In this document: positions 1 to 64,000 of the stretch, in pieces
How positions within the stretch are numbered: position 1 is the first letter of the stretch
Layout: each line of letters begins with the position of its first letter
Assembly: GCA_021513695.1 (NCBI GenBank)
Contig: CP084166.1
Location: 1 to 64,000, forward strand
Length of the DNA stretch: 64,000 nt
Origin: Candidatus Heimdallarchaeum aukensis
Lineage (GTDB): Archaea > Asgardarchaeota > Heimdallarchaeia > Heimdallarchaeales > Heimdallarchaeaceae
Direction of reading: 5' to 3'
The notes under the pieces: generated by a model
Seen by the model: the letters and a program-made list of their open reading frames with translations, nothing else
Databases searched by the model: none
What the model was told of the DNA's origin: nothing
Made by a program: the position numbers and the translations under genes

Positions 1-200
1 TTACTTCGCTTAACGTTTTCTTTTTTTTTTATCTCCATATGAATTTTTCGATATTTATTTTCCATCTCGAGTTGGAATCTTCTAACTTTGCTATATGAAA
101 AACTGTTTTTCTTTCGTTTTGTAGGATTAGCTCTTTTATATTTTCGTTTGTATAAGTTATTGTGATTTTATCAGCAAAAATTTTTTTTGTTTTGTCTTTT

Positions 201-686
201 CTATCTTACTCCCATATTCCAAGCTAATCTTTTTGCAGTTACTCTTTCCCATTTGTTCAAGGCGCTTTTTGCTGAAATAGTTTCTGTCAAGAACGTATGC
301 GGGAAATCTTTTATGAATTTAATTAAATCTTCTTTACTTTCTACTTTTTCTAAAAGGGCAGGAGTGATGAAGAATGTTACTGAAAAACCTGGTTCTGGTT
401 CTGACATTACTATTCCTGTTTCTTTAAATAGTGTTTTGCAAATTCGCTTTAACAACATATCATCAAATGGATCTTTTATTTCTATTATTAGTGATATTAG
501 GCTAGAATTTTTTGTTTTTTCTATTAACCCATTTTGTAGAAAATATTGTTTTAAGTCCATTTCTTGACATTCTTTACAAACTACACATGGGTAATTTATT
601 CCTTTCATTGGACAAATAAAGTTGGAAACATTAAAAGCTTCTCTTATTTTTCTCTCATCATCCCAAAATTCGCTCTGTGAAGACAT
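201..686 (-). CDS. hypothetical Cys-rich protein (CPxxxxxxxCxxCxxC cluster, possible metal-binding)
   Basis: 161-aa ORF. Cys cluster 'CPMKGINYPCVVCKEC'. No recognisable enzymatic motif. Confidence 0.3.
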   Translation of the reverse strand: MSSQSEFWDDERKIREAFNVSNFICPMKGINYPCVVCKECQEMDLKQYFLQNGLIEKTKNSSLISLIIEIKDPFDDMLLKRICKTLFKETGIVMSEPEPGFSVTFFITPALLEKVESKEDLIKFIKDFPHTFLTETISAKSALNKWERVTAKRLAWNMGVR

Positions 687-745
687 TTGTTACTCCTTTA
701 TTTCATTTTTTTACTATATTAAAGATTTATTGATAACTAAAGAAA

Positions 746-1192
746 TTAAACATAAAAGATTTTTTCACTCTGTTTAATAAATTTCTTATCTCTTCTTATC
801 CAAGTAGGATAGGAAAAAGCTTTCATATTTTTAGAAATAGTCTCCTTTAATTCCCACAAATAACGAAAGCTCTCTTCAATATTTTTATCAAAAGATTCTA
901 AAAATGTTTTTGAGGATTTTTTGAACTTTTTTAGTCTCTCTGTTGCCTTAACAGGATTAGCTGTTCCTCTTGTTTTTTTAAATTCTCCCTGCCATTCATA
1001 GAATTCTTTAAGATTGTAGAGATATTTCATTTCAACAATAATTAATTCTAAATCTGCACGAATATCCCATAAAGCTTCTCTATTCTCGCTTGGAGGGATA
1101 TCTTCTTTATTCAATGAAGAACGAACGCGGGAGTATTTGTTAAGTATCTTCTTTATTCTCTTTTTCAGATCTTCTTCGTTCACTTGAAGCAT
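746..1192 (-). CDS. hypothetical protein
   Basis: 148-aa ORF, Lys/Glu-rich, no recognised motif. Confidence 0.3.
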   Translation of the reverse strand: MLQVNEEDLKKRIKKILNKYSRVRSSLNKEDIPPSENREALWDIRADLELIIVEMKYLYNLKEFYEWQGEFKKTRGTANPVKATERLKKFKKSSKTFLESFDKNIEESFRYLWELKETISKNMKAFSYPTWIRRDKKFIKQSEKIFYV

Positions 1193-1248
1193 TAAGGAAG
1201 AAATGAATAGCCTTGTTTAAAAGTATTCCTTTTTTCTTAATTTAGCAT

Positions 1249-2487
1249 TTGAAACAGAATAGGTCTAGAAACACTATTAAATGCTTGATTTCAAGAAATC
1301 ACATGCAATCAGTAAAAAGATTCAACAAAGAATTTCTTATTGATGAAAAAATGATCTATTTGGATTCGGCAACAACAGGGAGGATACCAAAAGAATCTTT
1401 TGAAGAGTTGTCTTCCTTCATCCTTGAATGTAATGGTTTTCCTCGTGGAGCAACACATAAACTAGGTATTTGTGCAAGTAAAGCATTAAGAAAAGCTAGA
1501 GAAAGCATAAGTGAATTTTTTAAAGTTAATCCTAAAAATCTATTTTTCCTACCTAGTATTGAGGTAGCCCTAATAAACAACATTTTCTCTCACAACTGGG
1601 CAGAAGGAGAAGAAATAATTACAAGTTTAGCCGAAGAACATTCAATTCTTGCCCCAATTTTAAAAGGTAGTAAAAAGTTAGGTTATTCAGTTACCTATCT
1701 CACTTTAGAAGATGAAAAGGATATTATAAACGCTCTAAAAAATAAAATAACTGAAAAGACAAGATTTGTCATTCTGTCCGCAGTAACTTATATAATAGGA
1801 TCAAAAAGAGATTGGAGAAAAATAATAGAAGTAACAAAAGAAAAAAAAGTGAAATTTATTTTAGATATAAGTAAAATAGTAGGACACGAGCCTTTGTACT
1901 TTAAAGATGAATGTCCTGATGCAGTAATATTTTCATCTTCTGTGGGTGCATTAGGTTTACCAGGAGTTGCAGTACAAATATCAAAAGATGAATATATTCA
2001 AGAATTCGACCCAGTTCTTGTGGGTTCAAATTCTATTAGATTGATGAAAAAAGATGAATATGAACTAGCAGCACCTTCTCTTAAATATGAACCAGGAGTG
2101 CCAAATCTGCCTGGAATAATAGCTCTAGCAAAAAGTTTGGAAGTGTTAAAAGAGATAGGGCTAGAAAAAATAAAAGAACATGAGAACAAACTAAAAGAAA
2201 TAATAGAGTCAAAAATAGAAGAAGACCCAAATATAGAAACAATCACTTTAGAAGGAATAGAAAAAGGACCAATATATACATTACAAATTAAAGGATTTGA
2301 CCCTTATGACATAGCAATAATACTAGAAGATGTGGGTAACATAATAGTAAGAGCAGGATCCTTTTGCTCACACTTGTTAATGGATGAACTAGAAAAAGAA
2401 AATGTGCTACAAATATCTACTCATGTATACAATACAGAAGAAGAAATAAACAAGTTATTTGAAACATTAAAGATGCTAAATGAATAA
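1249..2487 (+). CDS. class V aminotransferase-fold protein (cysteine desulfurase/SufS-like); PLP-lysine apparently absent
   Basis: N-terminal 'IYLDSATTG' matches the 'YLDNAATT' start of cysteine desulfurases. C-terminal 'RAGSFCSHLLM' resembles the catalytic Cys loop. Expected 'S-x-H-K' PLP site reads 'FSSSVGALGLPG' (no Lys). The real start is probably an internal Met (1303 or 1351). Confidence 0.6.
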   Translation: MKQNRSRNTIKCLISRNHMQSVKRFNKEFLIDEKMIYLDSATTGRIPKESFEELSSFILECNGFPRGATHKLGICASKALRKARESISEFFKVNPKNLFFLPSIEVALINNIFSHNWAEGEEIITSLAEEHSILAPILKGSKKLGYSVTYLTLEDEKDIINALKNKITEKTRFVILSAVTYIIGSKRDWRKIIEVTKEKKVKFILDISKIVGHEPLYFKDECPDAVIFSSSVGALGLPGVAVQISKDEYIQEFDPVLVGSNSIRLMKKDEYELAAPSLKYEPGVPNLPGIIALAKSLEVLKEIGLEKIKEHENKLKEIIESKIEEDPNIETITLEGIEKGPIYTLQIKGFDPYDIAIILEDVGNIIVRAGSFCSHLLMDELEKENVLQISTHVYNTEEEINKLFETLKMLNE

Positions 2488-2826
2488 ATGTAGGCTTTGA
2501 AAATAATAACTGGGTCACCTTAGCTTCTTTATGGCATTGCTCACGCTTCACCAAATGCCTTACGATCATCCCCATTTTGTACGTACGAAAGTATGTATAA
2601 AAAAACTTCTTCTTTAATCTTTCTAAATTTTTCTAATGCTACTCTTTTGATAAACATTAGAAAAGTGAATGATTCTTCTTCGAATTTTTGAATTATAGAA
2701 CTTAAAAGGAGAAATATAAAATAACTGTAAAAATTATTCAAGAAAAGAAATATACTAATTTATCTTGTGGGAGAAGAATAAAAAAAAGTAATTGTACAGA
2801 TATTACCTATCCTCTCATCAAAAAAA

Positions 2827-3261
2827 CTAAAACAAATGAATAAAAAAGAGTATAAATCCTATTAACGTTACAATTATTCCAATGATAAGCAGATACAGAT
2901 CTAATGTTTTTATTGTTAAAGAGTTAAGCATTTCTTGAGCCTTTGACTGATTATTCATTTTTATTAATTTACGAAGAACTAGTATTAACGAGATGAAACA
3001 TGAAGTTCCGGCAATAAAACATAAAAATATTCCAGAAATAGCAATTAATAGATCATAAATTAAAATCTTATTATCACGTAATTTCGGAGATGCAAAGAGG
3101 AAAATTAAAACAAATATCAAAGTAAAGAAAGCCATAATTATGGCTTCTATTCCTAGTTTTAATAATATAGGAGTTAACTTTTTACCATCGTATACTCTAT
3201 ATTCAGAAAACTTTTTATCATCGTCTAATTTAGATCCATTATCAGATTTAGATCTATTCAT
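2827..3261 (-). CDS. small integral membrane protein (hypothetical)
   Basis: 144 aa. Several hydrophobic helices after a hydrophilic N-terminus. Confidence 0.35.
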   Translation of the reverse strand: MNRSKSDNGSKLDDDKKFSEYRVYDGKKLTPILLKLGIEAIIMAFFTLIFVLIFLFASPKLRDNKILIYDLLIAISGIFLCFIAGTSCFISLILVLRKLIKMNNQSKAQEMLNSLTIKTLDLYLLIIGIIVTLIGFILFFIHLF

Positions 3262-3528
3262 TGTATTTCACTTTAATTAACTTTGTATATTTATATCTTT
3301 TTCAACAGAATCTCAATAATTAAAGGTGCTAATGAACCTATTACTCCCAGAAAGAAGAAAAACAATTAGTATGAAGCAACTAAAAGGAATGATACAGCTA
3401 CTTTCTTCAGGTGTAGTAATTAAACTAGCTGCTCCTAAAGCATCTGCTAAATGTAATATCACAGCGGTAGAAGCAGTTAAGATAAATAAGCAAAAAAATT
3501 TAATAAGCAAAAGCAAATTTTATAGTTT

Positions 3529-5187
3529 ATGCAAAATGTCCCTAAAATTTTAAGTATTTCTGCTCTAGTAGCTAATATTCTTAATATATTTTTTCTAATT
3601 ATTTCGTTTTTATTTACATATATTGATCTTAATGATGAAGTTCTTAGTTTTCTTAACTCTTTTTACTTTTTTATAATTCTTTATGTTATTAGTGTGATTA
3701 TTTTTGCAAATGAAAGTTGGGAAGTTCTTTACAATTCTCCAAAAATTGACATTTTTCACGAATATGTAAATGAGAAAGAAACAAAATCTTTTCTTTTATT
3801 TGGAATTTTAGCTATAATAACAAGTTTTTTGTCATTCAGTCTTGGAAAACTACGCTTTGAATTTAATTTTTCCCAAAATATAGTTATTTTTCTATCTGGA
3901 ATTTTGATCATTCTTTTATTAGTTTTTGGGTTAAATTTTGCAAAAAAAGCTAATTCTGGACAAGAAACAATTTACAAATCAGTACCTATAAAAGATTATA
4001 ATATACTTACCTCTGGATATAAAAATTATATGTTCTTTTTTTTGTTTACACTTTTATACAATCCAGAAGTTTTTTCTATTGTAGCAGGAACTCTGTTTTT
4101 GATTAGGATCATTAACTATTTTTTAAAAAATAAGAAAGATGAAAAAAACTCCGAGAATAAAAGTGAAACCAAGAAACGTTTCTTTCAAAAAATTAAACAA
4201 ATATTTATAATAAAAGAAAAAGCTAAACAGGAAACGTTTTTATTTGCGCCAAAAAAGCAAAAAATATATACATATTATATCCAAATGGGTATTATCTTTT
4301 ACTTTATTTATTTGCATTTTATTCATTGGTTATTGCTAAGTGTAACAAGTAATTTTGCGGATTATTCATTTTATAATAAGATATTAGGTGTTGTTATTGC
4401 GATTTTTCTAATTCTGATGAATCATCCTTGGAACAAAGGTTTTGTCCAATTTATTATTCTGGGGATTGAAATTGTTGGAATTATTGCTATTACTCTGCTT
4501 TACTTATATATTCCTGCAAATATTCATTTAGGAACATTAATCTGGAAGTTTATAAGCAATGAATATTTTGGTGTTCAATATGATAGGTTAATTACAATTA
4601 ATATTTTTAATAATCCACTCCAAATCTCATTTTTTGGATTTGGAATCTATATCATTAATGTTTTACTTGCTGTTAATTTGGGGATTATCGGAAGTTTGGT
4701 TCTTAAAAAAGATTTTATTTTTAATTCTGTTCCACAAACGAAGAGCCCAAAAAATCATGCAATTTCTATGATGGAAACCCATGTCTGGCTAAAACGATTG
4801 AATCTTATCGTAATCACTATTTTTGAAGGTGGAATCTTCAGTTTATCTCTGATTGCTTATTATGAAATTCAACCAGATTTTAAACTTATCGGATTTATTT
4901 TGGCATTTATAACTATATATGTCGTTTTTTTAGTTATCATTCTTAGCTACTATGAAGAATATAAAGTGATTGAGAAAATTCGAACAAGATTAAGAAAAAT
5001 TTATTCGCTTGATGTTTTTCGAGTAGATGACTTAATTGAGAGTGCATTCGAGATAAATATGCAACAATATCATGCTAGTAAAATCAAAAATAAAGAATAT
5101 AAACAAAAGGCAAAAAAAGATTGTGAAACTGCTGTAATACTGTTGGTCGTTTTGGTAATTGGATTGCTTATTTACAGTTCGATGTAA
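3529..5187 (+). CDS. polytopic membrane protein (hypothetical)
   Basis: 552 aa with many predicted TM helices and no catalytic motif recognised. Confidence 0.4.
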   Translation: MQNVPKILSISALVANILNIFFLIISFLFTYIDLNDEVLSFLNSFYFFIILYVISVIIFANESWEVLYNSPKIDIFHEYVNEKETKSFLLFGILAIITSFLSFSLGKLRFEFNFSQNIVIFLSGILIILLLVFGLNFAKKANSGQETIYKSVPIKDYNILTSGYKNYMFFFLFTLLYNPEVFSIVAGTLFLIRIINYFLKNKKDEKNSENKSETKKRFFQKIKQIFIIKEKAKQETFLFAPKKQKIYTYYIQMGIIFYFIYLHFIHWLLLSVTSNFADYSFYNKILGVVIAIFLILMNHPWNKGFVQFIILGIEIVGIIAITLLYLYIPANIHLGTLIWKFISNEYFGVQYDRLITINIFNNPLQISFFGFGIYIINVLLAVNLGIIGSLVLKKDFIFNSVPQTKSPKNHAISMMETHVWLKRLNLIVITIFEGGIFSLSLIAYYEIQPDFKLIGFILAFITIYVVFLVIILSYYEEYKVIEKIRTRLRKIYSLDVFRVDDLIESAFEINMQQYHASKIKNKEYKQKAKKDCETAVILLVVLVIGLLIYSSM

Positions 5188-5518
5188 ATTTTTAACTTAT
5201 CATACTTTTTCTTTCTATCCGAGATCTACATGCAAAAATTTTTTCCTTCTAGTTACCATATTGAAGAATTAAAGGCCGATAAGTTTCTTATTACTACCAG
5301 AAAAAACTTATGCTTGTAAAATTACAACCTTAAATATAAAGGAGATTAATTTAAATACAAGATTACATATATTTCACAAGGTTAATCAAGGGGGTGTAAA
5401 TATCCAAGAAAAACTTGATTTTGATAAAATACCTGTAGTTGATAGCATTCAATGGAAAACTTTTGGAATAACTTACAAAGATCAAACAATTATAGGGCTT
5501 GGTTTATATGATCACGGA

Positions 5519-6577
5519 TTGGTTAAATTTCCAAGCGATATAACTTCATTACAAAATCTGCAAACGTTACAGATTAATGAAAATCAACTAGAATCTCTTC
5601 CAGAATCTATTGGTGAACTAAAAAATTTAGCAGAGTTATATTTAAGACAAAATAATTTGAAATCTCTTCCAGAATCTATTGGGTATTTAACTGAACTCCA
5701 AGTTTTGGAATTGACTACAAATAAACTCACATCTTTACCTGAAACTATTGGTAATTTGAAAAATTTGAAAGAATTAATAATTTGCGGAAATAATTTAACC
5801 TCTCTTCCTGAATCAATAGGTGATTTATCTGAACTAGAAGTCTTGAACTTATATAATAATAAGTTAACATCTTTGCCTGAAAGTATTGGTAACTTAAAAA
5901 AGTTAAAGGAACTAAGTGTAAACAAAAACAATTTAACTTCTCTACCTAAGACAATAGGAAATTTGACAAATTTAGAAATCTTAGAATTAACTTTTAACAA
6001 TATTGAAGTTTTGCCAGACAGTATAGGAGAACTAAGTAGGCTGCAAAAGCTTTTTTTAGACTATAATTCTCTTCGTAATTTACCTGACGACATTAAAAAC
6101 TTAAGAAATATTCAACTCCTTCATCTTGCGCGTAATAACTTAACTACTTTTCCAGAATCAATCTGCAAATTAAATAGTTTAACATTATTGAACCTAGCAG
6201 GAAATAAATTATCATTGTTACCTGAATGTATTGGTAATTTAAGCAAATTGAAGACATTAGATCTTAAAAGTAATCAATTAAGTGAATTACCAAATAGTAT
6301 AGATAAGCTAACAAGTCTTCAAGTACTTGATTTAGGTAACAATAAATTCGAATACTTACCAGAGAGAATATGTTATATTGACACTTTACAGATTTTGAAA
6401 CTTTATGGCAATCAATTAAAGGATTTACCAGGAAATATAATGGAATTAAAAAACCTTCATTATTTAGATATTAGTGATAGTGATTTGTATTCTTTTTCTC
6501 CTGCAGTGAAAGAATGGTTGAAAGAATTTGATGAAAAAGCTACATTATACGTTTACTCAAGAGGAAAAAGTGCGTAA
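5519..6577 (+). CDS. leucine-rich repeat (LRR) protein, eukaryote-like 23-residue repeats
   Basis: About 14 tandem repeats of 'LxxLxxLxLxxNxLxSLPESIGNLxNL'. The track start is TTG at 5519. The reading frame is open upstream to a stop at 5333 with no in-frame ATG or GTG, so the true start is uncertain. Confidence 0.8.
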   Translation: MVKFPSDITSLQNLQTLQINENQLESLPESIGELKNLAELYLRQNNLKSLPESIGYLTELQVLELTTNKLTSLPETIGNLKNLKELIICGNNLTSLPESIGDLSELEVLNLYNNKLTSLPESIGNLKKLKELSVNKNNLTSLPKTIGNLTNLEILELTFNNIEVLPDSIGELSRLQKLFLDYNSLRNLPDDIKNLRNIQLLHLARNNLTTFPESICKLNSLTLLNLAGNKLSLLPECIGNLSKLKTLDLKSNQLSELPNSIDKLTSLQVLDLGNNKFEYLPERICYIDTLQILKLYGNQLKDLPGNIMELKNLHYLDISDSDLYSFSPAVKEWLKEFDEKATLYVYSRGKSA

Positions 6578-6886
6578 CTTTGTCAATAAAAAATAGAAAG
6601 GATGTTAAACTAAAAAATGCAAATAGAGGAAAAGTTGATTCATATACTAATTAAAACAAATTTACTGTTTTCAATAATCACTGATGTACTATAGAATTAG
6701 AAGCAAAAAAACTACTTTCTTAAGCTCTCTAAATTTTTTTGACAATATCCTCTTTCGGTAAAATTATTTAGTCTTGAAATCCTTATTTTTGCTCTTTTTA
6801 GAAGCATTTTTTCTTTTTTCTCTTAAACTTATTTAAGAATTTTATTTAATAATAATACTTATTAGAGTCTACGAAATTTCCAAGTT

Positions 6887-7342
6887 GTGGGTAAATTGGA
6901 TATAGAACACAGCGCGGGTATAGTTATTTACAACTCTGGAAGATACTTACTTTTAAATTATGGTCGTAGTTGGAACTCTCCTGATCGTTGGGGATTGACT
7001 AAAGGACACATTGAAAAAGGAGAAACAATAGAACAAGCTGCTTTAAGAGAAGCTTACGAAGAAACCGGCATCAAAAAAATAAAGATTTGTAAGGGTTTTA
7101 AGAATAAAGTTACTTATTATTTTAACAGAGGAGACAAAAGAATCAAAAAGACTGTGGTTTATTTAATAGGTATTACTGATGTAACTAAAGTTCATATTTC
7201 TGCTGAACATACTGGTTACTATTGGGCTAGCTATGAAAAAGCTTTAGAGATGTTAACTTTCGAAAATACAAGAAGAGTAATTAGAGCAGCAGAAGAATTT
7301 TTGAGAGAAAACGACCTAGCTGTAGATTTATATGAAGATTAA
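6887..7342 (+). CDS. NUDIX hydrolase
   Basis: Nudix box 'GHIEKGETIEQAALREAYEETGI' (GX5EX7REUXEEXGU). Confidence 0.8.
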   Translation: MGKLDIEHSAGIVIYNSGRYLLLNYGRSWNSPDRWGLTKGHIEKGETIEQAALREAYEETGIKKIKICKGFKNKVTYYFNRGDKRIKKTVVYLIGITDVTKVHISAEHTGYYWASYEKALEMLTFENTRRVIRAAEEFLRENDLAVDLYED

Positions 7343-7365
7343 TTTAAAAAAGTAAACTATAAGAA

Positions 7366-7950
7366 TTGAATAAAGGTGAAAAAATGGTACTAACTGAAGC
7401 AGATTTAGTAGCTAAGACTCCAGTTAAAAAACCAAAAACATTTAATCCTCTTGGTGCTGTTCTTTCTGGATTCTTTATAGCTGAAGGTTTTGTTTTAATA
7501 TTTAATTCAATGATAGACAGGTCAATAAATAGCTGGTATAGTTTTTTGGGAGCAGTATTCATAATTTTCTCAATACTCTCTTATTTTCTTTCTGTATCCT
7601 TAACTGCAAAGAAATTAGAGTTTTTCAAGCAATTAGATAAAGCCTATGATCTAAAAAAGAGCTTAATTGTCGAGTCACTTTTATTCTATATAGGTTTCAC
7701 TCCAATGTATGGTTTCTTTTTTGCTTATGGTGTTAAGGGTGTTCCTCTATGGGTATTTTTTGCAGTAATAGTTTTCGTTTGCCTTACATTTTCTTCACTT
7801 ACGATTTTTAACATATACCTTTTAGAAAAAGAAGAATCCAGAATGTATCACCTACTACAGTTTATCTATCAACCTAAAAGATGGCTCTTGTTAGTTTTTT
7901 CGACAATAACAATTTCATTATCATTAATTTTTCTTTTACTAATATCTTGA
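7366..7950 (+). CDS. membrane protein (hypothetical)
   Basis: 194 aa with 4-5 hydrophobic helices. Confidence 0.4.
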   Translation: MNKGEKMVLTEADLVAKTPVKKPKTFNPLGAVLSGFFIAEGFVLIFNSMIDRSINSWYSFLGAVFIIFSILSYFLSVSLTAKKLEFFKQLDKAYDLKKSLIVESLLFYIGFTPMYGFFFAYGVKGVPLWVFFAVIVFVCLTFSSLTIFNIYLLEKEESRMYHLLQFIYQPKRWLLLVFSTITISLSLIFLLLIS

Positions 7951-7983
7951 AAAATAAAATGATAAAAACAGTAACTAAATAAT

Positions 7984-8376
7984 TTAATATGAAAGAATTT
8001 TGAATCCTTGTTTTAAAATAGAATCTTGAAGTTCCTTAAAAGCTTTTAATGCTTCATTAAAATCAGTTTTAGATACTTTTGTTTCAACTGACTTAAGTCC
8101 TGCTCCTCTGAACTTCCACAACTCTACACTATACATAAATTTTTCAGGATCTGGAATGTGTAGACCTGACCTATCATACACATAACCCGATCTTTCCCCA
8201 AAAGAAAGCATCAGAATAAACCAATAGTGAGGTCTTGCGTCTTCATCATCTGAAGGCTTTTCTAGAATAATCGTTTCTTCCATCTGTGCACTTTTTGTTT
8301 CTGCAGACAATTCTAATTTCTTTAAGTTACGATAAACTTCTGGAGGTAATTTACGAATTGACATAGTTTTGTTCAC
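7984..8376 (-). CDS. hypothetical protein
   Basis: 130-aa ORF, no motif recognised. Confidence 0.35.
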   Translation of the reverse strand: MNKTMSIRKLPPEVYRNLKKLELSAETKSAQMEETIILEKPSDDEDARPHYWFILMLSFGERSGYVYDRSGLHIPDPEKFMYSVELWKFRGAGLKSVETKVSKTDFNEALKAFKELQDSILKQGFKILSY

Positions 8377-8496
8377 CTAATATAAAACAAAAGATATTAT
8401 GATACATAAATTTATCTTATTAAAAATTTTTTGAATGGAGTTTCAAAATGCATTATCAGAATCAGATTTAAAAAGAATTTATAAATGAATATCTCT

Positions 8497-8512
8497 TTAT
8501 TATAATTATAAG
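8497..8512 (+). promoter_or_regulatory. candidate archaeal TATA box/BRE for polB (leaderless or short-leader transcript)
   Basis: 'ttattataattataag' lies about 20-30 bp upstream of the polB ATG (8531). A second TATA-like 'tttataaat' sits at 8478..8486. Confidence 0.25.
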
Positions 8513-8530
8513 ACAAAAGAGCGTAAGAAT

Positions 8531-11119
8531 ATGGAAAAACCTCTCTCTATCATAATCACAGATATAGATTTTTTTATAGAAGAATCAACAGAAGAGAGAA
8601 ATGAGCCAATTATTAGAATTAAAGGGAGAGATAAGAAAGGAAAAGTTATTGTTATACATGCCAAAGGATTCCTTCCCTATTTTTATGTAAAAGATTTACC
8701 CCAAACTCAGAGTACAATTCAGAATTTGCTCCAAGTTAAGCCTGAATTTGGAGAATGGATTGTAAGAACTGAACATGTCTTAAAACGGACTTATTATCAG
8801 TTAAGACCTGTTTATTTGTACAAGATTCTGGGAAATAATCCCTGGAAAATTAGAGGATTTAGTAAATTCCTCATGGATAAAGGAATAAAATGCTATGAAA
8901 ACGATGTTCCTTTTGTTTCAAGGTTCTTAATTGATACAGGATTACGAGCTTTAAACACTGTGATAGTGTCAGAGTATGAATTCTTAAAAGAAGAAAATGA
9001 AATTAAATATTATATTACTCATTATTCAAATATTTCTCCTTCTGAAGAAGAAACAGAGTATTTTCCTTTAATTGTTGCTTTTAAAATATTTATAGACTTG
9101 TCAGATAAAGGAGAAGGAGAAAAGAAAACACGGACTACTTACTTGGAAGAAGGGAGTAGAAGGATAATAGGAGCTAGTGTTACTTGGGGGCGAAAAGGAG
9201 AAATAAAAGGTAAGAAGCATTTCATTTTAGAAAATGATTCAGATGAAGAAGAAGAGAAACTTATTCTTGATTTCTGGGATTTTATTCACTCGTTATCTCC
9301 TGATGTGTTAGTTAGTTTTAAAGGAAACAGCATAGATCTCGCTTATATTATAAAGCGAATGAACTACTTTGAAATCCCTCTAAATGTTTGTAGCCCATAT
9401 CCTAATGGAAAAGTAAAGGAGCCTACTACATTTTATGGTTATAGGATCTCTGGTTACATGGTTTATGATTTAGTTTCCAGATCAAGGTGGATGAGATTAA
9501 AAACAGGGCAATCCAGATTAACTGACCTTGTTGCTGCCTATTTAGATGAGAAAAGAGAGGTTACTTCTAGTGATATAAACAATTTATGGATCGATGCCAA
9601 AATTAACAAAGATTCTCAAGCTAATCTGAAACTTGAAAAAACAATTGATTCTGATAGTACTTTTGTATATAAGCTCTTTGTAGTTCTAGGTTTTGATGAG
9701 TGGTTAGAGGTTATGCGAATTGTAGGTATTCAACCTTCAAAAGGTATTTATTCTACAGCTCGTCATCTTGGGGAATTTGAACTGATGAGAGTTATACATA
9801 AAAATAACACAATAATCCCGAGCCTTCCTACTCGTAAAGAAAAAGAAAGAAGAAGAGTCAATCGACCATTGGCTGAAGGAGGTTTCGTCATGGAACCCAA
9901 AGGAACGCTGCATAGAGCTGTTTTAATAGCTGATTTTACAAGTATGTATCCTAGTGTAATAGTCACTCATAATATTGGAGGAGAAAGCTTTAAGGGTCTA
10001 ACTTATAGTTATTATGAACGTTTTTACGATAAACCTGAAACAGCATTAAGAGTAATGGAAAAAAAATTATTATCTGAACGTAAAGAACTAAAAAAGGAAA
10101 TAAAAGAATTAGAATTGTTTATACGCTCTTTTCCTGAAAAGAAAGCTGAGATTGAGAATAAACTTAGAAAAATGAAAATAAAATCCAGTGCTTTAAAGGT
10201 AATAGCCAACTCCTTATACGGGAGTCATAATTACATAGGAAGTAGATTTTATAACACTGACATTTCAAATGCAATTACACACTTTTCTAGAGTTTATATT
10301 GAGAAAGTAGCTAAACTTGCTCTAGATTTTAGCGGAGGAAAAGTGGAAATTGTGTATGGTGATACCGATAGTGCTTTTCTCAAACTTTCTGATGAACAAA
10401 GCGTTTTTACAGCTTACGACAAAGTAAAAAGTGGAGAACAATTTAGTCTTGATTTTGTTCCTGAAGCAAAAGATTTACTCTATTATATAAACTCCAAACT
10501 TCCTGAAGATATGAGTCTTGAATTTGTTGATCTGGCATTGAGAATCGTTTTTGCCAAAGAAACGAAGAAAAGGTATAGTTATGTTAGTGTAGTAACAGGA
10601 AATTTGGAAATAATAGGTTTTGAAGCTATACGTTCAGATTTTAGTTCTTTCGCAAAACAAGTTCAAACACTCGCTTTAGAGAAACTATTACGAGAAGGGA
10701 GCTATGAAAAAGCAAAAAGAGCAGTGATTAATTTCTGTAAAGAATTTCAAAAGAAAAAAGGAAAAGAGCTACTACAACTTGTAACAATATATGGACCTGT
10801 TAGAAAGCACCCTTCAGAATATAAAAGCAAAACCCCAGCAATAGCTGCTTTACTTGAATATTCTAGAGTTAAACAGATTTCAATAGAAGAGTTGCAGAAA
10901 GAATATCAACGATTTCCTTATGTAATTGTTAAGGGGCCTGATGACAAAAACATCTACAAAAGGGCTAGGCATCCTTCTCTTATTAAGTCAGTAAATGAAA
11001 TTGATAAGAACTATTATATTGAGCAAGCTTTACGTTCTATTCAAAGATTAGGTGTAGATATAAAGCCTTCAGAAATCGCTTTAGATGCAGTTTCTATATT
11101 AGATTTTTCACTAGATTAG
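8531..11119 (+). CDS. polB: family-B DNA polymerase (PolB)
   Basis: Polymerase motifs A 'DFTSMYPSVI', B 'KVIANSLYG' and C 'YGDTDS' are present. N-terminal 'YENDVPFVSRFLIDTGL' aligns with archaeal PolB. The Exo I position reads 'AFKIFIDL' rather than 'AFDIET'. Confidence 0.9.
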   Translation: MEKPLSIIITDIDFFIEESTEERNEPIIRIKGRDKKGKVIVIHAKGFLPYFYVKDLPQTQSTIQNLLQVKPEFGEWIVRTEHVLKRTYYQLRPVYLYKILGNNPWKIRGFSKFLMDKGIKCYENDVPFVSRFLIDTGLRALNTVIVSEYEFLKEENEIKYYITHYSNISPSEEETEYFPLIVAFKIFIDLSDKGEGEKKTRTTYLEEGSRRIIGASVTWGRKGEIKGKKHFILENDSDEEEEKLILDFWDFIHSLSPDVLVSFKGNSIDLAYIIKRMNYFEIPLNVCSPYPNGKVKEPTTFYGYRISGYMVYDLVSRSRWMRLKTGQSRLTDLVAAYLDEKREVTSSDINNLWIDAKINKDSQANLKLEKTIDSDSTFVYKLFVVLGFDEWLEVMRIVGIQPSKGIYSTARHLGEFELMRVIHKNNTIIPSLPTRKEKERRRVNRPLAEGGFVMEPKGTLHRAVLIADFTSMYPSVIVTHNIGGESFKGLTYSYYERFYDKPETALRVMEKKLLSERKELKKEIKELELFIRSFPEKKAEIENKLRKMKIKSSALKVIANSLYGSHNYIGSRFYNTDISNAITHFSRVYIEKVAKLALDFSGGKVEIVYGDTDSAFLKLSDEQSVFTAYDKVKSGEQFSLDFVPEAKDLLYYINSKLPEDMSLEFVDLALRIVFAKETKKRYSYVSVVTGNLEIIGFEAIRSDFSSFAKQVQTLALEKLLREGSYEKAKRAVINFCKEFQKKKGKELLQLVTIYGPVRKHPSEYKSKTPAIAALLEYSRVKQISIEELQKEYQRFPYVIVKGPDDKNIYKRARHPSLIKSVNEIDKNYYIEQALRSIQRLGVDIKPSEIALDAVSILDFSLD

Positions 11120-11232
11120 CATAAATTTCTTTTAAAAATTAAATTTGTATAAAAAATATTCTTGTTCTCTTTTGATTTTTGCTTGATAAGTTAATTTTTT
11201 ATATGTTAATAAAAGTATTAAATTAGAAAGAG

Positions 11233-11472
11233 GTGAAAGTGTTGGCACGATGTCCTGATTGTGGAGGCGAAGTTAAGTACAAAGCTCCTTTTATGGTATG
11301 TATGGATTGTGGTCTTTCGTTTAGACGAGATGAATTTGAAAAAATGGAAAAGAAAATAAAGCAAGAATTAAAAACTGCTGTAGGATTAAGTGAAGAAGAA
11401 AAAGAAAGAGAAGACAGAGAGAAAAAACGTTCTTATTATCGCTGGTTAATGAAGAGAGAGGAAGAGGATTAA
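11233..11472 (+). CDS. small zinc-ribbon protein
   Basis: 'CPDCGG...CMDCG' gives two CxxC pairs. The C-terminus is a Glu/Lys-rich tail. Confidence 0.4.
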   Translation: MKVLARCPDCGGEVKYKAPFMVCMDCGLSFRRDEFEKMEKKIKQELKTAVGLSEEEKEREDREKKRSYYRWLMKREEED

Positions 11473-11473
11473 G

Positions 11474-11734
11474 ATGACGATTATAGCTCAACATCTTAAA
11501 TGCGATTTAAGGAAAAAATGTGCCTCATGTAGCAAATATCTTTTTTCTCCAAAACAAAGAACAAGATATTTTTATTGTCCAGAGTGTAAATACGACATTC
11601 TTTGTGACAGAGGATTAATCCAAAATTTTACTACAGATAGAAATGGGATGATCAAAAAGCAAAATCTATGTATGATCTGTAGAACTGAAGTTGAAGAAAG
11701 AATGTGGCCTGATGAAAGCGAAAATATAGAATGA
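11474..11734 (+). CDS. small zinc-ribbon protein
   Basis: 'CASC...CPEC...CMIC' CxxC pairs. Its start overlaps the preceding stop (translationally coupled pair). Confidence 0.4.
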   Translation: MTIIAQHLKCDLRKKCASCSKYLFSPKQRTRYFYCPECKYDILCDRGLIQNFTTDRNGMIKKQNLCMICRTEVEERMWPDESENIE

Positions 11735-11771
11735 GGGCAAAAGTAAAAAAAATAAAAAAGAAAAATTAAGT

Positions 11772-13148
11772 TTAATAAATAACATAAAGACCAGGGTCAT
11801 CCATCACATAAATTGTTGCATCTGGATTTTTATCTAAATATGCTTTTACTTCTTTTCTTAAAGCTTCTAAGGGGTCATCATTTGGTTGGTTAATTGGAAC
11901 AATTCTATAATCTTTAACTATTTCTGGTTCCATTGTTGAAAGAAGCTTTAGGTTTCCTTCTCCTATTGTTTTAACAATTCTAAGTAGATCTACTGGTTTC
12001 TGATTTCCAATCTTGAACGTTTCTTCACTACAATAGTTATCAAGTACATACTCTAAAGCTTCTTGGAGTTCCATTGCTTTGCTTTCTTGCATAACTTTTT
12101 CGTAGTTTGCGTTCCCTATTCCGTCTGGACAAGGAGCTACAGCAATTATTTCTCCTTTTCCATCTTTTTTACAAGCATTCCAAGCAGCATGTATGCCTTT
12201 ACCTGTTTGATAAAGGTTTATTCCCCAAGACTGGTTCCCTATGATAACAAGATCACCAGGTTTTTCTACTTTTACAGTTCTCATTGGAACAATATTTTTT
12301 GCTCCTTCTTCATGTAGAGCTATCAAATCTCCAGCGTTAATATAAACTATTTCTCCTTCGGTTACAATAGTATCTATACCGAAAATTGTGACTTTTTCTT
12401 TAAGTATTTTAACCATTTCTTTAATATCAGAGATTACAGGATTTGTTTCATCTGCATTTCCAAGTCTACAACCAGGAACAAAACCTAGTTCGCGATCAAA
12501 CATACGTGGATGATTGATTCTTACTGTATCTCTTGCAGCGATACCGGGGCACATCTCTTTAACTGTTCCTGCAACTCCAGCAAAATAATGCAGTTCACTA
12601 TCTGTAATTGGAATAAGAATTGAACTTTCAAACGCAAGTTTGTTGAAACCCATAGGTGTTCCTGCTGGGCTAGTTCCTATCATCTCCACGTCTTTATCAC
12701 AATCATGAACTACAATTAATTCTCGATAATCTTTTAGTATTTCTTCTCCAAAAATCTTTACCAATTCTTCTTCTCTTGGCTGCCTATGTGTTCCAGCTGC
12801 GACTAAAAGGCGAATGTCTTCTTTTGCTACTCCCAGGTCAAGTATCTTTTTCAAGAAATAAGGTAGTATCTTTTTAGTATGTATATTGGGTCTTGTATTA
12901 TCGTCAACTGCTATAACAATTGGTTTACCCGGTTCATACTTTTGTTTTACGAGCTCTGCAAAAGTTATATCATAGCCAATAGGATTTTCGAGCACATAAT
13001 CAATAGCTTCCTCTAAAGTTCCTTCATACTGTTTTTTTCTACTAAACTCAGGAGGATGCAAAAACTTTGTTTTTTCTTTATACTCACTTGGAATAAAGTG
13101 ATTAAGAAATTTGTCCCCCCATGATATAGGTGTATCTAAATATTCCAT
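11772..13148 (-). CDS. LarA-like (lactate racemase / DUF2088 family) nickel-pincer-dependent enzyme homolog
   Basis: 'IVIAVDDNTRP' and 'AAGTHRQP' resemble the LarA 'DxTRP' and 'GxHR' motifs. The length (458 aa) is similar to LarA. Confidence 0.5.
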   Translation of the reverse strand: MEYLDTPISWGDKFLNHFIPSEYKEKTKFLHPPEFSRKKQYEGTLEEAIDYVLENPIGYDITFAELVKQKYEPGKPIVIAVDDNTRPNIHTKKILPYFLKKILDLGVAKEDIRLLVAAGTHRQPREEELVKIFGEEILKDYRELIVVHDCDKDVEMIGTSPAGTPMGFNKLAFESSILIPITDSELHYFAGVAGTVKEMCPGIAARDTVRINHPRMFDRELGFVPGCRLGNADETNPVISDIKEMVKILKEKVTIFGIDTIVTEGEIVYINAGDLIALHEEGAKNIVPMRTVKVEKPGDLVIIGNQSWGINLYQTGKGIHAAWNACKKDGKGEIIAVAPCPDGIGNANYEKVMQESKAMELQEALEYVLDNYCSEETFKIGNQKPVDLLRIVKTIGEGNLKLLSTMEPEIVKDYRIVPINQPNDDPLEALRKEVKAYLDKNPDATIYVMDDPGLYVIY

Positions 13149-13400
13149 TTTCTTTCACCAGAAGGTTATTTCTAAGGTTGAGGAACAAAACCGAATATAA
13201 ATTTTTGTTAAGAGAGCTATAAAAAAGGTAGTGAGTAAGTGAGTCCTATTCCAGATTTTTTCCCTAAACACCTATTTCTTTAAATATTACTGTAAGAACT
13301 TTTCTATTTTCTCACTACAGAAAAGAAAACTAAATGATTTAACAAAAGTGTTTTATCTTCTTTAAAAAACTGTAATATAAGATAATTTAGGAGATTAAAA

Positions 13401-14288
13401 ATGAAAATTATTCCTGGTCCAGCTTCAGTTGAACTCGCAGAAAAAATAGCAGAAGAGCTTAATCTTTCTGTAGTAAAACATAGTTACAAACATTTTTACG
13501 ACAATGAAACATATTTAAGAGTTGATGAATCAGTTAAAAATGAAACAATTTTACTAATACAGTCTACACATTTTCCTCAAGAGAAACATTGGATAGAACT
13601 GCTCATTCTCTGTTCTACACTTAAAGATTTAGGGGCTGCTGAAGTAATAAGCATAATTCCTTATCTATCCTATGCAAGGGCTGATAAAAGGAAAATAGAG
13701 GGAGAAGCACTTTCTCATCAAATTCTTATTACTCTTCTGGAGAAAAGTGGATGTGATTCTATTATTACGATGAATGTTCACAACCCTGAAGCTTTTTATT
13801 CTTCTTCTAAATCAATTGAAAAGATAAATATAAATCTCTTTCACTATATTGGAGAAGAACTAAAGAGCAAGTACAATAACTTTGTTGTTGTTGGACCAGA
13901 TAAAGGCGCAGAAGAAGATGTAAAAACATTAGCAAAATTACTTGAAACAGAATATCTCCTTTTCGAAAAAGAAAGAGATGCTTTAACAAATGAAGTAAAA
14001 ATGCAAGCGCCTGATTATAGTTTTGAAAATAAGAATGTATTATTAGTAGATGATATAATCACTTCTGGAGGAACAGCAAAACTTGCTTCAAAGCTTATTT
14101 TAGAACAAAAACCACGAACACTTCAGTTCTTGTGTATTCACGCTTTATCTAAAGACGAAGTTTATGCTGATTTGAAAAACATGGGTGTAGAAAAAATAAT
14201 AAGTACGAATACCATTCCTAATAAGCAATTAGAACAATTAGATATTGCTCCTTACATTGCAAAATATATTAAGGAAAAATTCCTCTAA
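13401..14288 (+). CDS. prs: ribose-phosphate pyrophosphokinase (PRPP synthetase)
   Basis: N-terminal 'KIIPGPASVELAEKIAEELNL' and PRPP-binding loop 'VLLVDDIITSGGT'. Confidence 0.85.
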   Translation: MKIIPGPASVELAEKIAEELNLSVVKHSYKHFYDNETYLRVDESVKNETILLIQSTHFPQEKHWIELLILCSTLKDLGAAEVISIIPYLSYARADKRKIEGEALSHQILITLLEKSGCDSIITMNVHNPEAFYSSSKSIEKININLFHYIGEELKSKYNNFVVVGPDKGAEEDVKTLAKLLETEYLLFEKERDALTNEVKMQAPDYSFENKNVLLVDDIITSGGTAKLASKLILEQKPRTLQFLCIHALSKDEVYADLKNMGVEKIISTNTIPNKQLEQLDIAPYIAKYIKEKFL

Positions 14289-14331
14289 TTTACTTTGCTC
14301 TATATTCTATCTTTATTACCTTGTGATCAGT

Positions 14332-15372
14332 ATGAAAAAATATCTTGTTTATCTTTCTGGAGATTATCTTAATCTAGCACTAGAAGAGTTAAAAGCTAGT
14401 TTAGAAGCAGAAGATATTCCGTACTCAAATATGGAATTAATCTCCCAAATAGTTATTTTTGAAAGCAATAAAGAACCTTTGGTTGCAATAAGACGTTGTG
14501 CGTATACACACTTTTTAGCTGAACTGTGTTTTATTGGTGAAATTGAGAATAACAAGATAGATGTTCAAGTTCTTACTTTACCTAATTTAGAAGAAAAAAA
14601 ATCTATAAGGGTACGAATTAAGAAAATTGGAAAGAATAAATCCAATTTTAGCACTTCTGAAATGGAAAAAACAATTGCTAAAGAAATATATGAGCATTAT
14701 TTAAACCATGATTTTGAAGTTGATTTAATAAATGCTGATTATACCTTTAGAGGAATATGTATAGCAAATAAATTATTTGTAGGATTTGAACTCTATATTC
14801 AAGATAAAAAAGAAATTGTTAAAAGAGAGCCTGGAAAAAGACCCGTATTCAGACCTGGAGCAATGAAAGTTAAATTTTCTCGTTCGCTTGTTAATCTTTG
14901 TAGAGTAAAAAAAGATTCAATTTTCTATGACCCTTTTTGTGGTGGAGGAGGTTTATTGCTCGAAACTCTACTTTTAGGAGCCTATTCTATTGGTTCAGAT
15001 TTGGATTACAGGGCAATAGAAAGTTCAAAAGTTAACTTGAAAACATATGTTCAAAAAAAATATGAATTGTTAGTAGCTGACTCTAGAAAGCTTCCAATTA
15101 TCCGCGCTGATGCTATTGCAACAGATCCACCTTATTCAATACAATCATCAACACATGGAGAAGAGATTCTCTCTTTGCTTTCTAAATTCTTGGAAGAAGC
15201 GCAATCTCTCCTAAAGAAAGGTTCATACTGCGTTTTCTGTTCTCCTAAAAAGAATCAACCAGAAAAAATAATAGATGATTTTCCTAGCTTTAGTTTAAAA
15301 ACAATTATTGATACTAGAATTCACAAATCATTAACTAGGCGTATAATCGTATTGGTGAAAAATAGTGACTGA
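14332..15372 (+). CDS. THUMP-domain tRNA (guanine-N2)-methyltransferase (Trm-G10/Trm11-like)
   Basis: SAM-MTase motif I 'DPFCGGGGLLLE' and motif IV 'DPPY'. The N-terminal roughly 150 aa is consistent with THUMP. Start taken at the ATG at 14332 (the track ORF begins at 14245 and overlaps prs). Confidence 0.6.
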   Translation: MKKYLVYLSGDYLNLALEELKASLEAEDIPYSNMELISQIVIFESNKEPLVAIRRCAYTHFLAELCFIGEIENNKIDVQVLTLPNLEEKKSIRVRIKKIGKNKSNFSTSEMEKTIAKEIYEHYLNHDFEVDLINADYTFRGICIANKLFVGFELYIQDKKEIVKREPGKRPVFRPGAMKVKFSRSLVNLCRVKKDSIFYDPFCGGGGLLLETLLLGAYSIGSDLDYRAIESSKVNLKTYVQKKYELLVADSRKLPIIRADAIATDPPYSIQSSTHGEEILSLLSKFLEEAQSLLKKGSYCVFCSPKKNQPEKIIDDFPSFSLKTIIDTRIHKSLTRRIIVLVKNSD

Positions 15373-16300
15373 AACAGTAGAAGTAGTTTTTCTAGGTACA
15401 GCAGCTTCATTACCACAGAAAAACAGAAAACAAAGTTGCACTACAATCAAGTTTAAAGATTACACCTTAATAATTGATATGGGTGAAAGTGCTCAGAATC
15501 TGATTAGAGAATACCAAATAAAGACTTCAAATAAACTCTTTATTCTTCTTACTCATTTACACGCTGATCACACTATTGGCCTAATAGGTTTTCTTTCAAG
15601 TAGAAACTTGCTAAAAATAAATAGCAAAGTAACTGTAATTGGTCCTCCTGGAACAAGGCGCTTTTTCTACTTTATGTTCTTATCTTTTAACTTTCTACCC
15701 AAATTTGAATTAGAAATAATAGAAACAGAAGGAGAAATCATCCTAAATAATCTAGATTTCTCAATTAAATCTTTTCCAGTTAAACATTCTTCTCCTTTCA
15801 ATCTAGGGTATAAGATAACCTTTTACCCTTCTTCTATTGCGACATTTAACCCTGAAAAAGCAGAGAAAAAAGGTATTCCAAAAGGTGTACTTTGGAAAAA
15901 ACTACAGGATGGATTTCCAATAGAAGTTGATGGAAAGAAGATTTTACCTTCTGAAATTTTAGAGCCAAAAATATCAAAAGAAATACAGATTACTTTCTCT
16001 GGTGACACTCGCCCTTGTGAAACTCTTGTTGAAAATGCAAGAGAAGTAGATTTGTTGGTTTGTGATGCCACTTATCCTGAAGAATGTGAAGATAGAGCAA
16101 AAGAATTTTTACACTCTACAATTGAAGAAGCTGCAATAGTTGCTCAGAAAGCAAATTGTAAACAAGTTGTTTTCACTCACTTTTCAGAGTTTTACACCGA
16201 CTTTGAATCTAGTCTAGAGAAAGCTAAAGCCATTTTTGAAAATTCTTCTTTAGCTGAGGAAGGAAAAAGAATAATTTTAGATTATACTTCAAATCTCTAA
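15365..16300 (+). CDS. rnz: ribonuclease Z (tRNA 3' endonuclease), metallo-beta-lactamase fold
   Basis: 'VVFLGTAASLP' N-terminus and 'LLTHLHADHTIGL' (HxHxDH). Short-form RNase Z length (311 aa). Confidence 0.8.
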   Translation: MTETVEVVFLGTAASLPQKNRKQSCTTIKFKDYTLIIDMGESAQNLIREYQIKTSNKLFILLTHLHADHTIGLIGFLSSRNLLKINSKVTVIGPPGTRRFFYFMFLSFNFLPKFELEIIETEGEIILNNLDFSIKSFPVKHSSPFNLGYKITFYPSSIATFNPEKAEKKGIPKGVLWKKLQDGFPIEVDGKKILPSEILEPKISKEIQITFSGDTRPCETLVENAREVDLLVCDATYPEECEDRAKEFLHSTIEEAAIVAQKANCKQVVFTHFSEFYTDFESSLEKAKAIFENSSLAEEGKRIILDYTSNL

Positions 16301-16752
16301 GAAAAACTATAAATCTCTCTAAAACTTCTTGGATTAATTTCTTTTCCCTTTTCTGTTTTTGGAGCTAACCAATCTAATATTTCCTCTGCTGTATCATTTT
16401 CTGATTGAATTCGAAGCTCAATATGACCAAAAGGAGAAGAAGTATCTTCTGTTACTACAGCAATTCTTTTTGAACAGAGAGCTTGTTTATGTAGATATAA
16501 GAGTAATGTATATTCGTTTTCTATAACAGCACAAGCTCTTACTGTATCTAAAAATTTCTTCTGTCTAATATCAGAAAAGATTCTCTTAAGCAGTCCAATA
16601 CCGATGTTTGTTGAGTACAAAAAATTTACTCCTCTCTCCTCTATTATCTTTAATTTTACTTTTTTGTCAAACAGATTTTCAATACACTTCTCGATTTTTT
16701 CTTTATCTTCAGTTGGATAGATGGGTGTTTTAACCGAAATTGTTAATGTCAT
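16297..16752 (-). CDS. UPF0201-family protein (archaeal, usually paired with UPF0200 kinase)
   Basis: 151 aa. It is translationally coupled (shared ATGA) with the upstream P-loop kinase. That arrangement is the conserved archaeal gene pair. Confidence 0.5.
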   Translation of the reverse strand: MTLTISVKTPIYPTEDKEKIEKCIENLFDKKVKLKIIEERGVNFLYSTNIGIGLLKRIFSDIRQKKFLDTVRACAVIENEYTLLLYLHKQALCSKRIAVVTEDTSSPFGHIELRIQSENDTAEEILDWLAPKTEKGKEINPRSFREIYSFS

Positions 16753-17327
16753 TATTTTTCTACCTGTTCAAAGTGATTAAAAAAGTCATAAACTTTCTTC
16801 TTGAATTCTTCGATATTACTGTTATTCTCAATCATATAATTAGCGTAAGCTATAGCTTCTCCAAGCCCTACACTTAGTTCTACTTGATCTCTTCTATTAA
16901 ACTCTTCAATAGTAGTAGGAGCATCTGAACGTTTTCTTTCTTTTAAACGGTTAAACCTGAATTTGGAATCAGCATGAACTGCAAGTACAGAAAACGCGTC
17001 ATCAAACTTTTTTCTAAAAGTATCAACTTCATCTTGACTACGAATACCATCAATAATAAATTTGTTCTTTCCTTCTTTGGATATTTTTTCTATTTCAGCT
17101 ACAGTGGCTAGAGCTACAGCATTGGGTCCGTGTCTTCTTCTTAGTTCTTGCATCATCAAATTACAATTTTCAGGAGTTGGTTCTTTTCCTTCTTCTCTAA
17201 CTTTTTGTCTAATAACATCTCCCATAATTACTATAGTATAGCCAAAATCTTTTCCTATCCTTGCTAATTCTGATTTTCCTGAACCAGGCATCCCAGTTAT
17301 TCCTATAACTCTGAAAATATTACTCAT
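16752..17327 (-). CDS. UPF0200-family P-loop nucleotide kinase (adenylate/dephospho-CoA kinase-like)
   Basis: Walker A 'GITGMPGSGKS'. Length about 190 aa. Confidence 0.6.
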   Translation of the reverse strand: MSNIFRVIGITGMPGSGKSELARIGKDFGYTIVIMGDVIRQKVREEGKEPTPENCNLMMQELRRRHGPNAVALATVAEIEKISKEGKNKFIIDGIRSQDEVDTFRKKFDDAFSVLAVHADSKFRFNRLKERKRSDAPTTIEEFNRRDQVELSVGLGEAIAYANYMIENNSNIEEFKKKVYDFFNHFEQVEK

Positions 17328-17437
17328 TGGTTTCAGCTCCTTTAAAAATAAAGCTAATAAAAATATTTAGATTATTTGTAGGGATATAATTATAATTTAA
17401 CAAAAAAAAATATATAGACACTATTTTTTTTGATTCT

Positions 17438-17998
17438 GTGAAAAGGGTATTTATTTCGATTGATGTAGAAGATGAAGAAGTTTTAGAGAACATCAAACAA
17501 GTACAAAAAAAATTATTAGAAACAGGTTCCTCTATCAAACTTGTAGAACTCTTTAACTTACACCTAACTCTGGAGTTTCTAGGGGAAATAAATGAAAAAG
17601 AAGTAGAGTATGTTATGGATATTTTATCAAGCTTATCTTTTAATGAATTTAGTCTCTCTTTCCACAGTTTAGTAAGCTTACCCAATGAGAATTATATTAG
17701 AGTAATAGCTACTGAAGTTGGAGAGCAAGTTGATATACTTAAAAGTCTTCAAAGTGAATTGAGAGCAAAACTAAAGAAGGGACGATTTAAAGTAGATAAA
17801 AGAACTTATACTCCTCATCTGACCATAGCAAGAGTGAAGTCTAGAAAAAACAAAGAAAAAATACTCAAAATTCTGCATTCATATAAAGAAAAAAACTATG
17901 GAACAATAAAAGTAGATGCTATTAACTTGAAAGAATCTATTCTCACTCCTCAGGGGCCAAAATACATTACTCTATTCAAAAAAAAAGGTAGAAACTGA
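17438..17998 (+). CDS. thpR: RNA 2',3'-cyclic phosphodiesterase / 2'-5' RNA ligase (LigT/ThpR, 2H family)
   Basis: Two H-x-T-x motifs, 'HLTLEFLGE' and 'HLTIARV'. GTG start. Confidence 0.75.
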   Translation: MKRVFISIDVEDEEVLENIKQVQKKLLETGSSIKLVELFNLHLTLEFLGEINEKEVEYVMDILSSLSFNEFSLSFHSLVSLPNENYIRVIATEVGEQVDILKSLQSELRAKLKKGRFKVDKRTYTPHLTIARVKSRKNKEKILKILHSYKEKNYGTIKVDAINLKESILTPQGPKYITLFKKKGRN

Positions 17999-19488
17999 TG
18001 TCTGATAGTGTTGATGAGCAAATAGAAAAAAAGATGGATGAAATAGAGAATGCTGTTGTTGAACAGCTTGTTATTGATGAAGAATTTCATATGGAAGTAG
18101 AAGAGATATTAAATATACTAATTGAAAAAATCAATTCTGATCTTTCTTCTATAGGTGTTATAGGAAGAGTAGAGAAACAAGGATCTTTTGTAAGAAGAAC
18201 TTACTTAAATGAAGATGACTCCTATGATCTAGTATTGATACTAAAAAAAGATGAAAGACCAAATGTACCGAGAATATTAGATCAATTAGTAGAAAGATTG
18301 AAAAATGATAGAATACAAAAGCAACCTTTACAAATAACAAAAATTGTAGGCAAGATGCCTTATTTGAGAATGATTGCCAATGGAATATTAGTAAACCTGT
18401 TTGTAGGTTTTGACATCTCCCCAGAGCAATCTAAAATCTCCATTTTCGACCTTATTCCTCTACATACAAGTTACATAATTACCCATATGAGTGCCAACGA
18501 AAAGAAAGATGTACTACTTTTAAAGAAATTTATGAAAAGTATTGGTGTTTATAGAAATGAGATTGGTGCTATAGGATTCAATGGTTATTTATGCGAATTA
18601 CTTATTCTCTTTTATGGCTCATTTCGCAATACAATAAAAGCTATCGCTAAATGGAAACCCCGCGTTTTAATAGATATGAAGAAAAACAAACAAGTAATAG
18701 AAGATGTTGATGCACAAACAATTGAACTTCTAGGAGGATATTATCCACTATATGTGTCAGATCCGCTCGCTCCCAGAAACAATGTAGCAGCCGATGTTTC
18801 AATTGATCAATTTAATTCAGTTATTTCTGCTGCCAATGTTTATCTGTATTCTCCGAACTTATCTTTCTTTCTTTATCAACCTATAACCCTACCTTCTTTT
18901 GAAACATTAGTACAGAAAATAAAGATGTCAGGGAAAACTATTCTTGTTCTAAGTTTTGATAGAAGGCACCAAGAATCAGAAATTTGTTGGCACCAAGCGT
19001 TAAGTTTGAAAAGAGCTTTTACTAAAGAACTTGAGAGAAATCGTTATTTAATTGAAAGGATACAACCTTTTATAACTGATGAATATTATGGCATATTTAT
19101 CTCTCTATTCAAATCTAAACCTCAAGTTACTGTTAGGAGAGAAGGACCATTAATTTTTGACGGAAAAGCCTCTGCAAAGTTCCTAAAAACCTTTAGTACT
19201 CATGCTGATGTCGTTTCTGGCCCTTATATAGAAAAACAGAAATGGGTAATTTACTTCGCAAATAGAGGACAAAATGTTCTACTCTTTTTACAGTCACTAA
19301 TTCATTCTAATACTTTTATTCTAGAGGTAGATTCATTTCTTAAACTTGAAATAAAAAACAAACTAAAAATTCATTCTGTTGAAACAACATTAAAGAATCT
19401 TTATAATACTGATATAGAGTTCGCAGAGCAATTTTACCTTTTTGTAGAAAGAAAACCTATGTGGATCTTAAATATCGGAAAACAATAA
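17998..19488 (+). CDS. cca: archaeal class I CCA-adding tRNA nucleotidyltransferase
   Basis: Strong similarity to the Archaeoglobus CCA enzyme core: 'GFNGYLCELLILFYGSF', 'PRNNVAADVS', and the 'GSF...DDSYDLVL' nucleotidyltransferase motif. Confidence 0.85.
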   Translation: MSDSVDEQIEKKMDEIENAVVEQLVIDEEFHMEVEEILNILIEKINSDLSSIGVIGRVEKQGSFVRRTYLNEDDSYDLVLILKKDERPNVPRILDQLVERLKNDRIQKQPLQITKIVGKMPYLRMIANGILVNLFVGFDISPEQSKISIFDLIPLHTSYIITHMSANEKKDVLLLKKFMKSIGVYRNEIGAIGFNGYLCELLILFYGSFRNTIKAIAKWKPRVLIDMKKNKQVIEDVDAQTIELLGGYYPLYVSDPLAPRNNVAADVSIDQFNSVISAANVYLYSPNLSFFLYQPITLPSFETLVQKIKMSGKTILVLSFDRRHQESEICWHQALSLKRAFTKELERNRYLIERIQPFITDEYYGIFISLFKSKPQVTVRREGPLIFDGKASAKFLKTFSTHADVVSGPYIEKQKWVIYFANRGQNVLLFLQSLIHSNTFILEVDSFLKLEIKNKLKIHSVETTLKNLYNTDIEFAEQFYLFVERKPMWILNIGKQ

Positions 19489-19599
19489 GTTGTTTTATTT
19501 TTTCTTTTTATATTATTATTCTCCAATTTAAAACTGTTCTCTGTTTAAATAATAAGCAAATGTTTATATAAAATGTTTTACAAATGAAGATGTATCAAA

Positions 19600-19956
19600 A
19601 TGAATGAATTAACAGGAATAGCAAAAATAATTTTTGATGAACTAATGGATGAAATAGAGGAAGAACTCGAAGAAGCTCTCAGTGAAATTATATCTGAAGA
19701 AAAACTCTTCAATCTAGTAAAAACCCTACAAGAAAATACTAAACAAGAAGTGATAGAGATAATTAATGAAAACTATTCTGAAGAGATGAATTCTGTTAAA
19801 AAGATGATCTTGGGAGAAAAACTTTCAAGAATAGTAACAAGAGAAGCAAGAAAAGTGTTAGAAAAATTATCTCTAGAGCTAATCAGCCTGTCAATGGGCT
19901 TAATAGAAACCTTAAGGAACGAAATTATTGGAGAGGTTTTTGAAGAAACAGAGTAG
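19600..19956 (+). CDS. acidic coiled-coil protein (hypothetical)
   Basis: 118 aa, very Glu-rich, helical heptad-like pattern. Confidence 0.3.
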   Translation: MNELTGIAKIIFDELMDEIEEELEEALSEIISEEKLFNLVKTLQENTKQEVIEIINENYSEEMNSVKKMILGEKLSRIVTREARKVLEKLSLELISLSMGLIETLRNEIIGEVFEETE

Positions 19957-20119
19957 AAAAAAGTATTTCCTTTCATTAATCTTTTTCTCTCATATTATTT
20001 TTTGAAAAGTATGAATTCCTTCAATAATTATTTATAATTAAAACCAAAAAAAAAAGTAGTAGGAACTTTCTTAAATAAAAAAGAGAGAAAAGAAGAACAA
20101 TTTTTCTTTATAAAATCGA

Positions 20120-21751
20120 TTAATAAACTCTTTTGTTATCTTTAAAGACAAATAGTTTATTTGGATTGATATATACTTTTATTGTATCTCCTACTATTTT
20201 TGAGATTATTTTATCTAGTCCTTCTACAACATCAATAAGGAGAATAGTTCCGTCTTTAAGCAATCCTGTTAATTTGGCTTCTTTACCTAAATATTCTATC
20301 GTATGTATCTCAATTTCTAATTCAAAACAACCGTCTATATTCTTCAGAGAAACATCTTCTGGTCTTACAACAATAGCTAATTCAGTTCCTTTATCAATCT
20401 CTTCTTTAACCTCGATTTTTATTTTTTCTCCACCCTTTAGTTTAACGATTCCATCACCCTCGTAATTACCCATTAGAGTGGTTGATTCACCAATGAACTG
20501 AGCTACGAAGAGAGTTTTTGGATCATCCCACACTTCTCTAGGTTTACCGTATTGTTCAATGTAACCAACGTTCATAACCGCTATACGGTCACTAATTGCT
20601 AATGCTTCAGTTTGATCATGTGTTACATATACTGCAGTCATACCTATTTTCTTTATAATAGAACGAATTTCTGTTCTAAGCTCTTTTCTCAGTTTAGCAT
20701 CTAAATTGCTTAATGGTTCATCACAAAGCAAAACATCTGGTTCAACAACTATTGCTCTAGCTAAAGCAATTCTTTGTTGTTGGCCTCCACTTAATTCAGG
20801 AGGATTTTTGTAAGCTTGATCTTCAAGATGAACCATTTTCAGAGCGTCAAAGACTTTTTTTCTCCTGAAAGCCCAATCAGGGTCTATCTTTTCTTTACTA
20901 TCTAAATAAGCTTTTTTACTTTCTGAAAAAGGAAGTCTAACGTATTTCCATAGTTTAATTAAAAACCAAGTTATTTTAGCGACTGATGATGTATGTTTTT
21001 TTAAATATTCTTTTTTCTCTTTTTCTATTGTTTCAGAAACATATTTGTAGGTTAAAGGATGAAAAATAAAGAATGGTCGAGTTAAAGGATATAGCATGAT
21101 GTAAATTGGTTTCCTGTATTTTACTTTCTCTTCTTTAGTTTTTGTTTCTGGTAACCAATCAGGGAGTTCTCTGACGACATAGGAATAATGGTCTCTAATT
21201 GCTTTCTTTAGTGTCTTAAGCACATATTTGATATTTTTTAATTTAATTTTTGGATCATTCAGTTCTTGTTGGACTTCTTCAGTAGACAAATTCCAACATG
21301 TCTCAGTATTTTTGTCTTTGCAATAGTCAACAATGTATTCAGCTATTTTTTCTAATTGTTTAGTTGCACCATAACTCGAAAATGATAAGTCAGAAATTGT
21401 ATCTTTCTTTACTTTAATGAAAAAAACGATTTTTTCTTTTAATCTTAATTTTAGACCGTATTCAACATTTCCGAAAATGGACATATGAGGCCATAAAGCG
21501 TAATTTTGAAAGATCATTGCAGTATTTCTTTTTTGTGGAGGAAGTAAAGTAACATCTTTATCTCCTAAAAATATCTGACCTTCAAAGGGTTCAACGAATC
21601 CTGCTAATGAACGAAGTAATGTAGTCTTACCACAACCACTAGGACCAAGTAAAGTAGTAATCTCTCCGTCTGGTATTTCTAAATCAATATTCCTTACTGC
21701 AATAAAATCATCATAAGCAATTCCAATATTTTTGTATTTTACAGAAACCAA
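20120..21751 (-). CDS. ABC transporter ATP-binding protein (importer-type with C-terminal TOBE-like domain) carrying a ~190-aa insertion between Q-loop and signature motif
   Basis: Walker A 'GPSGCGKTT', Q-loop 'MIFQNY', signature 'LSGGQQQRIALARA', Walker B 'LLCDEP', H-loop 'VTHDQ'. The signature sits at about aa 322 instead of about aa 140. There is no adjacent permease or substrate-binding gene. Confidence 0.75.
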   Translation of the reverse strand: MVSVKYKNIGIAYDDFIAVRNIDLEIPDGEITTLLGPSGCGKTTLLRSLAGFVEPFEGQIFLGDKDVTLLPPQKRNTAMIFQNYALWPHMSIFGNVEYGLKLRLKEKIVFFIKVKKDTISDLSFSSYGATKQLEKIAEYIVDYCKDKNTETCWNLSTEEVQQELNDPKIKLKNIKYVLKTLKKAIRDHYSYVVRELPDWLPETKTKEEKVKYRKPIYIMLYPLTRPFFIFHPLTYKYVSETIEKEKKEYLKKHTSSVAKITWFLIKLWKYVRLPFSESKKAYLDSKEKIDPDWAFRRKKVFDALKMVHLEDQAYKNPPELSGGQQQRIALARAIVVEPDVLLCDEPLSNLDAKLRKELRTEIRSIIKKIGMTAVYVTHDQTEALAISDRIAVMNVGYIEQYGKPREVWDDPKTLFVAQFIGESTTLMGNYEGDGIVKLKGGEKIKIEVKEEIDKGTELAIVVRPEDVSLKNIDGCFELEIEIHTIEYLGKEAKLTGLLKDGTILLIDVVEGLDKIISKIVGDTIKVYINPNKLFVFKDNKRVY

Positions 21752-22009
21752 CTTCTTCTACCTTGACCGCTTTTATTCTTACTTTGAAGTTAAGTTTAAA
21801 AGTTTTTTTAGAATTACCTAACTATTAGATAATAAAAATAAGAAAGATAGTTAGTTGAAAAATTTAAAATAAAATTATTTTGAAATATTTTTAAGAAGAT
21901 AAGGCTAATTACTATTTATTATTGTTTAACTAAAAGATTAAAATAGGACAAACAGAGCTTGTATTATTAATTAAAAAAATTAGCTTAAATTTTAAGTCTG
22001 GGGTGAAAA

Positions 22010-23011
22010 ATGTCATTAAAATTGAGTGAAAGTATTACTAAGATATCCAGCAATTTTATTCTTCTGAAGTACAAGCATCAAAGTAAAGTTGAAAGGGGAA
22101 TTGGTTCTCCAAATAGTGTTATAGTTGAAAATAATGAAGAAATAGCAGTTATTGATCCTGCAAGCTGGACTCACAATTTGAAGTTATTTCTAAAATATAA
22201 AAATAAAGAACAAATTCAAGAAAATTATTCTGTAAGAAAGATAGCTCTTACCCACGAGCACTGGGATCATATTTTAGCTGGTAGTTATTTCCAAGAAAAA
22301 TTAGATTTTGAGATTTCAAGCAGTGAATTAGAAAAAGAGGCTGTTGAGGATGAAGAAATTCTCTTTAAACATATGTTTGGCGATTACCCTATTTTAGAAA
22401 GAGAAATGAGAATATCAACTATTTCTAAGAAAGTCGTCAAAAAAACTATTACATGGATGTGGGGACCTTATTACTCTATGAAAGTTTCAAACACACTTAA
22501 AGAGGGCGATACCTTCTTCGATGAACCACAAATAAAAGTAATTGAGACACCTAGCCATACATCTGGTTCTTTAAGTTTTTATGTTCCAACGGATAAAATC
22601 TTGATTTCTGGAGATTTAATGGATTTAGAAACAGGTGTAGGGTTAGATTTAAACAACCCCTATTCCAGTGTAGAAGCTGGATTAAGATCTTTAGAGAAGG
22701 TGAAAAAACTAGATATAGAAATTTTGATTCCAGGGCACGGAGAAATAGTAAAAGGAAAAGAAACTATAAAAAAATTATTTGAAAAACGTATTCAAGAAAC
22801 AACATCCATTTATAACAAGATAATAGAGCTTCTAGAAACTCGTCCAACAACTTTAAGAGGTTTAGTAATTGGGGTTTTTCCTGATACAAGATGGAAAATA
22901 AACTTATACTATCTCCGCAAATATTTGATTTTTGCTTATTTGAATGAGATAAATAAAAAAAGAGGTCTAAATATCGAACAGAAGTTGAATAAGACCCAAA
23001 TCTCAATATAA
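22010..23011 (+). CDS. metallo-beta-lactamase fold hydrolase
   Basis: 'LTHEHWDHILAG' (HxHxDH), later 'TPSHTSGS' and 'PGHGE' metal ligands. Confidence 0.7.
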   Translation: MSLKLSESITKISSNFILLKYKHQSKVERGIGSPNSVIVENNEEIAVIDPASWTHNLKLFLKYKNKEQIQENYSVRKIALTHEHWDHILAGSYFQEKLDFEISSSELEKEAVEDEEILFKHMFGDYPILEREMRISTISKKVVKKTITWMWGPYYSMKVSNTLKEGDTFFDEPQIKVIETPSHTSGSLSFYVPTDKILISGDLMDLETGVGLDLNNPYSSVEAGLRSLEKVKKLDIEILIPGHGEIVKGKETIKKLFEKRIQETTSIYNKIIELLETRPTTLRGLVIGVFPDTRWKINLYYLRKYLIFAYLNEINKKRGLNIEQKLNKTQISI

Positions 23012-23017
23012 GAAAAA

Positions 23018-25990
23018 TTAAATTGGGACTAGAATGTCGTATAAATTGTTATCGCCTATTTTTTCTTTTAGTAGTTTTTTTAGTTTTTGATTAATATCTT
23101 TATAAAAACGTAGTTTCATTTCAGAACTTAATTGCCAAGTGTTAAACTCTTGATTCACAATTAGGATATTTTCTTGCATTCTTTTAATTACATCTTCAAT
23201 CGAAAATACTGATGAGAATAAAATACCCATTTCTGAAATATTAAGATTTATTGTGTTAGGTGTTAATTCTTGTACTTTCTGCAGTAACGAAAGAGTATAT
23301 TTTAGTTCTGGAAAACTAATTAATTGTCCTTCTAGTTCTTGAATTGTAAATTGCCCAATAATATTAGCGTCGACTAATTGCTTAAATGGTTCAGTAAGCT
23401 CGTTGTATTCTCTGAAATACGAAACTGTGTAAAGATTTTCTAATTGTTCTCTTATTTCTTCTTTAATAATTTCTAGTGATTTGTTTGGTTCTTTATTTTT
23501 TAGTGCTAAATTAATAGTTGGAGATAGATGAATAAGAGATTCTTGAGTGATTTCGAATTTATTGTTTTCTGGAAGTTTTACTTTAAGAATATCAAAGGGT
23601 AACTCTGGAAGAGCTATATAGAACTCTTCTTCATTTTCATTTTCATGTATTGAATTATCTAAAAGAAACTCTCTAAAGTAAAGAGAAAATTTGGATAATT
23701 GACGTTTTAAACTTTCACTCCCCACAAAAGCTTTTTTCCTTAAGCCTAATTGTTGTTTTAGAATTTCTAATAGAGATGGGATTTCTATTTTGTTAAAAAC
23801 CACTTTGTTTTTATCTAAGGAAGGAACCCATTTATCTGAAGAGCCATATTCAACAGCTATTCTTCCTGCAGTAGTTGTTTCAGAGAATAAAGCTTCCATT
23901 CCATAACTAAGAATTAAATTAGTTAATGGAATGTAAGTAGCTTCGCTTTTACCAACAACAGCGATTCTAATAAAACCATACCCTGGATAAATAGAGTAAT
24001 TTCTAACTATTTCTCGGAGATCATTGTTTAAAACTATGGATAAAGTCATAGGATGAGTTAGCTCTATGGTATTTCCAACCATAAAAAAGTATCCAATTTC
24101 AAAGAAATCTTGATATTTGTTTAGAGGAGGAAGGAATCTTATTATATTGTCAATCGTTATAATCAATGGTGTTTCTACAAGCTGTAGAAGCTTCTTGTAT
24201 TTAATCTCTACATCTAGTTCTTGAAAACGCTCCTCATTTAATGTTCGTATGAGAAAATCCAAGAATTCACAACTTGTAATAAAATACTTATTGTCTTGAT
24301 AGGTAAAAAGGATACCATTATCAACCTTAGATTCCTCTATTTCATCAATAATTGAGAAAAATTTGTCTATTGAAATGTCTTCTTCTTTTTGTATTTTGTC
24401 TTGTTCATTTAGATTTAAACTAATCAAAAATTTATTGATAAATTCTATATTCTCATTTTCAGTAATAAAATCTTCTAGTGCTTTATAGCTTATTGAATAT
24501 TTTAAGTCTGAAACGCTAAAAGAAAATTTGTCATTCTCTTGACTTAAAAATTTAATAGTTTCTGAAAAGTTTTTTAACATTACTTTTCTATTTAACTCAA
24601 TATAAGCTAACATTTCTTTGAAAAATTGTACTTCATCATCAAAAAAAGCATAGTCAATATCAGTGTTATTTGCTGAATGCTTTGTTAAGTTTTTTATTAT
24701 TGAAATGAAGAAAGCCTTCATTCTAGTATCTTTCATTGCAGCTTGTTCTATAATATCAAGTAATATTTTGAGTTCGGGTGAGTTAGAACTCCTTTTTTCC
24801 ATTTCAGAAAGAATTTCATGAGGAGTCAACTCTTTACTTTTTTTCTCTCCAAAAGTGTGTTGAATTGATGATTTAGGATTATACGAATACCTGAGAAACT
24901 CTGATACTTTTTTTATTTTGAAACCTATATTACGAATATCTTTAGTCCAGTTTCCAGTTTCTAGATCACTAGCAAAAGAAAAAAGGTTCAGGAACTTATC
25001 TTGACTAAGTTCCAAGATCGTTTTGTTTTCTAGTTGTTCTGTATCTAGCGAATGCTGTTTATTTATTTTGTACAAAATATGCGCAAAATAAGCCATCACA
25101 CTTATACCAAAAGCTCTTTTTCTTTTTGAAAAAAGTGATTCTTCAGGATTTTCATTTAAGATTCGCATGAGTTCTCTAGAATAACTATTCAATAATCTAA
25201 TGTTAATAAATTCATTTTTCTTATCTTGTTTTTCAGGGCTTAAAGGAAAAATTGCTGGAACCATAAAGTTGTCAAATATCTGCGATGATTCATTTTCTTC
25301 TTTTATTTGTTTGAATCTATCAAAATTTTCCTTCATCAGCGAAGAAAAACTCCCCATAAAAAGAGACAGAGTTGGAAAAAAAGGTTCTTCTTTCTTCGAG
25401 TTAATGATTGAAAGTAGAACTTCTGTTTCTGGAACAAGAGAGTTAAGCATTTTTAAGATGCTCAATGTGCGTGAATCGATATTTTCTGTTTCTACAGTAA
25501 GTCCAATATGGGACGAAGATTTAAGAAAAGATTCTATTTCACTCATTATACTATTTATGAGTTCACGCAACTTTGATCCGTCTTCTTCTATTGATCTTAA
25601 TGTAGGATTAAACAAACACTTTCTGTACATCACTGCAGCTAAGTTCTGCCAATCTTCAAATTCTTCTATGTTTTTGTCAAGAATTGATAGAAAAGTAAGA
25701 AGAAACTCTTCTCCATAAAAACTGAATCTGGGAATGGTAACCAAATGACTTAAAATTTCATTAGTGTTGAACTTCTTTAATTTTTTATCTTTTTCAGCGA
25801 TTTCTTCTTTTTCTACTTTTTTTTCTCCTTTACTTGTCAAAACTTGTTTAATTATCTCTCTTGCAGGTTCTTGCGCCTTACTTCTACTTAATCCGTATGT
25901 GCGAATAAGATAGGTTACGACCAACCCAAAAGCGTCATCTCCATTTTCAATGATATTCTCCTTAAGTTCATCAGTAATATAGTAACTCAT
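23018..25990 (-). CDS. large hypothetical protein (990 aa), no recognisable catalytic motif
   Basis: Long uninterrupted ORF with coding-like composition. No Walker A, no metal-binding clusters and no TM segments seen. Confidence 0.5.
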   Translation of the reverse strand: MSYYITDELKENIIENGDDAFGLVVTYLIRTYGLSRSKAQEPAREIIKQVLTSKGEKKVEKEEIAEKDKKLKKFNTNEILSHLVTIPRFSFYGEEFLLTFLSILDKNIEEFEDWQNLAAVMYRKCLFNPTLRSIEEDGSKLRELINSIMSEIESFLKSSSHIGLTVETENIDSRTLSILKMLNSLVPETEVLLSIINSKKEEPFFPTLSLFMGSFSSLMKENFDRFKQIKEENESSQIFDNFMVPAIFPLSPEKQDKKNEFINIRLLNSYSRELMRILNENPEESLFSKRKRAFGISVMAYFAHILYKINKQHSLDTEQLENKTILELSQDKFLNLFSFASDLETGNWTKDIRNIGFKIKKVSEFLRYSYNPKSSIQHTFGEKKSKELTPHEILSEMEKRSSNSPELKILLDIIEQAAMKDTRMKAFFISIIKNLTKHSANNTDIDYAFFDDEVQFFKEMLAYIELNRKVMLKNFSETIKFLSQENDKFSFSVSDLKYSISYKALEDFITENENIEFINKFLISLNLNEQDKIQKEEDISIDKFFSIIDEIEESKVDNGILFTYQDNKYFITSCEFLDFLIRTLNEERFQELDVEIKYKKLLQLVETPLIITIDNIIRFLPPLNKYQDFFEIGYFFMVGNTIELTHPMTLSIVLNNDLREIVRNYSIYPGYGFIRIAVVGKSEATYIPLTNLILSYGMEALFSETTTAGRIAVEYGSSDKWVPSLDKNKVVFNKIEIPSLLEILKQQLGLRKKAFVGSESLKRQLSKFSLYFREFLLDNSIHENENEEEFYIALPELPFDILKVKLPENNKFEITQESLIHLSPTINLALKNKEPNKSLEIIKEEIREQLENLYTVSYFREYNELTEPFKQLVDANIIGQFTIQELEGQLISFPELKYTLSLLQKVQELTPNTINLNISEMGILFSSVFSIEDVIKRMQENILIVNQEFNTWQLSSEMKLRFYKDINQKLKKLLKEKIGDNNLYDILVPI

Positions 25991-26342
25991 TGTCTAAATT
26001 TACGGCAAAAATCTTCCTTTAAAATTTATTGTTACTCTAAGATGGGATAATAAATCAATAATAAGTTTAACTATTTTTTTCTTTTAAAAAAAGCATTTTT
26101 TTAATTTTGATAGCTAAAAATTGATTTGAGTGTATATTATTAGGAAGGCTGTGAAATTCTATCTAAATGTTATAGAGCATGCTTCTATTTTTTACGTAAT
26201 TTACAGTTGTTGAGGAAAAAGGAGAGGAAAAAGGGAAGAGAGGAAGGAGAGGGGTTTTTATAGAGAAAAAAAGTAAAATAAAAAGAGAAGAAGAAAAAAC
26301 AAGAGAAAAAATAAACAGAAAAGAAAAGAAGGAAGGAAAAAA

Positions 26343-27800
26343 ATGGTGGAAGACGTCGTCAAAACCTTGAAAGTGAGAATAAAGAAGGAGGTATTGACGA
26401 CGAGGAAGAAGGAAAGGTTAAGGAGAATAACGGGGAGAGACACGAGGATAATAGAGAAGTATGTGAGAATAATACATCACAACAGAAGAAAAATATGTGC
26501 TAAAACTAAAAAAGGGAAAATAAGAGTCCATAGAGGAAAACTAGATGAACTGACGCTAACTACTTCAAAAGTTAAAGAAGAAGAGAGAAGAAAGACTGTT
26601 CCTCACGATCTGAAGAAAATGTTCCCTTATTGTTCTCACAATGAATTCCAAGAATGTAGAGATATAGCCGTACAATTATATGAACAAGGGTATAGACCTA
26701 ACAATACTCGTCCTCCAATAAAGAGAGTTAGAAAACAACTAATTAATGCAAAGAGGTTTGTTCTCGTTCATCTGCCAAAAGAGAAGAATAACACTCTCAC
26801 TCGTTGGTGGGTGGGGATAAGAGACTCGTTAGATACGTGGAGAAGAAACACACCTTATCATCAGAAACTATGGTTACCTTTAGAGATGAGCACTTTCCAC
26901 CAGAAAGAGTTAAAGAAAGGAAGAATAAAAAGTTTAGAACTAAGATATAAACGTTCTACACATGAGTGGTGGGTGTATTTCCAACTAAAAGTCATTCCTC
27001 CTCCTTCTTTTTATCTCACAAGTCAAGGAGATAATTCTTCTTCTCTTCCCCCAGCTGTGCTGGGAATAGATCTAGGGATAAGCATTCCTGCTGCAGGAGT
27101 GCTTCTAACCCCTAAAAAGAAATTAACAAGTGAAGAAATAAAATTCTGGTATACCAAACAGTGGAATAAAGTTAATCACCGATATAAACTCAAACTTTCC
27201 CGTCTTCAGAGGAAAGCGGCTTTAAACGACCAGTCGGGTAAAAAACACCAGATTTACCGTTTTCTTGGTCTTCTCCGAAGAAGATATAAAAACGTTAAAC
27301 GAGCCTATATTTACCAATTTGTAAACGACATCGTGCAGACGATAGAGACTTATGCACAAGTGTATGACCTTTTTGTCGTTGTAGGTTATCCTAAACACAT
27401 TCGCGAGGAGAAAGGAAAGAGAAAAAGTACTCATAAGTTTCGTAGAAAACTTCATCAGTGGAACTTTTCTCTTGTTCTTGCCCTTCTTCGTCGAGCATTG
27501 ATACTTCGAGGATTTGAACCTCACCAAATATTAACGATAGAAGAAAGAGGGACATCCTCTCACTGTACTCGTTGCGGGAGGAAAGTTATCCGTCCCGTTA
27601 GAGGTTTAGTCCATTGCTCTTCTTGCAATTACACTTTCCACTCTGACCTCACAGGAGCAATGAATATCGCTCGTAAGTTCCTTGGTGCTCTTTTCCGTCC
27701 TCAAGGAAACACTATCACTGATTACCTCACTGGTCATAAATTCGGTCTCACTCATTTCACTGTTTGCCGAGGGCTCAGCCATTGGTTGCAGCCCCATTAG
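26343..27800 (+). CDS. tnpB: TnpB (IS200/IS605 OrfB, RuvC-like RNA-guided nuclease family)
   Basis: RuvC-I 'VLGIDLGIS'. C-terminal zinc finger 'CTRCGRK...CSSCNYTFHSDLTGAMNIARKF' (CxxC...CxxC followed by the RuvC-III-like HSD...N.A motif). Confidence 0.85.
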   Translation: MVEDVVKTLKVRIKKEVLTTRKKERLRRITGRDTRIIEKYVRIIHHNRRKICAKTKKGKIRVHRGKLDELTLTTSKVKEEERRKTVPHDLKKMFPYCSHNEFQECRDIAVQLYEQGYRPNNTRPPIKRVRKQLINAKRFVLVHLPKEKNNTLTRWWVGIRDSLDTWRRNTPYHQKLWLPLEMSTFHQKELKKGRIKSLELRYKRSTHEWWVYFQLKVIPPPSFYLTSQGDNSSSLPPAVLGIDLGISIPAAGVLLTPKKKLTSEEIKFWYTKQWNKVNHRYKLKLSRLQRKAALNDQSGKKHQIYRFLGLLRRRYKNVKRAYIYQFVNDIVQTIETYAQVYDLFVVVGYPKHIREEKGKRKSTHKFRRKLHQWNFSLVLALLRRALILRGFEPHQILTIEERGTSSHCTRCGRKVIRPVRGLVHCSSCNYTFHSDLTGAMNIARKFLGALFRPQGNTITDYLTGHKFGLTHFTVCRGLSHWLQPH

Positions 27801-28801
27801 ACAAAAAAGAACTTAACTAATTCTCTCCTCTTGTGTTAGAGTTAGTTTTCCTTCTTTCTTTTTTGTCTCTCGTGGAGTGAAGAAAGAAAGAAAAACTTTC
27901 TTTTCTTCTTTATGATTCCCACGATTCGTGTATGATGTCTGTCTCAACCCCTTCATAGCATTGTATGGCTTGGTTGAGTTCAAGAGATTAAACTCCTTCT
28001 GTTTTTTCTCTTGCAAGACAGAGTGCGAAAAACTTTACGTAAGAAAGTAAATCATGTTGAATGAGCAAAGATTATATAATGTGTATGACCTTTTTGTCGT
28101 TGTAGGTTATCCTAAACACATTCGCGAGGAGAAAGGAAAGAGAAAAAGTACTCATAAGTTTCGTAGAAAACTTCATCAGTGGAACTTTTCTCTTGTTCTT
28201 GCCCTTCTTCGTCGAGCATTGATACTTCGAGGATTTGAACCTCACCAAATATTAACGATAGAAGAAAGAGGGACATCCTCTCACTGTACTCGTTGCGGGA
28301 GGAAAGTTATCCGTCCCGTTAGAGGTTTAGTCCATTGCTCTTCTTGCAATTACACTTTCCACTCTGACCTCACAGGAGCAATGAATATCGCTCGTAAGTT
28401 CCTTGGTGCTCTTTTCCGTCCTCAAGGAAACACTATCACTGATTACCTCACTGGTCATAAATTCGGTCTCACTCATTTCACTGTTTGCCGAGGGCTCAGC
28501 CATTGGTTGCAGCCCCATTAGACAAAAAAGAACTTAACTAATTCTCTCCTCTTGTGTTAGAGTTAGTTTTCCTTCTTTCTTTTTTGTCTCTCGTGGAGTG
28601 AAGAAAGAAAGAAAAACTTTCTTTTCTTCTTTATGATTCCCACGATTCGTGTATGATGTCTGTCTCAACCCCTTCATAGCATTGTATGGCTTGGTTGAGT
28701 TCAAGAGATTAAACTCCTTCTGTTTTTTCTCTTGCAAGACAGAGTGCGAAAAACTTTACGTAAGAAAGTAAATCATGTTGAATGAGCAAAGATTATATAA
28801 T
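27360..28801 (+). repeat. perfect head-to-tail tandem duplication, 2 x 721 bp (27360..28080 and 28081..28801)
   Basis: Both reverse-strand ORF pairs (27606..27797 with 28327..28518, and 27813..28016 with 28534..28737) are identical at offset 721. I compared the unit ends base by base at the three junctions. Confidence 0.9.
28081..28521 (+). pseudogene. truncated tnpB 3' fragment (C-terminal ~147 codons) created by the tandem duplication
   Basis: Translation is identical to TnpB from 'VYDLFVVVGYPKH...' to the stop. It lacks the N-terminal two-thirds, including RuvC-I. Confidence 0.7.
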
Positions 28802-28836
28802 ACTTCTTTGACAAGTACTCAATTACTTTTAAAGAA

Positions 28837-30081
28837 GTGAAAAGAATGGTAAAGAGAAATCCAACACAATTTTTAGTTGACGAATACAAAAAAATTCAAG
28901 CTGAAGGAAGAGAGTGGGTTCATAGAAAATTAGAGACTCCATCTGTTCCTGAAGTAGTTGTAGATGGAAAGAAATTGCTAATGTTATGTTCAAATAACTA
29001 CTTGAACTTAAGTAATCACCCTCACTTGAAAAAAAGAGCTATTGAAGCAATAGAACAGCTAGGTGTAGGTTCTGGTTCTGTAAGAGCTATTGCGGGAAAC
29101 ATGGCAATTCATGAAGAATGGGAGCAAAAACATGCAGAGTTCAAAGAACAAGAAGCAGCAGTTGTATTTATGAGCGGTTTTATAGCAAATGAAGGTGCTA
29201 TTCCTCCCCTAGTTAGAAAAGATGACTTTATAATTAGTGATGAATTAAACCATGGTTCAATTATCGATGGTGTAAGATTAACAAAAACTCAAAGATCAAT
29301 TTACAAACATTGTGACATGGGTGATCTTGAAAAAAGATTGCAAGAAGCAGATAAGGCAGACCCTAACGGGGAAAAAAGAATTCTAGTTCTAACAGATGGA
29401 GTTTTCTCCATGGATGGAGATATGGCTCCTTTAGATGAAATACAAAAACTTTGTGAAGAATATGGAGCGATGATTTATGTAGATGACGCTCATGGTGACG
29501 GAGTTCTAGGAAGAGATAAGAAAGGAAAAGGAATAGTTGACCACTTTGGATTACAAGGAAAGGTACATGTAGAACTTAATACCTATTCTAAAGCAATGGG
29601 TGTAGTCGGTGGAGCAATAACTGGTTCTAAAGACCTTGCAATGTATTTGAAAAACACTGCTCGTTCTTACTTATTAAGTGGTTCTCAACCTCCATCTGTT
29701 GCTGGAGCTGCAATTGGTGCTCTTGAAGTACTAGATCCAAAATCCAAGTATTTCGAACCAGTAGTAGCAAAACTGTTAGATAACTGTGATTACTTCAAGA
29801 AAGAAATAGTAAATATTGGTTTTAACCATGAAATCACCGCTGCTGCAGCAAAATGTCCAACAGCTATCGTTCCTGTAATCTGTGGAGAAAATGATGTTGC
29901 AAGAAAAATGAGTGATAGATTGATAGAAGAAGGAATATTTGCTCTACCAATAGTATTTCCAATGGTTCCTCGAGGAACAGCAAGAATACGTGTTATGATG
30001 AACGCAGGACTAACAAAAGAACAGTTGGATCTAGCTCTTGGTAAGTTTGAAGATATCGGTAGAGAATTAAAAATATTCTAA
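28837..30081 (+). CDS. kbl: 2-amino-3-ketobutyrate CoA ligase / 8-amino-7-oxononanoate synthase family (class II aminotransferase, Kbl-like)
   Basis: Strong matches to Kbl: 'ISDELNHGSIIDGVRL', 'TDGVFSMDG', 'VDDAHGDGVLG', 'TYSKAMGVVGG' (PLP Lys). Confidence 0.8.
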   Translation: MKRMVKRNPTQFLVDEYKKIQAEGREWVHRKLETPSVPEVVVDGKKLLMLCSNNYLNLSNHPHLKKRAIEAIEQLGVGSGSVRAIAGNMAIHEEWEQKHAEFKEQEAAVVFMSGFIANEGAIPPLVRKDDFIISDELNHGSIIDGVRLTKTQRSIYKHCDMGDLEKRLQEADKADPNGEKRILVLTDGVFSMDGDMAPLDEIQKLCEEYGAMIYVDDAHGDGVLGRDKKGKGIVDHFGLQGKVHVELNTYSKAMGVVGGAITGSKDLAMYLKNTARSYLLSGSQPPSVAGAAIGALEVLDPKSKYFEPVVAKLLDNCDYFKKEIVNIGFNHEITAAAAKCPTAIVPVICGENDVARKMSDRLIEEGIFALPIVFPMVPRGTARIRVMMNAGLTKEQLDLALGKFEDIGRELKIF

Positions 30082-30168
30082 TTCTACTTTTTTCTCAATC
30101 TTTTTTTTTGCTCAAAAATAGAGAAATAAAAGTAATAAAATAGATTGGTTCTTTTGAAAATTTCTTTG

Positions 30169-31116
30169 TTACTTCTTGAACTTGATATTCGAATATTGAT
30201 ATTCTACACTTTGTAATCTAATACTCTTAAATTCTTCTGTAGCTTCTTTTTTTGCTTTCAAAGCCATTGCTGAATTTCTTAATGATCTCTTTCTTTTTTT
30301 GCTGTTCAAATATAGTGTTATCGCTGCAATAAATGCTGCAACAGCTAAGATAAAGATAGTTCCATTATCTCTCTTTAAACCCGTGAGAATAAATGTAAGC
30401 GTAACTTGGTGGCTATTTTCGTCATCTGATCTTATACACAGCCAGTATTTTGAATCATCATCAATTGTAAATTTTCTTAGAAAAGTTCCTGTAGTAACTG
30501 TATATGTATCCGAATAAATTTTCCAATCTTCAACAACTTCAGGATCAGCTAAAGCTACGTAAACTTTAACGATACCAAATCCTCCAATAAAGTCAATGTA
30601 TGCATCATAATCTCCATAAGTTAAAGATTCAAGCGAAATAATATAATCATCATTGTTTGCTGTAATTTGCCAACAAACTGAATTGTTTTCTGTTGTATAT
30701 TTTTCTGAACTCTCTTTTATCAAATCTTCTGCCTCTACGATCAAAGTAATGCTTATAGTTTTTGCTTCTTGATTTTTTATCAAGATTGTATAATTACCTA
30801 CTCCAATAAAGTGAAAAAGAATACTATTCACCGACCTTCTATTTACAATTTCAGAACCTGTTTGATTTGTTAAGGTAAAAGAGAAAGCTAAATTCTCAGA
30901 TGTTGTTATCTTAATTGTTCCTAAGAAAGTATTTTTTTTTCCTATTACATATTTGAATTCATCATTAGGGTCAATAGAAATTCCATTCTTATCGCCCAAT
31001 GTGATACGAATTGGAAGTAAAAGAAGGATTGTAAAAACAGCAAAGAATATAATTCGAGTTTTATTTTGACTCAACTTAATCCCTCTTAATGTTCTTATAA
31101 TATCTTTATTAAACAA
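30169..31116 (-). CDS. secreted/membrane-anchored protein (hypothetical), N-terminal signal anchor and C-terminal TM plus basic tail
   Basis: The N-terminal hydrophobic segment 'IIFFAVFTILLLLPI' and the C-terminal 'IFILAVAAFIAAITLYLNSKKRKR' are both membrane-like. Confidence 0.4.
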   Translation of the reverse strand: MFNKDIIRTLRGIKLSQNKTRIIFFAVFTILLLLPIRITLGDKNGISIDPNDEFKYVIGKKNTFLGTIKITTSENLAFSFTLTNQTGSEIVNRRSVNSILFHFIGVGNYTILIKNQEAKTISITLIVEAEDLIKESSEKYTTENNSVCWQITANNDDYIISLESLTYGDYDAYIDFIGGFGIVKVYVALADPEVVEDWKIYSDTYTVTTGTFLRKFTIDDDSKYWLCIRSDDENSHQVTLTFILTGLKRDNGTIFILAVAAFIAAITLYLNSKKRKRSLRNSAMALKAKKEATEEFKSIRLQSVEYQYSNIKFKK

Positions 31117-31152
31117 GCTATGATATATTCATATTTATAAACCTATTCTTAT

Positions 31153-32172
31153 CTTAAGAAGCATGTCCAAAAATTCTTTTTCACCTACTAAACGGTCCGA
31201 AGGAGTAAAAGGTAGTTGTAACAGAGGAGAGAACTGTACAAGGTAGAGAGGATGGTGGAGGGTAAACGATCAAGGATTGGGGGAAGAGAGAGTTTGAGGA
31301 GACCAAAGACGTGTTCGATACTACTACGATACTCGGGGTGATAATTATGATAAACGATACAGACCAGGGCAGAGACGATGAGCTTGAATTATTGGTTCGA
31401 GGGGAGGAGGAGAGGGATAACGAGCATTACTTTTTGGGGGAATAACAGGAAAAAAAGAATGTTGGCTAAGAAGACCGACGATATTTTCTGTCCAGTAGGC
31501 ACAGTCTCCATAAAATCGCAGGAAAGGTCTCAAGAGTGCAGAAGGAAGTTTCTGCCAGAGCAAACCGAAGACTTTACTATCGTGAGTGTTACTAGCAGAA
31601 TGAGCAAGAGAGACTATAGCTCGAGAGGGTAAACCAACTATAAGGTGTATCTTCCAGAAAAGTTTGGAGGTTTTCTTTAGTCCTCCTCTTGCCCACTTGA
31701 GAAAACGCCAAACAGAAGCTTGACGAATTTTAAACCCTGAACTATCCACCGCCATAGCTTTCAACCCTTTTTTCCTTACTATTTCCCTACCTAAATCTAT
31801 TATCCACCGCTCCAGCAACTCACTTTCTGTCGCTCTCCACACTGCATGAAAAGTAGATTTGGAAGGAATCTTCTTCATCCACCCCTCTTCTATCAAAAAA
31901 GCGCATAAAGACAACTTTTCCTCTAACTTCCTCCAAGCAATTCCTTCTATTCTCGCAATAATTGCTAAAGCCAGTATCACCCACCTTTCTGCTATTCTTT
32001 TTCTCCCTCTCTTACTTTCTCTCGGTTCCTCTTTCACCAGTTTCTTAAGGAAAGGTTCATTAATGCTTATGAATTCTCTTGCTTTGTGGGGGTCTATGAT
32101 CTGAAAGTAAGCCATACTTCCGACATAAACCCCCACATTAATAAAAATTAATTTTTGGGCATGCTTCTTAAG
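31153..32172 (-). mobile_element. IS5/IS4-like insertion sequence (~1.0 kb) with 13-bp terminal inverted repeats
   Basis: 'cttaagaagcatg' (31153..31165) and its reverse complement 'catgcttcttaag' (32160..32172) flank a DDE transposase gene. The region has a purine-rich tract and higher GC than the neighbouring sequence. Confidence 0.55.
31345..32136 (-). CDS. DDE transposase, IS4/IS5 family
   Basis: Three DDE-like segments: 'AVDSSGF', 'NTHDSKVF', 'YGDCAY'. Basic N-terminal part. Confidence 0.65.
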   Translation of the reverse strand: MGVYVGSMAYFQIIDPHKAREFISINEPFLKKLVKEEPRESKRGRKRIAERWVILALAIIARIEGIAWRKLEEKLSLCAFLIEEGWMKKIPSKSTFHAVWRATESELLERWIIDLGREIVRKKGLKAMAVDSSGFKIRQASVWRFLKWARGGLKKTSKLFWKIHLIVGLPSRAIVSLAHSASNTHDSKVFGLLWQKLPSALLRPFLRFYGDCAYWTENIVGLLSQHSFFPVIPPKSNARYPSPPPLEPIIQAHRLCPGLYRLS

Positions 32173-32258
32173 TTGATTAATGATCTATCTTAAAATTATT
32201 CTTTTTAATTATCTAATTAATAGAAAATATTAATATATAAGGTGGAAATAAACTGAAT

Positions 32259-35147
32259 ATGGCTATCAAAACCAAAAAAAACTCCACAAAGAAGAATTTA
32301 ATTACTGTTTTTGTAATTTTCTTGGTTTGTTTTAGTTTTATAAATTGTTTAACCTCTAACTTGTTAACTGTAGTAGCTTCAGGAAGCGGAGATTTTCCAC
32401 CTCCAAGTAGTGGAGAATGGACAATATCTCAAGAAACAATAGTTAATTCTGAAGTTATTTATATTAATGATTCAGTTTCAATAGAAAGTGGAGGATCTTT
32501 AGTATTAGAAAATTGTGTAATAGAAATGAATGGTAATGAAGATGACAAAGCTAATTTTATAGTTAATAATAATGGTAATCTTACAATAATTAATTCTAAA
32601 ATAGAAGCTTTTTCTGATTATTCATGGTACATCGAAGCAGAAGAAGGAGCTTCACTTAAAATTACTGACTCAACCCTAATAAACTTCAAAGGAAGCCAAT
32701 ATACATCAGTAATTACACTCTATAACAATTATTCTGAAATTACAAACAATAGTATCTCAAACTTCAAATATAAAGCCATTTTTGCTAGATTTACTAGTCA
32801 TCATAATAATATTACAAAAAACAAAATAAGTGGAGGGCTTGTTGGTTTTGAAGTAGTCGATGGATGGTACAACGAGATAAATGATAATGAGTTTCACTTA
32901 CTATCACAATTTGCGATTGCTATTAATAATGGTAGTTTTTCAAATATTCTTCGAAATAAAATATTTAATGTTTCTTCTATCGCAATCAATTTCCAAAAAT
33001 CAAAGAATGTTTTATGCAATAACAACAATATTTCTACGTCTAAAACTGCAATTGAGTGCTATTCAATCTATAATAGTAGTATCTCTAATAATATGTTCTC
33101 TAATATTCATGATTATTCAATTAGAGTATATACAGGGAATAATGTCACAATATCAAACAATTCAATTGATAATAGCGATTTAGCAAAAGGCATTATTAAT
33201 TCAGCTATTAGCCTGAGTGCGTGTAATAATTTTTCTATTAATGAAAATTCAATAATAAATACCCCAAGAACAGCTCTAGAAATTTTAAGTTCAACAAATT
33301 GTAGAATTTTTAACAATGTTTTTTCCATTAATAATTACTCTATCTTTATCTCTAGTTCTAATTATCTTGAAATTAAAAACAATTTACTATCTTATTCGAA
33401 TGATTATTCTATGTGGTTTATTAAATCAGATTTTTCATTGTTTGAAAACAACACAGTTAATTTTGGTCAATCTTGTGGAATTAGACTAAGTAGCTGTAAC
33501 AATAATTCTATATTAAGGAACATCATATTCAATAATAGTAAATATGGTATCGATATTTCTTCAAGTAATAATAATACGATACTGGAAAATGTTTTTGTTT
33601 TAAACAATAATGGTTCTATTCAAGCTTATGATAATGGATTAAATAATAGCTGGTATAGTAATTTAGAATCTGTTGGTAATTTTTGGAGTGATAATAATGG
33701 ATCATCTTTCTATTTAATAAATGGTGAATCAGGTTCTATGGATATTTTTGCGAATTATTCTGATTACGATAAAGATTTTATTCCTGATTATTATGAACTT
33801 GAAGTTGGTTTAGATATAACAATAAATGATGCTAATGACGACTTAGATGGGGATGGTTTGTCAAACTTCGAAGAATTTACTCTGGGTACTTTTCCTAATG
33901 ATCCTGATAGCGATGATGATGGTTTAATTGATTCAGTAGAAGTAGACTTGAAAACTGATCCTATGTCTAATGATACAGACAATGACAACCTTATTGATGG
34001 GTTAGAAATTCAATATGGATGTGACCCCTTTTCAAATGATACAGACATGGATGGACTAGATGACTGGTCAGAGATATTCTACTACTTCACTGACCCTTTA
34101 GATTATGACACTGATGGTGATGGGTTATCTGACTCTGATGAAGTTTATGCATATAATACAGACCCATTGGACGCTGACACTGATGATGATGGCTTAAATG
34201 ATGTAACTGAAGTACTAGGTTATGGTACTGATCCCAATGATGCAGATACAGATGGAGATGGATTAACAGATTACGAAGAAGTGATTGAATATTTTACTGA
34301 TCCTACGGATGTTGATACTGATGGTGATGGTTTAACAGATTATGAAGAGGTAAAATATTATGGAACAAATCCTAGGAAAGCTGACACTGATGGTGATGGA
34401 ATTTCTGACAATGATGAATTAATTCAAGGAAAAGATCCATTAGTCAATGAGAAACAAAGAAATGTAAGGATAATAATTATTGTATTTTCTGCTTTAGGTT
34501 CTGGTATACTGTTTATAGGATTAACTGTGCTGTTGATACTATTCCTGATAGAAAAGAACAAAAATAAAGAACAAGCATTGTTATCCCTTTTCAAGAAAAA
34601 AATTAGAGAACTAGAAAAGAAAATTAATATTATTGAAACAACAAAAATTGAAGAACTTATGTCTAAGACAGAAGAAAGAGCGAAAATTGATACTTTTTTC
34701 AATGAATTCCTTGAGGTTTTAGTGGACTTCGCAACATATTTTCTGGAAAATGAGGAATTAATTGAGAATAAAAAATGGTTACAAGCCAAAAAGAAGCTAA
34801 ATGAAGAATTAGATAAAGTGAGAGATTGGATTAATAAAAATCTACGTGCTCTAAAGGAATATGATATTTATGACAAACTAGTAAACCAGATAGATGGATT
34901 AGAAAATAAAGAAGAAATTAAGATTAGCAAGTTAGAAGCTTATAAGGAGATTGAAATTGCAAAAGGTATTTTGAGAGAATTCAAAAAAGTAGTAGAGAAA
35001 ACTTCTCCTTTTATCAACAAATTTTCCTATTCTACTTTAACTAAATATTGGGAGATTACAACTGAACTTATATTTGCTAATATGACACAGCTAGAAAAAA
35101 TTGAGGAAAAAATAAAAGATCTACTGGAAAGAGAGAAAACTCTATAA
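32259..35147 (+). CDS. large type-I membrane surface protein: signal peptide, parallel beta-helix (PbH1/NosD-like) repeats, thrombospondin-type-3-like Ca-binding repeats, TM helix, ~210-aa cytoplasmic coiled-coil tail
   Basis: N-terminal signal '[14 protein letters not shown]'. Repeated 'N-x-I-x-N-N' beta-helix rungs. About 10 '[12 protein letters not shown]'-type repeats. TM '[27 protein letters not shown]'. C-terminal K/E-rich heptads. Confidence 0.7.
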
Positions 35148-35497
35148 TCTTAATGTTGTTTTTTTCTATTTTTCTTCTTTTACTATTTCTTTTTTAGTTA
35201 AATATTAATTTTAAACTTTGTAACTAGTTTTTCTTGAGAAAGGACTCTTCTCCAGTGAAAAAAACCATCTTCTTGGAATTTGGTCATAATAAAAACATAC
35301 TACCTTTTCGGCAATGGAAATTACCTTTTTTTCCTCTGAAAAGTGGATGCAAATTTATTTATGTGAAGTACTCATTAACCGTCCTAAACGTTTTTTCAAT
35401 GTTCTACCTATGTTTACAAAATATCAGAAATATGTAAAAAGAATAATAAAAGCAAAATAAAAGTAAAAAGAACAAGAAAAAAAGATATAAAAAGATA

Positions 35498-38400
35498 TTA
35501 TTTTCTAGATCTATTTGTTTTTATTGCAAGAATGGTCAAGCCTAAGAGTCCTAGAACGAAATAGAGGAAACTGAATGGATTTTTGGTTGTAGTCTCTTCT
35601 GGATGACTGTTTGAGTCAATAGGGTTAAAACCATTAGACGCTTCGTATCCATCAGTCCAACCATCTCCATCAGTGTCATTATTATGAGGATCAGTATTCC
35701 AATAGAATTCATCTCTATTAGTTAAACCATCTTCATCAGGATCTTCATTAGCATCATCTACTAAAGGATCTAAGTTGTTGTCTACTTCCCAACCATCAGG
35801 CATACCATCATCGTCGGTATCACTGTCAGTAGGGTCGGTGTTATTTGTATATTCTCCTAGATTTGATAAACCATCACTGTCTTTATCATCAGACCCATCA
35901 TCTGTTAATGGGTTTAATTCATATTTTAGTTCCCATCCATCGTCCATTCCATCTCCATCAGTATCTGCGTCAGTGCTTTGAGTGCCTAAAACTACATCTT
36001 CAAGGATATCATCTAAACCGTCTCCATCTATATCAGTTCCACTTATTGGATAAAGATCGACTGAAGAAGCCGTTCCTTGAATATTGGTATAAGTTCCTGT
36101 TGTTCCATTGTAGTCTGACCAATAGTTACCTACTTTTATTTCATCATTATACCATAGATTATTTGACCCATCATCTATAGCTAAAGTAATTTGGTCAAAG
36201 AATAAATAAGAAGCTGAAACGAAATAATTTTGATAGATTAGAGCATTAGAAATCGTAGAAGATAGTGAGATTAAGCAATAAATTTGCCTAATTTCTCCAT
36301 TAATATCAATTATGTCGAATATTTTATTGTACGTAATAATTGCTCCATCAATATCTCCATCTAAACGAATCCCTGCATTAGATACCGTGTTTTCTATGAT
36401 ATTTATAACATTTCTAGTAATCTCGAGATTTTCCCATTGTCCACGAATGTATATTCCTATAGTTCCTCCAGAATTTATTTCATTGTTGTCTATAACAAAA
36501 TTATTTCCTCCATCATTGGCGAAATAAATACCACTGTAAGATGATCCTAGATTTGTTGTTATTTGGTTATATGAGATAGTTATATTGTTGAAGATATTAC
36601 CACTAGCAACATAAATTCCTTTATTACAGTTGCTTATTTGGCTATTAGTTATTATTACATTGTCTACTTTTCTAGCATAATCAGCATAAAGTTCAATTCC
36701 TGAATCTACATTGGAGATGATGGTGTTATTTATTATTAAGCCGTCTGCGGCATAGACATCAATAGCGATTTCTTCATAATTTGATATTATTACATTTTTT
36801 ATTGTAAGATTTTCACTATCAAAAATATATATTGCTTTTGTTGATGTACCATCATGTAAATTTAGGTCTTCAAGAAAAACATTTTTTGAAGTATCAATAC
36901 TTATACTTCCATGTTCAATCTCTGCATTTACAAAAGTAATATTGGTAACTTCGTAAAAGTTTGAGGTACCTGAAAGGGTGTTACTTGTTATTTCGAAATT
37001 ACTAGAATAAGAAATGTAAAACGAGGTATTGGATGACAATATAGCATTATTTGTTATTTCTGTGAACTTTTCTGGCAGATTTGCAATAGTAAAAGCTCTA
37101 TCTACATTTTCAATATAATTGTTGGTAATGTATGTATTTCCTTCCAAAGCGTTACCATAAGAGGAAGTTATTGTGAAAACTTTTTCTGAATCTGAAATAT
37201 CGTTATTATCAAAAGTGACATTACCCACGTAAATTAGATCAAAAGCGGTATTATTAGCGTCTACTATCTCATTATTCACTATTGTAATATTATCATTTAT
37301 TACATAATTTGTGTTATATTTTTTATTTATATCAAGACCGTAAGATACACCTTCTATTATGTTATCTTTAAAAGTCAGAGTAATATTTGCAGTAGTAGAA
37401 TAATCTAAACACATTCCTTTATTTGCTTCATTAATAGTATTTCCTGTCACATTTAATGATTTCGTGTCATATACTATAATTCCATTATAGGCGTTGATAA
37501 ACTCGTTAGAAATTATAATTATTTCTTCATCAGCATATTGATCAATAGGATTCATAATATAAATCGCATTATCGTAAATATTTTCGAAACCGTTACCGGA
37601 AACAGTAATACTTTTTGAATCTTTAATTAAAATTCCTAAATCTGTATTTGATATAGAAAGTGATTTAATGTTAATATTAGTACAATCAATTAGAAATATC
37701 TGACCATAAATGTTAGTGTCAATATTTTTCGTATCGTTGCTAACAAAATAACCTACTTCTTTATTATTTACTTTGTTTCCCTTTACTATTATTGTATTAG
37801 CTTTTTCTTTAAGTGGTGCTAAAAACATCCCATCATTTACTAAAGTATTATTAACAATCTCAATAGTATCTGTTGTTTCCTTAGCAAGATAGATTCCATA
37901 TCCTTTATTTGACTCTATTGAATTATTTGCTATTATTTCATCATTTGATCCACCATTAATTAACAATCCAATATCATCGTTATTATTTATTGAATTATTT
38001 GCAATAGTAATAAAGTCTCCAGTAATATCTATACCTTTATTGTTGAATGAACAGTTATTTCCAGTTATAATTACGTTGTTTGAACCAGTTGAATAAATCC
38101 CTGCGTTACTATTAGATGAACAGGTATTATTTGCAATTATTGCGTTATTAACACCGTAAATGTTTATTCCATTATTACTTCCTGTTATGGTATTATTTAT
38201 TATCTTCTGACTATTAGTCATATAAACATTAATTCCATCTTCATTTCCACTTACAGTGTTTGATTCAATAGTTGCGATTCCATCAGCCACAGATACAATA
38301 TATATTCCCTTTCTAGATGCTTCAATAGAACAATTGACTATCTTAAAGTAAGCTGTTACGCTTAAACTATGAATATAAATTCCATAGTCTGATGATGTCT

Positions 38401-38614
38401 GTATTTTTAAGTTACTGATTATGTAAGGATCGTCTACTGTACCTGCTCCATCAACAACACCATTAGCTGAAGTAAAATCACTATCTGAAGCAATTACTAT
38501 TGGGTCATGTGTTGTGTATATTTTCAGTTTAGACTGTACGTTATTTAAACTTACAATCAATCCACTGCTAATTACAAGCATTATTAAAAACAATGATTTA
38601 TAGTTTTTCATCAA
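35498..38614 (-). CDS. large secreted surface protein: signal peptide, long parallel beta-helix region, TSP3-like Ca-binding repeats, C-terminal TM anchor with basic tail (sortase-type sorting signal candidate)
   Basis: Signal 'LFLIMLVISSGLIVSL'. Many 'NNTI.GN..GI' rungs. Acidic repeats '[14 protein letters not shown]', 'DSDTDDDGMPDGWE'. C-terminal 'NPFSFLYFVLGLLGLTILAIKTNRSRK'. Confidence 0.7.
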   Translation of the reverse strand: MMKNYKSLFLIMLVISSGLIVSLNNVQSKLKIYTTHDPIVIASDSDFTSANGVVDGAGTVDDPYIISNLKIQTSSDYGIYIHSLSVTAYFKIVNCSIEASRKGIYIVSVADGIATIESNTVSGNEDGINVYMTNSQKIINNTITGSNNGINIYGVNNAIIANNTCSSNSNAGIYSTGSNNVIITGNNCSFNNKGIDITGDFITIANNSINNNDDIGLLINGGSNDEIIANNSIESNKGYGIYLAKETTDTIEIVNNTLVNDGMFLAPLKEKANTIIVKGNKVNNKEVGYFVSNDTKNIDTNIYGQIFLIDCTNINIKSLSISNTDLGILIKDSKSITVSGNGFENIYDNAIYIMNPIDQYADEEIIIISNEFINAYNGIIVYDTKSLNVTGNTINEANKGMCLDYSTTANITLTFKDNIIEGVSYGLDINKKYNTNYVINDNITIVNNEIVDANNTAFDLIYVGNVTFDNNDISDSEKVFTITSSYGNALEGNTYITNNYIENVDRAFTIANLPEKFTEITNNAILSSNTSFYISYSSNFEITSNTLSGTSNFYEVTNITFVNAEIEHGSISIDTSKNVFLEDLNLHDGTSTKAIYIFDSENLTIKNVIISNYEEIAIDVYAADGLIINNTIISNVDSGIELYADYARKVDNVIITNSQISNCNKGIYVASGNIFNNITISYNQITTNLGSSYSGIYFANDGGNNFVIDNNEINSGGTIGIYIRGQWENLEITRNVINIIENTVSNAGIRLDGDIDGAIITYNKIFDIIDINGEIRQIYCLISLSSTISNALIYQNYFVSASYLFFDQITLAIDDGSNNLWYNDEIKVGNYWSDYNGTTGTYTNIQGTASSVDLYPISGTDIDGDGLDDILEDVVLGTQSTDADTDGDGMDDGWELKYELNPLTDDGSDDKDSDGLSNLGEYTNNTDPTDSDTDDDGMPDGWEVDNNLDPLVDDANEDPDEDGLTNRDEFYWNTDPHNNDTDGDGWTDGYEASNGFNPIDSNSHPEETTTKNPFSFLYFVLGLLGLTILAIKTNRSRK

Positions 38615-38910
38615 TATTCATAGAAGTTCCTTTAACGTATTTTATAAAGATATTTAAAAAACAAATATATGTTTAAAAATTTTAAGACATTATCAAACAA
38701 TTATAAACTTATAACAACAAAAAAAGGCATAAAAAAAAGTTTTAATCTTTTTTTAAATTAGGTGATGTGGAAATAACAAATTTGTTATTTTTATTGAAAT
38801 TTTGAACCTTCTCCCTCTAGACTAAATTTGAAGGAAATAAAAAATGGTTAAATTTCACAAGGAACAATCTTTTGTACTAAAATTTTTATAGCAATGTTAA
38901 CATTTTTTCA

Positions 38911-39594
38911 ATGATAAAAATGAATATTGAGGGAATTGATTTTCACTGGTTAGGACACGATAGTTTTCTTATCCAAGCCAAAGGTAAGAATATCTATATT
39001 GATCCTTATAAATTAACAAAAAAAGATCTTCCAGAAGCTGATATAATAATCACAACACATGATCATTTTGATCATTGTAATCCAGAAGCTATCGAACAGA
39101 TATGTGGTGAAAAAACTATTTTAGTTGGTCCTAAAGTAACAATAGATAAACTCAATGATATCTCCAAAAAGAAAAAGGTAATTGAACTTAATCCTTATGA
39201 TGAAAAGGAAATTGATGGAATAAAAATTAGTGCAATTCCTGCTTATAACACTCACCGTTTCCGTGATCCAGAAACAAAAACACCTTTTCATCCCAAGGAA
39301 TCAGGACATATAGGACCTATTATTGATGTTGATGGTGTAAAAATTTATCACGCTGGAGATACAGATAAAATACCAGAAATGGAGGACTTAAAGCCACATA
39401 TTGCATTAATTCCAGTTAGTGGTACATACGTAATGGATGTTCCAGAAGCAGTTGAAGCTGCAAAAGTAATTAGTGCTAAAATAACTATCCCAATGCATGT
39501 TGGAAGGGGAATTGGAGAATTATCTTATAGAGAAGAATTTAAAGAAAAACTTGAAAACATGGAAGTAATCCTCTTAGATTTAGAAGAAAGTTAG
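38911..39594 (+). CDS. metallo-beta-lactamase superfamily hydrolase (UPF0173-like)
   Basis: 'ITTHDHFDHC' (HxHxDH) and a later 'HAGD' metal-ligand motif. 227 aa. Confidence 0.65.
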   Translation: MIKMNIEGIDFHWLGHDSFLIQAKGKNIYIDPYKLTKKDLPEADIIITTHDHFDHCNPEAIEQICGEKTILVGPKVTIDKLNDISKKKKVIELNPYDEKEIDGIKISAIPAYNTHRFRDPETKTPFHPKESGHIGPIIDVDGVKIYHAGDTDKIPEMEDLKPHIALIPVSGTYVMDVPEAVEAAKVISAKITIPMHVGRGIGELSYREEFKEKLENMEVILLDLEES

Positions 39595-39680
39595 CTTCTT
39601 TTTGCTTTCTTTTTTTCTCATTTTTTTCGTTTCAAATAATTGTTTATAAATAAGCTATTTTTTTTTAATCTCGAAGTCTT

Positions 39681-41105
39681 ATGGATGATTATGTGACAGT
39701 AGTAGATAAAAATGTTGAACCTACTAAAATTGAGGCTAAAAGAACTCATTTCGGTAATGTTTTTCTATGGTCTTCCTATGATGCTGCTGATACTCTTTTT
39801 TCTCAAGGAATAATTAGTATTGTTTTTCAACCCTTTGTTTTATTATTAGCTTATGAACAAGGTATAACTAATTATTGGACTGCTTTTGCTTTAATGTCAG
39901 CATTTATGGCTTTTTCAAACTTACTTGTAGCTATTTTTGGTCCAATAATTGGATCTATTAGTGATACGATAGGAAAACGAAAATCTGCCGTTCTTATTTC
40001 AGCATCATTAATGGTTATTTCGACACTAGCTTTCCTCATTTGGAGGAACTTTTGGTGGCTTTCAATAATGTTCGTTTTTGCTAACTTTGGTTATCAAGCA
40101 GGACGAATGTTTTACGATTCAATGATACCTTTCATTTCAAAAACAGATCAAAGAGGAATAACATCTGGTATTTCTGGTTCTCTTAGTTTTATTGGGACTT
40201 TTGCTGCCATTGGATTGGCTCAAGTAGCTTATTCAATATGGGGTAAGTTCTCAGAACCTGGAAAGGTATTTGAAGAAGGTGCATCAATAAGTTATACAAG
40301 CTTAGAATGGTTGACTGTTATAGTTATAGCAGGAATATTAGTTTTTACGATACCCTTTCTATTTTCAAAAGAAAAAGAGAATCCAAATTCATTTTCCTTC
40401 AAACAGAACTTAAAACAAGCTAGACTTGAATTTAAAGACACTTTGAAAGAGATTTTCAAGTACAAGAACGCTTTATTGTTTATTTTGGGTTGGTTTTTTG
40501 TAACTGATGCAAGTAATACTACAATTTTATACATGCAACTTGTAATGATTGATGGTGTAGGAGCTGATCCTGGTCAAGCATTAATGATTATTGCAATGGG
40601 TGGACTTTTATCAATGATTGGAGCAATTATTGTAGGTGTGCTTTTAGATAAACTTGGACCAAAGAAAAATTTCATTATCAACATATTCGCTTGGTTTATT
40701 GCAGTAAGTATAGCTATTATTGCATGTATTGAGGTAGATGGAAAACACATCGTTCCTTGGCAAATAATGTTCTTAGTTGGATTCTTTATTGGAATAGGAT
40801 TCGGAGGAATATGGCTTATCGGAAGACAATTTGTTTTTGAAGTTGCTCCTCCGAAGAAAGTTACTCAATATCAAGGATTTAAACAAATTGCAGGAAGAGT
40901 AAGCGCCATTATAAGCCCAATTATGTTCTTGTTGATGCTTGGTTTAGGTGCTAAACTTGGTTTGAGTATTTCCAATCAATATGCAATTGCTCTTGCTCCT
41001 CTCTTAATATTCTTTACAATTGGACTAATAATTGTTCTAAAATATGTTGATGTTCATAAAGAATATCTAGCTGGAGAAAGAGCTCCATATAAGAAATTAC
41101 AATAA
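39681..41105 (+). CDS. MFS-type transporter
   Basis: 474 aa with about 12 TM helices in two halves. The basic loop motif 'GKRKS' follows TM2. Confidence 0.65.
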   Translation: MDDYVTVVDKNVEPTKIEAKRTHFGNVFLWSSYDAADTLFSQGIISIVFQPFVLLLAYEQGITNYWTAFALMSAFMAFSNLLVAIFGPIIGSISDTIGKRKSAVLISASLMVISTLAFLIWRNFWWLSIMFVFANFGYQAGRMFYDSMIPFISKTDQRGITSGISGSLSFIGTFAAIGLAQVAYSIWGKFSEPGKVFEEGASISYTSLEWLTVIVIAGILVFTIPFLFSKEKENPNSFSFKQNLKQARLEFKDTLKEIFKYKNALLFILGWFFVTDASNTTILYMQLVMIDGVGADPGQALMIIAMGGLLSMIGAIIVGVLLDKLGPKKNFIINIFAWFIAVSIAIIACIEVDGKHIVPWQIMFLVGFFIGIGFGGIWLIGRQFVFEVAPPKKVTQYQGFKQIAGRVSAIISPIMFLLMLGLGAKLGLSISNQYAIALAPLLIFFTIGLIIVLKYVDVHKEYLAGERAPYKKLQ

Positions 41106-41233
41106 TAATCTAAACCCCTTCTTTTTTTCTTTAATTTTAATTACTTTTTTCTATAGTTAAAAGATTAGGATAAGAAAATAACGTAGATTGTTTACTATTT
41201 AAAATTAGAAAAAATATGTATTTTTAAATTAAA

Positions 41234-42496
41234 TTATTTATATTCACGAATAACTGGTAGAGTAACTACGCTTTCTATCCATGGTAATTTAGCTATAGAT
41301 TTCCTTATCAAGTTGTAAGCTTTTCCAATATTTCTTAATCTTATTGAAATTATTAAATCATAAACTCCTGAAGTATAAGCGACAGATTCTATACCCCTTA
41401 TTTGAGATAATTTTTCTAAATCGATTTTCTCTCCAATTTTTATTTTAGCAAAGATCAATCCTCTAGTTTCAGACATAGATAAGGTAACTACACCTATTAA
41501 AATAAGGATCGAACCTGATATTTTAAGGATTATACCTACTATATCATTTCCTCCTGAACTGAATATTGCTGGAAACCAAATTGCAAAAATAGCTGCCAAA
41601 GGATAAGTGGAGATAACGCTTATACTGTTTAAAGCTCTTACAATAGACATCTTCCCCATCGTAAGTGCTCTAGTGTAAGCAATTACACCAAGATAAACCA
41701 ATAACATTGAGCAAATTACAGGAACTAAAGAGGGTCTCCAATTTTCTTTTATCTCATTAAAACCTACTCTGTAGATACTAGGAAGCGATGCTATTACTTG
41801 CCCTGCTGTCATAATAAAAAGTGTCCATATTCTTAGACTTAGCGTATCTATCTTTCTTCCTTTATCATTTTTTGTTACTAAAGCTTTCTTTTGAAAAACA
41901 GTATATAATGCCGAAAATAAAGCAAATGGACCAAAGATAAGTAAAATACCTATAGCATCTAATTTTCCACCAGAAATTGTAGAAATCATTACTCCTACAG
42001 CTATCATTGTAATTGATTGGATTTCAATTGCAACAGGTTTTTCTCTTTCTGAAATAGAATCAGCAATAAGCAAGTAAACGAGAACAAATTGGCTAAATGG
42101 CATTATTAGAGATGCATCATACTTTTCTAAAAGAACAAAATAGAGTATAGTGTTTCCTGTAGCAAAAAGACCAGCAAGAAGGGTATATAGTAAAACTTTG
42201 CCTTTAGGAAACATTATTCCTTGAAAATTAGGGTCAAAATAGTAACCCAGAGTTTTCTTAAATTCTTTATCTTTGTTTGGTAGAGGAATAGAAAGAATAA
42301 GTATAAGAATTATTGACACTATTAAACCTACAACCATCTCATATGCTCCAAAAAGATAAGGATCAGTAATGAAACTGTTGCCAATTGCATCTAGTACTAC
42401 CCACAGGCTAGTGATTAAACCAGATCCCAAGGCTAGTAGATAAAACGTACTTTTTCTTCTAATTTTACTAAATTCTCTATGGGCTGCAATTGACAT
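41234..42496 (-). CDS. DMT/EamA-like 10-TM transporter fused to a C-terminal Lrp/AsnC-type RAM (ligand-binding) domain
   Basis: About 330 aa of TM helices, then 'IGEKIDLEKLSQIRGIESVAYTSGVYDLIISIRLRN...LPWIESVVTLPVIREY', which resembles the AsnC C-terminal domain. Confidence 0.5.
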   Translation of the reverse strand: MSIAAHREFSKIRRKSTFYLLALGSGLITSLWVVLDAIGNSFITDPYLFGAYEMVVGLIVSIILILILSIPLPNKDKEFKKTLGYYFDPNFQGIMFPKGKVLLYTLLAGLFATGNTILYFVLLEKYDASLIMPFSQFVLVYLLIADSISEREKPVAIEIQSITMIAVGVMISTISGGKLDAIGILLIFGPFALFSALYTVFQKKALVTKNDKGRKIDTLSLRIWTLFIMTAGQVIASLPSIYRVGFNEIKENWRPSLVPVICSMLLVYLGVIAYTRALTMGKMSIVRALNSISVISTYPLAAIFAIWFPAIFSSGGNDIVGIILKISGSILILIGVVTLSMSETRGLIFAKIKIGEKIDLEKLSQIRGIESVAYTSGVYDLIISIRLRNIGKAYNLIRKSIAKLPWIESVVTLPVIREYK

Positions 42497-42508
42497 ATAA
42501 AACTCTCC

Positions 42509-42760
42509 TTATTCTTCTCCAATTATTTCTTTCTCTACAATACAAGTTTGTGTACTTTCAAGACCTGGGATGAGATGTATGCACTCTGAAGTAATGTTGT
42601 AAAGTTCTTCTAAATCTTTAACTTTGATAGTAGCAACAATGTCCCACTCACCAGTAACAACAGCACAACTTGTTATCGCATGAATTTTTCTTAATTCATT
42701 GACCACTTCTTGAGTCTTACCTAATTTTACTGTCATAAGAATATATGCTGTGATTATCAT
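42509..42760 (-). CDS. stand-alone Lrp/AsnC C-terminal (RAM) domain protein
   Basis: 83 aa. 'VNELRKIHAITSCAVVTGEWDIVATIKVKDLEELYNITSECIHLIPGLESTQTCIV' fits the RAM pattern. Confidence 0.5.
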   Translation of the reverse strand: MIITAYILMTVKLGKTQEVVNELRKIHAITSCAVVTGEWDIVATIKVKDLEELYNITSECIHLIPGLESTQTCIVEKEIIGEE

Positions 42761-42898
42761 TAAATTTTCAAAAGACTTTTTACCCTAAAAATCTTACTTT
42801 CATTTACGAAGATAAAAATATTTTAGCCTTTATTCTTCAGAAAAAGAGTCTTCGTTATACCAATAATTACAAATATATCTAATTCTGGAGTATTTCAT

Positions 42899-44053
42899 AT
42901 GATTAATAAAAGAAAAAAAATATTGATGCTTGTTTTGAGTACAGTTAACCCCGATGTCAGAGTAGAAAAAGAAGCAAGATATTTGGCATCAAAAAATTTT
43001 GATGTTTCTGTTATTGGAATAACAAGACCAAGTTTAGATTTACCAAAAAAAGAAGAAAGAGATGGTTATACTATATATAGAGTTGAAATCAAGAAAAAAT
43101 TATTTTTCAAGTATTTTGAATTTTATCGTAAAGTAAAGAAACTTGTTGGTTCTGAAGTATATGATTATATCCATTTCCATGACCTAAATGCTTTACCAGC
43201 TATTTCTAAATTAAAGAAAAATGGAAAAATATTTGTTTATGATTCTCATGAAAACTTCCCAGAACAAATGTCTGAAACTTTTGGTTTACCCGCTCAAATA
43301 GTTTATACTTGGGTAGAACGACATTTCATCAAAAAAGTTGATTATGTTTTTACACCAGGAAAGACTTATTCAAATTTACTTGAGAAAAAATACAAAGTTA
43401 AAGCTTCAGTTATTTCTAACTATCCTTCAAAAGAGGATGTAGATAAAGGCCATGAGATTGAAATTCCTAAAGAGTTAGAAAAAAAAGCCAGATTTCGAGT
43501 AGTCTATTTTGGAGTAATGTATGCAAATTTAGGATACGATGTTACAGTAGAAGTAGCAAAACTTATACGAGATCATTATAATTTGAAGCCTTCAGATATA
43601 GATTTTCTCATAATAGGTGACGGTTCTGCATATGAACCAATGAAAAAGATGATAGAAGAAGAAAAGCTCTCTCCTTATTTTATTCTAACAGGATGGATGG
43701 ATTATCATTTAGCACTTTCTGTGTTAAGAACAAGTGATGTAGGACTCATTCTCTTCCAACCAGGAAAAAACAATTTTAGGCGAATTCCTAATAGACTATA
43801 TGAGTATTTTTCAGCTGGGGTTCCTTTTATTGGTTCAGATTTTGAAGGATTAAGAGAAGGAGCAAAGTATGATAAACAACTAGGTTTCTTTGTTAATCCT
43901 CAGTCTCCAGAAAAAATAGCAGAGAGAATAATTAAATTGTTTAAAGATACAAAAACGTTAGAACAACTAAAGAAAAACGCTGAAGAAGCATACAAAACTA
44001 GATTTAATTGGGAAACTGAAATAAAGAAAATAGATAAAATCTATAAAAAGTAA
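42899..44053 (+). CDS. glycosyltransferase family 4 (GT-B fold)
   Basis: C-terminal 'EYFSAGVPFIGSDFEGLREG' (E-x7-E motif region) and the typical GT4 length. Confidence 0.7.
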   Translation: MINKRKKILMLVLSTVNPDVRVEKEARYLASKNFDVSVIGITRPSLDLPKKEERDGYTIYRVEIKKKLFFKYFEFYRKVKKLVGSEVYDYIHFHDLNALPAISKLKKNGKIFVYDSHENFPEQMSETFGLPAQIVYTWVERHFIKKVDYVFTPGKTYSNLLEKKYKVKASVISNYPSKEDVDKGHEIEIPKELEKKARFRVVYFGVMYANLGYDVTVEVAKLIRDHYNLKPSDIDFLIIGDGSAYEPMKKMIEEEKLSPYFILTGWMDYHLALSVLRTSDVGLILFQPGKNNFRRIPNRLYEYFSAGVPFIGSDFEGLREGAKYDKQLGFFVNPQSPEKIAERIIKLFKDTKTLEQLKKNAEEAYKTRFNWETEIKKIDKIYKK

Positions 44054-44073
44054 AAGTTAATCAAAATACTTGT

Positions 44074-44958
44074 TTAAAACCAACTTATTACATTGTATAT
44101 TTGTTCTTCTACATCTTTTACTTTATCACTTATTTCTGATACATCATTTATTGAATCGAAGAATTTGTTCAAAATGTTTCTTATTTTTTCTATACCATGT
44201 GCAATATCTTGATATTCAAAAGGATAAGCTAGAGCAACAATACAATAATCCTTACCTTCTAATCTCTTATCTAATTGATTTTTGTCTTTAACAATATATA
44301 GAAGACTTGTAGCATAATAGTCTCTCATTTTAGGGATTCTAACAGGCCCCGAGATTATGGATGAACTTTCAAGTTTATCTATCTCTCCCATTCCAAACAA
44401 AGTGTAAAGCATAACGCCCAAGGATAAAATGACTGTTTCTTTTATGTCTTCATATTCTTCTGGAATTCTGTTTACATATATAGGTTCAGTTCCAGAGGTT
44501 CCAAAACGATAAAAAGCTAAGAATATTTTGTTTTTATCATAACGAGATTTCTTTTTTTTGATGTTTTCAATAATTTCTGGTATTTTACTGAAAAATCTTC
44601 CTCTTTTCACAATATAATCTTGAGCGCCCATTTTCATAGCTTTGACAGCTACTTCTTCAGATCCTTGTCCTGTAATTATAAGGACAGGAATATCAGTTAT
44701 TTTTCTGATCTCTTCCAAAATGTCCAAACCTGTAATGTCTCCTAAAAGATAGTCTAGCAATATTATATCGAAGTCATATTTATATTCTTGAAGAATGTTT
44801 AATGCCTCTTCTTTTGTCTGAGTTATATGTACTTCTACATCATGAAAAGCCTTAATTATATTGATTTTGATAAGAAAGGCTATGTCACTGTCATCCTCCA
44901 CAAGTAGTACACGTAGATCATTAGACATTGTTTGTTCCTCGAAGTATAAGAAATACAC
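44074..44958 (-). CDS. response-regulator receiver (REC) domain protein with ~170-aa C-terminal domain of unknown function
   Basis: 'LRVLLVEDDSDIAFL...IILLDYLLGDITGLD...DYIVK' gives the D-D...D...K receiver signature. No HTH output seen. Confidence 0.75.
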   Translation of the reverse strand: MYFLYFEEQTMSNDLRVLLVEDDSDIAFLIKINIIKAFHDVEVHITQTKEEALNILQEYKYDFDIILLDYLLGDITGLDILEEIRKITDIPVLIITGQGSEEVAVKAMKMGAQDYIVKRGRFFSKIPEIIENIKKKKSRYDKNKIFLAFYRFGTSGTEPIYVNRIPEEYEDIKETVILSLGVMLYTLFGMGEIDKLESSSIISGPVRIPKMRDYYATSLLYIVKDKNQLDKRLEGKDYCIVALAYPFEYQDIAHGIEKIRNILNKFFDSINDVSEISDKVKDVEEQIYNVISWF

Positions 44959-45095
44959 TTTCTTTCCTTTATAATAAAATATAAATTATAAGTTTTAACA
45001 TTTGTGGAATTTCTCATGTATTATGATTCTTTTTTTTGTAGTATGCTTCTAATCTTATGCAAAAGTGAAAGTTTTAATACTTTTTTTATTAATGA

Positions 45096-45168
45096 AGGCT
45101 GATGGGTTGAGGATTGTCATGCACTACGTTGATATGTGATAGAAGCTTAGGGATGAAACCCATCTTTC
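45096..45168. ncRNA. candidate small structured RNA (GC-enriched hairpin closed by an 8-bp stem)
   Basis: 'gatgggtt' (45101..45108) pairs with 'aacccatc' (45158..45165). Local GC is well above the intergenic background. The strand is unknown. Confidence 0.2.
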
Positions 45169-45261
45169 TATTTTAATTAATAAAGAAACTGATTTTTTCT
45201 TGTTTTAAATTTTTATTTAAATTTAGCTAACTACTTTATTTAAATAAAAGTTATTATAGGC

Positions 45262-46251
45262 TTAATGTTCAATAAATTCTTTCTCGCTTATAACTTTACA
45301 TGTTAATGTTTTAGCAGCAAAAGGTATGAAACTTTTTTCTAGCTCCTTTTTAACCTTTTCAAAAATCAAATAGCGATTTTCTTCACTTGTTAGATCCAAA
45401 GTAATGATTTCAGTTAAATTTTCTATTAATGTAAGCAAAGGACCTTTTTCTATTAGTACATACTCTGTTGTTACTAATAAAGCAATGTTATGATAACTAA
45501 TAAACAGTAGTTTATATTCCTCAAAGTTAATTTCTTCCATTGAACTAAGTTGTTTTTTGTTTGTTGAATTTAGCCACTTATTCTCATAAGCACTAATTAT
45601 GTTCTTAACTTTTTCTCTGGTTCTTGTATTATCGTGTATATGAAGATTAACTCCGTCTTTTTTAATGAAAATATCTACCGATAAAATGTTTGGCATTAAT
45701 CCTGTTTTTTTACTAACCAACTTGCTTATTAACCAATTCATCGCATCGCTTATGTATTCGCCTGTTTTGACTGAAATGAAAAAGAATCGAAAACTCATCT
45801 GACTTTCAATTGAAATTAATTTGTTAAGTTCAAATCCTTTAACAATTTCTTCAATAACTCTTTCTTTTTCTGTAATTAAGTCCATCTTATTACCTAGAAA
45901 AAGCACTGGTATATCTTTGTTTTTTATCCATTCTAAAATAGTATAGAACCATTCTTTACTTTCTGGTAAACTTTCTAAATTTGAAGCGTCAAAAATGAAA
46001 ATTAAAGCAGAGGAAAGATTAATGTAATTTTTCCAAATGTGCTTTCTGAATGCTTGGTGTCCCCCCATATCCCAAATTTGAAGGGGAAAACCTTGGTACT
46101 CGGTAAATTCTACATCAACACCTAAAGTCGGAGGAGAAGAAACAAAGGTTCCCGATAGTAACCTTTGGGTAAAGCTAGATTTTCCGGCTTGTGGAAGGCC
46201 AGTTATAGCAATAGAGAATCTTGTCATTTTTGAGTTCACTTCAATTAGCAC
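45262..46251 (-). CDS. Arf-family-like small GTPase with ~140-aa C-terminal extension (roadblock/longin-like domain candidate)
   Basis: G1 'GLPQAGKSS', G3 'WDMGGHQ', G4 'GNKMDL', G5 'SVKTGEYISDAMNWL'. All resemble Arf/Arl/Sar proteins. Confidence 0.8.
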   Translation of the reverse strand: MLIEVNSKMTRFSIAITGLPQAGKSSFTQRLLSGTFVSSPPTLGVDVEFTEYQGFPLQIWDMGGHQAFRKHIWKNYINLSSALIFIFDASNLESLPESKEWFYTILEWIKNKDIPVLFLGNKMDLITEKERVIEEIVKGFELNKLISIESQMSFRFFFISVKTGEYISDAMNWLISKLVSKKTGLMPNILSVDIFIKKDGVNLHIHDNTRTREKVKNIISAYENKWLNSTNKKQLSSMEEINFEEYKLLFISYHNIALLVTTEYVLIEKGPLLTLIENLTEIITLDLTSEENRYLIFEKVKKELEKSFIPFAAKTLTCKVISEKEFIEH

Positions 46252-46376
46252 TAAAAACTATCTTTAATTTGTTATAAAAGTTTAGTTATTTATAATAGTA
46301 GTTCAATTAATTCTTTAAAATTCTAAATTTATCATGTTAAAGAGAACATATAATTGAAAAATAAAAAATCATAATT

Positions 46377-46844
46377 CTATAATTTAGTCTTTTGTTCAAC
46401 TTTAACATCGATGGGTATTCCTTCTTCAATACTAGTTGAAGCTATACAATAGTTTCTAAAAATTTTCAAACACTGATCTAGTTTTTGCTTATCTTCTTCT
46501 GGAATATTTAAAACAGGATTAATTTCTACTTCTATCTTTTTAATTCTCCAAAAACCTTCTTCATTTCTTTGTCTTGTGAGCTTAACTTTTGTCTTTAAAT
46601 CTTTAATTTCTGCTCTTTTTTTCATCATACAGAAAGTTAAGGATGCAGATAAGCAATTACCGACTGCTGCTGCGATTAACATTGAAGCTGTTGGTCCAAG
46701 TTCTTCTCCTCCCGGAACAGATTTATCTTCGTCCATGAGTAAGTTAGGAATAGTTTCTTTTCCAAAATCAACAATGAATTTGAAATTGCTAATTCGACTC
46801 AAATTTAGTTCATATTCAAAACTTTTTTGCTTTTTTTCAGTCAT
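46377..46844 (-). CDS. OsmC/Ohr-family protein
   Basis: 'LIAAAVGNCLSASLTFC' resembles the OsmC Cys-containing core. 155 aa. Confidence 0.45.
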   Translation of the reverse strand: MTEKKQKSFEYELNLSRISNFKFIVDFGKETIPNLLMDEDKSVPGGEELGPTASMLIAAAVGNCLSASLTFCMMKKRAEIKDLKTKVKLTRQRNEEGFWRIKKIEVEINPVLNIPEEDKQKLDQCLKIFRNYCIASTSIEEGIPIDVKVEQKTKL

Positions 46845-46966
46845 ATGTTTGTTTTGGACATACCTTTTTTATGCATTTTGAAATTTCAAATAATGATGCT
46901 TTGAGAAATTTTTTGTTCAAAATAAATATTAAAAAGGGAGTGTTTTAACAAAAACATGAAAAGAAA

Positions 46967-47227
46967 ATGTCATTAGTTCATCCTTTCGCTAAATCAATAA
47001 TTCAGAATTGTCAAAAAGATAATAGTTGGTTGATTATGCTTAAATGGTCAAAAATTGATGAAGTAAAGAAAATACTTGAAGACAGATGCGACTTTATAAG
47101 TAGTGTTGGCAGTTTTATATTAAAATACAAGTATAAAGGAGTTGACATTTCTTTTTACAAAAATGGTAAACTTATTTTCACTAATGTAGAAAATATTGAA
47201 ATTATTATAAAAGATCTATTAGGTTAA
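46967..47227 (+). CDS. hypothetical small protein
   Basis: 86-aa ORF immediately upstream of iscS. Confidence 0.3.
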   Translation: MSLVHPFAKSIIQNCQKDNSWLIMLKWSKIDEVKKILEDRCDFISSVGSFILKYKYKGVDISFYKNGKLIFTNVENIEIIIKDLLG

Positions 47228-47231
47228 AAAA

Positions 47232-48443
47232 ATGAAGAAAGTAGATGGATTGTTAGAAGAACATGGGCGTTCTAAGATAGAAGTATATGTTGACTGGGAA
47301 AATGGAAATTATGTTCCAAAAGAAGTATTTGAAGCAATGAAACCTTTTTATCTAGAGCGAGGTTTTGCTAATCCTGCCATAACACATCGTTTAGGTTGGG
47401 AAACTTACGAACTTTATGTAGAAACAAAAGAAAAATTAGTTCAACCTTTGAATATTTCTCCTCAGGATTTCTATATTACACATGGTTTAACTGAATCCAA
47501 TAATATTGCTATTCGAGGGGTTGCCAAAGCAAATAAAAAGAGAAAGAAAATAATTACTTCTTCTGTAGAACATCTAAGTGTTATTCATTCTAGCAGATTC
47601 ATGGAAAGTCAAGGATATAAGATAGAAGAGATACCTGTATATAGTAATGGAATTATTGATTTAGACAGATTACAAGACATAATTGACGAAGAAACGCTTA
47701 TAGTAAGTGTGCAGTTAGCAAATCATGAAATTGGTTCAATTCAACCATTACGCGAAGTTATTGAAATCGTGAAGGACAAGAATAAGGATATTCTTGTTCA
47801 CTCTGATATGTCTGCAGCTTTTGGAAGAATGAAAATTGATCTAAACAAATTAGATATTGATTTAGCTACATTTGACAGTTCAAAGATTTTAGGTCCTAAA
47901 GGCGTTGGAGGTCTATTCGTAAAAGAAGGGGTACATGTTAAACCATTGCTTGAAGGTCAATTAAGTGTCGAAATTCTCTCTCCTGAAGTAGAAATTATGC
48001 CCTTGATTGCAGGTTTTGCAAAAGCAGTTGAATTACAATTTGAGAACTTTGATGAACATATTTCGAGTTTAACTAAATTAAGAAACAAACTTCTATATGG
48101 TCTTTATACAACTATTCCAAAAACATTAATTAATGGAGCAGAGGGTGAAAAGAGAATAGCTGATAATGTCAATTTAAGCTTCATAGGTTGTGAGGGCGAA
48201 GCTTTAACAGTAGAATGTAGCATGAATGGTATTTATACCTCAAGTGGAAGCGCGTGTTCTAGTAGAATTCTAATGCCAAGTCATATCTTAACAGCAATAG
48301 GTAGGCGACCAGAGGAAGCCCATGGTAGCCTTTTAATGAAGATAAGTCGTCTAAATACAGAAGCGCAAATTGAGTATATTTTAGAAACAATGCCTAAAGT
48401 AGTTACAAGACTTAGAAAAATTACAGGAAGTATTGAGCTATAG
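47232..48443 (+). CDS. iscS: cysteine desulfurase (IscS/NifS, class V aminotransferase)
   Basis: PLP lysine 'DSSKILGPKG' and active-site loop 'SSGSACSS'. Confidence 0.85.
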   Translation: MKKVDGLLEEHGRSKIEVYVDWENGNYVPKEVFEAMKPFYLERGFANPAITHRLGWETYELYVETKEKLVQPLNISPQDFYITHGLTESNNIAIRGVAKANKKRKKIITSSVEHLSVIHSSRFMESQGYKIEEIPVYSNGIIDLDRLQDIIDEETLIVSVQLANHEIGSIQPLREVIEIVKDKNKDILVHSDMSAAFGRMKIDLNKLDIDLATFDSSKILGPKGVGGLFVKEGVHVKPLLEGQLSVEILSPEVEIMPLIAGFAKAVELQFENFDEHISSLTKLRNKLLYGLYTTIPKTLINGAEGEKRIADNVNLSFIGCEGEALTVECSMNGIYTSSGSACSSRILMPSHILTAIGRRPEEAHGSLLMKISRLNTEAQIEYILETMPKVVTRLRKITGSIEL

Positions 48444-48474
48444 AAAATAATAAAAAATTAAATTAAAAGAAAAG

Positions 48475-48987
48475 GTGAAAAAGATGTCAAGTAGAATTCC
48501 TCTACCATATTCGCAAAGAGTGATAGAACTCTTTAAGAATCCAGTAAATTTAGGAAAAATGGATGATGCAACAGTATTTGCACAAGCAGGTTCTCCAGCA
48601 TGTGGAGATATGATTGCTTTTTATCTTAAAATAGATGAAAAAAAAGAAAAAATCACAAAATCCTCTTTTGAAAGCTTTGGTTGTGCATCAAATATCGCAG
48701 CAGCAAGTGAAGTAACTATAATGATCCATAATAAAACTTTGAAAGAAGCATGGAATATCAGTTGGAAAGACGTTTCTGATGCTCTTGGAGGGTTACCAAA
48801 AATAAAAAATCACTGTGGGACTCTTGCAGTTGGTGCATTACAAAGAGCTATTAGAAAATACTATACAACCATTAAGAAAGAAATACCCGATTGGTTACCC
48901 AAAGAATACACAAAAGATGAAAAACATGCTATGGAAGAAGAAGAGTTAGCAAAGAAACTTGCCAAAAAATATAACCTTTCAATCTAG
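48475..48987 (+). CDS. iscU: IscU/NifU-like Fe-S scaffold with ~40-aa C-terminal extension
   Basis: Three conserved Cys positions 'PACGD', 'FGCAS', 'HCGTLA'. Extension 'EIPDWLPKEYTKDEK...'. Confidence 0.8.
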   Translation: MKKMSSRIPLPYSQRVIELFKNPVNLGKMDDATVFAQAGSPACGDMIAFYLKIDEKKEKITKSSFESFGCASNIAAASEVTIMIHNKTLKEAWNISWKDVSDALGGLPKIKNHCGTLAVGALQRAIRKYYTTIKKEIPDWLPKEYTKDEKHAMEEEELAKKLAKKYNLSI

Positions 48988-49053
48988 TGTAGTTTATTTT
49001 AGTATAATGTTTTTTTTCTACTTCCAAAATTTATTTTATCGTAAATTTAAAAA

Positions 49054-49983
49054 TTAAATTGAAAGTAAAATCGAACCACAGACAATACTAACTACACCTA
49101 ATAACTGAAGTTTAGATATTTTCTCTTTTAAGAAAACAGAACCTAATAATAAAACGAAGAAAGGAGATATTGAAGAAATTGGTGTGCTTCTAGCTGCGCC
49201 AATAAGAGTAACAGCAGTGAAGAATGATATTCCTCCTGCCCCCCAAGTTACAATTCCCCCTAGTATAAGAAATGACAAATCTTTTTTGCTTGTAAGTTTT
49301 TTATCTATTTTATTAAGTTTATTTCTTAAATATGAAATACTAATCCCGATTCCAGCAATTAAAATCATTATACCATTTCTTATTCCAAGCATCGGAATAA
49401 CATTAATTCCATCAAAACTGAGAAGTATTTTAGTAAAGACTATAGTGAAACCCCATGCTAAAGCTGCTAATATTGCGAATATCATCCCTTGTAAATTATT
49501 TCTCTTTTCTTCTTGAGATTTTTCTAAACCATTTTCATCTTTTCTGTTTGTTTGAAAAGAAATAATTCCTGCACCAATCACATTTAACAATGTACCAATT
49601 ATTATTTGTGTTGTGACTTTCTCAATTCCTCCAATTAAGAGTATTATATTTGTAAATAATGGATAAGTAGCAGAAATAGGTTGTGATATTGAAGCGTCTA
49701 GTTTTTTCATTGAGAAAAGAGAAAAAAAATCGCCTAATGTAATTGTAATTGCTGAGAGAATTAACCACAAGCTTGCTTCGCCTTTAAAGAAAACTGTTAA
49801 TGATTCAATTCCATAAAGTAGAACTGATATTGTTATGATTAATGGAATAGCCACTAGTCCTCTCAAGAATGTTGCAGTTAAAGGATCAGTACTTTTTACT
49901 CCTAGTTTATATGTGATAAATCCTATTCCCCAACCAAAGGCTGCTAAAAAGGATAAACCTATTCCTAAAGCGAAGGCTGTCAT
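49054..49983 (-). CDS. EamA/DMT-family transporter
   Basis: 309 aa, 10 TM helices in two homologous halves. Confidence 0.6.
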   Translation of the reverse strand: MTAFALGIGLSFLAAFGWGIGFITYKLGVKSTDPLTATFLRGLVAIPLIITISVLLYGIESLTVFFKGEASLWLILSAITITLGDFFSLFSMKKLDASISQPISATYPLFTNIILLIGGIEKVTTQIIIGTLLNVIGAGIISFQTNRKDENGLEKSQEEKRNNLQGMIFAILAALAWGFTIVFTKILLSFDGINVIPMLGIRNGIMILIAGIGISISYLRNKLNKIDKKLTSKKDLSFLILGGIVTWGAGGISFFTAVTLIGAARSTPISSISPFFVLLLGSVFLKEKISKLQLLGVVSIVCGSILLSI

Positions 49984-50036
49984 TTTTCAAAAAAAGAAAA
50001 AACAATTCGTTAAAAAATGTTTTGAAATAGCAAATA

Positions 50037-50612
50037 TTAGATTTTTGAAATTGAGATTATCTTTTGAACGATGTCATCTAAATTGTTACCAACTGCTAAA
50101 ATACCATGATCACGAAGAATTACAAAATCATTGCTTCCTAAAGCTTTAGTAGCTTCTCTTGCTAATTCCCAAGTTCCATATGGATAAGATTCTTTTGTGA
50201 TTGGAAATCTATTAAGTAGTTGTAATTTTTCAAGATTTGGTAGATGTAAATGTAGACAATATCTTACATCTGGACGATTTTGATAAACTTGTAAATGCAT
50301 TGGTGTTTCACTACTTGGTATCTTGGAACCATAATACCTGATAATGTCTCCACCTAGAGTATTTTCTACAACTTTAGAAAGATCTTGGGGAACCATAAGA
50401 TTCTTTAATTTTGAGCGAGTTGCAGAAATTAAAATTCCATCACTTAATCTCGCAGAAATATTTCCTGTCACTCCTTCAAGAGTCTCAGGAGGTAATTCAG
50501 AAAGAGCTTTTTGAAGTTGTAATGCTATTTCATTTAATGAACTGTTGAACTCCAATTCTCCCTCTTTCACGTGCCTAAACTTGACACCTACATATTCTTC
50601 AGTATAACCCAT
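50037..50612 (-). CDS. class II aldolase/adducin-domain protein
   Basis: 'GNISAR' and a His cluster 'CLHLHLP', like class II aldolases. 191 aa. Confidence 0.5.
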   Translation of the reverse strand: MGYTEEYVGVKFRHVKEGELEFNSSLNEIALQLQKALSELPPETLEGVTGNISARLSDGILISATRSKLKNLMVPQDLSKVVENTLGGDIIRYYGSKIPSSETPMHLQVYQNRPDVRYCLHLHLPNLEKLQLLNRFPITKESYPYGTWELAREATKALGSNDFVILRDHGILAVGNNLDDIVQKIISISKI

Positions 50613-50809
50613 GTTTTATTCACCTATTTCTTTAATACGTGTTATTAATACATATTAGTTTCGGTTTACATATTAACAGCTTATATAATAAATATAATAA
50701 TATTATGATTAAGAATCATATTTATAAATTAATCTAAATCATATTTAATAAAATATGTGTGATTGTAAAAGAGTTTTTAAAGAGTGATTTATAGCTTAGT
50801 GTGATATAA

Positions 50810-51148
50810 ATGAGTAGAAAAATTCCAATGAAAGTTGAAAGAAAGGAAGAAACTCCACAATATTATGCAGAAAGTGTTCAGGTAGTTTATAATATTAGCG
50901 GATTTAAGATGATAATTTTCAATGATATTGCTGAATATTCTTCAGATTCTAGCGTGGGCCCTGAAGCATTAGTTCCTAAAACAGTGATTAAAAGAATACA
51001 AGCAGAGATCGCTCTTTCTCCACAACAGATGAAAATACTCTCTTCAGTGATAAACAATCAATTGCAAGCATATGAAAAACAATTTGGTGAAATAAAAATT
51101 CCTAATATCCAAGCGAAACATGATAGTTCAAGCGCTTCATATGTTTAA
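50810..51148 (+). CDS. hypothetical protein
   Basis: 112-aa ORF, no motif recognised. Confidence 0.3.
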   Translation: MSRKIPMKVERKEETPQYYAESVQVVYNISGFKMIIFNDIAEYSSDSSVGPEALVPKTVIKRIQAEIALSPQQMKILSSVINNQLQAYEKQFGEIKIPNIQAKHDSSSASYV

Positions 51149-51165
51149 AATTAAATTGTTTTCAA

Positions 51166-51564
51166 TTATTTCTCCTTTTTTCGTTTTTCTATGATTTGGT
51201 TATAAACCCTTACCAATTCATCCAAAGAGAAAGGTTTTCTTAAGAAGTATTTAATACCTAGTTCATTTACATCTTGTCTTGTTAAAGCTTCATCTGCAGT
51301 TGCAATAATTATTTGATCTTTAAGATCTGGATTTATTTCTATTATTCTCTTTGCAACTTCAATACCGGAAGTTTCAGGAATCCTATTGTCAATCAAAAAT
51401 ACTTTTTCTGAGAGTTCATCTTCTGACTCTTCAATTTTTTCTATTGCTGTTTGACCATTGTATAGTATAGTATCGACTTTTACTCCCTCTCTTTCAAATA
51501 GTAATTTATATAGATTAGTTATATCTCCTTCGTCTTCGATTATTATTAAATCTAACTTCTTCAA
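51166..51564 (-). CDS. stand-alone response-regulator receiver (CheY-like)
   Basis: 'LIIIEDEGDI...VFLIDNRIPETSGIE...KYFLRKP' gives the receiver D-D...D...K signature. Confidence 0.75.
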   Translation of the reverse strand: MKKLDLIIIEDEGDITNLYKLLFEREGVKVDTILYNGQTAIEKIEESEDELSEKVFLIDNRIPETSGIEVAKRIIEINPDLKDQIIIATADEALTRQDVNELGIKYFLRKPFSLDELVRVYNQIIEKRKKEK

Positions 51565-51727
51565 TAGACCACCAGCTTCTCTAATATCGTATTACCATAA
51601 ATAGGAATATAAGATTTTCCTTTTTTTTTAACCTAATTTTAGAAAATTTAAATTCCTTTATTGATATCTATTGGAGAAAAATTAAATACTAGTTGTTTTA
51701 TTCTTCTTTGAAGTCAAAAAACTATAA

Positions 51728-52999
51728 ATGGGTTTTGCATTGAAACAAAAAAAGATTCCCAGTTTTGTAATTATTCTACTTCTTTTTTCCTCTCTCATCG
51801 TTCTTGATGTTGTACGTCAAGGAAAATTTAGATCAGAGAAAAACGAGATTATTCTACGGATGTTATATACTAGCGAAAAAAAAGCTTGGATAAACACTGT
51901 CACTGTGGATTTTCCTGAGTGGTTTTCTTCTCGGAATCCAGACCTATCTGTTCATCTGGAGTTTGAAGTTTTAGGTACTAGATCCTCTATGATTTCAATT
52001 TTGTCAGGAGAGAGTAAACCTGTTATCTGGAGTCCAGCTTCTAGTGTTTGGGTTCCCCTTCTTGATTGGTCTTGGAAGAAAAAATTTGGTTTTTCTATCA
52101 TTGATGAAGAAAAAGTGAAATCACTTGTTTCTTCTCCTATAATTATTGGTGTTTGGAAGAGTTACGCTGAAAAACATAATTTAACATCATGGTCTGACCT
52201 ATATACTTTATCCTTTAAGGACCTTAAACTTGCACATACTTCTGCACAAGAATCAAATTCTGGTTATATGGCGGTTTTATTGGAAATCGCTGCTGCTAGT
52301 GGAAAACCTCCAAATGAAATAACTTTAGATGATCTAAAAAATTCGACTATCCAAAACTGGTTAAAACAAGTAGAATCTTCTGCAGTGTTATACGGCTCTT
52401 CTACTGGCTTCTTAGCAAAACAAGCTGTTCAGTTAGGTCCTGCAGGAATAAATGTTATGATATTATATGAGAATTTAATAATTGAAACTGCAAAAGATGG
52501 CGAAGCTTATGCAAAATGGAACGATAGTATCATTGCTGTTTATCCTTCTGAAGGAACATTATGGAGCGATCATCCAATTGTATTATTGAATGCTAGTTGG
52601 GTTTCTCCTGAAGAATATTTTGCTGCAACAGAATTTGAAAAATTTTTATTAAGTAAAGAAATACAGAAAAAAGCTATTCCTTTTGGTTTTAGACCTGGAA
52701 ATCAATCAATCATTAATGATATTGATGTGTTAGAGGAAATAAACTCTATCTTTAAAGAAGAGAACGGTGTAAAACCTACACTTTCCATTCCACTTTTTAA
52801 AACACCAACTGATGGAGAAGTTCTTGACAGAATTCCTGATTTATGGCTAAAAACAAGGGCAACATCACTTGAAAGCCCAGAAAATAACACGGATGTTCAA
52901 CTAGGTTTCTCTCCTTATTCAACCTATTTAGTTTTTCTAATCGCTTTTCTACTGTTAATTCCCATAAAAAATCGAAAAAATAGGCGGGTGAAAGACTAG
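51728..52999 (+). CDS. ABC transporter substrate-binding protein (membrane-anchored)
   Basis: N-terminal anchor 'FVIILLLFSSLIVL'. Its position upstream of the permease and ATPase genes points to an SBP. A C-terminal hydrophobic tail is present. Confidence 0.5.
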   Translation: MGFALKQKKIPSFVIILLLFSSLIVLDVVRQGKFRSEKNEIILRMLYTSEKKAWINTVTVDFPEWFSSRNPDLSVHLEFEVLGTRSSMISILSGESKPVIWSPASSVWVPLLDWSWKKKFGFSIIDEEKVKSLVSSPIIIGVWKSYAEKHNLTSWSDLYTLSFKDLKLAHTSAQESNSGYMAVLLEIAAASGKPPNEITLDDLKNSTIQNWLKQVESSAVLYGSSTGFLAKQAVQLGPAGINVMILYENLIIETAKDGEAYAKWNDSIIAVYPSEGTLWSDHPIVLLNASWVSPEEYFAATEFEKFLLSKEIQKKAIPFGFRPGNQSIINDIDVLEEINSIFKEENGVKPTLSIPLFKTPTDGEVLDRIPDLWLKTRATSLESPENNTDVQLGFSPYSTYLVFLIAFLLLIPIKNRKNRRVKD

Positions 53000-54717
53000 T
53001 GTTTAAAACTGATAAAGAAAATATTGAACTATTCTTCAGGAAAACAAGGTTAAAGATTGAAACTTTTCTTTCGCGAAATTCAGTCTTGCTAATTGGAAAA
53101 ATAATTACAATTTCTATTTTTATTCTAATAATTATTGGACCTATTTTTTACCTACTATTACAAATTTTCTTACATTGGGGCGAAATTTATTCTAAGGTAT
53201 TTAATGACCCAATTCTAGGGAACGAAGCTTTTCTAATGATGCTTCGTTCAATAGGTTTGTCATTAAAAGTTGCTGGAATTGTTACCTTTTTCGATTTAAT
53301 TGTAGGAATACCAATAGCTTGGGTATTGGCAAGATACAATTTTAAAGGAAAAAAGATTTTGGACACTCTTGTAGATATGCCTATGGCTGTACCAACAAGT
53401 GCGCTCGGTTTTTCTATCTATCTTTTTTGGGGAACAAATAATGGTATATCACGTTTATTAAATTCTAATGTCGGATTAGTTTCTCAAGGAACTCTTTTAA
53501 TTATACTTACTCACATAGCTTTTACATTTCCGTATGTTACGAGATCTATCAAGGGAATAATTGCAGATTTAGACATTAACATAGAGAAAGCTGCAAAAAC
53601 ATTAGGAGCTCCTCCTTTTACAATTGCAAGAATGATTTCTCTTCCTATGGTTAAAGAGTCTTTATTAGCAGGGACTGTTCTGGCCTTTACTCGTTCTTTA
53701 GGAGAAACAGGTGCAACATTAATTGTGAGTGGAGTTTACCAAACAGCTCCTGTTGTAATTGTTAGTTGGATGAAAGGATTAAAGATTCCCACCACTGCTT
53801 TTCTTTCTCTGATCTTAATAATTATCAGTTTACTGTTACTTACTGCTGTTAGGTTATTTGCTCGAAAGGTAGGTCTTCCTTGGAACAAAGTTTTTCCAAG
53901 ATTTGAAAGAAAAATTAGTTCAAAAAAAGTAGCGAGAACTAGAGATAGTTTATCTATTACTCTTTTCTTTATTTTTGTCTTTATACCCGCCCTCTTTGTT
54001 GTTATTTACTTGTTTCAATGGTGGAATAAATCTCCTTTTTCTGGAGACCATGAAGCTGGGATGATTTATCAAGTGTTTCAAGCTCCAGATAAAAAAATTG
54101 ATTCAATAGTTCATGCTTTCGTTACATCAGTAGAAGTAGCATTGATAGTTACAATTGTTAATCTGGTAATTGCTACACCTATGGCTCTACTTATTTCAAA
54201 AACTAAGAATGATAAACTTAAAGGACTTCTTGATACATTGATTGATATCCCTTTAATTATTCCTAGTTCTGCACTTGGTTTTAGCATATTCTTCCTCTGG
54301 GGATCAAATGGTCTGCATCTCCTTTCACCAGGATTTATGATGATTATTGTTTCTCATATCTCTTTCACCTATGCCTATTGTGTCAGACCTCTCGTTGGTG
54401 CTTTTGATGCAATCCCAACAATGTATGATGAAGCTGCTTTCGCCTTTGGTTCATCTAGACTTACAGCTTTTAGGACAGTCACCATGCCTTTCCTAAAAAG
54501 TGGATTAATTGCAGTTTCTATTATGACTTTTACTCGCTCTATGAGTGAAACTGGTGCAACAATAATCGTTCAAGGAGTAGAAAGAACAATCCCTGTTTTG
54601 CTGGTTGATTTCTTTGAAGCTTCTACTTTTCCTGCTGCAGCTTTTGCTGCTTCTTTGTTAATATTGATTTCATTCCTTTCATTGCTTCTGCTTCGATATG
54701 TTTCTAAGGAGAGATAG
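52999..54717 (+). CDS. ABC transporter permease, fused double transmembrane domain (FbpB/ThiP/CysTW-like)
   Basis: Two EAA-loop motifs: 'KAAKTLGAPPFTIARMISLP' and 'DEAAFAFGSSRLTAFRTVTMP'. About 12 TM helices. Translationally coupled to the SBP. Confidence 0.8.
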   Translation: MFKTDKENIELFFRKTRLKIETFLSRNSVLLIGKIITISIFILIIIGPIFYLLLQIFLHWGEIYSKVFNDPILGNEAFLMMLRSIGLSLKVAGIVTFFDLIVGIPIAWVLARYNFKGKKILDTLVDMPMAVPTSALGFSIYLFWGTNNGISRLLNSNVGLVSQGTLLIILTHIAFTFPYVTRSIKGIIADLDINIEKAAKTLGAPPFTIARMISLPMVKESLLAGTVLAFTRSLGETGATLIVSGVYQTAPVVIVSWMKGLKIPTTAFLSLILIIISLLLLTAVRLFARKVGLPWNKVFPRFERKISSKKVARTRDSLSITLFFIFVFIPALFVVIYLFQWWNKSPFSGDHEAGMIYQVFQAPDKKIDSIVHAFVTSVEVALIVTIVNLVIATPMALLISKTKNDKLKGLLDTLIDIPLIIPSSALGFSIFFLWGSNGLHLLSPGFMMIIVSHISFTYAYCVRPLVGAFDAIPTMYDEAAFAFGSSRLTAFRTVTMPFLKSGLIAVSIMTFTRSMSETGATIIVQGVERTIPVLLVDFFEASTFPAAAFAASLLILISFLSLLLLRYVSKER

Positions 54718-54720
54718 ATA

Positions 54721-55821
54721 ATGACAGAGATACAATTTAAACATGTGACAAAAATTTTTGGAAGAAAAGTAGAAGCAGTTAAGGATTTATCTTTCATCAT
54801 AGAAGATGGAGAATATGTTTCGCTCATTGGACCTTCAGGTTGTGGGAAAACAACTACTCTTCGTCTTCTGGCTGGAACAGTTTTACCAACAAGAGGAAAG
54901 ATTTTCTTTGACAATAGAGAAGTAGAGAATCTTCCAATTCAAGAAAGGAATCTAGGGTTTGTTTTCCAACATTTTGCTATTTTTCCTCATATGAATGTAT
55001 GGGAAAATATAGCTTATGGTCCAACTGTAAAAGGAAAGAAAAAAAGTGAAATTGAAGAGTTAGTAGAACATTCTCTCTCTTCTGTTCAGATGAAAGAAAG
55101 AGCAGAATCTTTTCCTTCTGAATTGTCAGCACCAGAACTACAAAAAGTAGCTTTAGCAAGAGTAATAGCTGCTGAAGCAAAAATACTTCTCTTAGATGAA
55201 CCTTTAGGAGCATTAGATCAAAAAATAAGAGAAGAATTTCAATTTTTCTTACGTGATTTTGTTAAAAAGCAAGGCCTTACAGCGATACATGTTACACATG
55301 ATCAAGCAGAAGCTCTTTCAATCAGTGATAAAGTAATAGTGTTGAATAAAGGCCAATTAGTTCAGATGGGTACTCCTGATGATCTGATATTTTCTCCAAC
55401 AAACTTGTTTACTTCATTTTTTGTTGGAGAAAGCGATTTTATTGAAGGATATGTCCTTGACGATTCTTCTCGGTTTTCAAAAGTCAGAGTAGGTTTAGAA
55501 AGTATAAATGTACAAAATGCTGGAATACATAAGGGAGAACATGTAGTTATAGCAATTAGAAGAGAGTTCTTCGATGTTAGAAAAGCAGATCAAAATAATG
55601 AGAACTTTTTAACTGGAAAAGTAATTAGTGACCAATTTTTGGGACTGTTTCGAAGAGTCAAAGTTTTATTAAAAAATCAGCAGATAATTGAAGCTAAAAT
55701 TCATGCTAAAAGTCCTTTAAAATTTGAAGAAAATGAAACAGTTCATGTTATTATAGACCCAGCTAGAACTAGATGCTTTGAATTTCCGAAAGAAGGAATA
55801 AAAAAATCATTGGAGATGTAA
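54721..55821 (+). CDS. ABC transporter ATP-binding protein (PotA/FbpC-like with C-terminal TOBE domain)
   Basis: Walker A 'GPSGCGKTT', 'LLLDEPLGALD', H-loop 'VTHDQ'. Confidence 0.85.
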   Translation: MTEIQFKHVTKIFGRKVEAVKDLSFIIEDGEYVSLIGPSGCGKTTTLRLLAGTVLPTRGKIFFDNREVENLPIQERNLGFVFQHFAIFPHMNVWENIAYGPTVKGKKKSEIEELVEHSLSSVQMKERAESFPSELSAPELQKVALARVIAAEAKILLLDEPLGALDQKIREEFQFFLRDFVKKQGLTAIHVTHDQAEALSISDKVIVLNKGQLVQMGTPDDLIFSPTNLFTSFFVGESDFIEGYVLDDSSRFSKVRVGLESINVQNAGIHKGEHVVIAIRREFFDVRKADQNNENFLTGKVISDQFLGLFRRVKVLLKNQQIIEAKIHAKSPLKFEENETVHVIIDPARTRCFEFPKEGIKKSLEM

Positions 55822-55824
55822 GAA

Positions 55825-56979
55825 ATGGTTTCTGTGCGAATGGAGAACGTTACTAAAAAATACGGAAAAGTTATTGGCATCAAAGATTTATCTCTGTCTA
55901 TAAATGATGGAGAATATGTTGCCATATTAGGCCCAACTGGAGCTGGGAAAACTACAACAATGTATATTCTTGCAGGATTAATTTCTCCTTCATCAGGGAA
56001 GGTTTTTTTTGATGATGTTGATGTTACGGATGTTCCTGCTGAAGATAGACAAATTGGTTTTGTTTTTGAAGAATATAATCTCTTCCCAAGAATGAACGTG
56101 GAGAAAAATATTTTATTTGGTCCAATTGTAAAAAATCTAGATCTTTCGGTATCAAGAAAGGTTGCACTTGAATTGTTGGACTTGTTAAATATTAAAGGAA
56201 AAGAAAAGAATTATCCTAATGAAATTAGTGGAGGACAAAAACAACGTGTAGCACTAGCTCGAGCAATAGTTTCAAATGCTAAACTATTAATTATGGACGA
56301 CCCTTTACGAGCTTTAGATGCAAAAATAAGAGATATTTTACAAGTTGAACTTAGAAAGTTAGTTAAGGATCTTGGTTTAACTTGTATTCACGCTACTCAT
56401 GATACTCATGAAGCCATGAGAGTTGCTGACCGTATTCTTGTTTTTAAGGATGGGCAAATAGTTCAAGATGGAACACCCGAGGAGATCTACAATAATCCAA
56501 ATTCCATTTATGTTGCAGATTTTCTTGGAGAAAATGTTTCATTTCGAGGAGAAATCTTTGAAGAGAAAGAAGAGAGATATCTTTTAACAGAAAACAACCT
56601 AAAATTAAAAGTTCAAACAAATTATCTCACTGGAACAAAAGTTGTAGCTTTAGTTCCTTTAGAGCTTATAGATGTATATCCTAAAGAAGAATCAAATAGT
56701 TTAAACTACGATAATATCATTTCTGGTAAATTAATTAAATCAAAACTAATAGGTGAATTTTTTGAATTAATTCTTGAAATTTCAGGAATGAAAATAAAAG
56801 CTTATGAGTTAATTGGAAAGAAAAACATTCCAACAACTCCTAATTCAGATATTGTAATTGCTATGGATAAAGATGATTTCAGAATTTTTGAATTAGAAAA
56901 TGAAAAAGTAATAAATAATGAAAAAAGTATAGAGAGTGAAGAAGATGAATCAAAAAGAACTAAAAAGCTGGTTGAGTAG
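55825..56979 (+). CDS. second ABC transporter ATP-binding protein (paralog)
   Basis: Walker A 'GPTGAGKTT', signature 'ISGGQKQRVALARA', 'LIMDDPLRALD', 'ATHDTHEA'. Confidence 0.85.
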   Translation: MVSVRMENVTKKYGKVIGIKDLSLSINDGEYVAILGPTGAGKTTTMYILAGLISPSSGKVFFDDVDVTDVPAEDRQIGFVFEEYNLFPRMNVEKNILFGPIVKNLDLSVSRKVALELLDLLNIKGKEKNYPNEISGGQKQRVALARAIVSNAKLLIMDDPLRALDAKIRDILQVELRKLVKDLGLTCIHATHDTHEAMRVADRILVFKDGQIVQDGTPEEIYNNPNSIYVADFLGENVSFRGEIFEEKEERYLLTENNLKLKVQTNYLTGTKVVALVPLELIDVYPKEESNSLNYDNIISGKLIKSKLIGEFFELILEISGMKIKAYELIGKKNIPTTPNSDIVIAMDKDDFRIFELENEKVINNEKSIESEEDESKRTKKLVE

Positions 56980-57613
56980 AAGAAGAGAATCAAGGATTTT
57001 AGATAGAATTCGTGAGCATTTAGTTCATGTAAATAATACAATTCTAAAAGCTATGGATTTCTTTCAATTTTGGTTAAAAAAAGACGAATCTGCAGCTACT
57101 CACATTTTTGATTTAATACACCAAGAGGAAAAAACAGCAGATGCTATTGAAGCAGAAATAGTTCAAATGCTTTCAGAAGGAGAAACTCCTGATTATGTAC
57201 GAACAGATTTGCTAAACTTTATTCGTTTGGCAGATAAAGCAGCTGGTGGAATAAAGAGAGGATGTGATAATTTGCTATTGATTATTAACCATACTTACCC
57301 TGAAACTATTCAAAATGTTATAAAAGAAATCTTTGATAAGTTAACTAAAGAATCTGTTAGCTTTTTCGAAGCATTTGATAACATGTTTAAACTTTCTAAA
57401 GAGCAGCTTAAAGATAAAATAACTGAAGTAGACTTGATGGAATCAGAAATAGATAAGTTATACAAACAAATGAAATATGAAATAGCATACTCCACAGAAA
57501 ATGTTCCTGCAGGAGCATTAATAATTCTAGATCATGCTATTAGAGATATAGAGGAAGTATCAGACCTGTTAGAAGATTGTGCTGACTTAATTAGAAGTAT
57601 AGCGATACTTTAG
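56936..57613 (+). CDS. DUF47/PhoU-like regulatory protein (candidate)
   Basis: 225 aa, helical. 'HQEEKTADAIEAEIVQML' resembles the DUF47 motif. It overlaps the end of the ATPase gene. Confidence 0.35.
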   Translation: MKKMNQKELKSWLSRRRESRILDRIREHLVHVNNTILKAMDFFQFWLKKDESAATHIFDLIHQEEKTADAIEAEIVQMLSEGETPDYVRTDLLNFIRLADKAAGGIKRGCDNLLLIINHTYPETIQNVIKEIFDKLTKESVSFFEAFDNMFKLSKEQLKDKITEVDLMESEIDKLYKQMKYEIAYSTENVPAGALIILDHAIRDIEEVSDLLEDCADLIRSIAIL

Positions 57614-57701
57614 GCAAAAGCTTTTTTTCTTTTCTTATTTCTTCTCTGCTTCTTTAATAAATAATGTTTAAATCTGATTAATTAATTTTGAATATAAGTA
57701 G

Positions 57702-58022
57702 GTGAAACTTATGTTTGATGATGAGCATGAAGCTGTGAACTTCAGATATGATGTACAATGTATGATAAAAGGAGAAAATCTCTCTCGAAAAGATAAGAAT
57801 CTAATAAGAGACAGAATAATGAAAGAATGCGTAGGAGATTGTCTTTTAGTAATAGGAATGCCAGGTCATATTAAAGTTCATTTCCATACAGATCAACCAG
57901 AAGAACTTTTTAAGATTCTAGAAGAATATGGAACTTTTGAAATGAAAGCAATTGAAGATATGAAAGAACAATATGAAGCTTTTAAAGCAAAGAAACAACA
58001 AGAAAAAAAAGAAAAAAGCTGA
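57702..58022 (+). CDS. hypothetical protein
   Basis: 106-aa ORF. Confidence 0.3.
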   Translation: MKLMFDDEHEAVNFRYDVQCMIKGENLSRKDKNLIRDRIMKECVGDCLLVIGMPGHIKVHFHTDQPEELFKILEEYGTFEMKAIEDMKEQYEAFKAKKQQEKKEKS

Positions 58023-58202
58023 ATATTGATAGTATTTCCTTTTTTTATTGAAATTGTTTAATTTTTTTATTAACAATTGTTTTTTTTTAATCAATATTTA
58101 ATTATCAATTTTCTAACTGTTTAACCCTATAATACTATTCTACAATTAAATATAAAAATAAGAAAAGAATATTGTTATTAAGAGGTTACTGGAGGCAACT
58201 AT

Positions 58203-60710
58203 GTGAAAAAAGTTAATTTAGCGAGACAATGGGTGTTGTCAACAATTTTGACTGTTTCTTTTTCACTCTTTATAATAATGGGTTCAAACACTTTAATTTT
58301 AGAGACACGAATTCAAGGATTGACTCAATCTACTTTTGATAAATATCTCGAATCAAAAATTGAAAGCATGGAGCTCTCCAGTTATCAATTTGCATCTTCA
58401 ATAGATTCACTCTTTGAAGGATATATAGTCTCTCTGAATAACACAGCAAAGTATATTTCTCATCAACTTTACTCTAATGAATCACTGGAAATTTATGAAA
58501 AAAACTATTTAGAATTCACAAATAGTGATGAAACCCTATATCTAAATGGTTTAATAAATGCTAGTGTAAGGCGAGAAGAAAAAATTGGTTACTTAGACTT
58601 CTATAATGATGGAACAAACATTATGGATACTCCAGGATTAGTTATCACTGGAAAAATTAAAAATACAATCTCAATACAAGGAATTATAACAGTTCAAACA
58701 AATGCTTCATTATCTGGAGAACTTGCATTAAATTCTTCTTTGCTTCTTTTTTACTCTGAACCTAATTCTAGTTTGTTCTCTGTTGATATTTCAGATTTAT
58801 TTCAAAGTTATTTCAACAACTCATTTAATGTTACTCTTCTTGGTTCATGGAATGAAGATCCAAATTTGATTCCTCAAGTAATAAAGTCTAGGATTAATTT
58901 TACAGAGTTTAGTTTCTTTAAAGAGTATTATGTTTTAAATTCGCCTAAAATGTCAAATATTACCTTAACAAAAGAATTAGAAATCTCAAAAATTGATGGC
59001 TGTATTGAGGGTTATATCTTAGGGCAGTATAAAGGTATATTAAAAGGAAACATTAATGGAGTTTTAAGTGGTTCAATTGATTTGCGTCCTAAATATATTT
59101 ATCAACATTTTCCTTCTCTACGTCAATCTTTTTTGCAATGGGTTTATTATGCAACACCAAATTATTTTATCATTTATCCATATTATCCTAACTATTTTGA
59201 CCCTGAGCATTTATTAGCTTTAACTATCGAATTTAATTGGTTAAAAAGACCTTGGTATAATGAAATATTGGCTCAAGAAATAAATGAAACAAGAAAGGGC
59301 GTAAAAGCACATTTTTCTAGTTTAGGAGTAGACTATGTGTTAAAAAATTTATTTATTAGTCTAGGGCAAGCAATTTATAATTCCACAGATTACCAAGGCC
59401 TTTTAGTACAAGATTTCAATTTAGATTTTTTGAAAAATGCTTTAGAACTTAGGATCACTCAAGAAGATTTTAATTGGCTTGTAGACAATTCAGGAAATAT
59501 TCTTTATTCTCCTGAATACTTTGAAAAAGAGAATGTATTCATTTTAACTCCCTATCCTACTTCTAATGTTTTTAAATTAAACAACAGTGCTCTCTCTAAT
59601 TCATTTCTAGCTGCTAAAGCAGGTGAATTGTCTCATATTGAGTTAACCTTCAACGAAACATCATACTTAGTTTTTTATAGAGAACTTGCTTCGCCAGATT
59701 GGTGGATGATTCACTTTTCACCCGTGGATTTAATTCTTGAAGAAATACAACCATTAATTAATGAAATGGAGAAAAACTTCAGAAATGTAGAAGTTATGCT
59801 CTTAGTTACATTGTTTGTTATACTATCTATTGTTGGGAGTATTGAAATATTCTTGACTAGAAATTATACAAAAAACTTAACTAAACTTAGAAACGCTATA
59901 GATCGGGTTTCTAGTGGAGATTATAGCGTTTCTTTTGACTTTAATAGAGAAAAATTAAATGAAATTACTGAAGTATTCTTCCTATTTGAAGAAATGGCTA
60001 TCAAATTAAACGATTCAATTGAAAAAGAAAAACAATCGACAATTTTAGCAAACCTTGCTCTTGACTTGTTTATTCATGATATAGGCAATTATTTGCATGC
60101 TCTAAATGGTTATTTGGAATTAGTTTCATTAAGGTCGGAAACTGAAGAAATGAAATCTCTTCTAGAGAAAATACGAAGAGTATTAGAAAAGACTGAACGG
60201 TTAAGGGATAGAATAATTGTTCTCCGTTCTTTAAGCAGTAAAAAAATGACTTATGCAAAAGTGAATCTAAAACAACAAATAGTAAAAGCACTAGAAAACG
60301 TAAAAATCTTTTATCCACAATTCATGATAGATTATGTTCAGCTTTTTGAAGATGATTTTTCAATTTATGTTTGTAATTACTTCACTGATTTACTAGAAAA
60401 CATATTTGAATTCTTTGTAAAACAATCTCAAACTAAAAAAGTTTCACTTCAGATAGATGCAATAGAAAAAGAAAAACATCTAGAATTAATAATTGAAGGA
60501 AAAGGAAAAGGTTTAAGCTATAGCAGAAAAATTCAGATACAAGAAGAGTTAGCTACAGGTAGAAGACTTTCTGATTTTAATTTAATTACAGCATATATGA
60601 TTGTTAAAAGATCTGGCGGAAGTATGGTTATTGAGGATATGGTTGAAGGAAAACCAGAAGAAGGTTCTAAGCTAATTCTTAAATTACCTAAAAATACACA
60701 GAAAATATGA
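58203..60710 (+). CDS. sensor histidine kinase with large extracytoplasmic domain
   Basis: TM1 'VLSTILTVSFSLFIIM'. About 500-aa extracellular part. TM2 'MLLVTLFVILSIVGSIEIFL'. H-box 'HDIGNYL'. C-terminal ATPase G-boxes 'IEGKGKGLS' and 'GGSMVIEDM'. Confidence 0.75.
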   Translation: MKKVNLARQWVLSTILTVSFSLFIIMGSNTLILETRIQGLTQSTFDKYLESKIESMELSSYQFASSIDSLFEGYIVSLNNTAKYISHQLYSNESLEIYEKNYLEFTNSDETLYLNGLINASVRREEKIGYLDFYNDGTNIMDTPGLVITGKIKNTISIQGIITVQTNASLSGELALNSSLLLFYSEPNSSLFSVDISDLFQSYFNNSFNVTLLGSWNEDPNLIPQVIKSRINFTEFSFFKEYYVLNSPKMSNITLTKELEISKIDGCIEGYILGQYKGILKGNINGVLSGSIDLRPKYIYQHFPSLRQSFLQWVYYATPNYFIIYPYYPNYFDPEHLLALTIEFNWLKRPWYNEILAQEINETRKGVKAHFSSLGVDYVLKNLFISLGQAIYNSTDYQGLLVQDFNLDFLKNALELRITQEDFNWLVDNSGNILYSPEYFEKENVFILTPYPTSNVFKLNNSALSNSFLAAKAGELSHIELTFNETSYLVFYRELASPDWWMIHFSPVDLILEEIQPLINEMEKNFRNVEVMLLVTLFVILSIVGSIEIFLTRNYTKNLTKLRNAIDRVSSGDYSVSFDFNREKLNEITEVFFLFEEMAIKLNDSIEKEKQSTILANLALDLFIHDIGNYLHALNGYLELVSLRSETEEMKSLLEKIRRVLEKTERLRDRIIVLRSLSSKKMTYAKVNLKQQIVKALENVKIFYPQFMIDYVQLFEDDFSIYVCNYFTDLLENIFEFFVKQSQTKKVSLQIDAIEKEKHLELIIEGKGKGLSYSRKIQIQEELATGRRLSDFNLITAYMIVKRSGGSMVIEDMVEGKPEEGSKLILKLPKNTQKI

Positions 60711-61495
60711 AAAAACTAGCGATAATAGGCCTTGGTTTTATTGGAGAAACTGTAATTGATGCAATAATTAGTCAGAAAATTGATTTTGAAATACAAGCTA
60801 TTTATGATATAAATGAAAAAGTGCTAAAAAAAGTACAAAGACACTTAAAAAATGTAAGAATAATGAAAAACTTAACTGATTTTTCTGATTGTGATGTAGT
60901 AATAGAATGCGCGGTTCAATCAGTTGTTGAAGAAATATTTGATAAAGTATTGGAAGATAATATCTATTTTATACCAATGAGTATTGGTGCATTTGTAACA
61001 AATGAATCTCTTTACTTGAAGTATCAAAATTTGGATGAAGAGAAGAAAAAACTTATTCTTCTTCCTTCTGGGGCAATAGGGGGTTTTGATAGCATTGATG
61101 CAATCGCTTTGGAAGGATTAAACAGTGTTTTGTTAGAAACAAGAAAACCCTATCATGTTTTCGAAAAAAGTGCATATGCAATAAAAAATGGTATTAAATT
61201 AGATAAAAATAAAGAGACAATAATTTTTGAAGGAAACGCAAAAGAAGCAGCGAAAGAATTTCCACGTAGTATAAATGTCGCAGCTAGACTCTCGTTAGCT
61301 ACACTCGGGAGAGAAAAAACAAGAGTAAGAATTCTTTCAGATCCTTTAATTAATCAAAACATTCATCGAGTTTTTATTGAATCAAATGTTGGTTTATATG
61401 AATTCACATTTAAAAATAAACCTTCTCCTTCCAATCCAAAAACTTCTTGGTTAGCTGCTCTTTCTCTTATATCATTTTTGAAAAAGATTCAGTAA
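60707..61495 (+). CDS. nadX: L-aspartate dehydrogenase (NAD biosynthesis)
   Basis: Strong match to Thermotoga NadX: 'LPSGAIGGFDSIDA', 'FEGNAKEAAKEFPRSINVAA', 'NIHRVFIESNVGLYEFTFKNKPSPSNPKTS'. Confidence 0.8.
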   Translation: MKKLAIIGLGFIGETVIDAIISQKIDFEIQAIYDINEKVLKKVQRHLKNVRIMKNLTDFSDCDVVIECAVQSVVEEIFDKVLEDNIYFIPMSIGAFVTNESLYLKYQNLDEEKKKLILLPSGAIGGFDSIDAIALEGLNSVLLETRKPYHVFEKSAYAIKNGIKLDKNKETIIFEGNAKEAAKEFPRSINVAARLSLATLGREKTRVRILSDPLINQNIHRVFIESNVGLYEFTFKNKPSPSNPKTSWLAALSLISFLKKIQ

Positions 61496-61502
61496 TTTTA
61501 AA

Positions 61503-61805
61503 TTAATTTGTTTTTTCTTCTTTTTCTTTTTTGAGCTGTTCGATTTCTTGCTTTATATTTCTCCGTAATGGAATTATTACACTAAATATTAGTAGAATCG
61601 TAATTAGTAAAGTAAGGTAAGACCATAGAGATTGAAAATATCCAATTCCGTTATTCAAATCGATAATGTTGAAAATTGCTGAAACAACCCAAATTGTTAG
61701 AATACTTATTGAAAGAAGGATTTTTCTAATTAATGTTATTTTCATGTATTTTTTACTGTTTCTTATATCAGCTATATTTTCTTTCTCGTTTGTGTTTTCT
61801 GCCAT
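61503..61805 (-). CDS. small membrane protein (hypothetical)
   Basis: 100 aa with two hydrophobic helices. Confidence 0.3.
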   Translation of the reverse strand: MAENTNEKENIADIRNSKKYMKITLIRKILLSISILTIWVVSAIFNIIDLNNGIGYFQSLWSYLTLLITILLIFSVIIPLRRNIKQEIEQLKKEKEEKTN

Positions 61806-61975
61806 CTTAAATTCTCTGATTTGTTTGTTAATATATATTTTTCCTTTTTGTTACTTCTAAAATATAATTTCTAAAAAAAAATATATAATGAATTTAAGCT
61901 TCTAAATTAACTATTGATTGTCAATAACAAAACGTTAAAAATAAAATTGAAAAGAATATTTTTAGGTAGATAAAA

Positions 61976-63031
61976 ATGGTAAACGAAGAATTTTTAAAAA
62001 AACTTGTTATAACACCAAGGGCTACAGGATACGAGTTTGGAGCTCAACAAATAATTAAGGAATATCTTGAGAAAGATGTAGACGAGATTTATGCAGACAG
62101 AGTGGGAAATCTTTATGCTGTTATTAATCCAGAAAGTCCATTTAAAGTGATGTTAGCAGGGCATATAGATCAAATTGGTTTCCAAATTAGCTATATCGAT
62201 GATAATGGTTTCTTATGGTTTAAACCTCTAGGTGGTTTCGATACTTCTACTTTACCTGGAAAGAGAGTAAAAGTTATAGGGAAAGGAGGGACATTTTTAG
62301 GAGTAATAGGCAAGAAAGCCATTCACTTGATGAAACCAGATGAAAGGAAGAAAGCACCTGAAATGGAAAAACTCTTCATTGATATTGGATGTAAGGATAA
62401 AGAAGAAGCTTCAACTAAAGTTCAAGTGGGAGACTTTGCTGTTTTTGATTATGGCTATGATAGATTAGGAGAACACAACTATGCAGTTTCTGCTGGTTTT
62501 GATGACTCTATAGGCTCATTTATTGTAGCAGAGATAATGAAAGAACTTGCCAAAGACAAAAACTTTTACGCTGGCGTGTATGGTGTTTCTACTGTTCAAG
62601 AAGAGATAGGATTACGCGGAGCTATTGTTGCAGCAAAGAAAATCAGTCCTGATGTGGGAATAGCTTTTGATGTAGGCTTTGCTTCTGATGCACCAGAGAT
62701 TGATAAAAAAGATGTAGGAGAAGTTAAACTTGGTGAAGGACCTATTATCTCTATTGGACCAAACCTAAACCCTGTACTAGTTAAAAGAATAATAGAAATA
62801 GCCGAGAAAAATGAAATTCCCATTCAACCTCATGCTGCTAATAGAGGAACAGGGACAGATGCAAATGCTATACAGCTATCAGGAGCAGCTACAGCTTTAG
62901 TTGGTATTCCAAATAGGTATATGCATACAGCTTCTGAAGTAATCTCTCTTGATGATGTAAAAAATATTGTAAAATTAGTAGTAGAAGTAATTAAATCAAT
63001 AACTGAAGAAGATACATTTATTCCATTCTAA
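61976..63031 (+). CDS. M42-family aminopeptidase (TET/FrvX-like)
   Basis: 'LAGHIDQIGFQI' and metal-ligand regions typical of M42 peptidases. 351 aa. Confidence 0.8.
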   Translation: MVNEEFLKKLVITPRATGYEFGAQQIIKEYLEKDVDEIYADRVGNLYAVINPESPFKVMLAGHIDQIGFQISYIDDNGFLWFKPLGGFDTSTLPGKRVKVIGKGGTFLGVIGKKAIHLMKPDERKKAPEMEKLFIDIGCKDKEEASTKVQVGDFAVFDYGYDRLGEHNYAVSAGFDDSIGSFIVAEIMKELAKDKNFYAGVYGVSTVQEEIGLRGAIVAAKKISPDVGIAFDVGFASDAPEIDKKDVGEVKLGEGPIISIGPNLNPVLVKRIIEIAEKNEIPIQPHAANRGTGTDANAIQLSGAATALVGIPNRYMHTASEVISLDDVKNIVKLVVEVIKSITEEDTFIPF

Positions 63032-63043
63032 TTTCCTTTTTTT

Positions 63044-63880
63044 TTATTCAATTAGCATTGAAAGATCAAAGTTTTTTACCGAATGAGTTAAGGAACCAGA
63101 AGAAATATGGTTAACATTCTCTAATTCAAAATCTTCAATGTTGTCAATTTTTATGTTACCACTTAATTCAATAAGTATATTTTGGTTTATTTCTCTAATC
63201 TTTTTAACAACATGTTTTGCTTGTATTGGTTTAAAGTTATCAAGCATAATTATATCTGCTCCAGCTTTTGCTGCTTCAATAGCTTCCTCTTCATTTTTTA
63301 CTTCTACTTCTATTTTTTTACTAAAACTTACAGTTTCTTTTGCTTTTGCTATAGCTTCTGTTATTGAACTAAAAAGAGATAAGTGATTCTCTTTTAACAA
63401 AACCATGTCAGAAAGATTAAATCGATGAGTATCTCCACCACCTATTGTAACAGCATATTTATCATATTTTGCTAAACCAGGAACAGTCTTTCTAGTGGCG
63501 CATATTTTAAGGTTTGGGTTAATTTTTCTCGTTTTTTCTATCATTTGAGCAGTAGTTGTTGCTATTCCAGACATTCTACCAAGTATATTCAAAGCGATTC
63601 TTTCTCCTTGAAGAAGACTCTTGATGTTACCTTTGATTTCTGCAATAACTTGTTTTTTACTAACTTTTTGCCCCTCTTGCACATTTGCGTTCCATTCTGC
63701 TCCAAGAAGAGTAAAGATTTTTTCTGCAACTGTTAAACCTGCAATAATACCTTCCTGTTTAGCGAAAATTTTTGCTTTTACTTTTTTATCTGGAAGAAGA
63801 TTAGTTGTAATATCCCAATAAGGGATATCCTCTTTTAACCATTCTTTGATATCTTCTTCAATAAGAATCTCTGGTATCAT
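63044..63880 (-). CDS. nadC: nicotinate-nucleotide pyrophosphorylase (quinolinate phosphoribosyltransferase)
   Basis: 'ATRKTVPGLAKYDKYAVTIGGGDTHRFNLSDMVLLKENH' is characteristic of NadC. A probable nadA start lies just beyond, at the window edge (minus strand after 63897). Confidence 0.85.
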   Translation of the reverse strand: MIPEILIEEDIKEWLKEDIPYWDITTNLLPDKKVKAKIFAKQEGIIAGLTVAEKIFTLLGAEWNANVQEGQKVSKKQVIAEIKGNIKSLLQGERIALNILGRMSGIATTTAQMIEKTRKINPNLKICATRKTVPGLAKYDKYAVTIGGGDTHRFNLSDMVLLKENHLSLFSSITEAIAKAKETVSFSKKIEVEVKNEEEAIEAAKAGADIIMLDNFKPIQAKHVVKKIREINQNILIELSGNIKIDNIEDFELENVNHISSGSLTHSVKNFDLSMLIE

Positions 63881-64000
63881 TGTGAAAACCAGATTTTTTC
63901 TAGTATTTTAGCATATTGTTTACTGCGTTGAAAGCTCGTTTTCTGATTCCTTCTTCAATTTCTATTATATTTTCTTCCTTTGGATTTTCTAAACACTCTA

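Follow-up and report, generated by a model that had tools for sequence, protein, structure and literature searches.

Introduction

The solved structures closest to the protein described here are the Leptospira leucine-rich repeat (LRR) proteins, followed by SHOC2, LRRD1 and the LRR domain of the Chlorobium tepidum Roco protein. The Leptospira LIC LRR proteins are secreted or surface-associated, and the plant-specific (PS) LRR class, whose repeats are of 24 residues with LSGxIPxxLGxL, typically forms extracellular receptor ectodomains. As to how translation begins, near-cognate starts are widespread in eukaryotes, Asgard initiation factors resemble those of eukaryotes, and the AUU start of Escherichia coli infC is conserved and autoregulatory. 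AUC initiation with Met in E. coli reaches 0.1–3% of the AUG level (10.1101/063800), the accepted archaeal start codons are AUG, GUG and UUG only (PMC7531240), and archaeal aIF1 has been reported to select against starts that are not canonical (PMC6237735). No archaeal precedent for a functional near-cognate start was found in the literature that we searched.

We analysed the first 64,000 nt of the Candidatus Heimdallarchaeum aukensis contig CP084166.1 (forward strand), hereafter the window, which contains a stand-alone LRR gene whose first canonical in-frame start codon is a TTG at 5519. We find an ATG-to-ATC substitution behind a mis-called start, in an otherwise ordinary Asgard LRR gene. 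With a probability of about 0.8, the true start is at 5402 with a real ATC, which gives a coding region of 5402–6577 (391 codons).

The locus and its genomic context

The window has a G+C content of about 30% and carries an archaeal marker, a family-B DNA polymerase (PolB), at 8531–11119; tRNA and Rfam scans of the window returned nothing. The LRR gene is flanked by a 552-aa multi-pass membrane protein without Pfam matches and by a NUDIX hydrolase, and no conserved operon partner was found on comparing the window with Ca. Heimdallarchaeum endolithica PR6, the sister species. In PR6 the promoter-plus-gene cassette of 5338–6594 is inverted and relocated relative to the NUDIX/PolB block (6208–4954 of the PR6 locus, L002), and about 3.7 kb of extra DNA lies between it and the upstream membrane-protein gene. 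Inverted repeats were looked for at the edges of the 5338–6594 cassette, none of them convincing.

An IS with a DDE_Tnp_1 transposase at 31159–32166 has a counterpart at L002 6222–7225, directly upstream of the promoter of the PR6 LRR ortholog, and the two copies are 97% identical, compared with about 85% for the two long aligned segments of the genomes. The pattern points to recent activity or exchange of the IS and to rearrangement associated with it. Adjoining the IS, a 962-aa protein (32259–35147, plus strand) with a hydrophobic N-terminus, a right-handed beta-helix (NosD-like) and bacterial TSP3 repeats is probably secreted or surface-located. A TnpB/Cas12f-like ORF (485 aa, PF07282) was found at 26343–28521 (plus strand), in a region whose G+C content of about 37% is above that of the rest of the window. 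A direct repeat of at least 300 nt in this region (27360–27659 and 28081–28380, 100% identical, 721-nt spacing) yields a truncated TnpB-like ORF of 155 aa. The 161-aa ORF at 204–686 (minus strand) matches ARPC4 (PF05856, E=2.9e-9), an Asgard eukaryotic-signature protein, and has a clear Shine-Dalgarno (SD) motif, TAAAGGAGTAACAAATG.

Gene starts elsewhere in the window were also affected by the way in which ORFs are picked. For at least two neighbouring genes, the ORF starts TTG 7366 and, on the minus strand, GTG 8376 are probably false, since SD motifs support ATG 7384 and ATG 8364 instead, the former being backed by the start of the PR6 ortholog and the latter by a public gene call of 126 aa. 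The longest-ORF rule thus over-extends genes in this AT-rich Heimdallarchaeum genome.

The LRR array and the class of its repeats

The LRR ORF is closed by TAA 6575–6577, and its frame is open from the codon after the in-frame TAA at 5270–5272, which amounts to 434 codons. Of these, 82 lie ahead of TTG 5519 and include no ATG, GTG or TTG, as a sequence-only reading of this DNA had already noticed for ATG and GTG; the same reading had set the upstream stop at 5333, where the TAA at 5331–5333 proves to be out of frame. The 434-aa extended ORF matches the Pfam families LRR_14 (3e-67), LRR_8 (4e-44), LRR_4 (5e-35) and LRR_1 (5e-27) and no Pfam domain outside the LRR families; in particular, no Roc, Ras or COR match was obtained, and the ORF ends after the LRR C-cap. 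No hydrophobic N-terminus, signal peptide or TM segment is visible in the LRR protein, in agreement with what had been said of it.

As read from the translation and from the spacing of the AF2 strands, the repeat period is 23 residues with an LPxxIGxL variable segment. The earlier count of about fourteen repeats of 23 residues described a real array, which the AF2 strands extend to 15. By these sequence features, the repeats are of the 23-residue SHOC2/Ras-group type, which is common in bacteria too; the protein shows the LRR-profile motifs, the 23-residue period and, in the AF2 prediction, the capped solenoid fold of that group. Two other assignments were considered and rejected. A Roco protein would carry a Roc GTPase and a COR domain in the polypeptide, and this one has neither. 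The PS class differs in its period (24 rather than 23 residues) and its motif (LSGxIPxxLGxL rather than LxxLPxxIGxL), and here there is neither a signal peptide nor a TM segment; plant LRR-RK matches in the phmmer search reflect generic LRR signal. The label "eukaryote-type, plant and Roco-like" given from the sequence was therefore loose: the LRR fold is indeed similar to that of the Roco LRR domain, but neither the 24-residue plant type nor Roc/COR applies.

The AF2 model of the 391-aa product has a pLDDT of 95.2 and a pTM of 0.92. An N-terminal cap module (5402–5485, plus strand; residues 1–28, QEKLDFDKIPVVDSIQWKTFGITYKDQ), conserved in many LRR proteins, contains the first strand of a capping beta-hairpin, which in the model is made of residues 21–26 and 29–35, caps the solenoid and gives the first LRR strand; residues 11–40 have a pLDDT of 96–97. 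The fifteen 23-residue repeats follow at 5486–6475 (plus strand; residues 29–358), as supported by Pfam, Foldseek and the AF2 strands, which number 15 at 23-residue spacing, from E29-35 to E354-358. The C-terminal cap, together with the stop codon, occupies 6476–6577 (plus strand; residues 359–391), consists of two helices and a strand (H359-364, H367-379, E381-385) and is conserved in PR6.

Homologs and a sister-species ortholog point to a start at 5402

A homolog search with the whole protein was driven by the LRRs and gave matches at paralog level only (30–52% identity), many of them from Asgard MAGs, with both the protein itself and the ortholog absent; the named top homologs are "leucine-rich repeat domain-containing protein" entries of Asgard MAGs. 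The upstream part was compared with these matches by BLAST and MAFFT. Many homologs share a pre-LRR module of the form M..KKYxVKPEQAKVLEELEKxxGKSIPxVxEIx..FGVKIxxxNVxGLGLxxxxLxxLPESIG, and the window sequence, QEKLDFDKIPVVDSIQWKTFGITYKDQTIIGLGLYDHG followed from the TTG position by LVKFPSD, fits this module across the TTG. The same module occurs in distant homologs and in locus L005, with a Met at or upstream of the equivalent of 5402. A profile search against 1.84 billion representatives, whose result was dominated by multi-repeat LRR scores, showed the module to be widespread: thousands of LRR proteins carry it, at internal positions as well as at the N-terminus.

The ortholog was obtained by searching the neighbouring PolB against one genome per species, which gave one relative, PR6 (CP084167.1), at 92% amino acid identity of PolB. 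The DNA of the window and of PR6 is about 85% identical over two long aligned segments, and the published ANI of H. aukensis and H. endolithica is 88% (PMC8813620). The PR6 ortholog is an LRR ORF of 391 aa (L002 4970–6145, minus strand), which starts with ATG and begins MQEKLDFDKMPVVDSIQHKTFGITYK. All 391 codons align with the window gene without a gap, at 81% amino acid identity, so that the N-termini (window ATCCAAGAAAAA, PR6 ATGCAAGAAAAA) are matched residue by residue and ATG-CAA-GAA-AAA in PR6 faces ATC-CAA-GAA-AAA in the window. The initiation codon position is thereby set at 5402–5404 (plus strand), where the window and the Logan assembly (L001) have ATC and the PR6 ortholog has ATG, a third-position substitution. 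A 5′ truncation, which had been offered as one explanation of the missing start, is excluded by the equal length of 391 codons in the ortholog and the absence of gaps. Compared with most paralogs, both Heimdallarchaeum orthologs begin about 18 residues later and are without the first helix.

Upstream of this position the two genomes part. In PR6 the ATG is preceded by an in-frame TAA, 8 codons before it, and the leaders of the window and PR6 differ by a 1-nt indel; the stretch upstream of 5402 is therefore non-coding. The protein-like character once traced back to 5333 is supported by homology only from 5402 onward, the PR6 stop and the indel lying upstream. Downstream of 5402, dN/dS between the window and PR6 is 0.26 for the whole gene, 0.36 for codons 2–39 (5405–5518) and 0.25 downstream of the TTG. 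The value for codons 2–39 indicates that the 39 residues missing from the public gene model evolved as coding sequence, and the whole ORF, codons 2–39 included, is by these ratios under purifying selection.

The codon at 5402 is an exception in its surroundings. Across the collinear 14-kb neighbourhood, canonical start codons are found at the shared site in 14/14 ortholog pairs, from which the LRR gene departs. ATG was probably the ancestral state, judged by parsimony, by the need for a start codon and by one orthologous genome. A further ortholog that could polarise ATG versus ATC was not found in a protein-seeded metagenome scan, whose 59 loci were all at paralog level (57% identity or less), and metagenome_contigs contained no exact match to a 26-nt DNA pattern spanning the start.

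Promoter and Shine-Dalgarno signals ahead of 5402

DNA homology between the window and PR6 starts at 5338 and takes in the signals expected of a gene beginning at 5402. An archaeal TATA box, TTTAAATA, lies at 5350–5357 (plus strand), 52 nt before codon 5402, and matches TTTAWATA perfectly; it is conserved in PR6 as part of the longer conserved sequence TTATTTAAATACAA. TATA-like motifs are also seen at −36 to −57 ahead of other genes in the window that are led by an SD. Transcription would then start near 5380 and leave a 5′ UTR of about 20 nt.

Within this leader, the SD motif AGGGGGTG (5389–5396, plus strand) pairs without a break over 8 nt, with a single G-U among the pairs, to the consensus archaeal anti-SD, 5′-AUCACCUCCU-3′ (PMC7531240). 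A 5-nt spacer, TAAAT, separates it from 5402, so that the ATC is preceded by a ribosome-positioning signal at the proper distance, as a near-cognate start would require. Anti-SD matches of at least 8 nt occur at 0.03% of window positions; the match at 5389–5396 is the longest in the window, and before any other picked gene start the longest is 7 (46 long ORFs). SD use in the window is common, with GGAG/GGTG-type motifs 4–14 nt before the first start in 18/46 long ORFs (about 40%) versus a background of 6.7%; CTGGGGTGAAAAATG and TAAAGGTGAAAAAATG are clear examples. The SD of PR6, AAGGAG, at about 6151–6158 of L002, pairs over 5 nt only. The pairing of 8 nt with ATC in the window versus 5 nt with ATG in PR6 could be compensation for a weak codon. 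Two further combinations of an SD with a non-canonical codon, at 32253 and 25954 (minus strand), were examined and rejected, an ordinary ATG being nearby in both.

A second purine-rich motif, AAGGAG, lies at 5339–5344 (plus strand), 5 nt before the TATA box, and has AAAGAG at the same distance in PR6. The sequence-only reading had noted it at 5338; it adjoins the TATA box in what would be a BRE-like rather than an SD position, and was rejected as a ribosome-binding site. Taken together with the leader comparison, the "open frame" of 5336–5401 would be promoter and 5′ UTR. A non-canonical start had been among the earlier suggestions, and this was right in kind, the codon being ATC, and wrong in place, the site being 5402 and not the region of 5336.

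Alternative starts and the reality of the ATC

The public gene calls start at TTG 5519–5521 (plus strand; Leu40), a codon inside repeat 1, and yield a product of 352 aa. If this were the real start, the similarity upstream would be a non-functional relic. In its favour, no canonical start codon precedes it in the frame, public gene callers chose it, and UUG is an accepted archaeal start codon (PMC7531240). Against this, no SD precedes it (TTTATATGATCACGG), while 5402 has both a strong SD and a TATA box at fitting positions; the aligned PR6 codon is CTA; and codons 2–39 are under purifying selection as is the rest of the gene. The structural consequence is also unfavourable. Leu40 comes after strand E29-35, the first LRR strand of the AF2 model, and a 352-aa product would therefore be predicted to lack the N-cap hairpin and strand 1, with the solenoid core exposed. 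Homologs starting at the equivalent of 5519, which the sequence-only reading had named as the finding that would speak against upstream coding, were not seen, as the ortholog starts 39 codons upstream. We therefore regard TTG 5519 as an improbable origin of the protein and probably not the biological start; it is a fallback of gene callers, which default to this internal TTG because ATC stands in place of ATG. The two starts predict different N-terminal peptides: initiation at the TTG should give (M)VKFPSDITSLQNLQTLQINENQLESLPESIGELK, and initiation at ATC 5402 should give (M)QEKLDFDKIPVVDSIQWK.

A start at 5402 could also be an ordinary one, with ATG in the organism and the ATC arising as a sequencing, assembly or consensus artefact or as a minority allele. 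A single-base difference at one decisive position is how a miscall is expected to look, and all 14 neighbouring genes keep canonical starts. Nevertheless, the Logan re-assembly of SRR15988954, made with a different assembler, agrees with the window at all of 11,059 bases (100% identity), ATC included, although the same library, and hence the same reads, may underlie both assemblies. The H. aukensis genome was assembled with SPAdes from Illumina PE150 reads, Nanopore being used for scaffolding only (PMC8813620), and substitution errors are rare in such a consensus. A base-call or sequencing artefact at the ATC is accordingly unlikely, as is the sequencing error formerly suggested, which the identity over 11 kb and the Illumina PE150 source also speak against; in all, we consider it quite improbable that the gene has an ordinary ATG.

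Coding that extends beyond 5402 to a non-canonical start near 5336–5345 (ATA or ATT), behind the AAGGAG, is the least credible of these explanations: the frame is open from 5273, distant homologs have about 18–20 extra residues before EKxxGKxIP, which project to about 5336–5351, and AAGGAG resembles an SD, but the PR6 leader carries the in-frame stop and the frame-breaking indel, the stretch itself (translation IKEINLNTRLHIFHK) includes the conserved TATA box along with the SD that serves 5402, AAGGAG is only 0–6 nt from ATT 5345 and TTA 5351, which is too close, with no canonical codon after it, and a random stretch of the same composition would stay open for these 43 codons with a chance of about 2.4%. 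A frameshifted N-terminus in either of the other two frames was rejected as well, as these have only short ORFs (for example, one of 29 aa at 5231–5320) unlike the N-termini of homologs. The upstream gene for the 552-aa membrane protein was likewise rejected as a fusion partner or a source of read-through, since it is in a different frame, with stops at 5185–5187 and 5270–5272.

Fate of the ATC allele

A start at 5402 with a real ATC leaves the question of whether the gene is still expressed. A stop codon could arise in the ORF through 228 different single-nucleotide changes, and under neutral drift the probability that the ORF is still open would be less than 0.05 once about 0.04 substitutions per site had accumulated; the lineage divergence is about 0.19 substitutions per site (half of the dS of 0.386). 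Since the ORF is intact despite these many routes to a stop, neutral decay can account for at most about 20% of the lineage divergence. On this calculation, either the ATG-to-ATC change should be recent, no older than about a fifth of the time since the species split, or the gene should still be translated and selected.

The observations speak to both sides. As expected of a start-loss pseudogene, a canonical start is present in the ortholog and lacking here, in a gapless alignment. Further disabling lesions were not found: the 391 codons contain no stop or indel, and the dN/dS of 0.26 gives no sign of relaxed selection, so that a start loss would be compatible with the intact ORF only if very recent. 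Conservation of the unusual codon in orthologs, which would speak for a near-cognate start, was not seen in the only ortholog found, that of PR6, which has ATG.

In the mechanism that we propose, the TATA box at 5350–5357 would drive the gene's own transcript with a short 5′ UTR, the SD at 5389–5396 would set the ribosome on codon 5402, and with AUC in the P site Met-tRNAi would initiate weakly. The LRR gene would then be a strong hypomorph, at a level of about 0.1–3% of AUG by analogy with E. coli. The protein, if made, would be a cytoplasmic stand-alone LRR scaffold with an N-cap hairpin, 15 repeats and a C-cap, offering a surface for protein-protein interaction like other LRR solenoids.

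That the allele is a young start-loss on its way to becoming a pseudogene has, in our estimate, somewhat less than an even chance. A residual full-length protein that is functional and still selected for is a possibility that we put forward tentatively. It seems doubtful that this Heimdall-group archaeon uses AUC as a working initiation codon, with the 8-bp SD pairing partly compensating and setting a deliberately low expression.

Discussion

The public 352-aa model that starts at the TTG is probably wrong, as it removes 39 conserved N-cap residues, and the correct CDS would be 5402–6577. With the start at 5402, H. aukensis and its sister species hold a natural AUG/AUC pair in the same gene, with the same promoter and SD context, in which the stringency of start-codon choice in an Asgard archaeon can be tested. 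Should the AUC allele yield protein, this would be a case of near-cognate initiation on an SD-led archaeal mRNA, and a working AUC would be a natural instance of it in the nearest archaeal relatives of eukaryotes. If no protein is made, the allele would instead be a dated example of dispensable Asgard LRR family members beginning to decay.

Among known systems, the codon invites comparison with E. coli infC and pcnB, whose AUU starts likewise place an AUH codon at the initiation position at the proper SD distance. They differ from the present case in that the sole available LRR ortholog has ATG, so that the unusual codon is not conserved there.

As to the protein, Foldseek matches to the LIC LRR proteins, SHOC2 and the Roco LRR all have a probability of 1.00. 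The C. tepidum Roco LRR domain (PDB 5IL7) is similar in LRR type and fold (TM 0.74), and some database homologs (P0017, P0020, P0090) bear Roc/Ras and COR domains, whereas the LRR gene has neither. SHOC2 and the Ras group (PDB 7T7A, 7TVF; E about 3e-68) share the repeat class and the horseshoe scaffold, and are likewise intracellular with no catalytic domain. The overall TM for SHOC2 is only about 0.56, its curvature and length differing from those of the archaeal protein, its repeats number about 20, and at its N-terminus a disordered region, absent from the archaeal protein, aids the binding of MRAS and PP1C. Closest are Leptospira interrogans LIC11098, LIC10831 and LIC12759 (PDB 4U08, 4U06, 4U09), which are similar in size and, like it, stand-alone arrays built of 23-residue LxxLxLxxNxLxxLPxxIGxLxxL repeats (Foldseek TM 0.78–0.83, about 40% identity; phmmer E 1e-82 to 3e-61). 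These are bacterial proteins from a pathogen, however, while the archaeal protein is without a signal peptide and has a different N-cap module. That module leads back to the Asgard archaea themselves, in whose LRR expansion (Promethearchaeota, Heimdallarchaeota, Thorarchaeota and others) several members share the EKxxGKxIP...FG...NVxGLGL cap. The LRR protein of H. aukensis is otherwise an ordinary member of this expansion and unremarkable for an Asgard genome; what sets the window copy apart is the ATC at its start.

Follow-up and report, generated by a model that had tools for sequence, protein, structure and literature searches.

The B-family DNA polymerase (PolB) gene of Candidatus Heimdallarchaeum aukensis examined here belongs to an Asgard-specific PolB family, and its product is probably a divergent, PolB3-like accessory polymerase of the Heimdallarchaeaceae, active as a polymerase and dead in proofreading, that works beside PolD and whose proofreading was lost on the stem of the family. 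The catalytic residues of the palm, fingers, and thumb are all intact. Alignments of the exonuclease domain show the loss of both Exo I metal ligands and of the Exo III tyrosine, together with degradation of the side residues of Exo II. The initial annotation of this DNA had proposed a proofreading-deficient, polymerization-competent PolB, a prediction now favored by these Exo I and tyrosine losses, the invariant polymerase motifs, the complete fold, and purifying selection; as far as can be judged from sequence, the enzyme would make DNA without the ability to excise its own errors. Coordinates of the gene, its motifs, and its neighbors are collected in Table 1.

Table 1. Features of the H. 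aukensis PolB locus, in nucleotide positions of the forward strand.
Feature	Position	Strand	Residues and details	Basis
NUDIX hydrolase gene	6887..7342	+	upstream of PolB, kept in clade C loci	synteny only
Divergent 130-aa ORF	7984..8376	-	beside PolB	synteny only
PolB gene	8531..11119	+	862-aa B-family DNA polymerase; ATG start, TAG stop	Pfam, AF2, Foldseek
Four-strand beta insert	8945..9076	+	aa 139-182, between N-terminal domain and Exo I	
Exo I remnant AFKIFIDL	9077..9100	+	aa 183-190; catalytic Asp replaced by K185, catalytic Glu by F187	alignments
Exo II remnant FKGNSIDLAY	9317..9346	+	aa 263-272; catalytic Asp D269 retained; Asn equivalent K264, Phe equivalent I268	
Exo III remnant TIDSDSTFVYKL	9641..9676	+	aa 371-382; Tyr replaced by T371, Asp D375 retained	alignments
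Polymerase motif A DFTSMYPSVI	9932..9961	+	aa 468; metal-ligand D468, steric-gate Y473	alignment
Polymerase motif B KVIANSLYG	10196..10222	+	aa 556; K556, N560, Y563, G564	alignment
Polymerase motif C YGDTDS	10355..10372	+	aa 609; D611, D613	alignment
KKRY primer-terminus motif	10565..10576	+	K680, Y682 invariant	alignment
Disordered tail AVSILDFSLD	11087..11116	+	PIP-box-like peptide	low pLDDT, alignment

The translated open reading frame is 100% identical to the annotated Ca. Heimdallarchaeum aukensis PolB, which database records name just 'DNA-directed DNA polymerase'. The protein scores 134.5 bits (6.1e-39) against Pfam DNA_pol_B (PF00136) and 42.5 bits (6.6e-11) against DNA_pol_B_exo1 (PF03104), the cutoff being 23 in both cases. 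Its AF2 model (pLDDT 90.3, pTM 0.86) has a complete N-terminal, Exo, palm, fingers, and thumb fold, and Foldseek matches the model to the replicative-state PolB-DNA complexes of 9°N and KOD with TM 0.72/0.81 and E 1.8e-43. Thermococcales and Pyrobaculum PolB3 enzymes are the top PDB matches by sequence, profile, and fold, and every NCBIfam archaeal PolB equivalog model scores far below its cutoff, the best one giving 132.6 bits where 570 would be required. The string YENDVPF is found at aa 122. In the model the chain ends ∼20 aa past the thumb, and it contains only three cysteines (Cys121, Cys287, and Cys736), none of them C-terminal. Compared with the PIP-box consensus Qxx[ILM]xx[FY][FYWL], the tail peptide AVSILDFS lacks the Gln, has Ser at position 8, and carries Ile in position 4 and Phe in position 7; sister and group A proteins have canonical PIP tails (KRLIDFF, QTKISAFF) in the corresponding part of the alignment. 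This PIP-like tail may serve as a putative PCNA tether. Scans of the window, that is, of the whole 64,000-nt stretch of DNA analyzed, with Rfam and for tRNAs gave no matches.

Motifs A, B, and C, which had been described as canonical in the initial annotation, are found where it placed them, and in a 71-sequence alignment of relatives the residues D468, K556, N560, G564, Y609, D611, T612, D613, K680, and Y682 are invariant. At the columns of the DEDDy exonuclease pentad, where D, E, D, Y, and D are invariant in 30 exo-intact relatives, H. aukensis PolB has K185, F187, D269, T371, and D375 and so is left with two of the five catalytic residues. A 105-sequence L-INS-i alignment puts the stretch AFKIFIDL in the columns that hold AFDIEVDH / FDIET in exo-intact relatives, and hhalign comparison of clade-only with exo-intact-only profiles pairs AFKIF with AFDIE, FKGNSID with FNGDNFD, and TIDSD with YSKTD. 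The earlier placement of AFKIFIDL on Exo I is thus borne out by the joint alignment and by the independent one, and the alignments agree also with its description of an Exo II that is partly altered and keeps its catalytic aspartate, and of an Exo III that has lost its tyrosine and kept its aspartate. Relative to the KOD/Tgo-type Exo II sequence YNGDNFDF, position mapping shows KOD N210 replaced by K264 and F214 by I268.

Neither phmmer nor the clade-only profile produced a direct HMM alignment of query residues 140–239, the Exo I stretch, to solved PolBs. Because the HMM searches skip this stretch, the mapping of K185 and F187 to KOD D141 and E143 is transitive, routed through exo-intact Asgard and DPANN relatives. 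The order of elements predicted for the Exo domain in the AF2 model is β1 (181–188), a hairpin (212–232), a helix (238–255), β4 (259–262), and a second helix (265–279), and this predicted strand order supports the transitive mapping. Thermococcales PolBs are routinely made exo-minus by the mutation D141A/E143A, and the carboxylates concerned are among those with which DEDD nucleases bind two metals. With both of these Exo I residues replaced, and the Exo III tyrosine as well, loss of proofreading is inferred.

The insertion of roughly 30 aa noted earlier in front of Exo I holds as an extra segment relative to Thermococcales (∼32 aa), but not relative to exo-intact Asgard and DPANN relatives, which share it and carry DxE at residues ∼162–201. 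A DxE elsewhere in the N-terminal region or inside the insert, which the annotation had named as the alternative to its prediction, was sought in alignments and profiles and is absent, and the prediction stands. In particular, the alignment reveals no conserved acidic pair inside the insert at aa 139–182, and a displaced DxE there is rejected on this ground and because the insert is common to exo-intact proteins.

The exonuclease defect had been noted for one protein only, whereas it spans the whole Heimdallarchaeaceae PolB clade and is one of several Asgard losses. Exo I is missing in 36 of 36 Heimdallarchaeaceae orthologues, here termed clade C, and the Exo II aspartate is also gone in most of them. 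In bootstrapped neighbor-joining (NJ) trees, whose taxa are Asgard-family plus DPANN/euryarchaeal B3-like sequences only and in which the position of clade C may carry long-branch effects, the clade is monophyletic in 100% of bootstraps and the exo-intact protein P0121 is its sister at 93%. The pentad is complete in all 12 sister-lineage proteins, one of which is named Ca. Kariarchaeaceae. Trees and alignments together place the loss on the Heimdallarchaeaceae stem, once the exo-intact, Kariarchaeaceae-type sister lineage had branched off, and show a decay that went on after the loss of Exo I, with the Exo II aspartate lost in most members. At least three more Asgard PolB lineages have lost Exo I independently, making at least four losses in all. 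One of these is group B, which lacks Exo I and has an SRAP abasic-site gene as its neighbor in 3/3 loci. In the NJ trees it is a monophyletic group with 100% support, placed beside exo-intact group A rather than clade C; because it groups with group A, its loss is taken to be independent of that in clade C.

Strong purifying selection is found in every PolB domain (dN/dS 0.03–0.10). Between the aukensis and endolithica proteins dN/dS is 0.049 overall, 0.071 in the Exo domain, and 0.031 in the palm and fingers, and the ratio of Exo to palm identity is 0.76 in clade C versus 0.85 in exo-intact group A. The Exo domain of clade C is only mildly relaxed, and these values show that it has been kept as a constrained structural module.

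The neighborhood of the gene gives no clear repair signal in clade C, its conserved members being a generic NUDIX gene and the 130-aa ORF. The latter adjoins PolB in four of the four clade C loci examined and is 57–65% identical among them. NCBIfam and Pfam assigned no specific function to the NUDIX protein, the 130-aa ORF, or two Zn-ribbon ORFs. Loci of group A, group B, and the sister lineage share no neighbors with clade C loci; a divergent 129-aa ORF at locus L088 was considered as a counterpart of the 130-aa ORF and rejected as not homologous.

In the cell, the enzyme would act as an accessory polymerase beside PolD, with DP1 supplying proofreading for bulk replication. Its most likely tasks may be lagging-strand gap filling or the completion of Okazaki fragments, and the extension of mismatched or lesion-opposed primer ends; such tasks fit an exo-dead PolB because missing proofreading is tolerated in gap filling and advantageous in mismatch or lesion extension. 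The presence of PolD in Heimdallarchaeum is taken from two publications (PMC7544198, PMC12680538) and not from the H. aukensis genome. According to the first, active forms of both DP1 and DP2 are encoded by Heimdall AB125 (Kazlauskas 2020, PMC7544198). AB_125 also carries a member of the clade (P0027). According to the second, the DP2 CTD is a binding partner of heimdallarchaeal primase, and the only groups without DP2 are Baldrarchaeia and Aenigmatarchaeota (Feng 2025, PMC12680538). In T. kodakarensis PolB is dispensable and does lagging-strand work beside PolD (PMC13136892), and Sulfolobus Dpo2, which is without exonuclease, extends mismatches and lesions (PMC8764526). The SRAP neighborhood of group B, likewise without Exo I, is a further precedent for such a role.

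A more far-reaching reading is that the Heimdallarchaeaceae independently evolved a eukaryote-like division of labor, in which an exo-dead, PCNA-tethered PolB akin to Pol alpha or Pol zeta hands off to PolD, and that the recurrent loss of Exo sites in Asgard archaea is an archaeal prelude to the non-proofreading PolBs of eukaryotes. Under such a scheme PolB would extend the primers of a eukaryote-like primase, or damaged termini, before PolD takes over. The Heimdall clan is placed closest to eukaryotes by Feng et al. 2025 (PMC12680538). We regard this extended scenario as unlikely, though conceivable.

Retention of proofreading, whether through a non-canonical site made of D189, D269, and D375 or through an exonuclease provided in trans by a partner protein, could draw on several observations. 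D189 sits on the same face of the Exo I strand, and all three aspartates are kept in the Heimdallarchaeum subclade, which together with P0022 holds the Exo II and Exo III aspartates and an Asp or Glu four residues after K185; the Exo domain, with a dN/dS of 0.07, is still strongly constrained; and a conserved 130-aa protein is encoded beside PolB. Nevertheless, both Exo I carboxylates, invariant in the 30 exo-intact relatives, are now Lys and Phe, and the tyrosine that orients the nucleophile is missing. The aspartate at +4 is not a replacement ligand, because it is present also in exo-intact group A (AFDIEVD). Across the clade the two Exo I positions drift (K/R/N/S/G and F/V/I/T/A/N, respectively) and the Exo II aspartate is mostly lost; this is the pattern of a dead site and not of a remodeled one, which leaves retained proofreading quite improbable. 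It is more improbable still, to an extreme degree, that the entire protein has become a catalytically inert structural relic, comparable to Pol epsilon in its C-terminal half: one PolB domain is clearly partly inactivated, but motifs A, B, C, and KKRY show no variation, the lowest dN/dS (0.031) is that of the palm and fingers, and the model resembles replicative-state PolB-DNA complexes.

If H. aukensis PolB were instead the main and sole replicative polymerase, replication would proceed without polymerase-intrinsic proofreading, and we know of no cellular organism in which a 3-Mb genome is copied without any proofreading, which weighs against this reading. The high conservation of the polymerase domain would accord with a sole replicase, as would the finding that the matches listed include no second family member from the two closed Heimdallarchaeum chromosomes, although the word-indexed search misses most homologues of ∼33% identity. 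That protein search recovered just one clade C member, and a scan of reference genomes yielded for Heimdallarchaeaceae, among the matches listed, the H. endolithica orthologue (L001), the rest being mostly unrelated archaeal PolB3 loci. A sole replicase is very unlikely also in view of the active PolD reported for AB125 (PMC7544198) and the DP2 reported for Heimdallarchaeia (PMC12680538), and of the sufficiency of PolD by itself in T. kodakarensis (PMC13136892). An origin of the gene from an integrated virus or mobile element and not from the host can almost be discounted, and it is rejected here: the GC content of PolB equals that of its flanks, an IMG/VR search gave no relatives, the gene has no terminal protein, integrase, or capsid gene as a neighbor, and the neighborhood is held across family members that are only ∼48% identical. 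These observations outweigh a TnpB-like ORF 15 kb from PolB and the general background that archaeal viruses and casposons commonly carry B-family polymerases. Clade C PolB is chromosomal, not mobile.

An accessory, non-proofreading polymerase beside PolD thus remains the preferred reading, and its nearest solved counterparts are the Thermococcales PolB3 enzymes (KOD, 9°N, Pfu, Tgo, and P. abyssi PolB; phmmer 2e-44, profile 1e-60). H. aukensis PolB has the same domain order, polymerase motifs, and uracil-pocket residue equivalents, but differs in an identity of 22–24%, the beta insert of ∼32 aa before Exo I, and longer fingers. K185 and F187 hit the two positions altered in the engineered D141A/E143A exo-minus enzymes; unlike the engineered defect, that of H. 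aukensis PolB is natural and clade-wide, and the Exo III tyrosine is lost as well. The protein may accordingly be described as a predicted natural exo-minus polymerase scaffold. Within the Asgard family, the Kariarchaeaceae-type PolBs (the P0121 / P0268 lineage) resemble clade C in length (∼830–870 aa), family features, and PIP-type tails, and differ in their full DEDDy pentad and a different gene neighborhood. Group B PolBs (P0079, P0064, P0060) belong to the same family and also have intact polymerase motifs and a PIP-like tail, with Exo I D changed to N/S/T and E to K; unlike clade C, they have both the Exo II and the Exo III aspartate throughout, are SRAP-linked, measure 930–1010 aa, and share MAGs with an exo-intact paralogue (locus-tag prefixes EAX90, FK733, and FK734).

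Among more distant enzymes, archaeal PolB2 (Sulfolobus Dpo2) is, like the activity deduced for H. aukensis PolB, polymerase-active and without 3'-5' exonuclease, and acts as a TLS extender (PMC8764526). According to PMC7544198, PolB2 is characterized by the absence of Exo III, a single aspartate in motif C, and a D(K/R) motif. Membership in PolB2 is rejected for H. aukensis PolB, whose YGDTDS has both aspartates and in which the Exo III helix and aspartate are present. Pol alpha and Pol zeta, described in the same paper as B-family enzymes with an inactive yet structurally kept Exo domain (PMC7544198), share with H. aukensis PolB this inactivated, retained domain and work beside proofreading replicases. 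Assignment to their type is likewise rejected, as there is no Cys-rich C-terminal domain and the clade profile lies nearer Thermococcales PolB (208 bits) than Pol alpha (111 bits) or Pol delta (107 bits); the Exo losses in clade C and in Pol alpha and Pol zeta are convergent. The searchable text of PMC7544198 and PMC12680538 contains no mention of an exo-dead Heimdallarchaeaceae PolB. Clade C PolBs are cloneable proteins with which the use of a non-proofreading PolB in archaea having PolD could be probed, and could test whether functional specialization of B-family polymerases predated eukaryotes. Natural exo-dead PolBs are already known in PolB2, Pol alpha, and Pol zeta, cases that come from few lineages only, and the Heimdallarchaeaceae enzyme adds another, in which an entire Asgard family has a PolB that is predicted to be without proofreading and yet is strongly selected.

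The gene encodes a B-family DNA polymerase (PolB) that is PolB3-like. The protein, whose residue numbers are used here, matches Pfam DNA_pol_B (6.1e-39, aa 410–840) and DNA_pol_B_exo1 (6.6e-11, aa 120–314), does not come near any NCBIfam equivalog cutoff set for archaeal or bacterial PolBs, and is 100% identical to the NCBI protein [quoted passage not shown]. Its nearest solved relatives are the Thermococcales PolB3 enzymes KOD, 9°N, Pfu, and P. abyssi (phmmer 2e-44). An AlphaFold2 model from a 71-sequence alignment (pLDDT 90.3, pTM 0.86) is uncertain only at residues 190–210 and the last 11 residues, and Foldseek matches it to the 9°N/KOD polymerase-DNA complexes (TM 0.72/0.81); the predicted fold is that of a complete PolB. 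The polymerase catalytic residues are intact, and D468, K556, N560, G564, Y609, D611, T612, D613, K680, and Y682 are invariant over 71 diverse relatives.

Three of the five DEDDy exonuclease residues are lost. The initial annotation had described a degenerate Exo I motif, and all motif strings it quoted are present in the protein where it placed them. In an L-INS-i alignment with 105 near-full-length relatives AFKIFIDL (aa 183–190) shares columns with AFDIEVDH of exo-intact Asgard PolBs and with FDIET/V of DPANN and euryarchaeal PolB3. As an independent test of this placement, hhalign comparison of a profile of the protein's own Heimdallarchaeaceae clade only (clade C; profile A2) with one of exo-intact relatives only (A3) pairs AFKIF with AFDIE, FKGNSID with FNGDNFD, and TIDSD with YSKTD, so that the position first given for Exo I is borne out by both methods. 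The five residues invariant across the 30 A3 sequences (D184, E186, D262, Y364, and D368 in relative P0041) read K185, F187, D269, T371, and D375. Exo II is partly changed with its Asp retained, as claimed earlier (D269 kept; Asn to K264 and Phe to I268 by position mapping onto KOD), and both the alignment and hhalign agree with the earlier reading of Exo III, in which Tyr is replaced and Asp kept. A displaced DxE, named beforehand as grounds for rejecting the loss, occurs in the N-terminal 420 residues of no clade C member. The "30-aa insertion" before Exo I is one relative to Thermococcales, but exo-intact Asgard and DPANN proteins carry the same element, with their DxE at residues ~162–201; no conserved acidic pair was found inside the insert.

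Residues 140–239 could not be aligned to any solved PolB, either as a single sequence or as a clade profile. The equivalence of the Exo I site to KOD D141/E143 is therefore transitive, via exo-intact relatives, and is supported at the level of prediction. The predicted RNase-H-like strand order is beta1 181–188, hairpin 212–232, helix 238–255, beta4 259–262, and helix 265–279. In DEDD nucleases, both catalytic metals are held by the Asp and Glu of Exo I, and proofreading by Thermococcales PolBs is routinely abolished with the D141A/E143A mutation.

Loss of Exo I is a clade trait and not a single-gene oddity. Both carboxylates are absent in 36/36 clade C proteins (45–95% identical, about 870 aa), which where named are assigned to Heimdallarchaeaceae or Heimdallarchaeota and include MAG AB_125. 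The residues at the lost positions vary (K/R/N/S/G and F/V/I/T/A/N), the Exo II Asp is gone ("NGNxxTLPY") in all except the Heimdallarchaeum subclade and relative P0022, and in Exo III Tyr is lost throughout and Asp kept; no member has lost polymerase motif A, B, or C. When 1.84 billion representatives were searched exhaustively by HMM, roughly two dozen clusters at 50% identity emerged as a PolB family specific to Asgard archaea, with a gap in score between it and generic PolB3. In bootstrapped neighbor-joining (NJ) trees clade C is monophyletic (100%), and its sister is the Kariarchaeaceae-type P0121 lineage (93%), which has all five exonuclease residues in 12/12 members, one of them named Ca. 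Kariarchaeaceae. The loss is therefore ancestral to clade C: the site was inactivated on the Heimdallarchaeaceae stem, and its decay continued afterwards.

Other sites also vary within the clade. At motif A (aa 468–477) most members read DFRSMFPS, with Phe at the steric-gate Tyr position, and the Tyr (DFTSMYPS) is kept in Heimdallarchaeum proteins and relative P0004. Our own mapping onto the KOD alignment gives F14, P49, Y50, P104, I107, V126, P127, and F128 as uracil-sensing pocket equivalents; "DIPF" of this pocket has become "DISY" in most members and reads DVPF here.

Against the H. endolithica orthologue (locus L001, 92% aa identity), dN/dS is 0.049 overall, 0.045 in the N-terminal domain, 0.071 in Exo, 0.031 in palm/fingers, 0.047 in the thumb, and 0.099 in the Exo I stretch. 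All domains are under purifying selection and the gene is functional. The Exo:palm identity ratio is 0.85 in group A (an exo-intact Asgard PolB group), 0.80 in group B (Exo-I-less Asgard paralogues), and 0.76 in clade C; the Exo domain is somewhat relaxed, yet maintained as a constrained fold, like those of Pol alpha and Pol zeta. In the low-confidence tail of the model, the C-terminus AVSILDFSLD (clade consensus QKTLDFSL) lines up with canonical PIP boxes, KRLIDFF in the sister lineage and QTKISAFF in group A, and PCNA tethering through this PIP-like tail is therefore plausible.

The Asgard family shows at least three further, independent losses of Exo I, in group B and in relatives P0127 and P0131. 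These two relatives group with neither clade C nor group B, which implies at least four losses in all. Dead Exo I strings are SITVEAK in P0127, SIRINPG in P0131, and AVKVKVN in P0129; P0263, listed with P0131, lies on a 2.85-Mb contig. Group B proteins (930–1010 aa; Exo I D to N/S/T, E to K) are monophyletic at 100%, adjoin group A in the NJ tree, and, judged from common locus-tag prefixes, share MAGs with an exo-intact paralogue of group A. An SRAP gene (PF02586, HMCES/YedK abasic-site shield) lies immediately upstream on the same strand in 3/3 sampled loci (P0079, P0064, and P0060), which sample both of the group's deep branches; the arrangement is suggestive of a damage-tolerance module. 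AMP-binding and Peptidase_M23-like genes also lie upstream. Among the side results of the analysis, the recurrent loss and the link to SRAP stand out.

Features of the window, of the polymerase, and of loci of relatives (L numbers)
Feature	Location	Strand	Remarks
PolB ORF	8531..11119	+	single ORF, 862 aa, ATG start, TAG stop
Pre-Exo I insert	aa 139-182	+	four-strand beta element in model
126-130-aa ORF	7984..8376	-	divergent from PolB gene in 4/4 clade C loci examined
Homologues of this ORF	L001 9454-9846; L081 5433-5813; L082 5220-5600		
NUDIX hydrolase	6887..7342	+	upstream of Exo-dead PolB, conserved across clade C
NUDIX homologues	L081 4410-4859; L082 4003-4452		
Two Cys4 zinc-ribbon ORFs	11233..11472, 11474..11734	+	79 and 86 aa, directly downstream of PolB
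Leucine-rich-repeat (LRR) protein	5519..6577	+	LRR_14, 2e-63
Archaeal class I CCA-adding enzyme	17998..19488	+	tRNA_NucTransf2 and CAA_C domains; ordinary
Two very large beta-helix/NosD proteins	32259..35147, 35498..38614	+, -	bacterial TSP3 repeats
Group B PolB + SRAP loci	L085 5066-8925; L086 3060-6916; L087 3120-6877		

H. endolithica and clade C members only ~48% identical share the conserved order NUDIX(+), membrane protein(+), 130-aa ORF(-), PolB(+). The 130-aa protein is 57–65% identical among four clade C loci, above the conservation of the polymerase; it matches no Pfam or NCBIfam family, gives an N-terminal FitA-like RHH hint (E-value 0.21), and has no homology to the 129-aa ORF that occupies the corresponding place in sister locus L088. 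The NUDIX protein falls below all NCBIfam equivalog cutoffs (dihydroneopterin-triphosphate diphosphatase 1e-10, MutT1 2e-8); it would be logical to find a nucleotide-pool sanitiser beside a polymerase that does not proofread, but this is unproven. Both zinc-ribbon ORFs are near-identical in H. endolithica, and distant clade C loci have two small ORFs, similar in size, near a LarA-like gene on the opposite side of PolB. Between its LRR and NUDIX genes H. endolithica has ~2 kb of extra ORFs (L001 6147-8218; a 349-aa ORF, a 141-aa HTH-like ORF, and fragments), absent from window ~6577-6887, which look like an insertion-sequence insertion. An ORF at 26343..27800 (+) has a Cas12f1-like/TnpB TNB domain (1.2e-8), and GC in its 26–30 kb segment rises to 0.37 against ~0.30 elsewhere; the segment is possibly imported DNA, for instance an IS200/IS605-type element. 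The LRR and NosD proteins are probably surface or secreted and unrelated to the PolB finding. A 2026 preprint reportedly treats CCA enzymes in Asgard archaea, to which the CCA-adding enzyme of the window is relevant.

The enzyme is very probably polymerase-active and proofreading-dead, and the fuller statement that it is such a polymerase in an accessory role is likely. It would polymerise DNA, unable to proofread, and would work, tethered to PCNA, alongside PolD, whose own Mre11-like subunit proofreads. Its tasks would be those in which proofreading is not needed or is even a hindrance, such as filling gaps on the lagging strand and completing Okazaki fragments, or extension from mismatched or damaged termini. 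This reading draws support from three precedents: T. kodakarensis can do without its PolB, which takes part in lagging-strand synthesis alongside PolD (PMC13136892); Sulfolobus Dpo2, which has no exonuclease, extends from mismatches and lesions (PMC8764526); and group B adjoins SRAP. Service as the sole low-fidelity replicase is very unlikely given PolD in the lineage, for which we rely on the literature. According to Kazlauskas et al. (2020; PMC7544198), Heimdall AB125 encodes active DP1 and DP2; according to Feng et al. (2025; PMC12680538), Heimdallarchaeal primase binds the DP2 C-terminal domain, DP2 is missing only in Baldrarchaeia and Aenigmatarchaeota, where DP1 is retained, and "Heimdall" in figure legends denotes Ca. 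H. endolithica. The window has no other polymerase among its large ORFs, and no second PolB from either Heimdallarchaeum chromosome was among the matches listed, in a search that fails to recover most homologues of ~33% identity.

A nuclease that is remodelled or supplied in trans would retain proofreading, but the substituted Exo I positions drift and the Exo II Asp is progressively lost, which makes this improbable. That the protein is an inert relic is extremely unlikely with polymerase motifs invariant and dN/dS lowest in the palm. Conserved synteny and the lack of viral relatives speak against a mobile-element polymerase; because an IMG/VR search returned no relatives and the gene shows no compositional anomaly (genome GC about 30%), such an origin is scarcely credible.

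Feng et al. (2025) sort Asgard PolBs into clades A–F, and the searchable text of PMC7544198 and PMC12680538 does not mention an Exo-dead Heimdallarchaeaceae PolB. PolB2 identity was rejected on criteria from PMC7544198, as the protein has two Asp in motif C and retains Exo III. A Pol alpha/zeta type was also rejected: the protein has no Cys-rich CTD, and the clade C profile scores 111 bits to Pol alpha against 208 bits to Thermococcales PolB. The Exo-dead Heimdallarchaeaceae PolB is a solid finding that adds to the known natural exo-dead PolBs. In its mode of action it would resemble an engineered exo-minus Thermococcales PolB as well as the natural PolB2, Pol alpha, and Pol zeta.

Follow-up and report, generated by a model that had tools for sequence, protein, structure and literature searches.

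An IscU-derived module and a helical arm inserted in the helical subdomain of an importer-type ABC ATPase of Heimdallarchaeota

Why should an ABC ATPase gene that lies apart from any permease gene encode some 190 extra residues between its Q-loop and its signature motif, where did those residues come from, and does the protein still serve a transporter? These questions are raised by a gene in the window analysed here, by which we mean the whole stretch of 64,000 nt from Candidatus Heimdallarchaeum aukensis (contig CP084166.1). An earlier note, made from the sequence alone, had called the product an orphan ATPase with a large insertion that has no counterpart in standard relatives. The features discussed below are collected in Table 1.

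Table 1. Coordinates in the window of the ATPase gene, its domains, motifs and insertion, and of the iscS-iscU pair.
Feature	Residues	Position	Strand	Remarks
ABC ATPase gene, whole	543 aa	20120..21751	-	TTG start; PotA/MalK/FbpC-type nucleotide-binding domain plus TOBE
Nucleotide-binding domain, N-terminal part	1-103	21443..21751	-	PDB alignment, motifs
Walker A, GPSGCGKT	36-43	21623-21646	-	
Q-loop	81-89	21485-21511	-	
Insertion	104-297	20861..21442	-	net +186 aa against standard relatives; PDB alignment, spacer comparison
Module A	~108-211	21119..21430	-	IscU-derived, N-terminally truncated, without cluster ligands
Modules B-D	212-297	20861..21118	-	aromatic-rich helical arm; alignment and AlphaFold2
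Nucleotide-binding domain, C-terminal part	298-420	20492..20860	-	
Signature motif, LSGGQQQR	320-327	20771-20794	-	
Walker B	340-346	20714-20734	-	
D-loop	348-351	20699-20710	-	
H-loop	376-380	20612-20626	-	
TOBE_2, C-terminal regulatory domain	~421-543	20123..20491	-	PF08402, 24.1 bits against a cut-off of 21
Cysteine desulfurase, IscS/NifS-like		47232..48443	+	paired with IscU
IscU scaffold, genuine		48475..48987	+	Cys/Asp/His ligands intact; probable start ATG at 48484

The ATPase gene is monocistronic, with a divergent neighbour upstream and a convergent one downstream, and its N-terminus, MVSVKY, is common to all homologues. Its core matches Pfam ABC_tran (E 9e-32), and the six ABC motifs from Walker A to the H-loop are all present in canonical order, as the earlier note had read them; LSGGQQQR, which had been placed at about residue 322, begins two residues earlier. 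An alignment of 99 homologues, some carrying the insertion and some lacking it, shows the catalytic motifs to be invariant, and in the Q-loop region also F81, Q82, Y84, A85, L86, P88, H89, N95, G99 and L100. Mean pairwise identity among insert-bearing homologues is 0.79-0.83 in the N-terminal nucleotide-binding part and 0.84-0.88 in the C-terminal part. Because this core is intact and strongly conserved, the ATPase should retain ATP binding, dimerisation on ATP, and hydrolysis. The top NCBIfam models are PhnT2, PotA, UgpC and FbpC, each split in two by the insertion. Every match falls below its curated cut-off (PhnT2 323 against 457.7, PotA 320 against 482, WtpC 251 against 440), so no substrate family can be assigned; the UniRef name 'WtpC' is unsupported by that last score. 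Identity with SufC or SmsC was also rejected, as neither is among the top 25 NCBIfam or the top PDB matches, all of them transporter ATPases, and there is no SufB-like neighbour.

In a phmmer alignment against the PDB, residues 1-104 correspond to 1v43 residues 9-112 and residues 298-508 to 1v43 residues 120-330; about 193 residues therefore stand in place of a 7-residue loop, with junction sequences LR/LKEK and FRR/KKV (slash at the junction). The spacer from YGLKLR to LSGGQQQR measures 216 aa in the window protein, as against 30 aa in the 49 insert-less relatives compared. The insertion is thus genuine, as had been claimed, and is confirmed in independent assemblies. Alignment to 1v43 bears out its placement within the helical subdomain, between Q-loop and signature motif; of the bounds first proposed, about 104-292, the start stands and the aligned end moves to 297. 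AlphaFold2 predicts a compact, well-packed insertion with pLDDT above 90 at most residues (95.7 for the full ATPase, 96.6 for the insert alone). A transmembrane segment within it was considered and discarded, the Kyte-Doolittle mean over 19 residues peaking at 1.4. Judged by its length and location alone, the extra segment would suit an intein, the footprint of a mobile element, or an artefact of assembly or frameshift, but we give such an origin virtually no credence. Intein motifs are absent and the window protein has no Pfam intein match, in agreement with the earlier note (Intein_splicing was matched by one of 17 homologous segments, at chance level, E 0.0097); flanking repeats around the insertion were looked for and none was found, and its GC and GC3 match those of the remainder of the gene, which argues against foreign DNA; and the 543-aa protein class recurs in independent assemblies, two circularised genomes included.

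Foldseek against the PDB gave query-normalised TM-scores of at most 0.61, with the match limited to the ABC core and TOBE, so the insertion does lack a counterpart among those structures. Precomputed Pfam records of insert-bearing proteins carry no annotation on the insertion, a word-seeded search with the insertion as sole query returned no match, and our literature searches found no description of an ABC ATPase with an IscU-derived insert. The prospect that some known ABC subfamily might commonly carry the segment as an annotated domain was not borne out: the domain is a known one, but outside ABC proteins.

About half of the insertion, module A, belongs to the IscU/NifU_N family by fold as well as by sequence. 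Pfam NifU_N matches the window protein at 24.3 bits against a cut-off of 22 and independently matches 7 of 17 homologous insert segments. When the insert profile was searched against the PDB, the top 24 matches were all IscU or NifU (best E 4e-4), and hhalign of the insert with E. coli IscU returned a probability of 93.9%. BLASTP aligns module A with the IscU encoded in the window at 34% identity over 105 aa (E 2e-17), a match that takes in the lineage-specific motif PDWLP..TK.EK. An exhaustive profile search with the insert across 1.84 billion representatives gave 8 matches at E <= 0.001, and it was this search, not the word-seeded one, that reached IscU proteins: four are small proteins resembling IscU, of which two carry a NifU-like name at source, and two belong to the ABC family (P0022 and P0125, the latter an 87-aa fragment similar to module A of the ~500-aa class). 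The other two, long repetitive proteins matched over short repeated stretches only, were taken as spurious. On the evidence of these comparisons, module A descends from an IscU of its own lineage, and the window IscU is its paralogue and likely of the donor type.

The layout of module A is a beta-hairpin (108-126), helices (131-193) and then a lineage-specific tail, ELPDWLPETKTKEEK. Its divergence from a working scaffold is pronounced. The first ~43 IscU residues are gone, and with them the segment bearing C37 and D39; relative to the window IscU, C63 is replaced by A, H105 by K and C106 by N. None of the tested ligand set (E. coli C37, D39, C63, H105, C106) is kept, and the 17 aligned homologous insert segments contain no conserved Cys. 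Judged by its residues, module A can neither bind nor assemble an Fe-S cluster as a canonical scaffold does. Invariant in the 17 aligned A-bearing segments are W50, I82/R83, P94 and W96 (insert numbering), which are fold-defining.

The remainder of the insertion, modules B to D, folds in the AlphaFold2 model as an arm of four helices (216-230, 232-252, 256-289 and 291-306), the last extending beyond the boundary at residue 297. All insert-bearing homologues have B and D, which are never lost; C is variable. As a separate observation, the Wimley-White interfacial score of module B is unusually strong: it reaches -6 to -8.5 kcal per 19 aa, whereas insert-less relatives have -2.3 to -3.3.

The insertion is confined to one monophyletic clade of Heimdallarchaeota, comprising 22 species representatives with one copy found per assembly. 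It occurs in nested length versions of +45, +60, +85, +140-160 and +186 aa, the most complete of them in the window protein, and 21 of the 22 representatives have an unbroken reading frame, the exception lying on a short, truncated contig. Neighbour-joining trees suggest that the ancestor had all four modules and that losses followed repeatedly, and module A in particular was apparently lost repeatedly with the gene retained. P0041 and P0043, for instance, share 82-88% identity outside the insertion with A-bearing proteins. Cassette recombination is an alternative to loss that would suit the B-D segment of P0041, which resembles that of other short forms.

The label 'orphan' probably describes gene order and not function. 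In the window, and likewise in the four relatives read for their annotated gene neighbourhood, the 10 kb on either side of the ATPase encode no permease or binding protein, and to that extent the earlier note was right that none lies nearby; elsewhere in the window, however, there is an unrelated but complete ABC importer operon (51728-56979). This operon was rejected as a partner: it has two ATPase genes of its own (37-41% identity to the target ATPase in the best BLASTP segments) and another permease family (~23% identity). A LVIVD protein near the P0003 gene was likewise dismissed as a permease, its match being confined to the LVIVD part.

A better candidate is encoded far away. In the complete genome of Ca. 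Heimdallarchaeum endolithica PR6 (CP084167.1), the ATPase copy (90% identical, +186 form) lies at ~60 kb, and a substrate-binding protein (SBP) and fused-permease pair lies at ~1.45 Mb, about 1.39 Mb distant, with no ABC ATPase gene in the 10 kb around it that was inspected; Ca. H. aukensis likewise encodes both the ATPase and such a pair. Within 10 kb of the Heimdallarchaeaceae pair, ABC_tran genes are absent. The endolithica permease is UJG44768.1; the binding protein is ~495 aa long, and an adjacent sulfatase-family gene suggests sulfated or phosphorylated molecules as candidate ligands. The pair is orthologous (43-49% identity) to the SBP and permease in the operon of P0047, a member of the wider sister group of insert-less ATPases encoded in an SBP_bac_8/fused BPD_transp_1/ATPase operon; the Heimdallarchaeaceae permease is in addition fused to a LVIVD domain. 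Linkage has already been broken in the insert-less sister clade, where 3 kb separate the ATPase gene from the SBP and permease pair. The best NCBIfam models are PhnT2 for the ATPase, PhnU2 for the candidate permease and PhnS2 for the SBP. Because an ATPase-less pair is present in the same genomes, and because the operon of the orthologous pair holds a close insert-less relative, the ATPase is most likely an importer subunit encoded in trans. We infer the pairing itself from complementary gene content and phylogeny.

We therefore consider it probable that the protein is a PhnS2/T2/U2-like importer ATPase working in trans, with an accessory insertion that is part IscU-derived and part helical arm. 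The importer would depend on a binding protein and belong to the Fe3+/2-aminoethylphosphonate-like (PhnS2/T2/U2-like) group, with the gene supplying its nucleotide-binding subunit. This gene would have become separated from the permease and binding-protein genes in Heimdallarchaeaceae, and its product would most likely still work with theirs in trans. The composite insertion, an IscU copy and an aromatic-rich helical arm, has been gained at the helical-subdomain loop after YGLKLR as a putative accessory module, whose more likely role would be a protein-protein contact or regulatory surface, or a membrane- or permease-proximal brace. We take this loop to correspond to about residues 103-107 of E. 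coli MalK, beside the cleft that receives the coupling helix of the permease, and cross-linking at MalK K106, V114 and V117 presumably means that the coupling helix docks close to the insertion point. A 190-aa body at that site might clash with a canonical permease. That the IscU-derived module docks IscS and/or IscU, and that the importer may carry an iron- or Fe-S-relevant substrate with uptake coupled, physically or by regulation, to cluster biogenesis, strikes us as very doubtful.

Two other readings have to be weighed against an importer subunit with an accessory insertion. The protein could be a soluble, non-transport ATPase recruited to Fe-S biogenesis, in which module A would act as a mimic or adapter docking onto IscS or IscU and ATP-driven closing of the dimer would act as a chaperone or regulator of cluster assembly or transfer, much as HscA/HscB or SufC do elsewhere. 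Module A is indeed paralogous to the lineage's own IscU, no lineage examined has a permease gene next to the ATPase gene, and iscS-iscU lies 9-26 kb from the latter in a conserved block, a loose but recurrent synteny that might instead point to a functional connection with Fe-S biogenesis. That block, however, includes many unrelated genes. The core, moreover, is of the PotA/MalK importer type and is followed by a TOBE tail, unlike the SufC type; the residues of the Q-loop region are invariant in insert-bearing and operon-encoded relatives alike; an ATPase-less SBP and permease pair of matching family is present in the same genome; and the gene seems to have been kept in P0041 and P0043 where module A was lost. 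We judge this recruitment quite improbable.

It is also unlikely, in our view, that the insertion is a tolerated passenger, a duplicated iscU fragment with helical filler that decays slowly and without function in a permissive loop. Such decay would explain the much faster evolution of the insertion (mean pairwise identity across insert-bearing homologues is 0.45 in module A and 0.28 in module C, while the nucleotide-binding domain reaches 0.79-0.88), its nested, shrinking versions, and the loss of every cluster ligand. Yet the frame has stayed open throughout the representatives save the one on a truncated contig, the fold-defining residues of module A have not varied, modules B and D are always kept as a core, and the predicted structure is compact and of high confidence.

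The helical subdomain of importer ATPases is the surface that contacts the permease, and the insertion is a case of domain grafting there; we know of no whole-domain insertion described in the helical subdomain of an ABC importer. The locus offers a clean, datable case in which a copy of the lineage's own gene for an Fe-S scaffold entered a transporter ATPase and was stripped of its ligands, the IscU-derived module then being kept, trimmed or lost species by species. The five length classes form a natural deletion series for the tolerance of the ABC coupling face. The host lineage is an Asgard one, among the archaea closest to eukaryotes. If the IscU-like module does recognise IscS or IscU, solute uptake would be tied to Fe-S biogenesis, and the docking would constitute a direct transporter-to-scaffold hand-off or a feedback device, which to our knowledge has been described in no ABC system.

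The window ATPase shares its core fold, motifs, Q-loop region and TOBE domain with ATPases of the MalK, PotA, FbpC and MsmX type (1v43, 2it1, 2r6g, 8y5f, 9j4r), with target-normalised TM-scores of 0.8-0.9 for MalK/PotA/MsmX-type chains and a structural match along the entire MalK-type chain, but in none of these does the helical subdomain carry an inserted domain. MsmX is itself an ATPase encoded apart from the permeases it serves. The PhnS2/PhnT2/PhnU2 system (TIGR03261/03265/03262) supplies the best models for SBP, ATPase and permease and has the same fused two-module permease; the scores are nevertheless far below the cut-offs (ATPase 323 against 458, permease 140 against 593, binding protein 46 against 393), and the candidate permease has the extra LVIVD domain. 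The IscU of Heimdallarchaeota, paired with IscS, represents a MIS-type minimal system (PMC12192291). IscU and NifU_N scaffolds are free-standing proteins with ligands, whereas module A is embedded, lacks both the N-terminal ~43 residues and the ligands, and has no adjacent desulfurase. The coiled coil of Rad50 and SMC, the insertion domains of UvrA and the arm of ABCF/EttA are inserted at the same topological position; those proteins are non-transport ATPases with other inserted folds, whereas here an importer-type host carries an IscU paralogue and a helical arm.

The MVSVKY N-terminus of the insert-bearing ATPase is common to all homologues in our alignment, and its ABC motifs are all present in canonical order (Table), as the earlier note had claimed. 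Pfam reports ABC_tran (E 9e-32), spread across aa 20-347, and TOBE_2 at the C-terminus; by family, the core is an importer ATPase of the PotA/MalK/UgpC/FbpC group. Among NCBIfam models PhnT2 fits best; because every NCBIfam match falls under its curated cut-off, the UniRef name WtpC is unsupported, and public annotation of the family reads either 'ABC transporter ATP-binding protein' or 'WtpC'. It shares 99% identity with a Candidatus Heimdallarchaeaceae protein. The 90%-identity cluster holds UJG43651.1 (Ca. Heimdallarchaeum endolithica PR6) and UJG40877.1 (Ca. H. aukensis), from circularised genomes described in PMC8813620.

Table. The ATPase with its motifs and insert modules (aa positions in the ATPase; modules from homologue alignment), and the IscS-IscU pair (window positions).
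Feature	Position	Strand	Description
ATPase ORF	20120-21751	minus	543 aa, TTG start
Walker A	aa 36-43		
Q-loop	aa 81-89		
Module A	aa ~104-211		
Module B	aa ~212-231		aromatic core KPWYxxxFWLTKPYYWI
Module C	aa ~232-278		helix-turn-helix with second aromatic stretch
Module D	aa ~279-297		KKxYLDxKxxxDPxWxFRR
Signature LSGGQQQR	aa 320-327		
Walker B	aa 340-346		
D-loop	aa 348-351		
H-loop	aa 376-380		
IscS-IscU pair	47232-48987	plus	genuine; cysteine desulfurase 403 aa, IscU 167-170 aa

The large insertion noticed earlier is borne out by alignment to 1v43, the solved structure of a Pyrococcus sugar-transport ATPase: aa 1-104 align to residues 9-112 and aa 298-508 to 120-330, so that ~193 residues stand where 1v43 has a 7-residue loop. 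Likewise, the spacer from 'YGLKLR' to 'LSGGQQQR' measures 216 aa, versus 30 aa in 49 insert-less relatives (net +186). Identical GC and GC3 in the insertion and the remainder of the gene, the lack of repeats flanking it and its recurrence across independent assemblies rule out an assembly artefact or a recent mobile insertion. Structure prediction, proposed in the earlier note as a check, gave a confident fold: an AlphaFold2 model built from 99 homologues reached pLDDT 95.7 and pTM 0.89 for the full protein, and the insert modelled alone took the same fold (pLDDT 96.6). The predicted elements are a beta-hairpin (108-126), helices within 131-193, a loop (194-215) and four further helices (216-230, 232-252, 256-289 and 291-306). 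TM-scores against MalK, PotA, MsmX and FbpC chains are 0.8-0.9 when target-normalised and at most 0.61 when query-normalised, and structure comparison against the PDB found no insert counterpart in solved ABC proteins, in agreement with the claim that standard ABC ATPases lack this segment. The insertion contains no transmembrane segment; membrane-interface propensity in the protein is by far highest in module B.

Sequence comparison identifies module A as a copy of the IscU encoded by the same cell, in disabled form. Pfam NifU_N matches the ATPase at 24.3 bits, just above the gathering cut-off of 22, and independently matches 7 of 17 homologous insert segments. The top 24 matches of the insert profile to all PDB sequences are IscU/NifU proteins, and hhalign against E. 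coli IscU gives a probability of 93.9%. When 1.84 billion representative proteins were searched exhaustively by profile, 8 matches at E <= 0.001 emerged: four small IscU-like proteins (E 6e-11, 1.6e-10, 6.5e-4 and 8.7e-4), two of them with NifU-like source names and one from a cluster containing a Heimdallarchaeota scaffold protein; two members of the ABC family, P0022 and P0125, the latter an 87-aa fragment resembling module A of the ~500-aa class; and two long repetitive proteins, taken as spurious since only short repeated stretches matched. The IscS-IscU pair of the window is of the archaeal minimal type, and its IscU shares 34% identity with the insert over 105 residues (E 2e-17), a match that extends through a lineage-specific tail (IscU EIPDWLPKEYTKDEK, insert ELPDWLPETKTKEEK). 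By tblastn over the 64 kb, the ATPase gene is the sole IscU-like region besides this IscU. Because the copy begins at IscU residue ~44, the Cys37/Asp39 segment is absent; in the alignment Cys63 is replaced by Ala, His105 by Lys and Cys106 by Asn, and the insert has no conserved cysteine among aligned homologues. Module A cannot act as a canonical cluster scaffold. The window IscU carries the lineage-specific C-terminal extension PDWLP..TK.EKHA..EEE, and its block is syntenic with relatives (Aminotran_1_2, MFS, GT4 glycosyltransferase, iscS-iscU, EamA).

Among homologues, neighbour-joining trees limit the insertion to one monophyletic clade nested in a broader assemblage of importer ATPases from Heimdallarchaeota. 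At 90% identity the clade falls into 43 clusters; it spans 22 GTDB species representatives, and each assembly yielded a single copy. Across these representatives the insert occurs as +186 aa (A+B+C+D) in Heimdallarchaeum, +139 to +161 aa (A+B+D) in 10 species, +83 to +85 aa (B+C+D) in 7, +60 aa (truncated C) in 2 and +45 aa (B+D) in 2. The window protein, with all four modules, is therefore the most complete form; it is also the first branch in the tree, and short forms are nested within long-form groups. These sequences are most economically read as stemming from a four-module ancestor by repeated loss. The alternative is recombination of insert cassettes, hinted at by P0041 (401 aa, B+D): outside the insertion it is 88% identical to P0005 (497 aa, A+B+D) and 73-74% identical to other B+D proteins, yet its short insert resembles those of other 401-aa proteins (homologue alignment A3; also P0036). 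In a further case of such nesting, P0043 and P0003 are 82% identical outside the insertion. By mean pairwise identity the insert (module A 0.45, module C 0.28) evolves faster than the ATPase core (0.79-0.88; TOBE 0.6), and the reading frame is unbroken in all full-length copies.

Flanked by one divergent and one convergent gene, the window ATPase gene is monocistronic. Neither a permease nor a binding protein is encoded within 10 kb of the ATPase gene, in the window or in the examined relatives of each main size class. The description of the ATPase as an orphan therefore holds locally; beyond the locus, our findings argue for a trans-encoded transporter subunit, because an insert-less relative, P0047, is encoded in a classical operon in which SBP_bac_8 and a fused double BPD_transp_1 permease precede the ATPase, Heimdallarchaeaceae carry an ATPase-less version of the same pair, and ATPase and pair occur in one genome. 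We call the P0047 arrangement ancestral; in the immediate sister clade the ATPase lies 3 kb from the binding-protein and permease pair, or alone. Heimdallarchaeaceae have orthologues, at 43-49% identity, of the binding protein (~495 aa) and of the permease, which is larger here owing to an LVIVD propeller that follows the first membrane helix, and no ABC ATPase gene occurs within 10 kb of this conserved pair. The partner search located the pair in Ca. H. endolithica PR6 at 1.44-1.46 Mb, with the +186 ATPase at ~0.06 Mb; Ca. H. aukensis also encodes both. Permease and binding protein best match PhnU2 and PhnS2, as the ATPase does PhnT2. Insert-bearing and operon-encoded relatives share, without variation, residues F81, Q82, Y84, A85, L86, P88, H89, N95, G99 and L100 of the Q-loop region.

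At permease loci L050 (10001-12916), L051 (10001-12871) and L053 (10001-13237) the LVIVD beta-propeller region spans ~320-430 aa, giving permeases of 955-1100 aa versus ~640 aa in other Heimdall lineages, so that permease and presumed ATPase alike have gained large lineage-specific domains. Neighbours of the pair include a sulfatase/phosphodiesterase-family gene, and in PR6 a 236-aa gene without family match follows the permease. The window also holds a complete importer operon (51728-57613, plus strand: binding protein, 572-aa fused permease, ATPases of 366 and 384 aa, then PhoU_div), rejected as partner since its ABC genes (51728-56979) form a separate system that has two ATPases itself; the degenerate signature LSAPELQK of the 366-aa ATPase suggests a heterodimer in which one site is non-canonical. 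ORFs flanking the ATPase region (23018-25990, minus, 990 aa; 19600-19956, plus, 118 aa) have no Pfam match. A 485-aa TnpB/Cas12f-like ORF (26343-27800, plus; PF07282, zinc-ribbon CxxC pairs) opens a GC-richer stretch at 26-30 kb (0.37 versus about 0.30) and separates the ATPase from an aminotransferase gene that adjoins it directly in other species, so that a rearrangement or insertion has taken place there. Two convergent giant proteins (32259-35147, plus, 962 aa; 35498-38614, minus, 1038 aa) with Beta_helix/NosD and bacterial TSP3 repeats are probably surface proteins.

The paralogy of module A with IscU, together with iscS-iscU lying 9-26 kb away in loose synteny, makes attractive a soluble ATPase of Fe-S biogenesis that engages IscS or IscU through its IscU mimic. 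We disfavour this explanation: the core is importer-type, the TOBE tail is present, the coupling face is conserved, a matching ATPase-less permease pair exists and module A has apparently been lost repeatedly. It is possible that the insert is a neutral, decaying passenger, but intact frames, invariant fold residues and a compact, confident model fit poorly with decay. We exclude that the insertion is an intein, a mobile element or an artefact.

As a trans-encoded importer subunit, the core would behave like an ordinary importer ATPase, two copies beneath the fused permease closing on ATP and so driving import of cargo brought by the ~495-aa binding protein. The insertion emerges from a loop that we take to be equivalent to E. 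coli MalK residues 103-107, which reportedly, from K106/V114/V117 cross-linking, lies next to the cleft taking the permease coupling helix. Arm (modules B-D) and IscU-like head would be placed at the rim of the ATPase nearest the membrane. From there they might brace against the permease or lipid surface (a role that fits the aromatic module B), provide another protein with a docking surface, or regulate coupling. Since many species do without modules A and C, we infer that the insert is an accessory module and not part of the catalytic cycle.

Interest would be higher if the IscU-like head connected uptake with Fe-S assembly. The literature we searched describes neither this family nor an ABC ATPase that contains an IscU-like domain, and to our knowledge insertions between Q-loop and signature have not been described in binding-protein-dependent importers. 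Such insertions are familiar in Rad50/SMC, UvrA and the ABCF arm; those proteins share the position of the insertion with the ATPase but are soluble, whereas the host here is an importer.

Follow-up and report, generated by a model that had tools for sequence, protein, structure and literature searches.

Several families of ABC ATPases carry insertions between the Q-loop and the signature motif, such as the arm of ABCF/EttA, the insertion domains of UvrA and the coiled coil of Rad50/SMC, and these act as appendages that bind partners or substrates. In transporters of the MalFGK2 type, the helical subdomain of the ATPase is the region that touches the membrane subunits. Among importer ATPases, MsmX is an orphan 'multitask' protein, with no permease or binding-protein gene adjacent to its own.

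The Fe-S scaffold proteins of the IscU/NifU type are built on the NifU_N domain (PF01592), and their scaffold ligands, in NifU numbering, are Cys35, Asp37, Cys62, His105 and Cys106 (PMC13066941). An N-terminal Tyr, Cys1 and Asp, together with Cys62, His105 and Cys106, have been proposed in the same review to serve in initial cluster formation and in the complex with the cysteine desulfurase (PMC13066941). Archaeal IscS-IscU pairs without accessory genes were classified by Garcia et al. as the MIS system (MisS/MisU), as reviewed in PMC13066941.

In the Heimdallarchaeum sequence studied here (64,000 nucleotides, referred to as the window), an ABC ATPase gene contains a segment that is, almost beyond doubt, an IscU-derived piece. 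The window also carries a complete iscS-iscU pair. The relevant features are as follows:

20120..21751, minus strand: ABC ATPase ORF, 543 aa with a TTG start, matching Pfam ABC_tran and, at the C-terminus, TOBE_2
20834..21439, minus strand: whole insertion, approximately residues 105-306, in the helical subdomain and absent from canonical homologs
21122..21433, minus strand: module A, residues 107-210, an N-terminally truncated, Cys-less NifU_N domain, followed by the near portion of the C-terminal extension of archaeal IscU
20834..21121, minus strand: module B, residues 211-306, with the aromatic-rich start PIYIMLYPLTRPFFIFHPLTY followed by long helices
21125..21205, minus strand: the 27-mer, residues 183-209, comprising the second half of the last IscU helix, P-x-W-L-P and T..EK
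21149..21163, minus strand: PDWLP core, residues 197-201, in a confidently modeled stretch that has no secondary structure
47232..48443, plus strand: cysteine desulfurase (IscS/NifS/MisS-like), directly upstream of iscU, Pfam Aminotran_5 at 166 bits
48475..48987, plus strand: iscU (IscU/MisU-type Fe-S scaffold), 170 aa from a GTG start, NifU_N at 125.9 bits over residues 12-133
48610..48927, plus strand: IscU segment homologous to module A, residues 46-151 by hhalign and 47-150 by BLASTP
48877..48984, plus strand: IscU C-terminal extension, residues 135-170, EIPDWLPKEYTKDEKHAMEEEELAKKLAKKYNLSI, lying beyond the Pfam end at 133

The ABC ATPase matches ABC_tran over residues 20-347 (110.9 bits) and TOBE_2 at its C-terminus (24.1 bits against a gathering score of 21), and there is also a weak SMC_N match, as is expected of any ABC head. 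The residues of the Walker A, Q-loop, LSGGQ, Walker B, D-loop and H-switch motifs are invariant in a 98-sequence alignment, the invariant catalytic columns including G36-K42, Q82, S321-Q324, D344-E345 and H378. The best Foldseek matches are MalK, PotA, MsmX and PH0203 (target-normalised TM-score, TMt, 0.83–0.90), and NCBIfam places the protein in the PotA/UgpC/PhnT2/FbpC/MalK class without a substrate-specific equivalog, the scores for PhnT2, PotA, UgpC, FbpC, MalK and WtpC all lying below the curated cutoffs. By its motifs, TOBE-type domain and fold, the protein is a type I importer ATPase of the MalK/PotA/CysA class. Neither in the window nor at any of 22 orthologous loci does a permease or binding-protein gene adjoin it, and its conserved neighbours code for a class I/II aminotransferase, MBL-fold proteins and an AstE/AspA-family protein. 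A separate, complete ABC importer operon (51728-56979) carries two ATPases of its own; the plus-strand genes from 51728 to 57613 specify a binding protein, a fused double permease (572 aa), ATPases of 366 and 384 aa and a PhoU_div/DUF47 protein, so the insertion-bearing ATPase is not needed to energise that transporter. We read it as an orphan importer-class ATPase with a lineage-specific appendage on the helical subdomain.

Other genes of the window were also noted. Two genes from the ABC gene is a 990-aa ORF (23018-25990, minus strand) that has no Pfam match and is conserved in Ca. Heimdallarchaeum endolithica PR6 (L002); a 989-aa ORF, without a match at the clustering thresholds applied, occupies a similar position in L003. 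A fusion of an EamA transporter with a C-terminal AsnC/Lrp ligand-binding domain (420–429 aa) is encoded at 41234-42496 (minus strand) and at L004:3864-5153, and similar genes (cluster C5) are found close to the ABC gene at many of the orthologous loci. A further gene (45262-46251, minus strand), upstream of iscS by about 1 kb and with an OsmC-like gene between, encodes a protein of 329 aa whose N-terminus is an Arf-family small-GTPase domain (Pfam Arf, 99 bits), a typical Asgard 'eukaryotic signature' protein.

The insertion is situated between the ...NVEYGLKLR helix and the helix that precedes LSGGQ, and consists of two parts. Module B, which begins across the orthologs with an aromatic-rich stretch of the type PWYSRFLWVTKPYYFF and continues with helices, occurs in long and short forms and has no detectable homolog; it was considered as a transmembrane segment, and this was rejected because its hydropathy is too low to span a membrane. 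An intein or other selfish in-frame element was also rejected, there being no Hint or homing-endonuclease Pfam matches, the site being a surface loop of the helical subdomain and not a catalytic site, and the fold being that of IscU with added helices. An intein, an assembly chimera and a frameshift are each set aside for the further reason that the insertion is in frame, is kept in more than 40 independent sequences and is under purifying selection.

A first-pass annotation of the window drew attention to a 27-residue match between the insertion and IscU, and both peptides were recovered with exactly the positions and translations it gave. Residues 183-209 of the ABC ATPase are KAIRDHYSYVVRELPDWLPETKTKEEK (translation of 21125-21205, minus strand), and residues 124-150 of IscU are RAIRKYYTTIKKEIPDWLPKEYTKDEK (translation of 48844-48924, plus strand, in the numbering of the 170-aa ORF). 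The match is indeed strong, but the ungapped, position-by-position count is 14/27 and not the 15/27 first reported. For 500 shuffled ABC proteins, the best ungapped 27-residue match to IscU averaged 8.5 identities (sd 0.74, maximum 12), and the runner-up among the 175 stop-to-stop segments of the window reached 10/27, which bears out the earlier opinion that the similarity is not due to chance. A match arising by chance or composition, both proteins being rich in Lys/Glu and the genome being AT-rich, would find some encouragement in the base composition (28–36% GC in the window) and in the K- and E-rich character of both segments; set against the shuffle maximum, the weaker matches of the other ORFs, a compositionally adjusted BLASTP E-value of 1e-16 and the retention of the motif in orthologs of both proteins, it is exceedingly improbable. 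The annotation had allowed that the motif might prove frequent in unrelated Lys/Glu-rich proteins, or missing from orthologs. In a scan of all six frames of the 64-kb window, P.W[LIM]P was confined to the ABC ATPase and IscU, with no occurrence elsewhere, and the motif is present in the orthologs of both.

The two proteins had been described as otherwise unrelated, a view that did not survive: they are homologous over about 105 residues, or two thirds of the IscU fold. The BLASTP alignment pairs ABC 108-209 with IscU 47-150 (36/105 identical), and within the ABC protein itself residues 108-188 match positions 38-120 of the 127-position NifU_N profile of Pfam, at 24.3 bits where the gathering score is 22. 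When 14 orthologous insertion segments were compared with 28 archaeal IscUs by hhalign, ABC 107-210 was aligned to IscU 46-151 over 104 columns, with a probability of 99.6% and an E-value of 1.1e-23. A profile built from 20 insertion segments extends through residue 148 in every tail-bearing IscU, with scores of up to 75 bits, whereas against the tail-less E. coli IscU it scores 25 bits and reaches residue 117 only. Upstream of the 27-mer the homology takes in the beta-hairpin and helices of IscU, about 77 further residues, and on these profile comparisons module A can be assigned to the NifU_N/IscU fold family.

Beyond the window, an exhaustive phmmer search with the 197-aa insertion against 1.84 billion representatives found only two ABC orthologs and two IscUs, with the module or motif in no other protein family, and the insertion is therefore confined to one orthogroup. 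An insertion-only query of a word-indexed set of 5.8 billion proteins gave no matches, which reflects the sensitivity limit of that tool, as the exact protein is on record; the full-length query and the exhaustive search both recovered the ABC orthologs. These results bear directly on the first-pass reading, in which a linear motif of about 27 residues, in unrelated proteins, was transferred between them or converged for a common partner bound through E[IL]PDWLP. Such a motif would agree with the invariance of the P-x-W-[LI]-P and T..E[KR] positions in both families and with the placement of the segment outside the canonical Pfam domain. It is nevertheless a very improbable account, given that the upstream flanks are themselves homologous and that the motif occurs neither elsewhere in the window nor in another family among the representatives searched. 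What endures of the proposed 'transferred short module or shared peptide motif' is that sequence was moved, by descent; it is neither short nor a mere motif.

The predicted structure agrees with the profile comparisons. An AF2 model of the full ABC ATPase, made with the 98-sequence alignment, has a mean pLDDT of 93.7. In module A it places a beta-hairpin at 108-126 and helices at 131-144, 149-153, 157-164 and 171-193, and helices make up residues 216-306 of module B. The stretch 194-215, with PDWLP in it, is without secondary structure according to DSSP but is modeled at a pLDDT of 92–94 in the full protein. The insertion modeled alone (residues 98-318) has a pLDDT of 92 and a pTM of 0.82, with the PDWLP loop at 88–96, and all of the top 43 matches in a Foldseek search of the PDB are IscU or SufU, so that module A is predicted to have the three-dimensional fold of IscU. 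MalK, PotA, MsmX and PH0203 (~360 aa) match the ABC core and TOBE domain in superposition but have no counterpart of the insertion. From the pLDDT and pTM values, we infer that the PDWLP loop packs on modules A and B and not on the ABC core; P-x-W-[LI]-P would then be an ordered clasp against these modules and not a free peptide ligand.

The IscU of the window has ligands C43, D45, C70, H113 and C114, all invariant in the IscU alignment. With a full domain, the complete set of ligands and an adjacent cysteine desulfurase, it is predicted to be a functional scaffold. The desulfurase scores 339 bits with the NifS and 275 bits with the IscS model of NCBIfam, both under the equivalog cutoffs. The ATG at 48484 comes after GGTGA, a Shine-Dalgarno-like sequence, and close homologs all start with MSSRIPLPY; the true start is probably this ATG, giving a protein of 167 aa, and biological numbering is then the GTG-based ORF numbering minus 3. 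An exact-sequence look-up of the 170-aa IscU gave no match, which may be explained by gene callers using the ATG start at 48484.

The 27-mer spans the end of the canonical IscU domain and the start of a tail, as originally described, since Pfam NifU_N stops at IscU residue 133. Among the 120 closest IscU homologs, 101 have P.W[LIVMF]P and most of the others a P.WL[SQAE] variant, and the motif is followed in the tail by T.[ED]EK[HQ]ALEEEELAK. In homologs P0001-P0120 the archaeal extension as a whole can be written as P-x-W-[LM]-P...T.[ED]EK[HQ]ALEEEELAK.L.KK, while in a 28-sequence sample P138, W140, P142 and E149 are invariant. The source names of the tail-bearing proteins (120 closest homologs) include Heimdallarchaeaceae, other Asgard archaea, Bathyarchaeia, Thermoproteota, Nitrososphaerota, Brockarchaeota and Methanomicrobiaceae. 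In answer to the question raised in the first pass, whether IscU homologs elsewhere have this tail, it is conserved across many archaeal phyla and is not lineage-specific. It was not found in the IscU structures of the PDB. In the literature searched, no description of an archaeal IscU C-terminal extension was found, and nothing relevant to a MisU tail or a Heimdall ABC/IscU insertion.

The direction of transfer is read from this distribution as IscU to ABC ATPase, because the tail-bearing IscU is pan-archaeal and the insertion is restricted to one family. If the IscU tail had instead been acquired from the ABC insertion, the shared sequence would be explained, and nothing further. Yet the tail occurs in the IscUs of Bathyarchaeia, Thermoproteota, Nitrososphaerota, Methanomicrobiaceae and other Asgard archaea, all without the ABC insertion, and the shared region takes in the canonical IscU fold, so that this reversal has next to no likelihood. 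Descent of module A from IscU is the reading followed here.

Module A begins directly after the C-G-D of IscU, at the equivalent of M46/I47, and owing to this truncation there is no counterpart of IscU Tyr12, Cys43 or Asp45. IscU Cys70 corresponds to A129 (A, S or T in orthologs) and His113-Cys114 to K172-N173, which are variable among orthologs, and no Cys is conserved among 20 module-A orthologs. The GGLPxxK loop is degenerate. Both the Cys/Asp/His ligands expected of a functional Fe-S scaffold and its N-terminal Tyr region, which serves desulfurase binding and dimerisation, are therefore absent. As all remaining ligands and the LPPVK-like loop have been replaced, no Fe-S scaffold activity should be possible, and module A is predicted to be unable to act as one. 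In several module A-bearing (A+) orthologs among L003-L011 and P0126-P0142, 12–14 extra residues (e.g., EDISAFKLKYSLNS) are present at the equivalent of IscU 105-113, the site of the GGLPxxK-HC loop. Such inserts show that the loop region is free to vary in the absence of the ligands. A database entry for IscU, P0241 (124 aa), has its start called at the internal Met of C-G-D-M (MIAIYIKL...), which coincides with the module A boundary and is probably a mis-called start.

Nine columns of module A do not vary among 14 diverse orthologs, namely V109, W153, I185, R186, P197, W199, P201, T205 and E208, and seven of these (all but V109 and W153) fall within the 27-mer, where the orthologs have the motif ELP[DE]W[LI]P..[KR]T..E[KR]. 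Mean pairwise identity among 19 A+ orthologs is 0.56 in the 27-mer, 0.39 in the body of module A and 0.83–0.91 in the ABC core. The 27-mer is the best-preserved and slowest-evolving end of a degenerate IscU domain. In both proteins constraint in this region is strongest here, and the rest of the domain drifted after its chemistry was lost, which is why the 27-mer alone is recognizable by eye.

A scan of representative genomes found 23 orthologous ABC loci, all from Heimdallarchaeota/Asgard-group or other archaeal MAGs, and the closest ortholog is that of Ca. Heimdallarchaeum endolithica PR6 (90% identity). By protein search, 43 Heimdallarchaeaceae clusters of 401–543 aa with the insertion were recovered, followed by canonical homologs of 355–366 aa; the homologs without insertion are L024 and P0165 onward. 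Some orthologs have modules A and B, others B only, and the canonical relatives neither. On one short contig (L012:1598-2806) the orthologous ABC gene is split into ORFs of 213 and 153 aa, through a frameshift (pseudogene) or an assembly error.

Of the 81 nt in the segment, 52 are identical between the two genes, and agreement at third codon positions is only 13/27, a level that points to an old event and led to the rejection of recent gene conversion between the two loci. In the comparison with PR6, dN/dS reaches 0.17 in module A and 0.09 in module B; it is 0.105 in the TOBE domain and 0.005–0.009 in the ABC core. The insertion is kept by purifying selection, under much weaker constraint than the core. 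In a tree with canonical outgroups, the insertion-bearing orthogroup is monophyletic (100%) and the root splits the window sequence and P0121 (A+) plus P0146 and P0147 (lacking module A, A-) from the rest (98% bootstrap), while the A- sequences P0161 and P0163 nest within A+ clades (100% and 95%). Among representative genomes, however, A+ and A- species fall apart at 99% in a tree built from three neighbouring genes. With A+ and A- sequences on both sides of the root, and P0161 and P0163 nested as described, several losses or allele exchange are needed, and a single early gain with several losses, or allele exchange, fits best. A simple nested order, with module B inserted first and A later, was dropped as unproven, since A+ sequences occur on both sides of the root and A- sequences within A+ clades.

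Taken as a whole, the account we favor, and hold to be probable, is an old partial duplication of iscU that was inserted into an ABC ATPase and kept as a non-catalytic structural or partner-binding appendage. In the ancestor of the family Heimdallarchaeaceae, codons ~46-150 of a tail-bearing archaeal iscU would have been copied in frame into the gene of an orphan MalK/PotA-class ATPase, within the helical subdomain. The donor could have been a lost iscU paralog instead of the housekeeping gene. The copy would have begun just past the first Cys-Gly-Asp motif, the N-terminal third having never been present or having soon been lost, and the remaining cluster ligands and LPPVK-like loop would have been replaced later. 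The resulting pseudo-IscU would have been retained as a folded, non-catalytic module under purifying selection, forming with module B a compact appendage of ~200 residues on the ATPase. The 27-residue match would then represent the last IscU helix and the P-x-W-[LI]-P...T..E[KR] start of the archaeal extension. By analogy with other ABC insertions, the appendage may be a structural or partner-binding platform on the helical subdomain, beside the docking site of the membrane subunits; for this role the balance tips only slightly in favor.

A refinement of this account, not exclusive of it, is that the last helix and tail of the pseudo-IscU still bind an IscU protomer, the desulfurase or an archaeal MIS partner, and so tether the Fe-S assembly machinery to the ABC ATPase. 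What both proteins have kept is precisely the last helix with the beginning of the tail, IscU proteins dimerise (PMC8617193), and the source names of the closest canonical homologs include iron(III) and molybdate/tungstate importer ATPases. However, module A lacks the N-terminal Tyr, Cys1 and Asp, its GGLPxxK loop is degenerate and in some orthologs interrupted by the 12–14-residue inserts, and it has been lost repeatedly. The ABC gene and iscSU are 27 kb apart with no gene-neighbourhood link, and the substrate class of the ATPase is not assignable by NCBIfam. We therefore regard the coupling as unlikely, and the more specific proposal, in which the ligand-less module is a docking site that recruits IscU/IscS (MIS) to an importer ATPase through the last helix and P-x-W-L-P tail, as more doubtful still. 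Were such docking true, the uptake of a metal or other substrate would be physically coupled to Fe-S cluster assembly in Heimdallarchaeaceae, and the pan-archaeal IscU C-terminal extension would itself be a protein-interaction element of the little-studied MIS system.

Returning to the preferred reading, a partial iscU duplication retained as an appendage, the locus offers a clean, datable case of an Asgard lineage building a new protein appendage: part of a housekeeping Fe-S scaffold was duplicated, lost its chemistry and stayed on within an ABC ATPase as a structural module. As domain evolution goes, the case is genuine but a modest curiosity, and has no bearing on a long-standing open question. 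Two testable features are flagged by it, namely the archaeal IscU extension P-x-W-L-P...T.EEK.ALEEEELAK, which is in no solved IscU structure, and a ~200-residue insertion, specific to Heimdallarchaeaceae, on the ATPase face toward the membrane subunits.

Of the described systems, the IscU/NifU N-terminal domain is the source of the fold, and its closest solved structure is that of A. fulgidus IscU (PDB 4eb5/4eb7). Compared with IscU, module A is without the first ~45 residues (Tyr, Cys1, Asp), has Cys2, His and Cys3 replaced, and is embedded in another protein; it has the archaeal P-x-W-L-P tail, which the solved IscUs are without. The iscS-iscU pair of the window (47232-48987), with all ligands and an adjacent desulfurase, is like the MIS system in its gene content, and is evidently of the donor type for module A. 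SufU and SufE/CsdE, which are among the fold matches, are IscU-fold proteins without a scaffold role and set a precedent for a repurposed fold, but they are free-standing sulfur-transfer proteins with a functional Cys, whereas module A has no conserved Cys. The Heimdall insertion occupies the same topological position as those of ABCF, UvrA and Rad50/SMC, although the latter are not TOBE-bearing transporter-class ATPases and their insertions are not derived from IscU. MsmX of B. subtilis (PDB 6yir) and MalK/PotA superpose on its core and TOBE domain but are ~360 aa proteins without the insertion, and, as for MsmX, no permease or binding-protein gene adjoins the Heimdall ABC gene.
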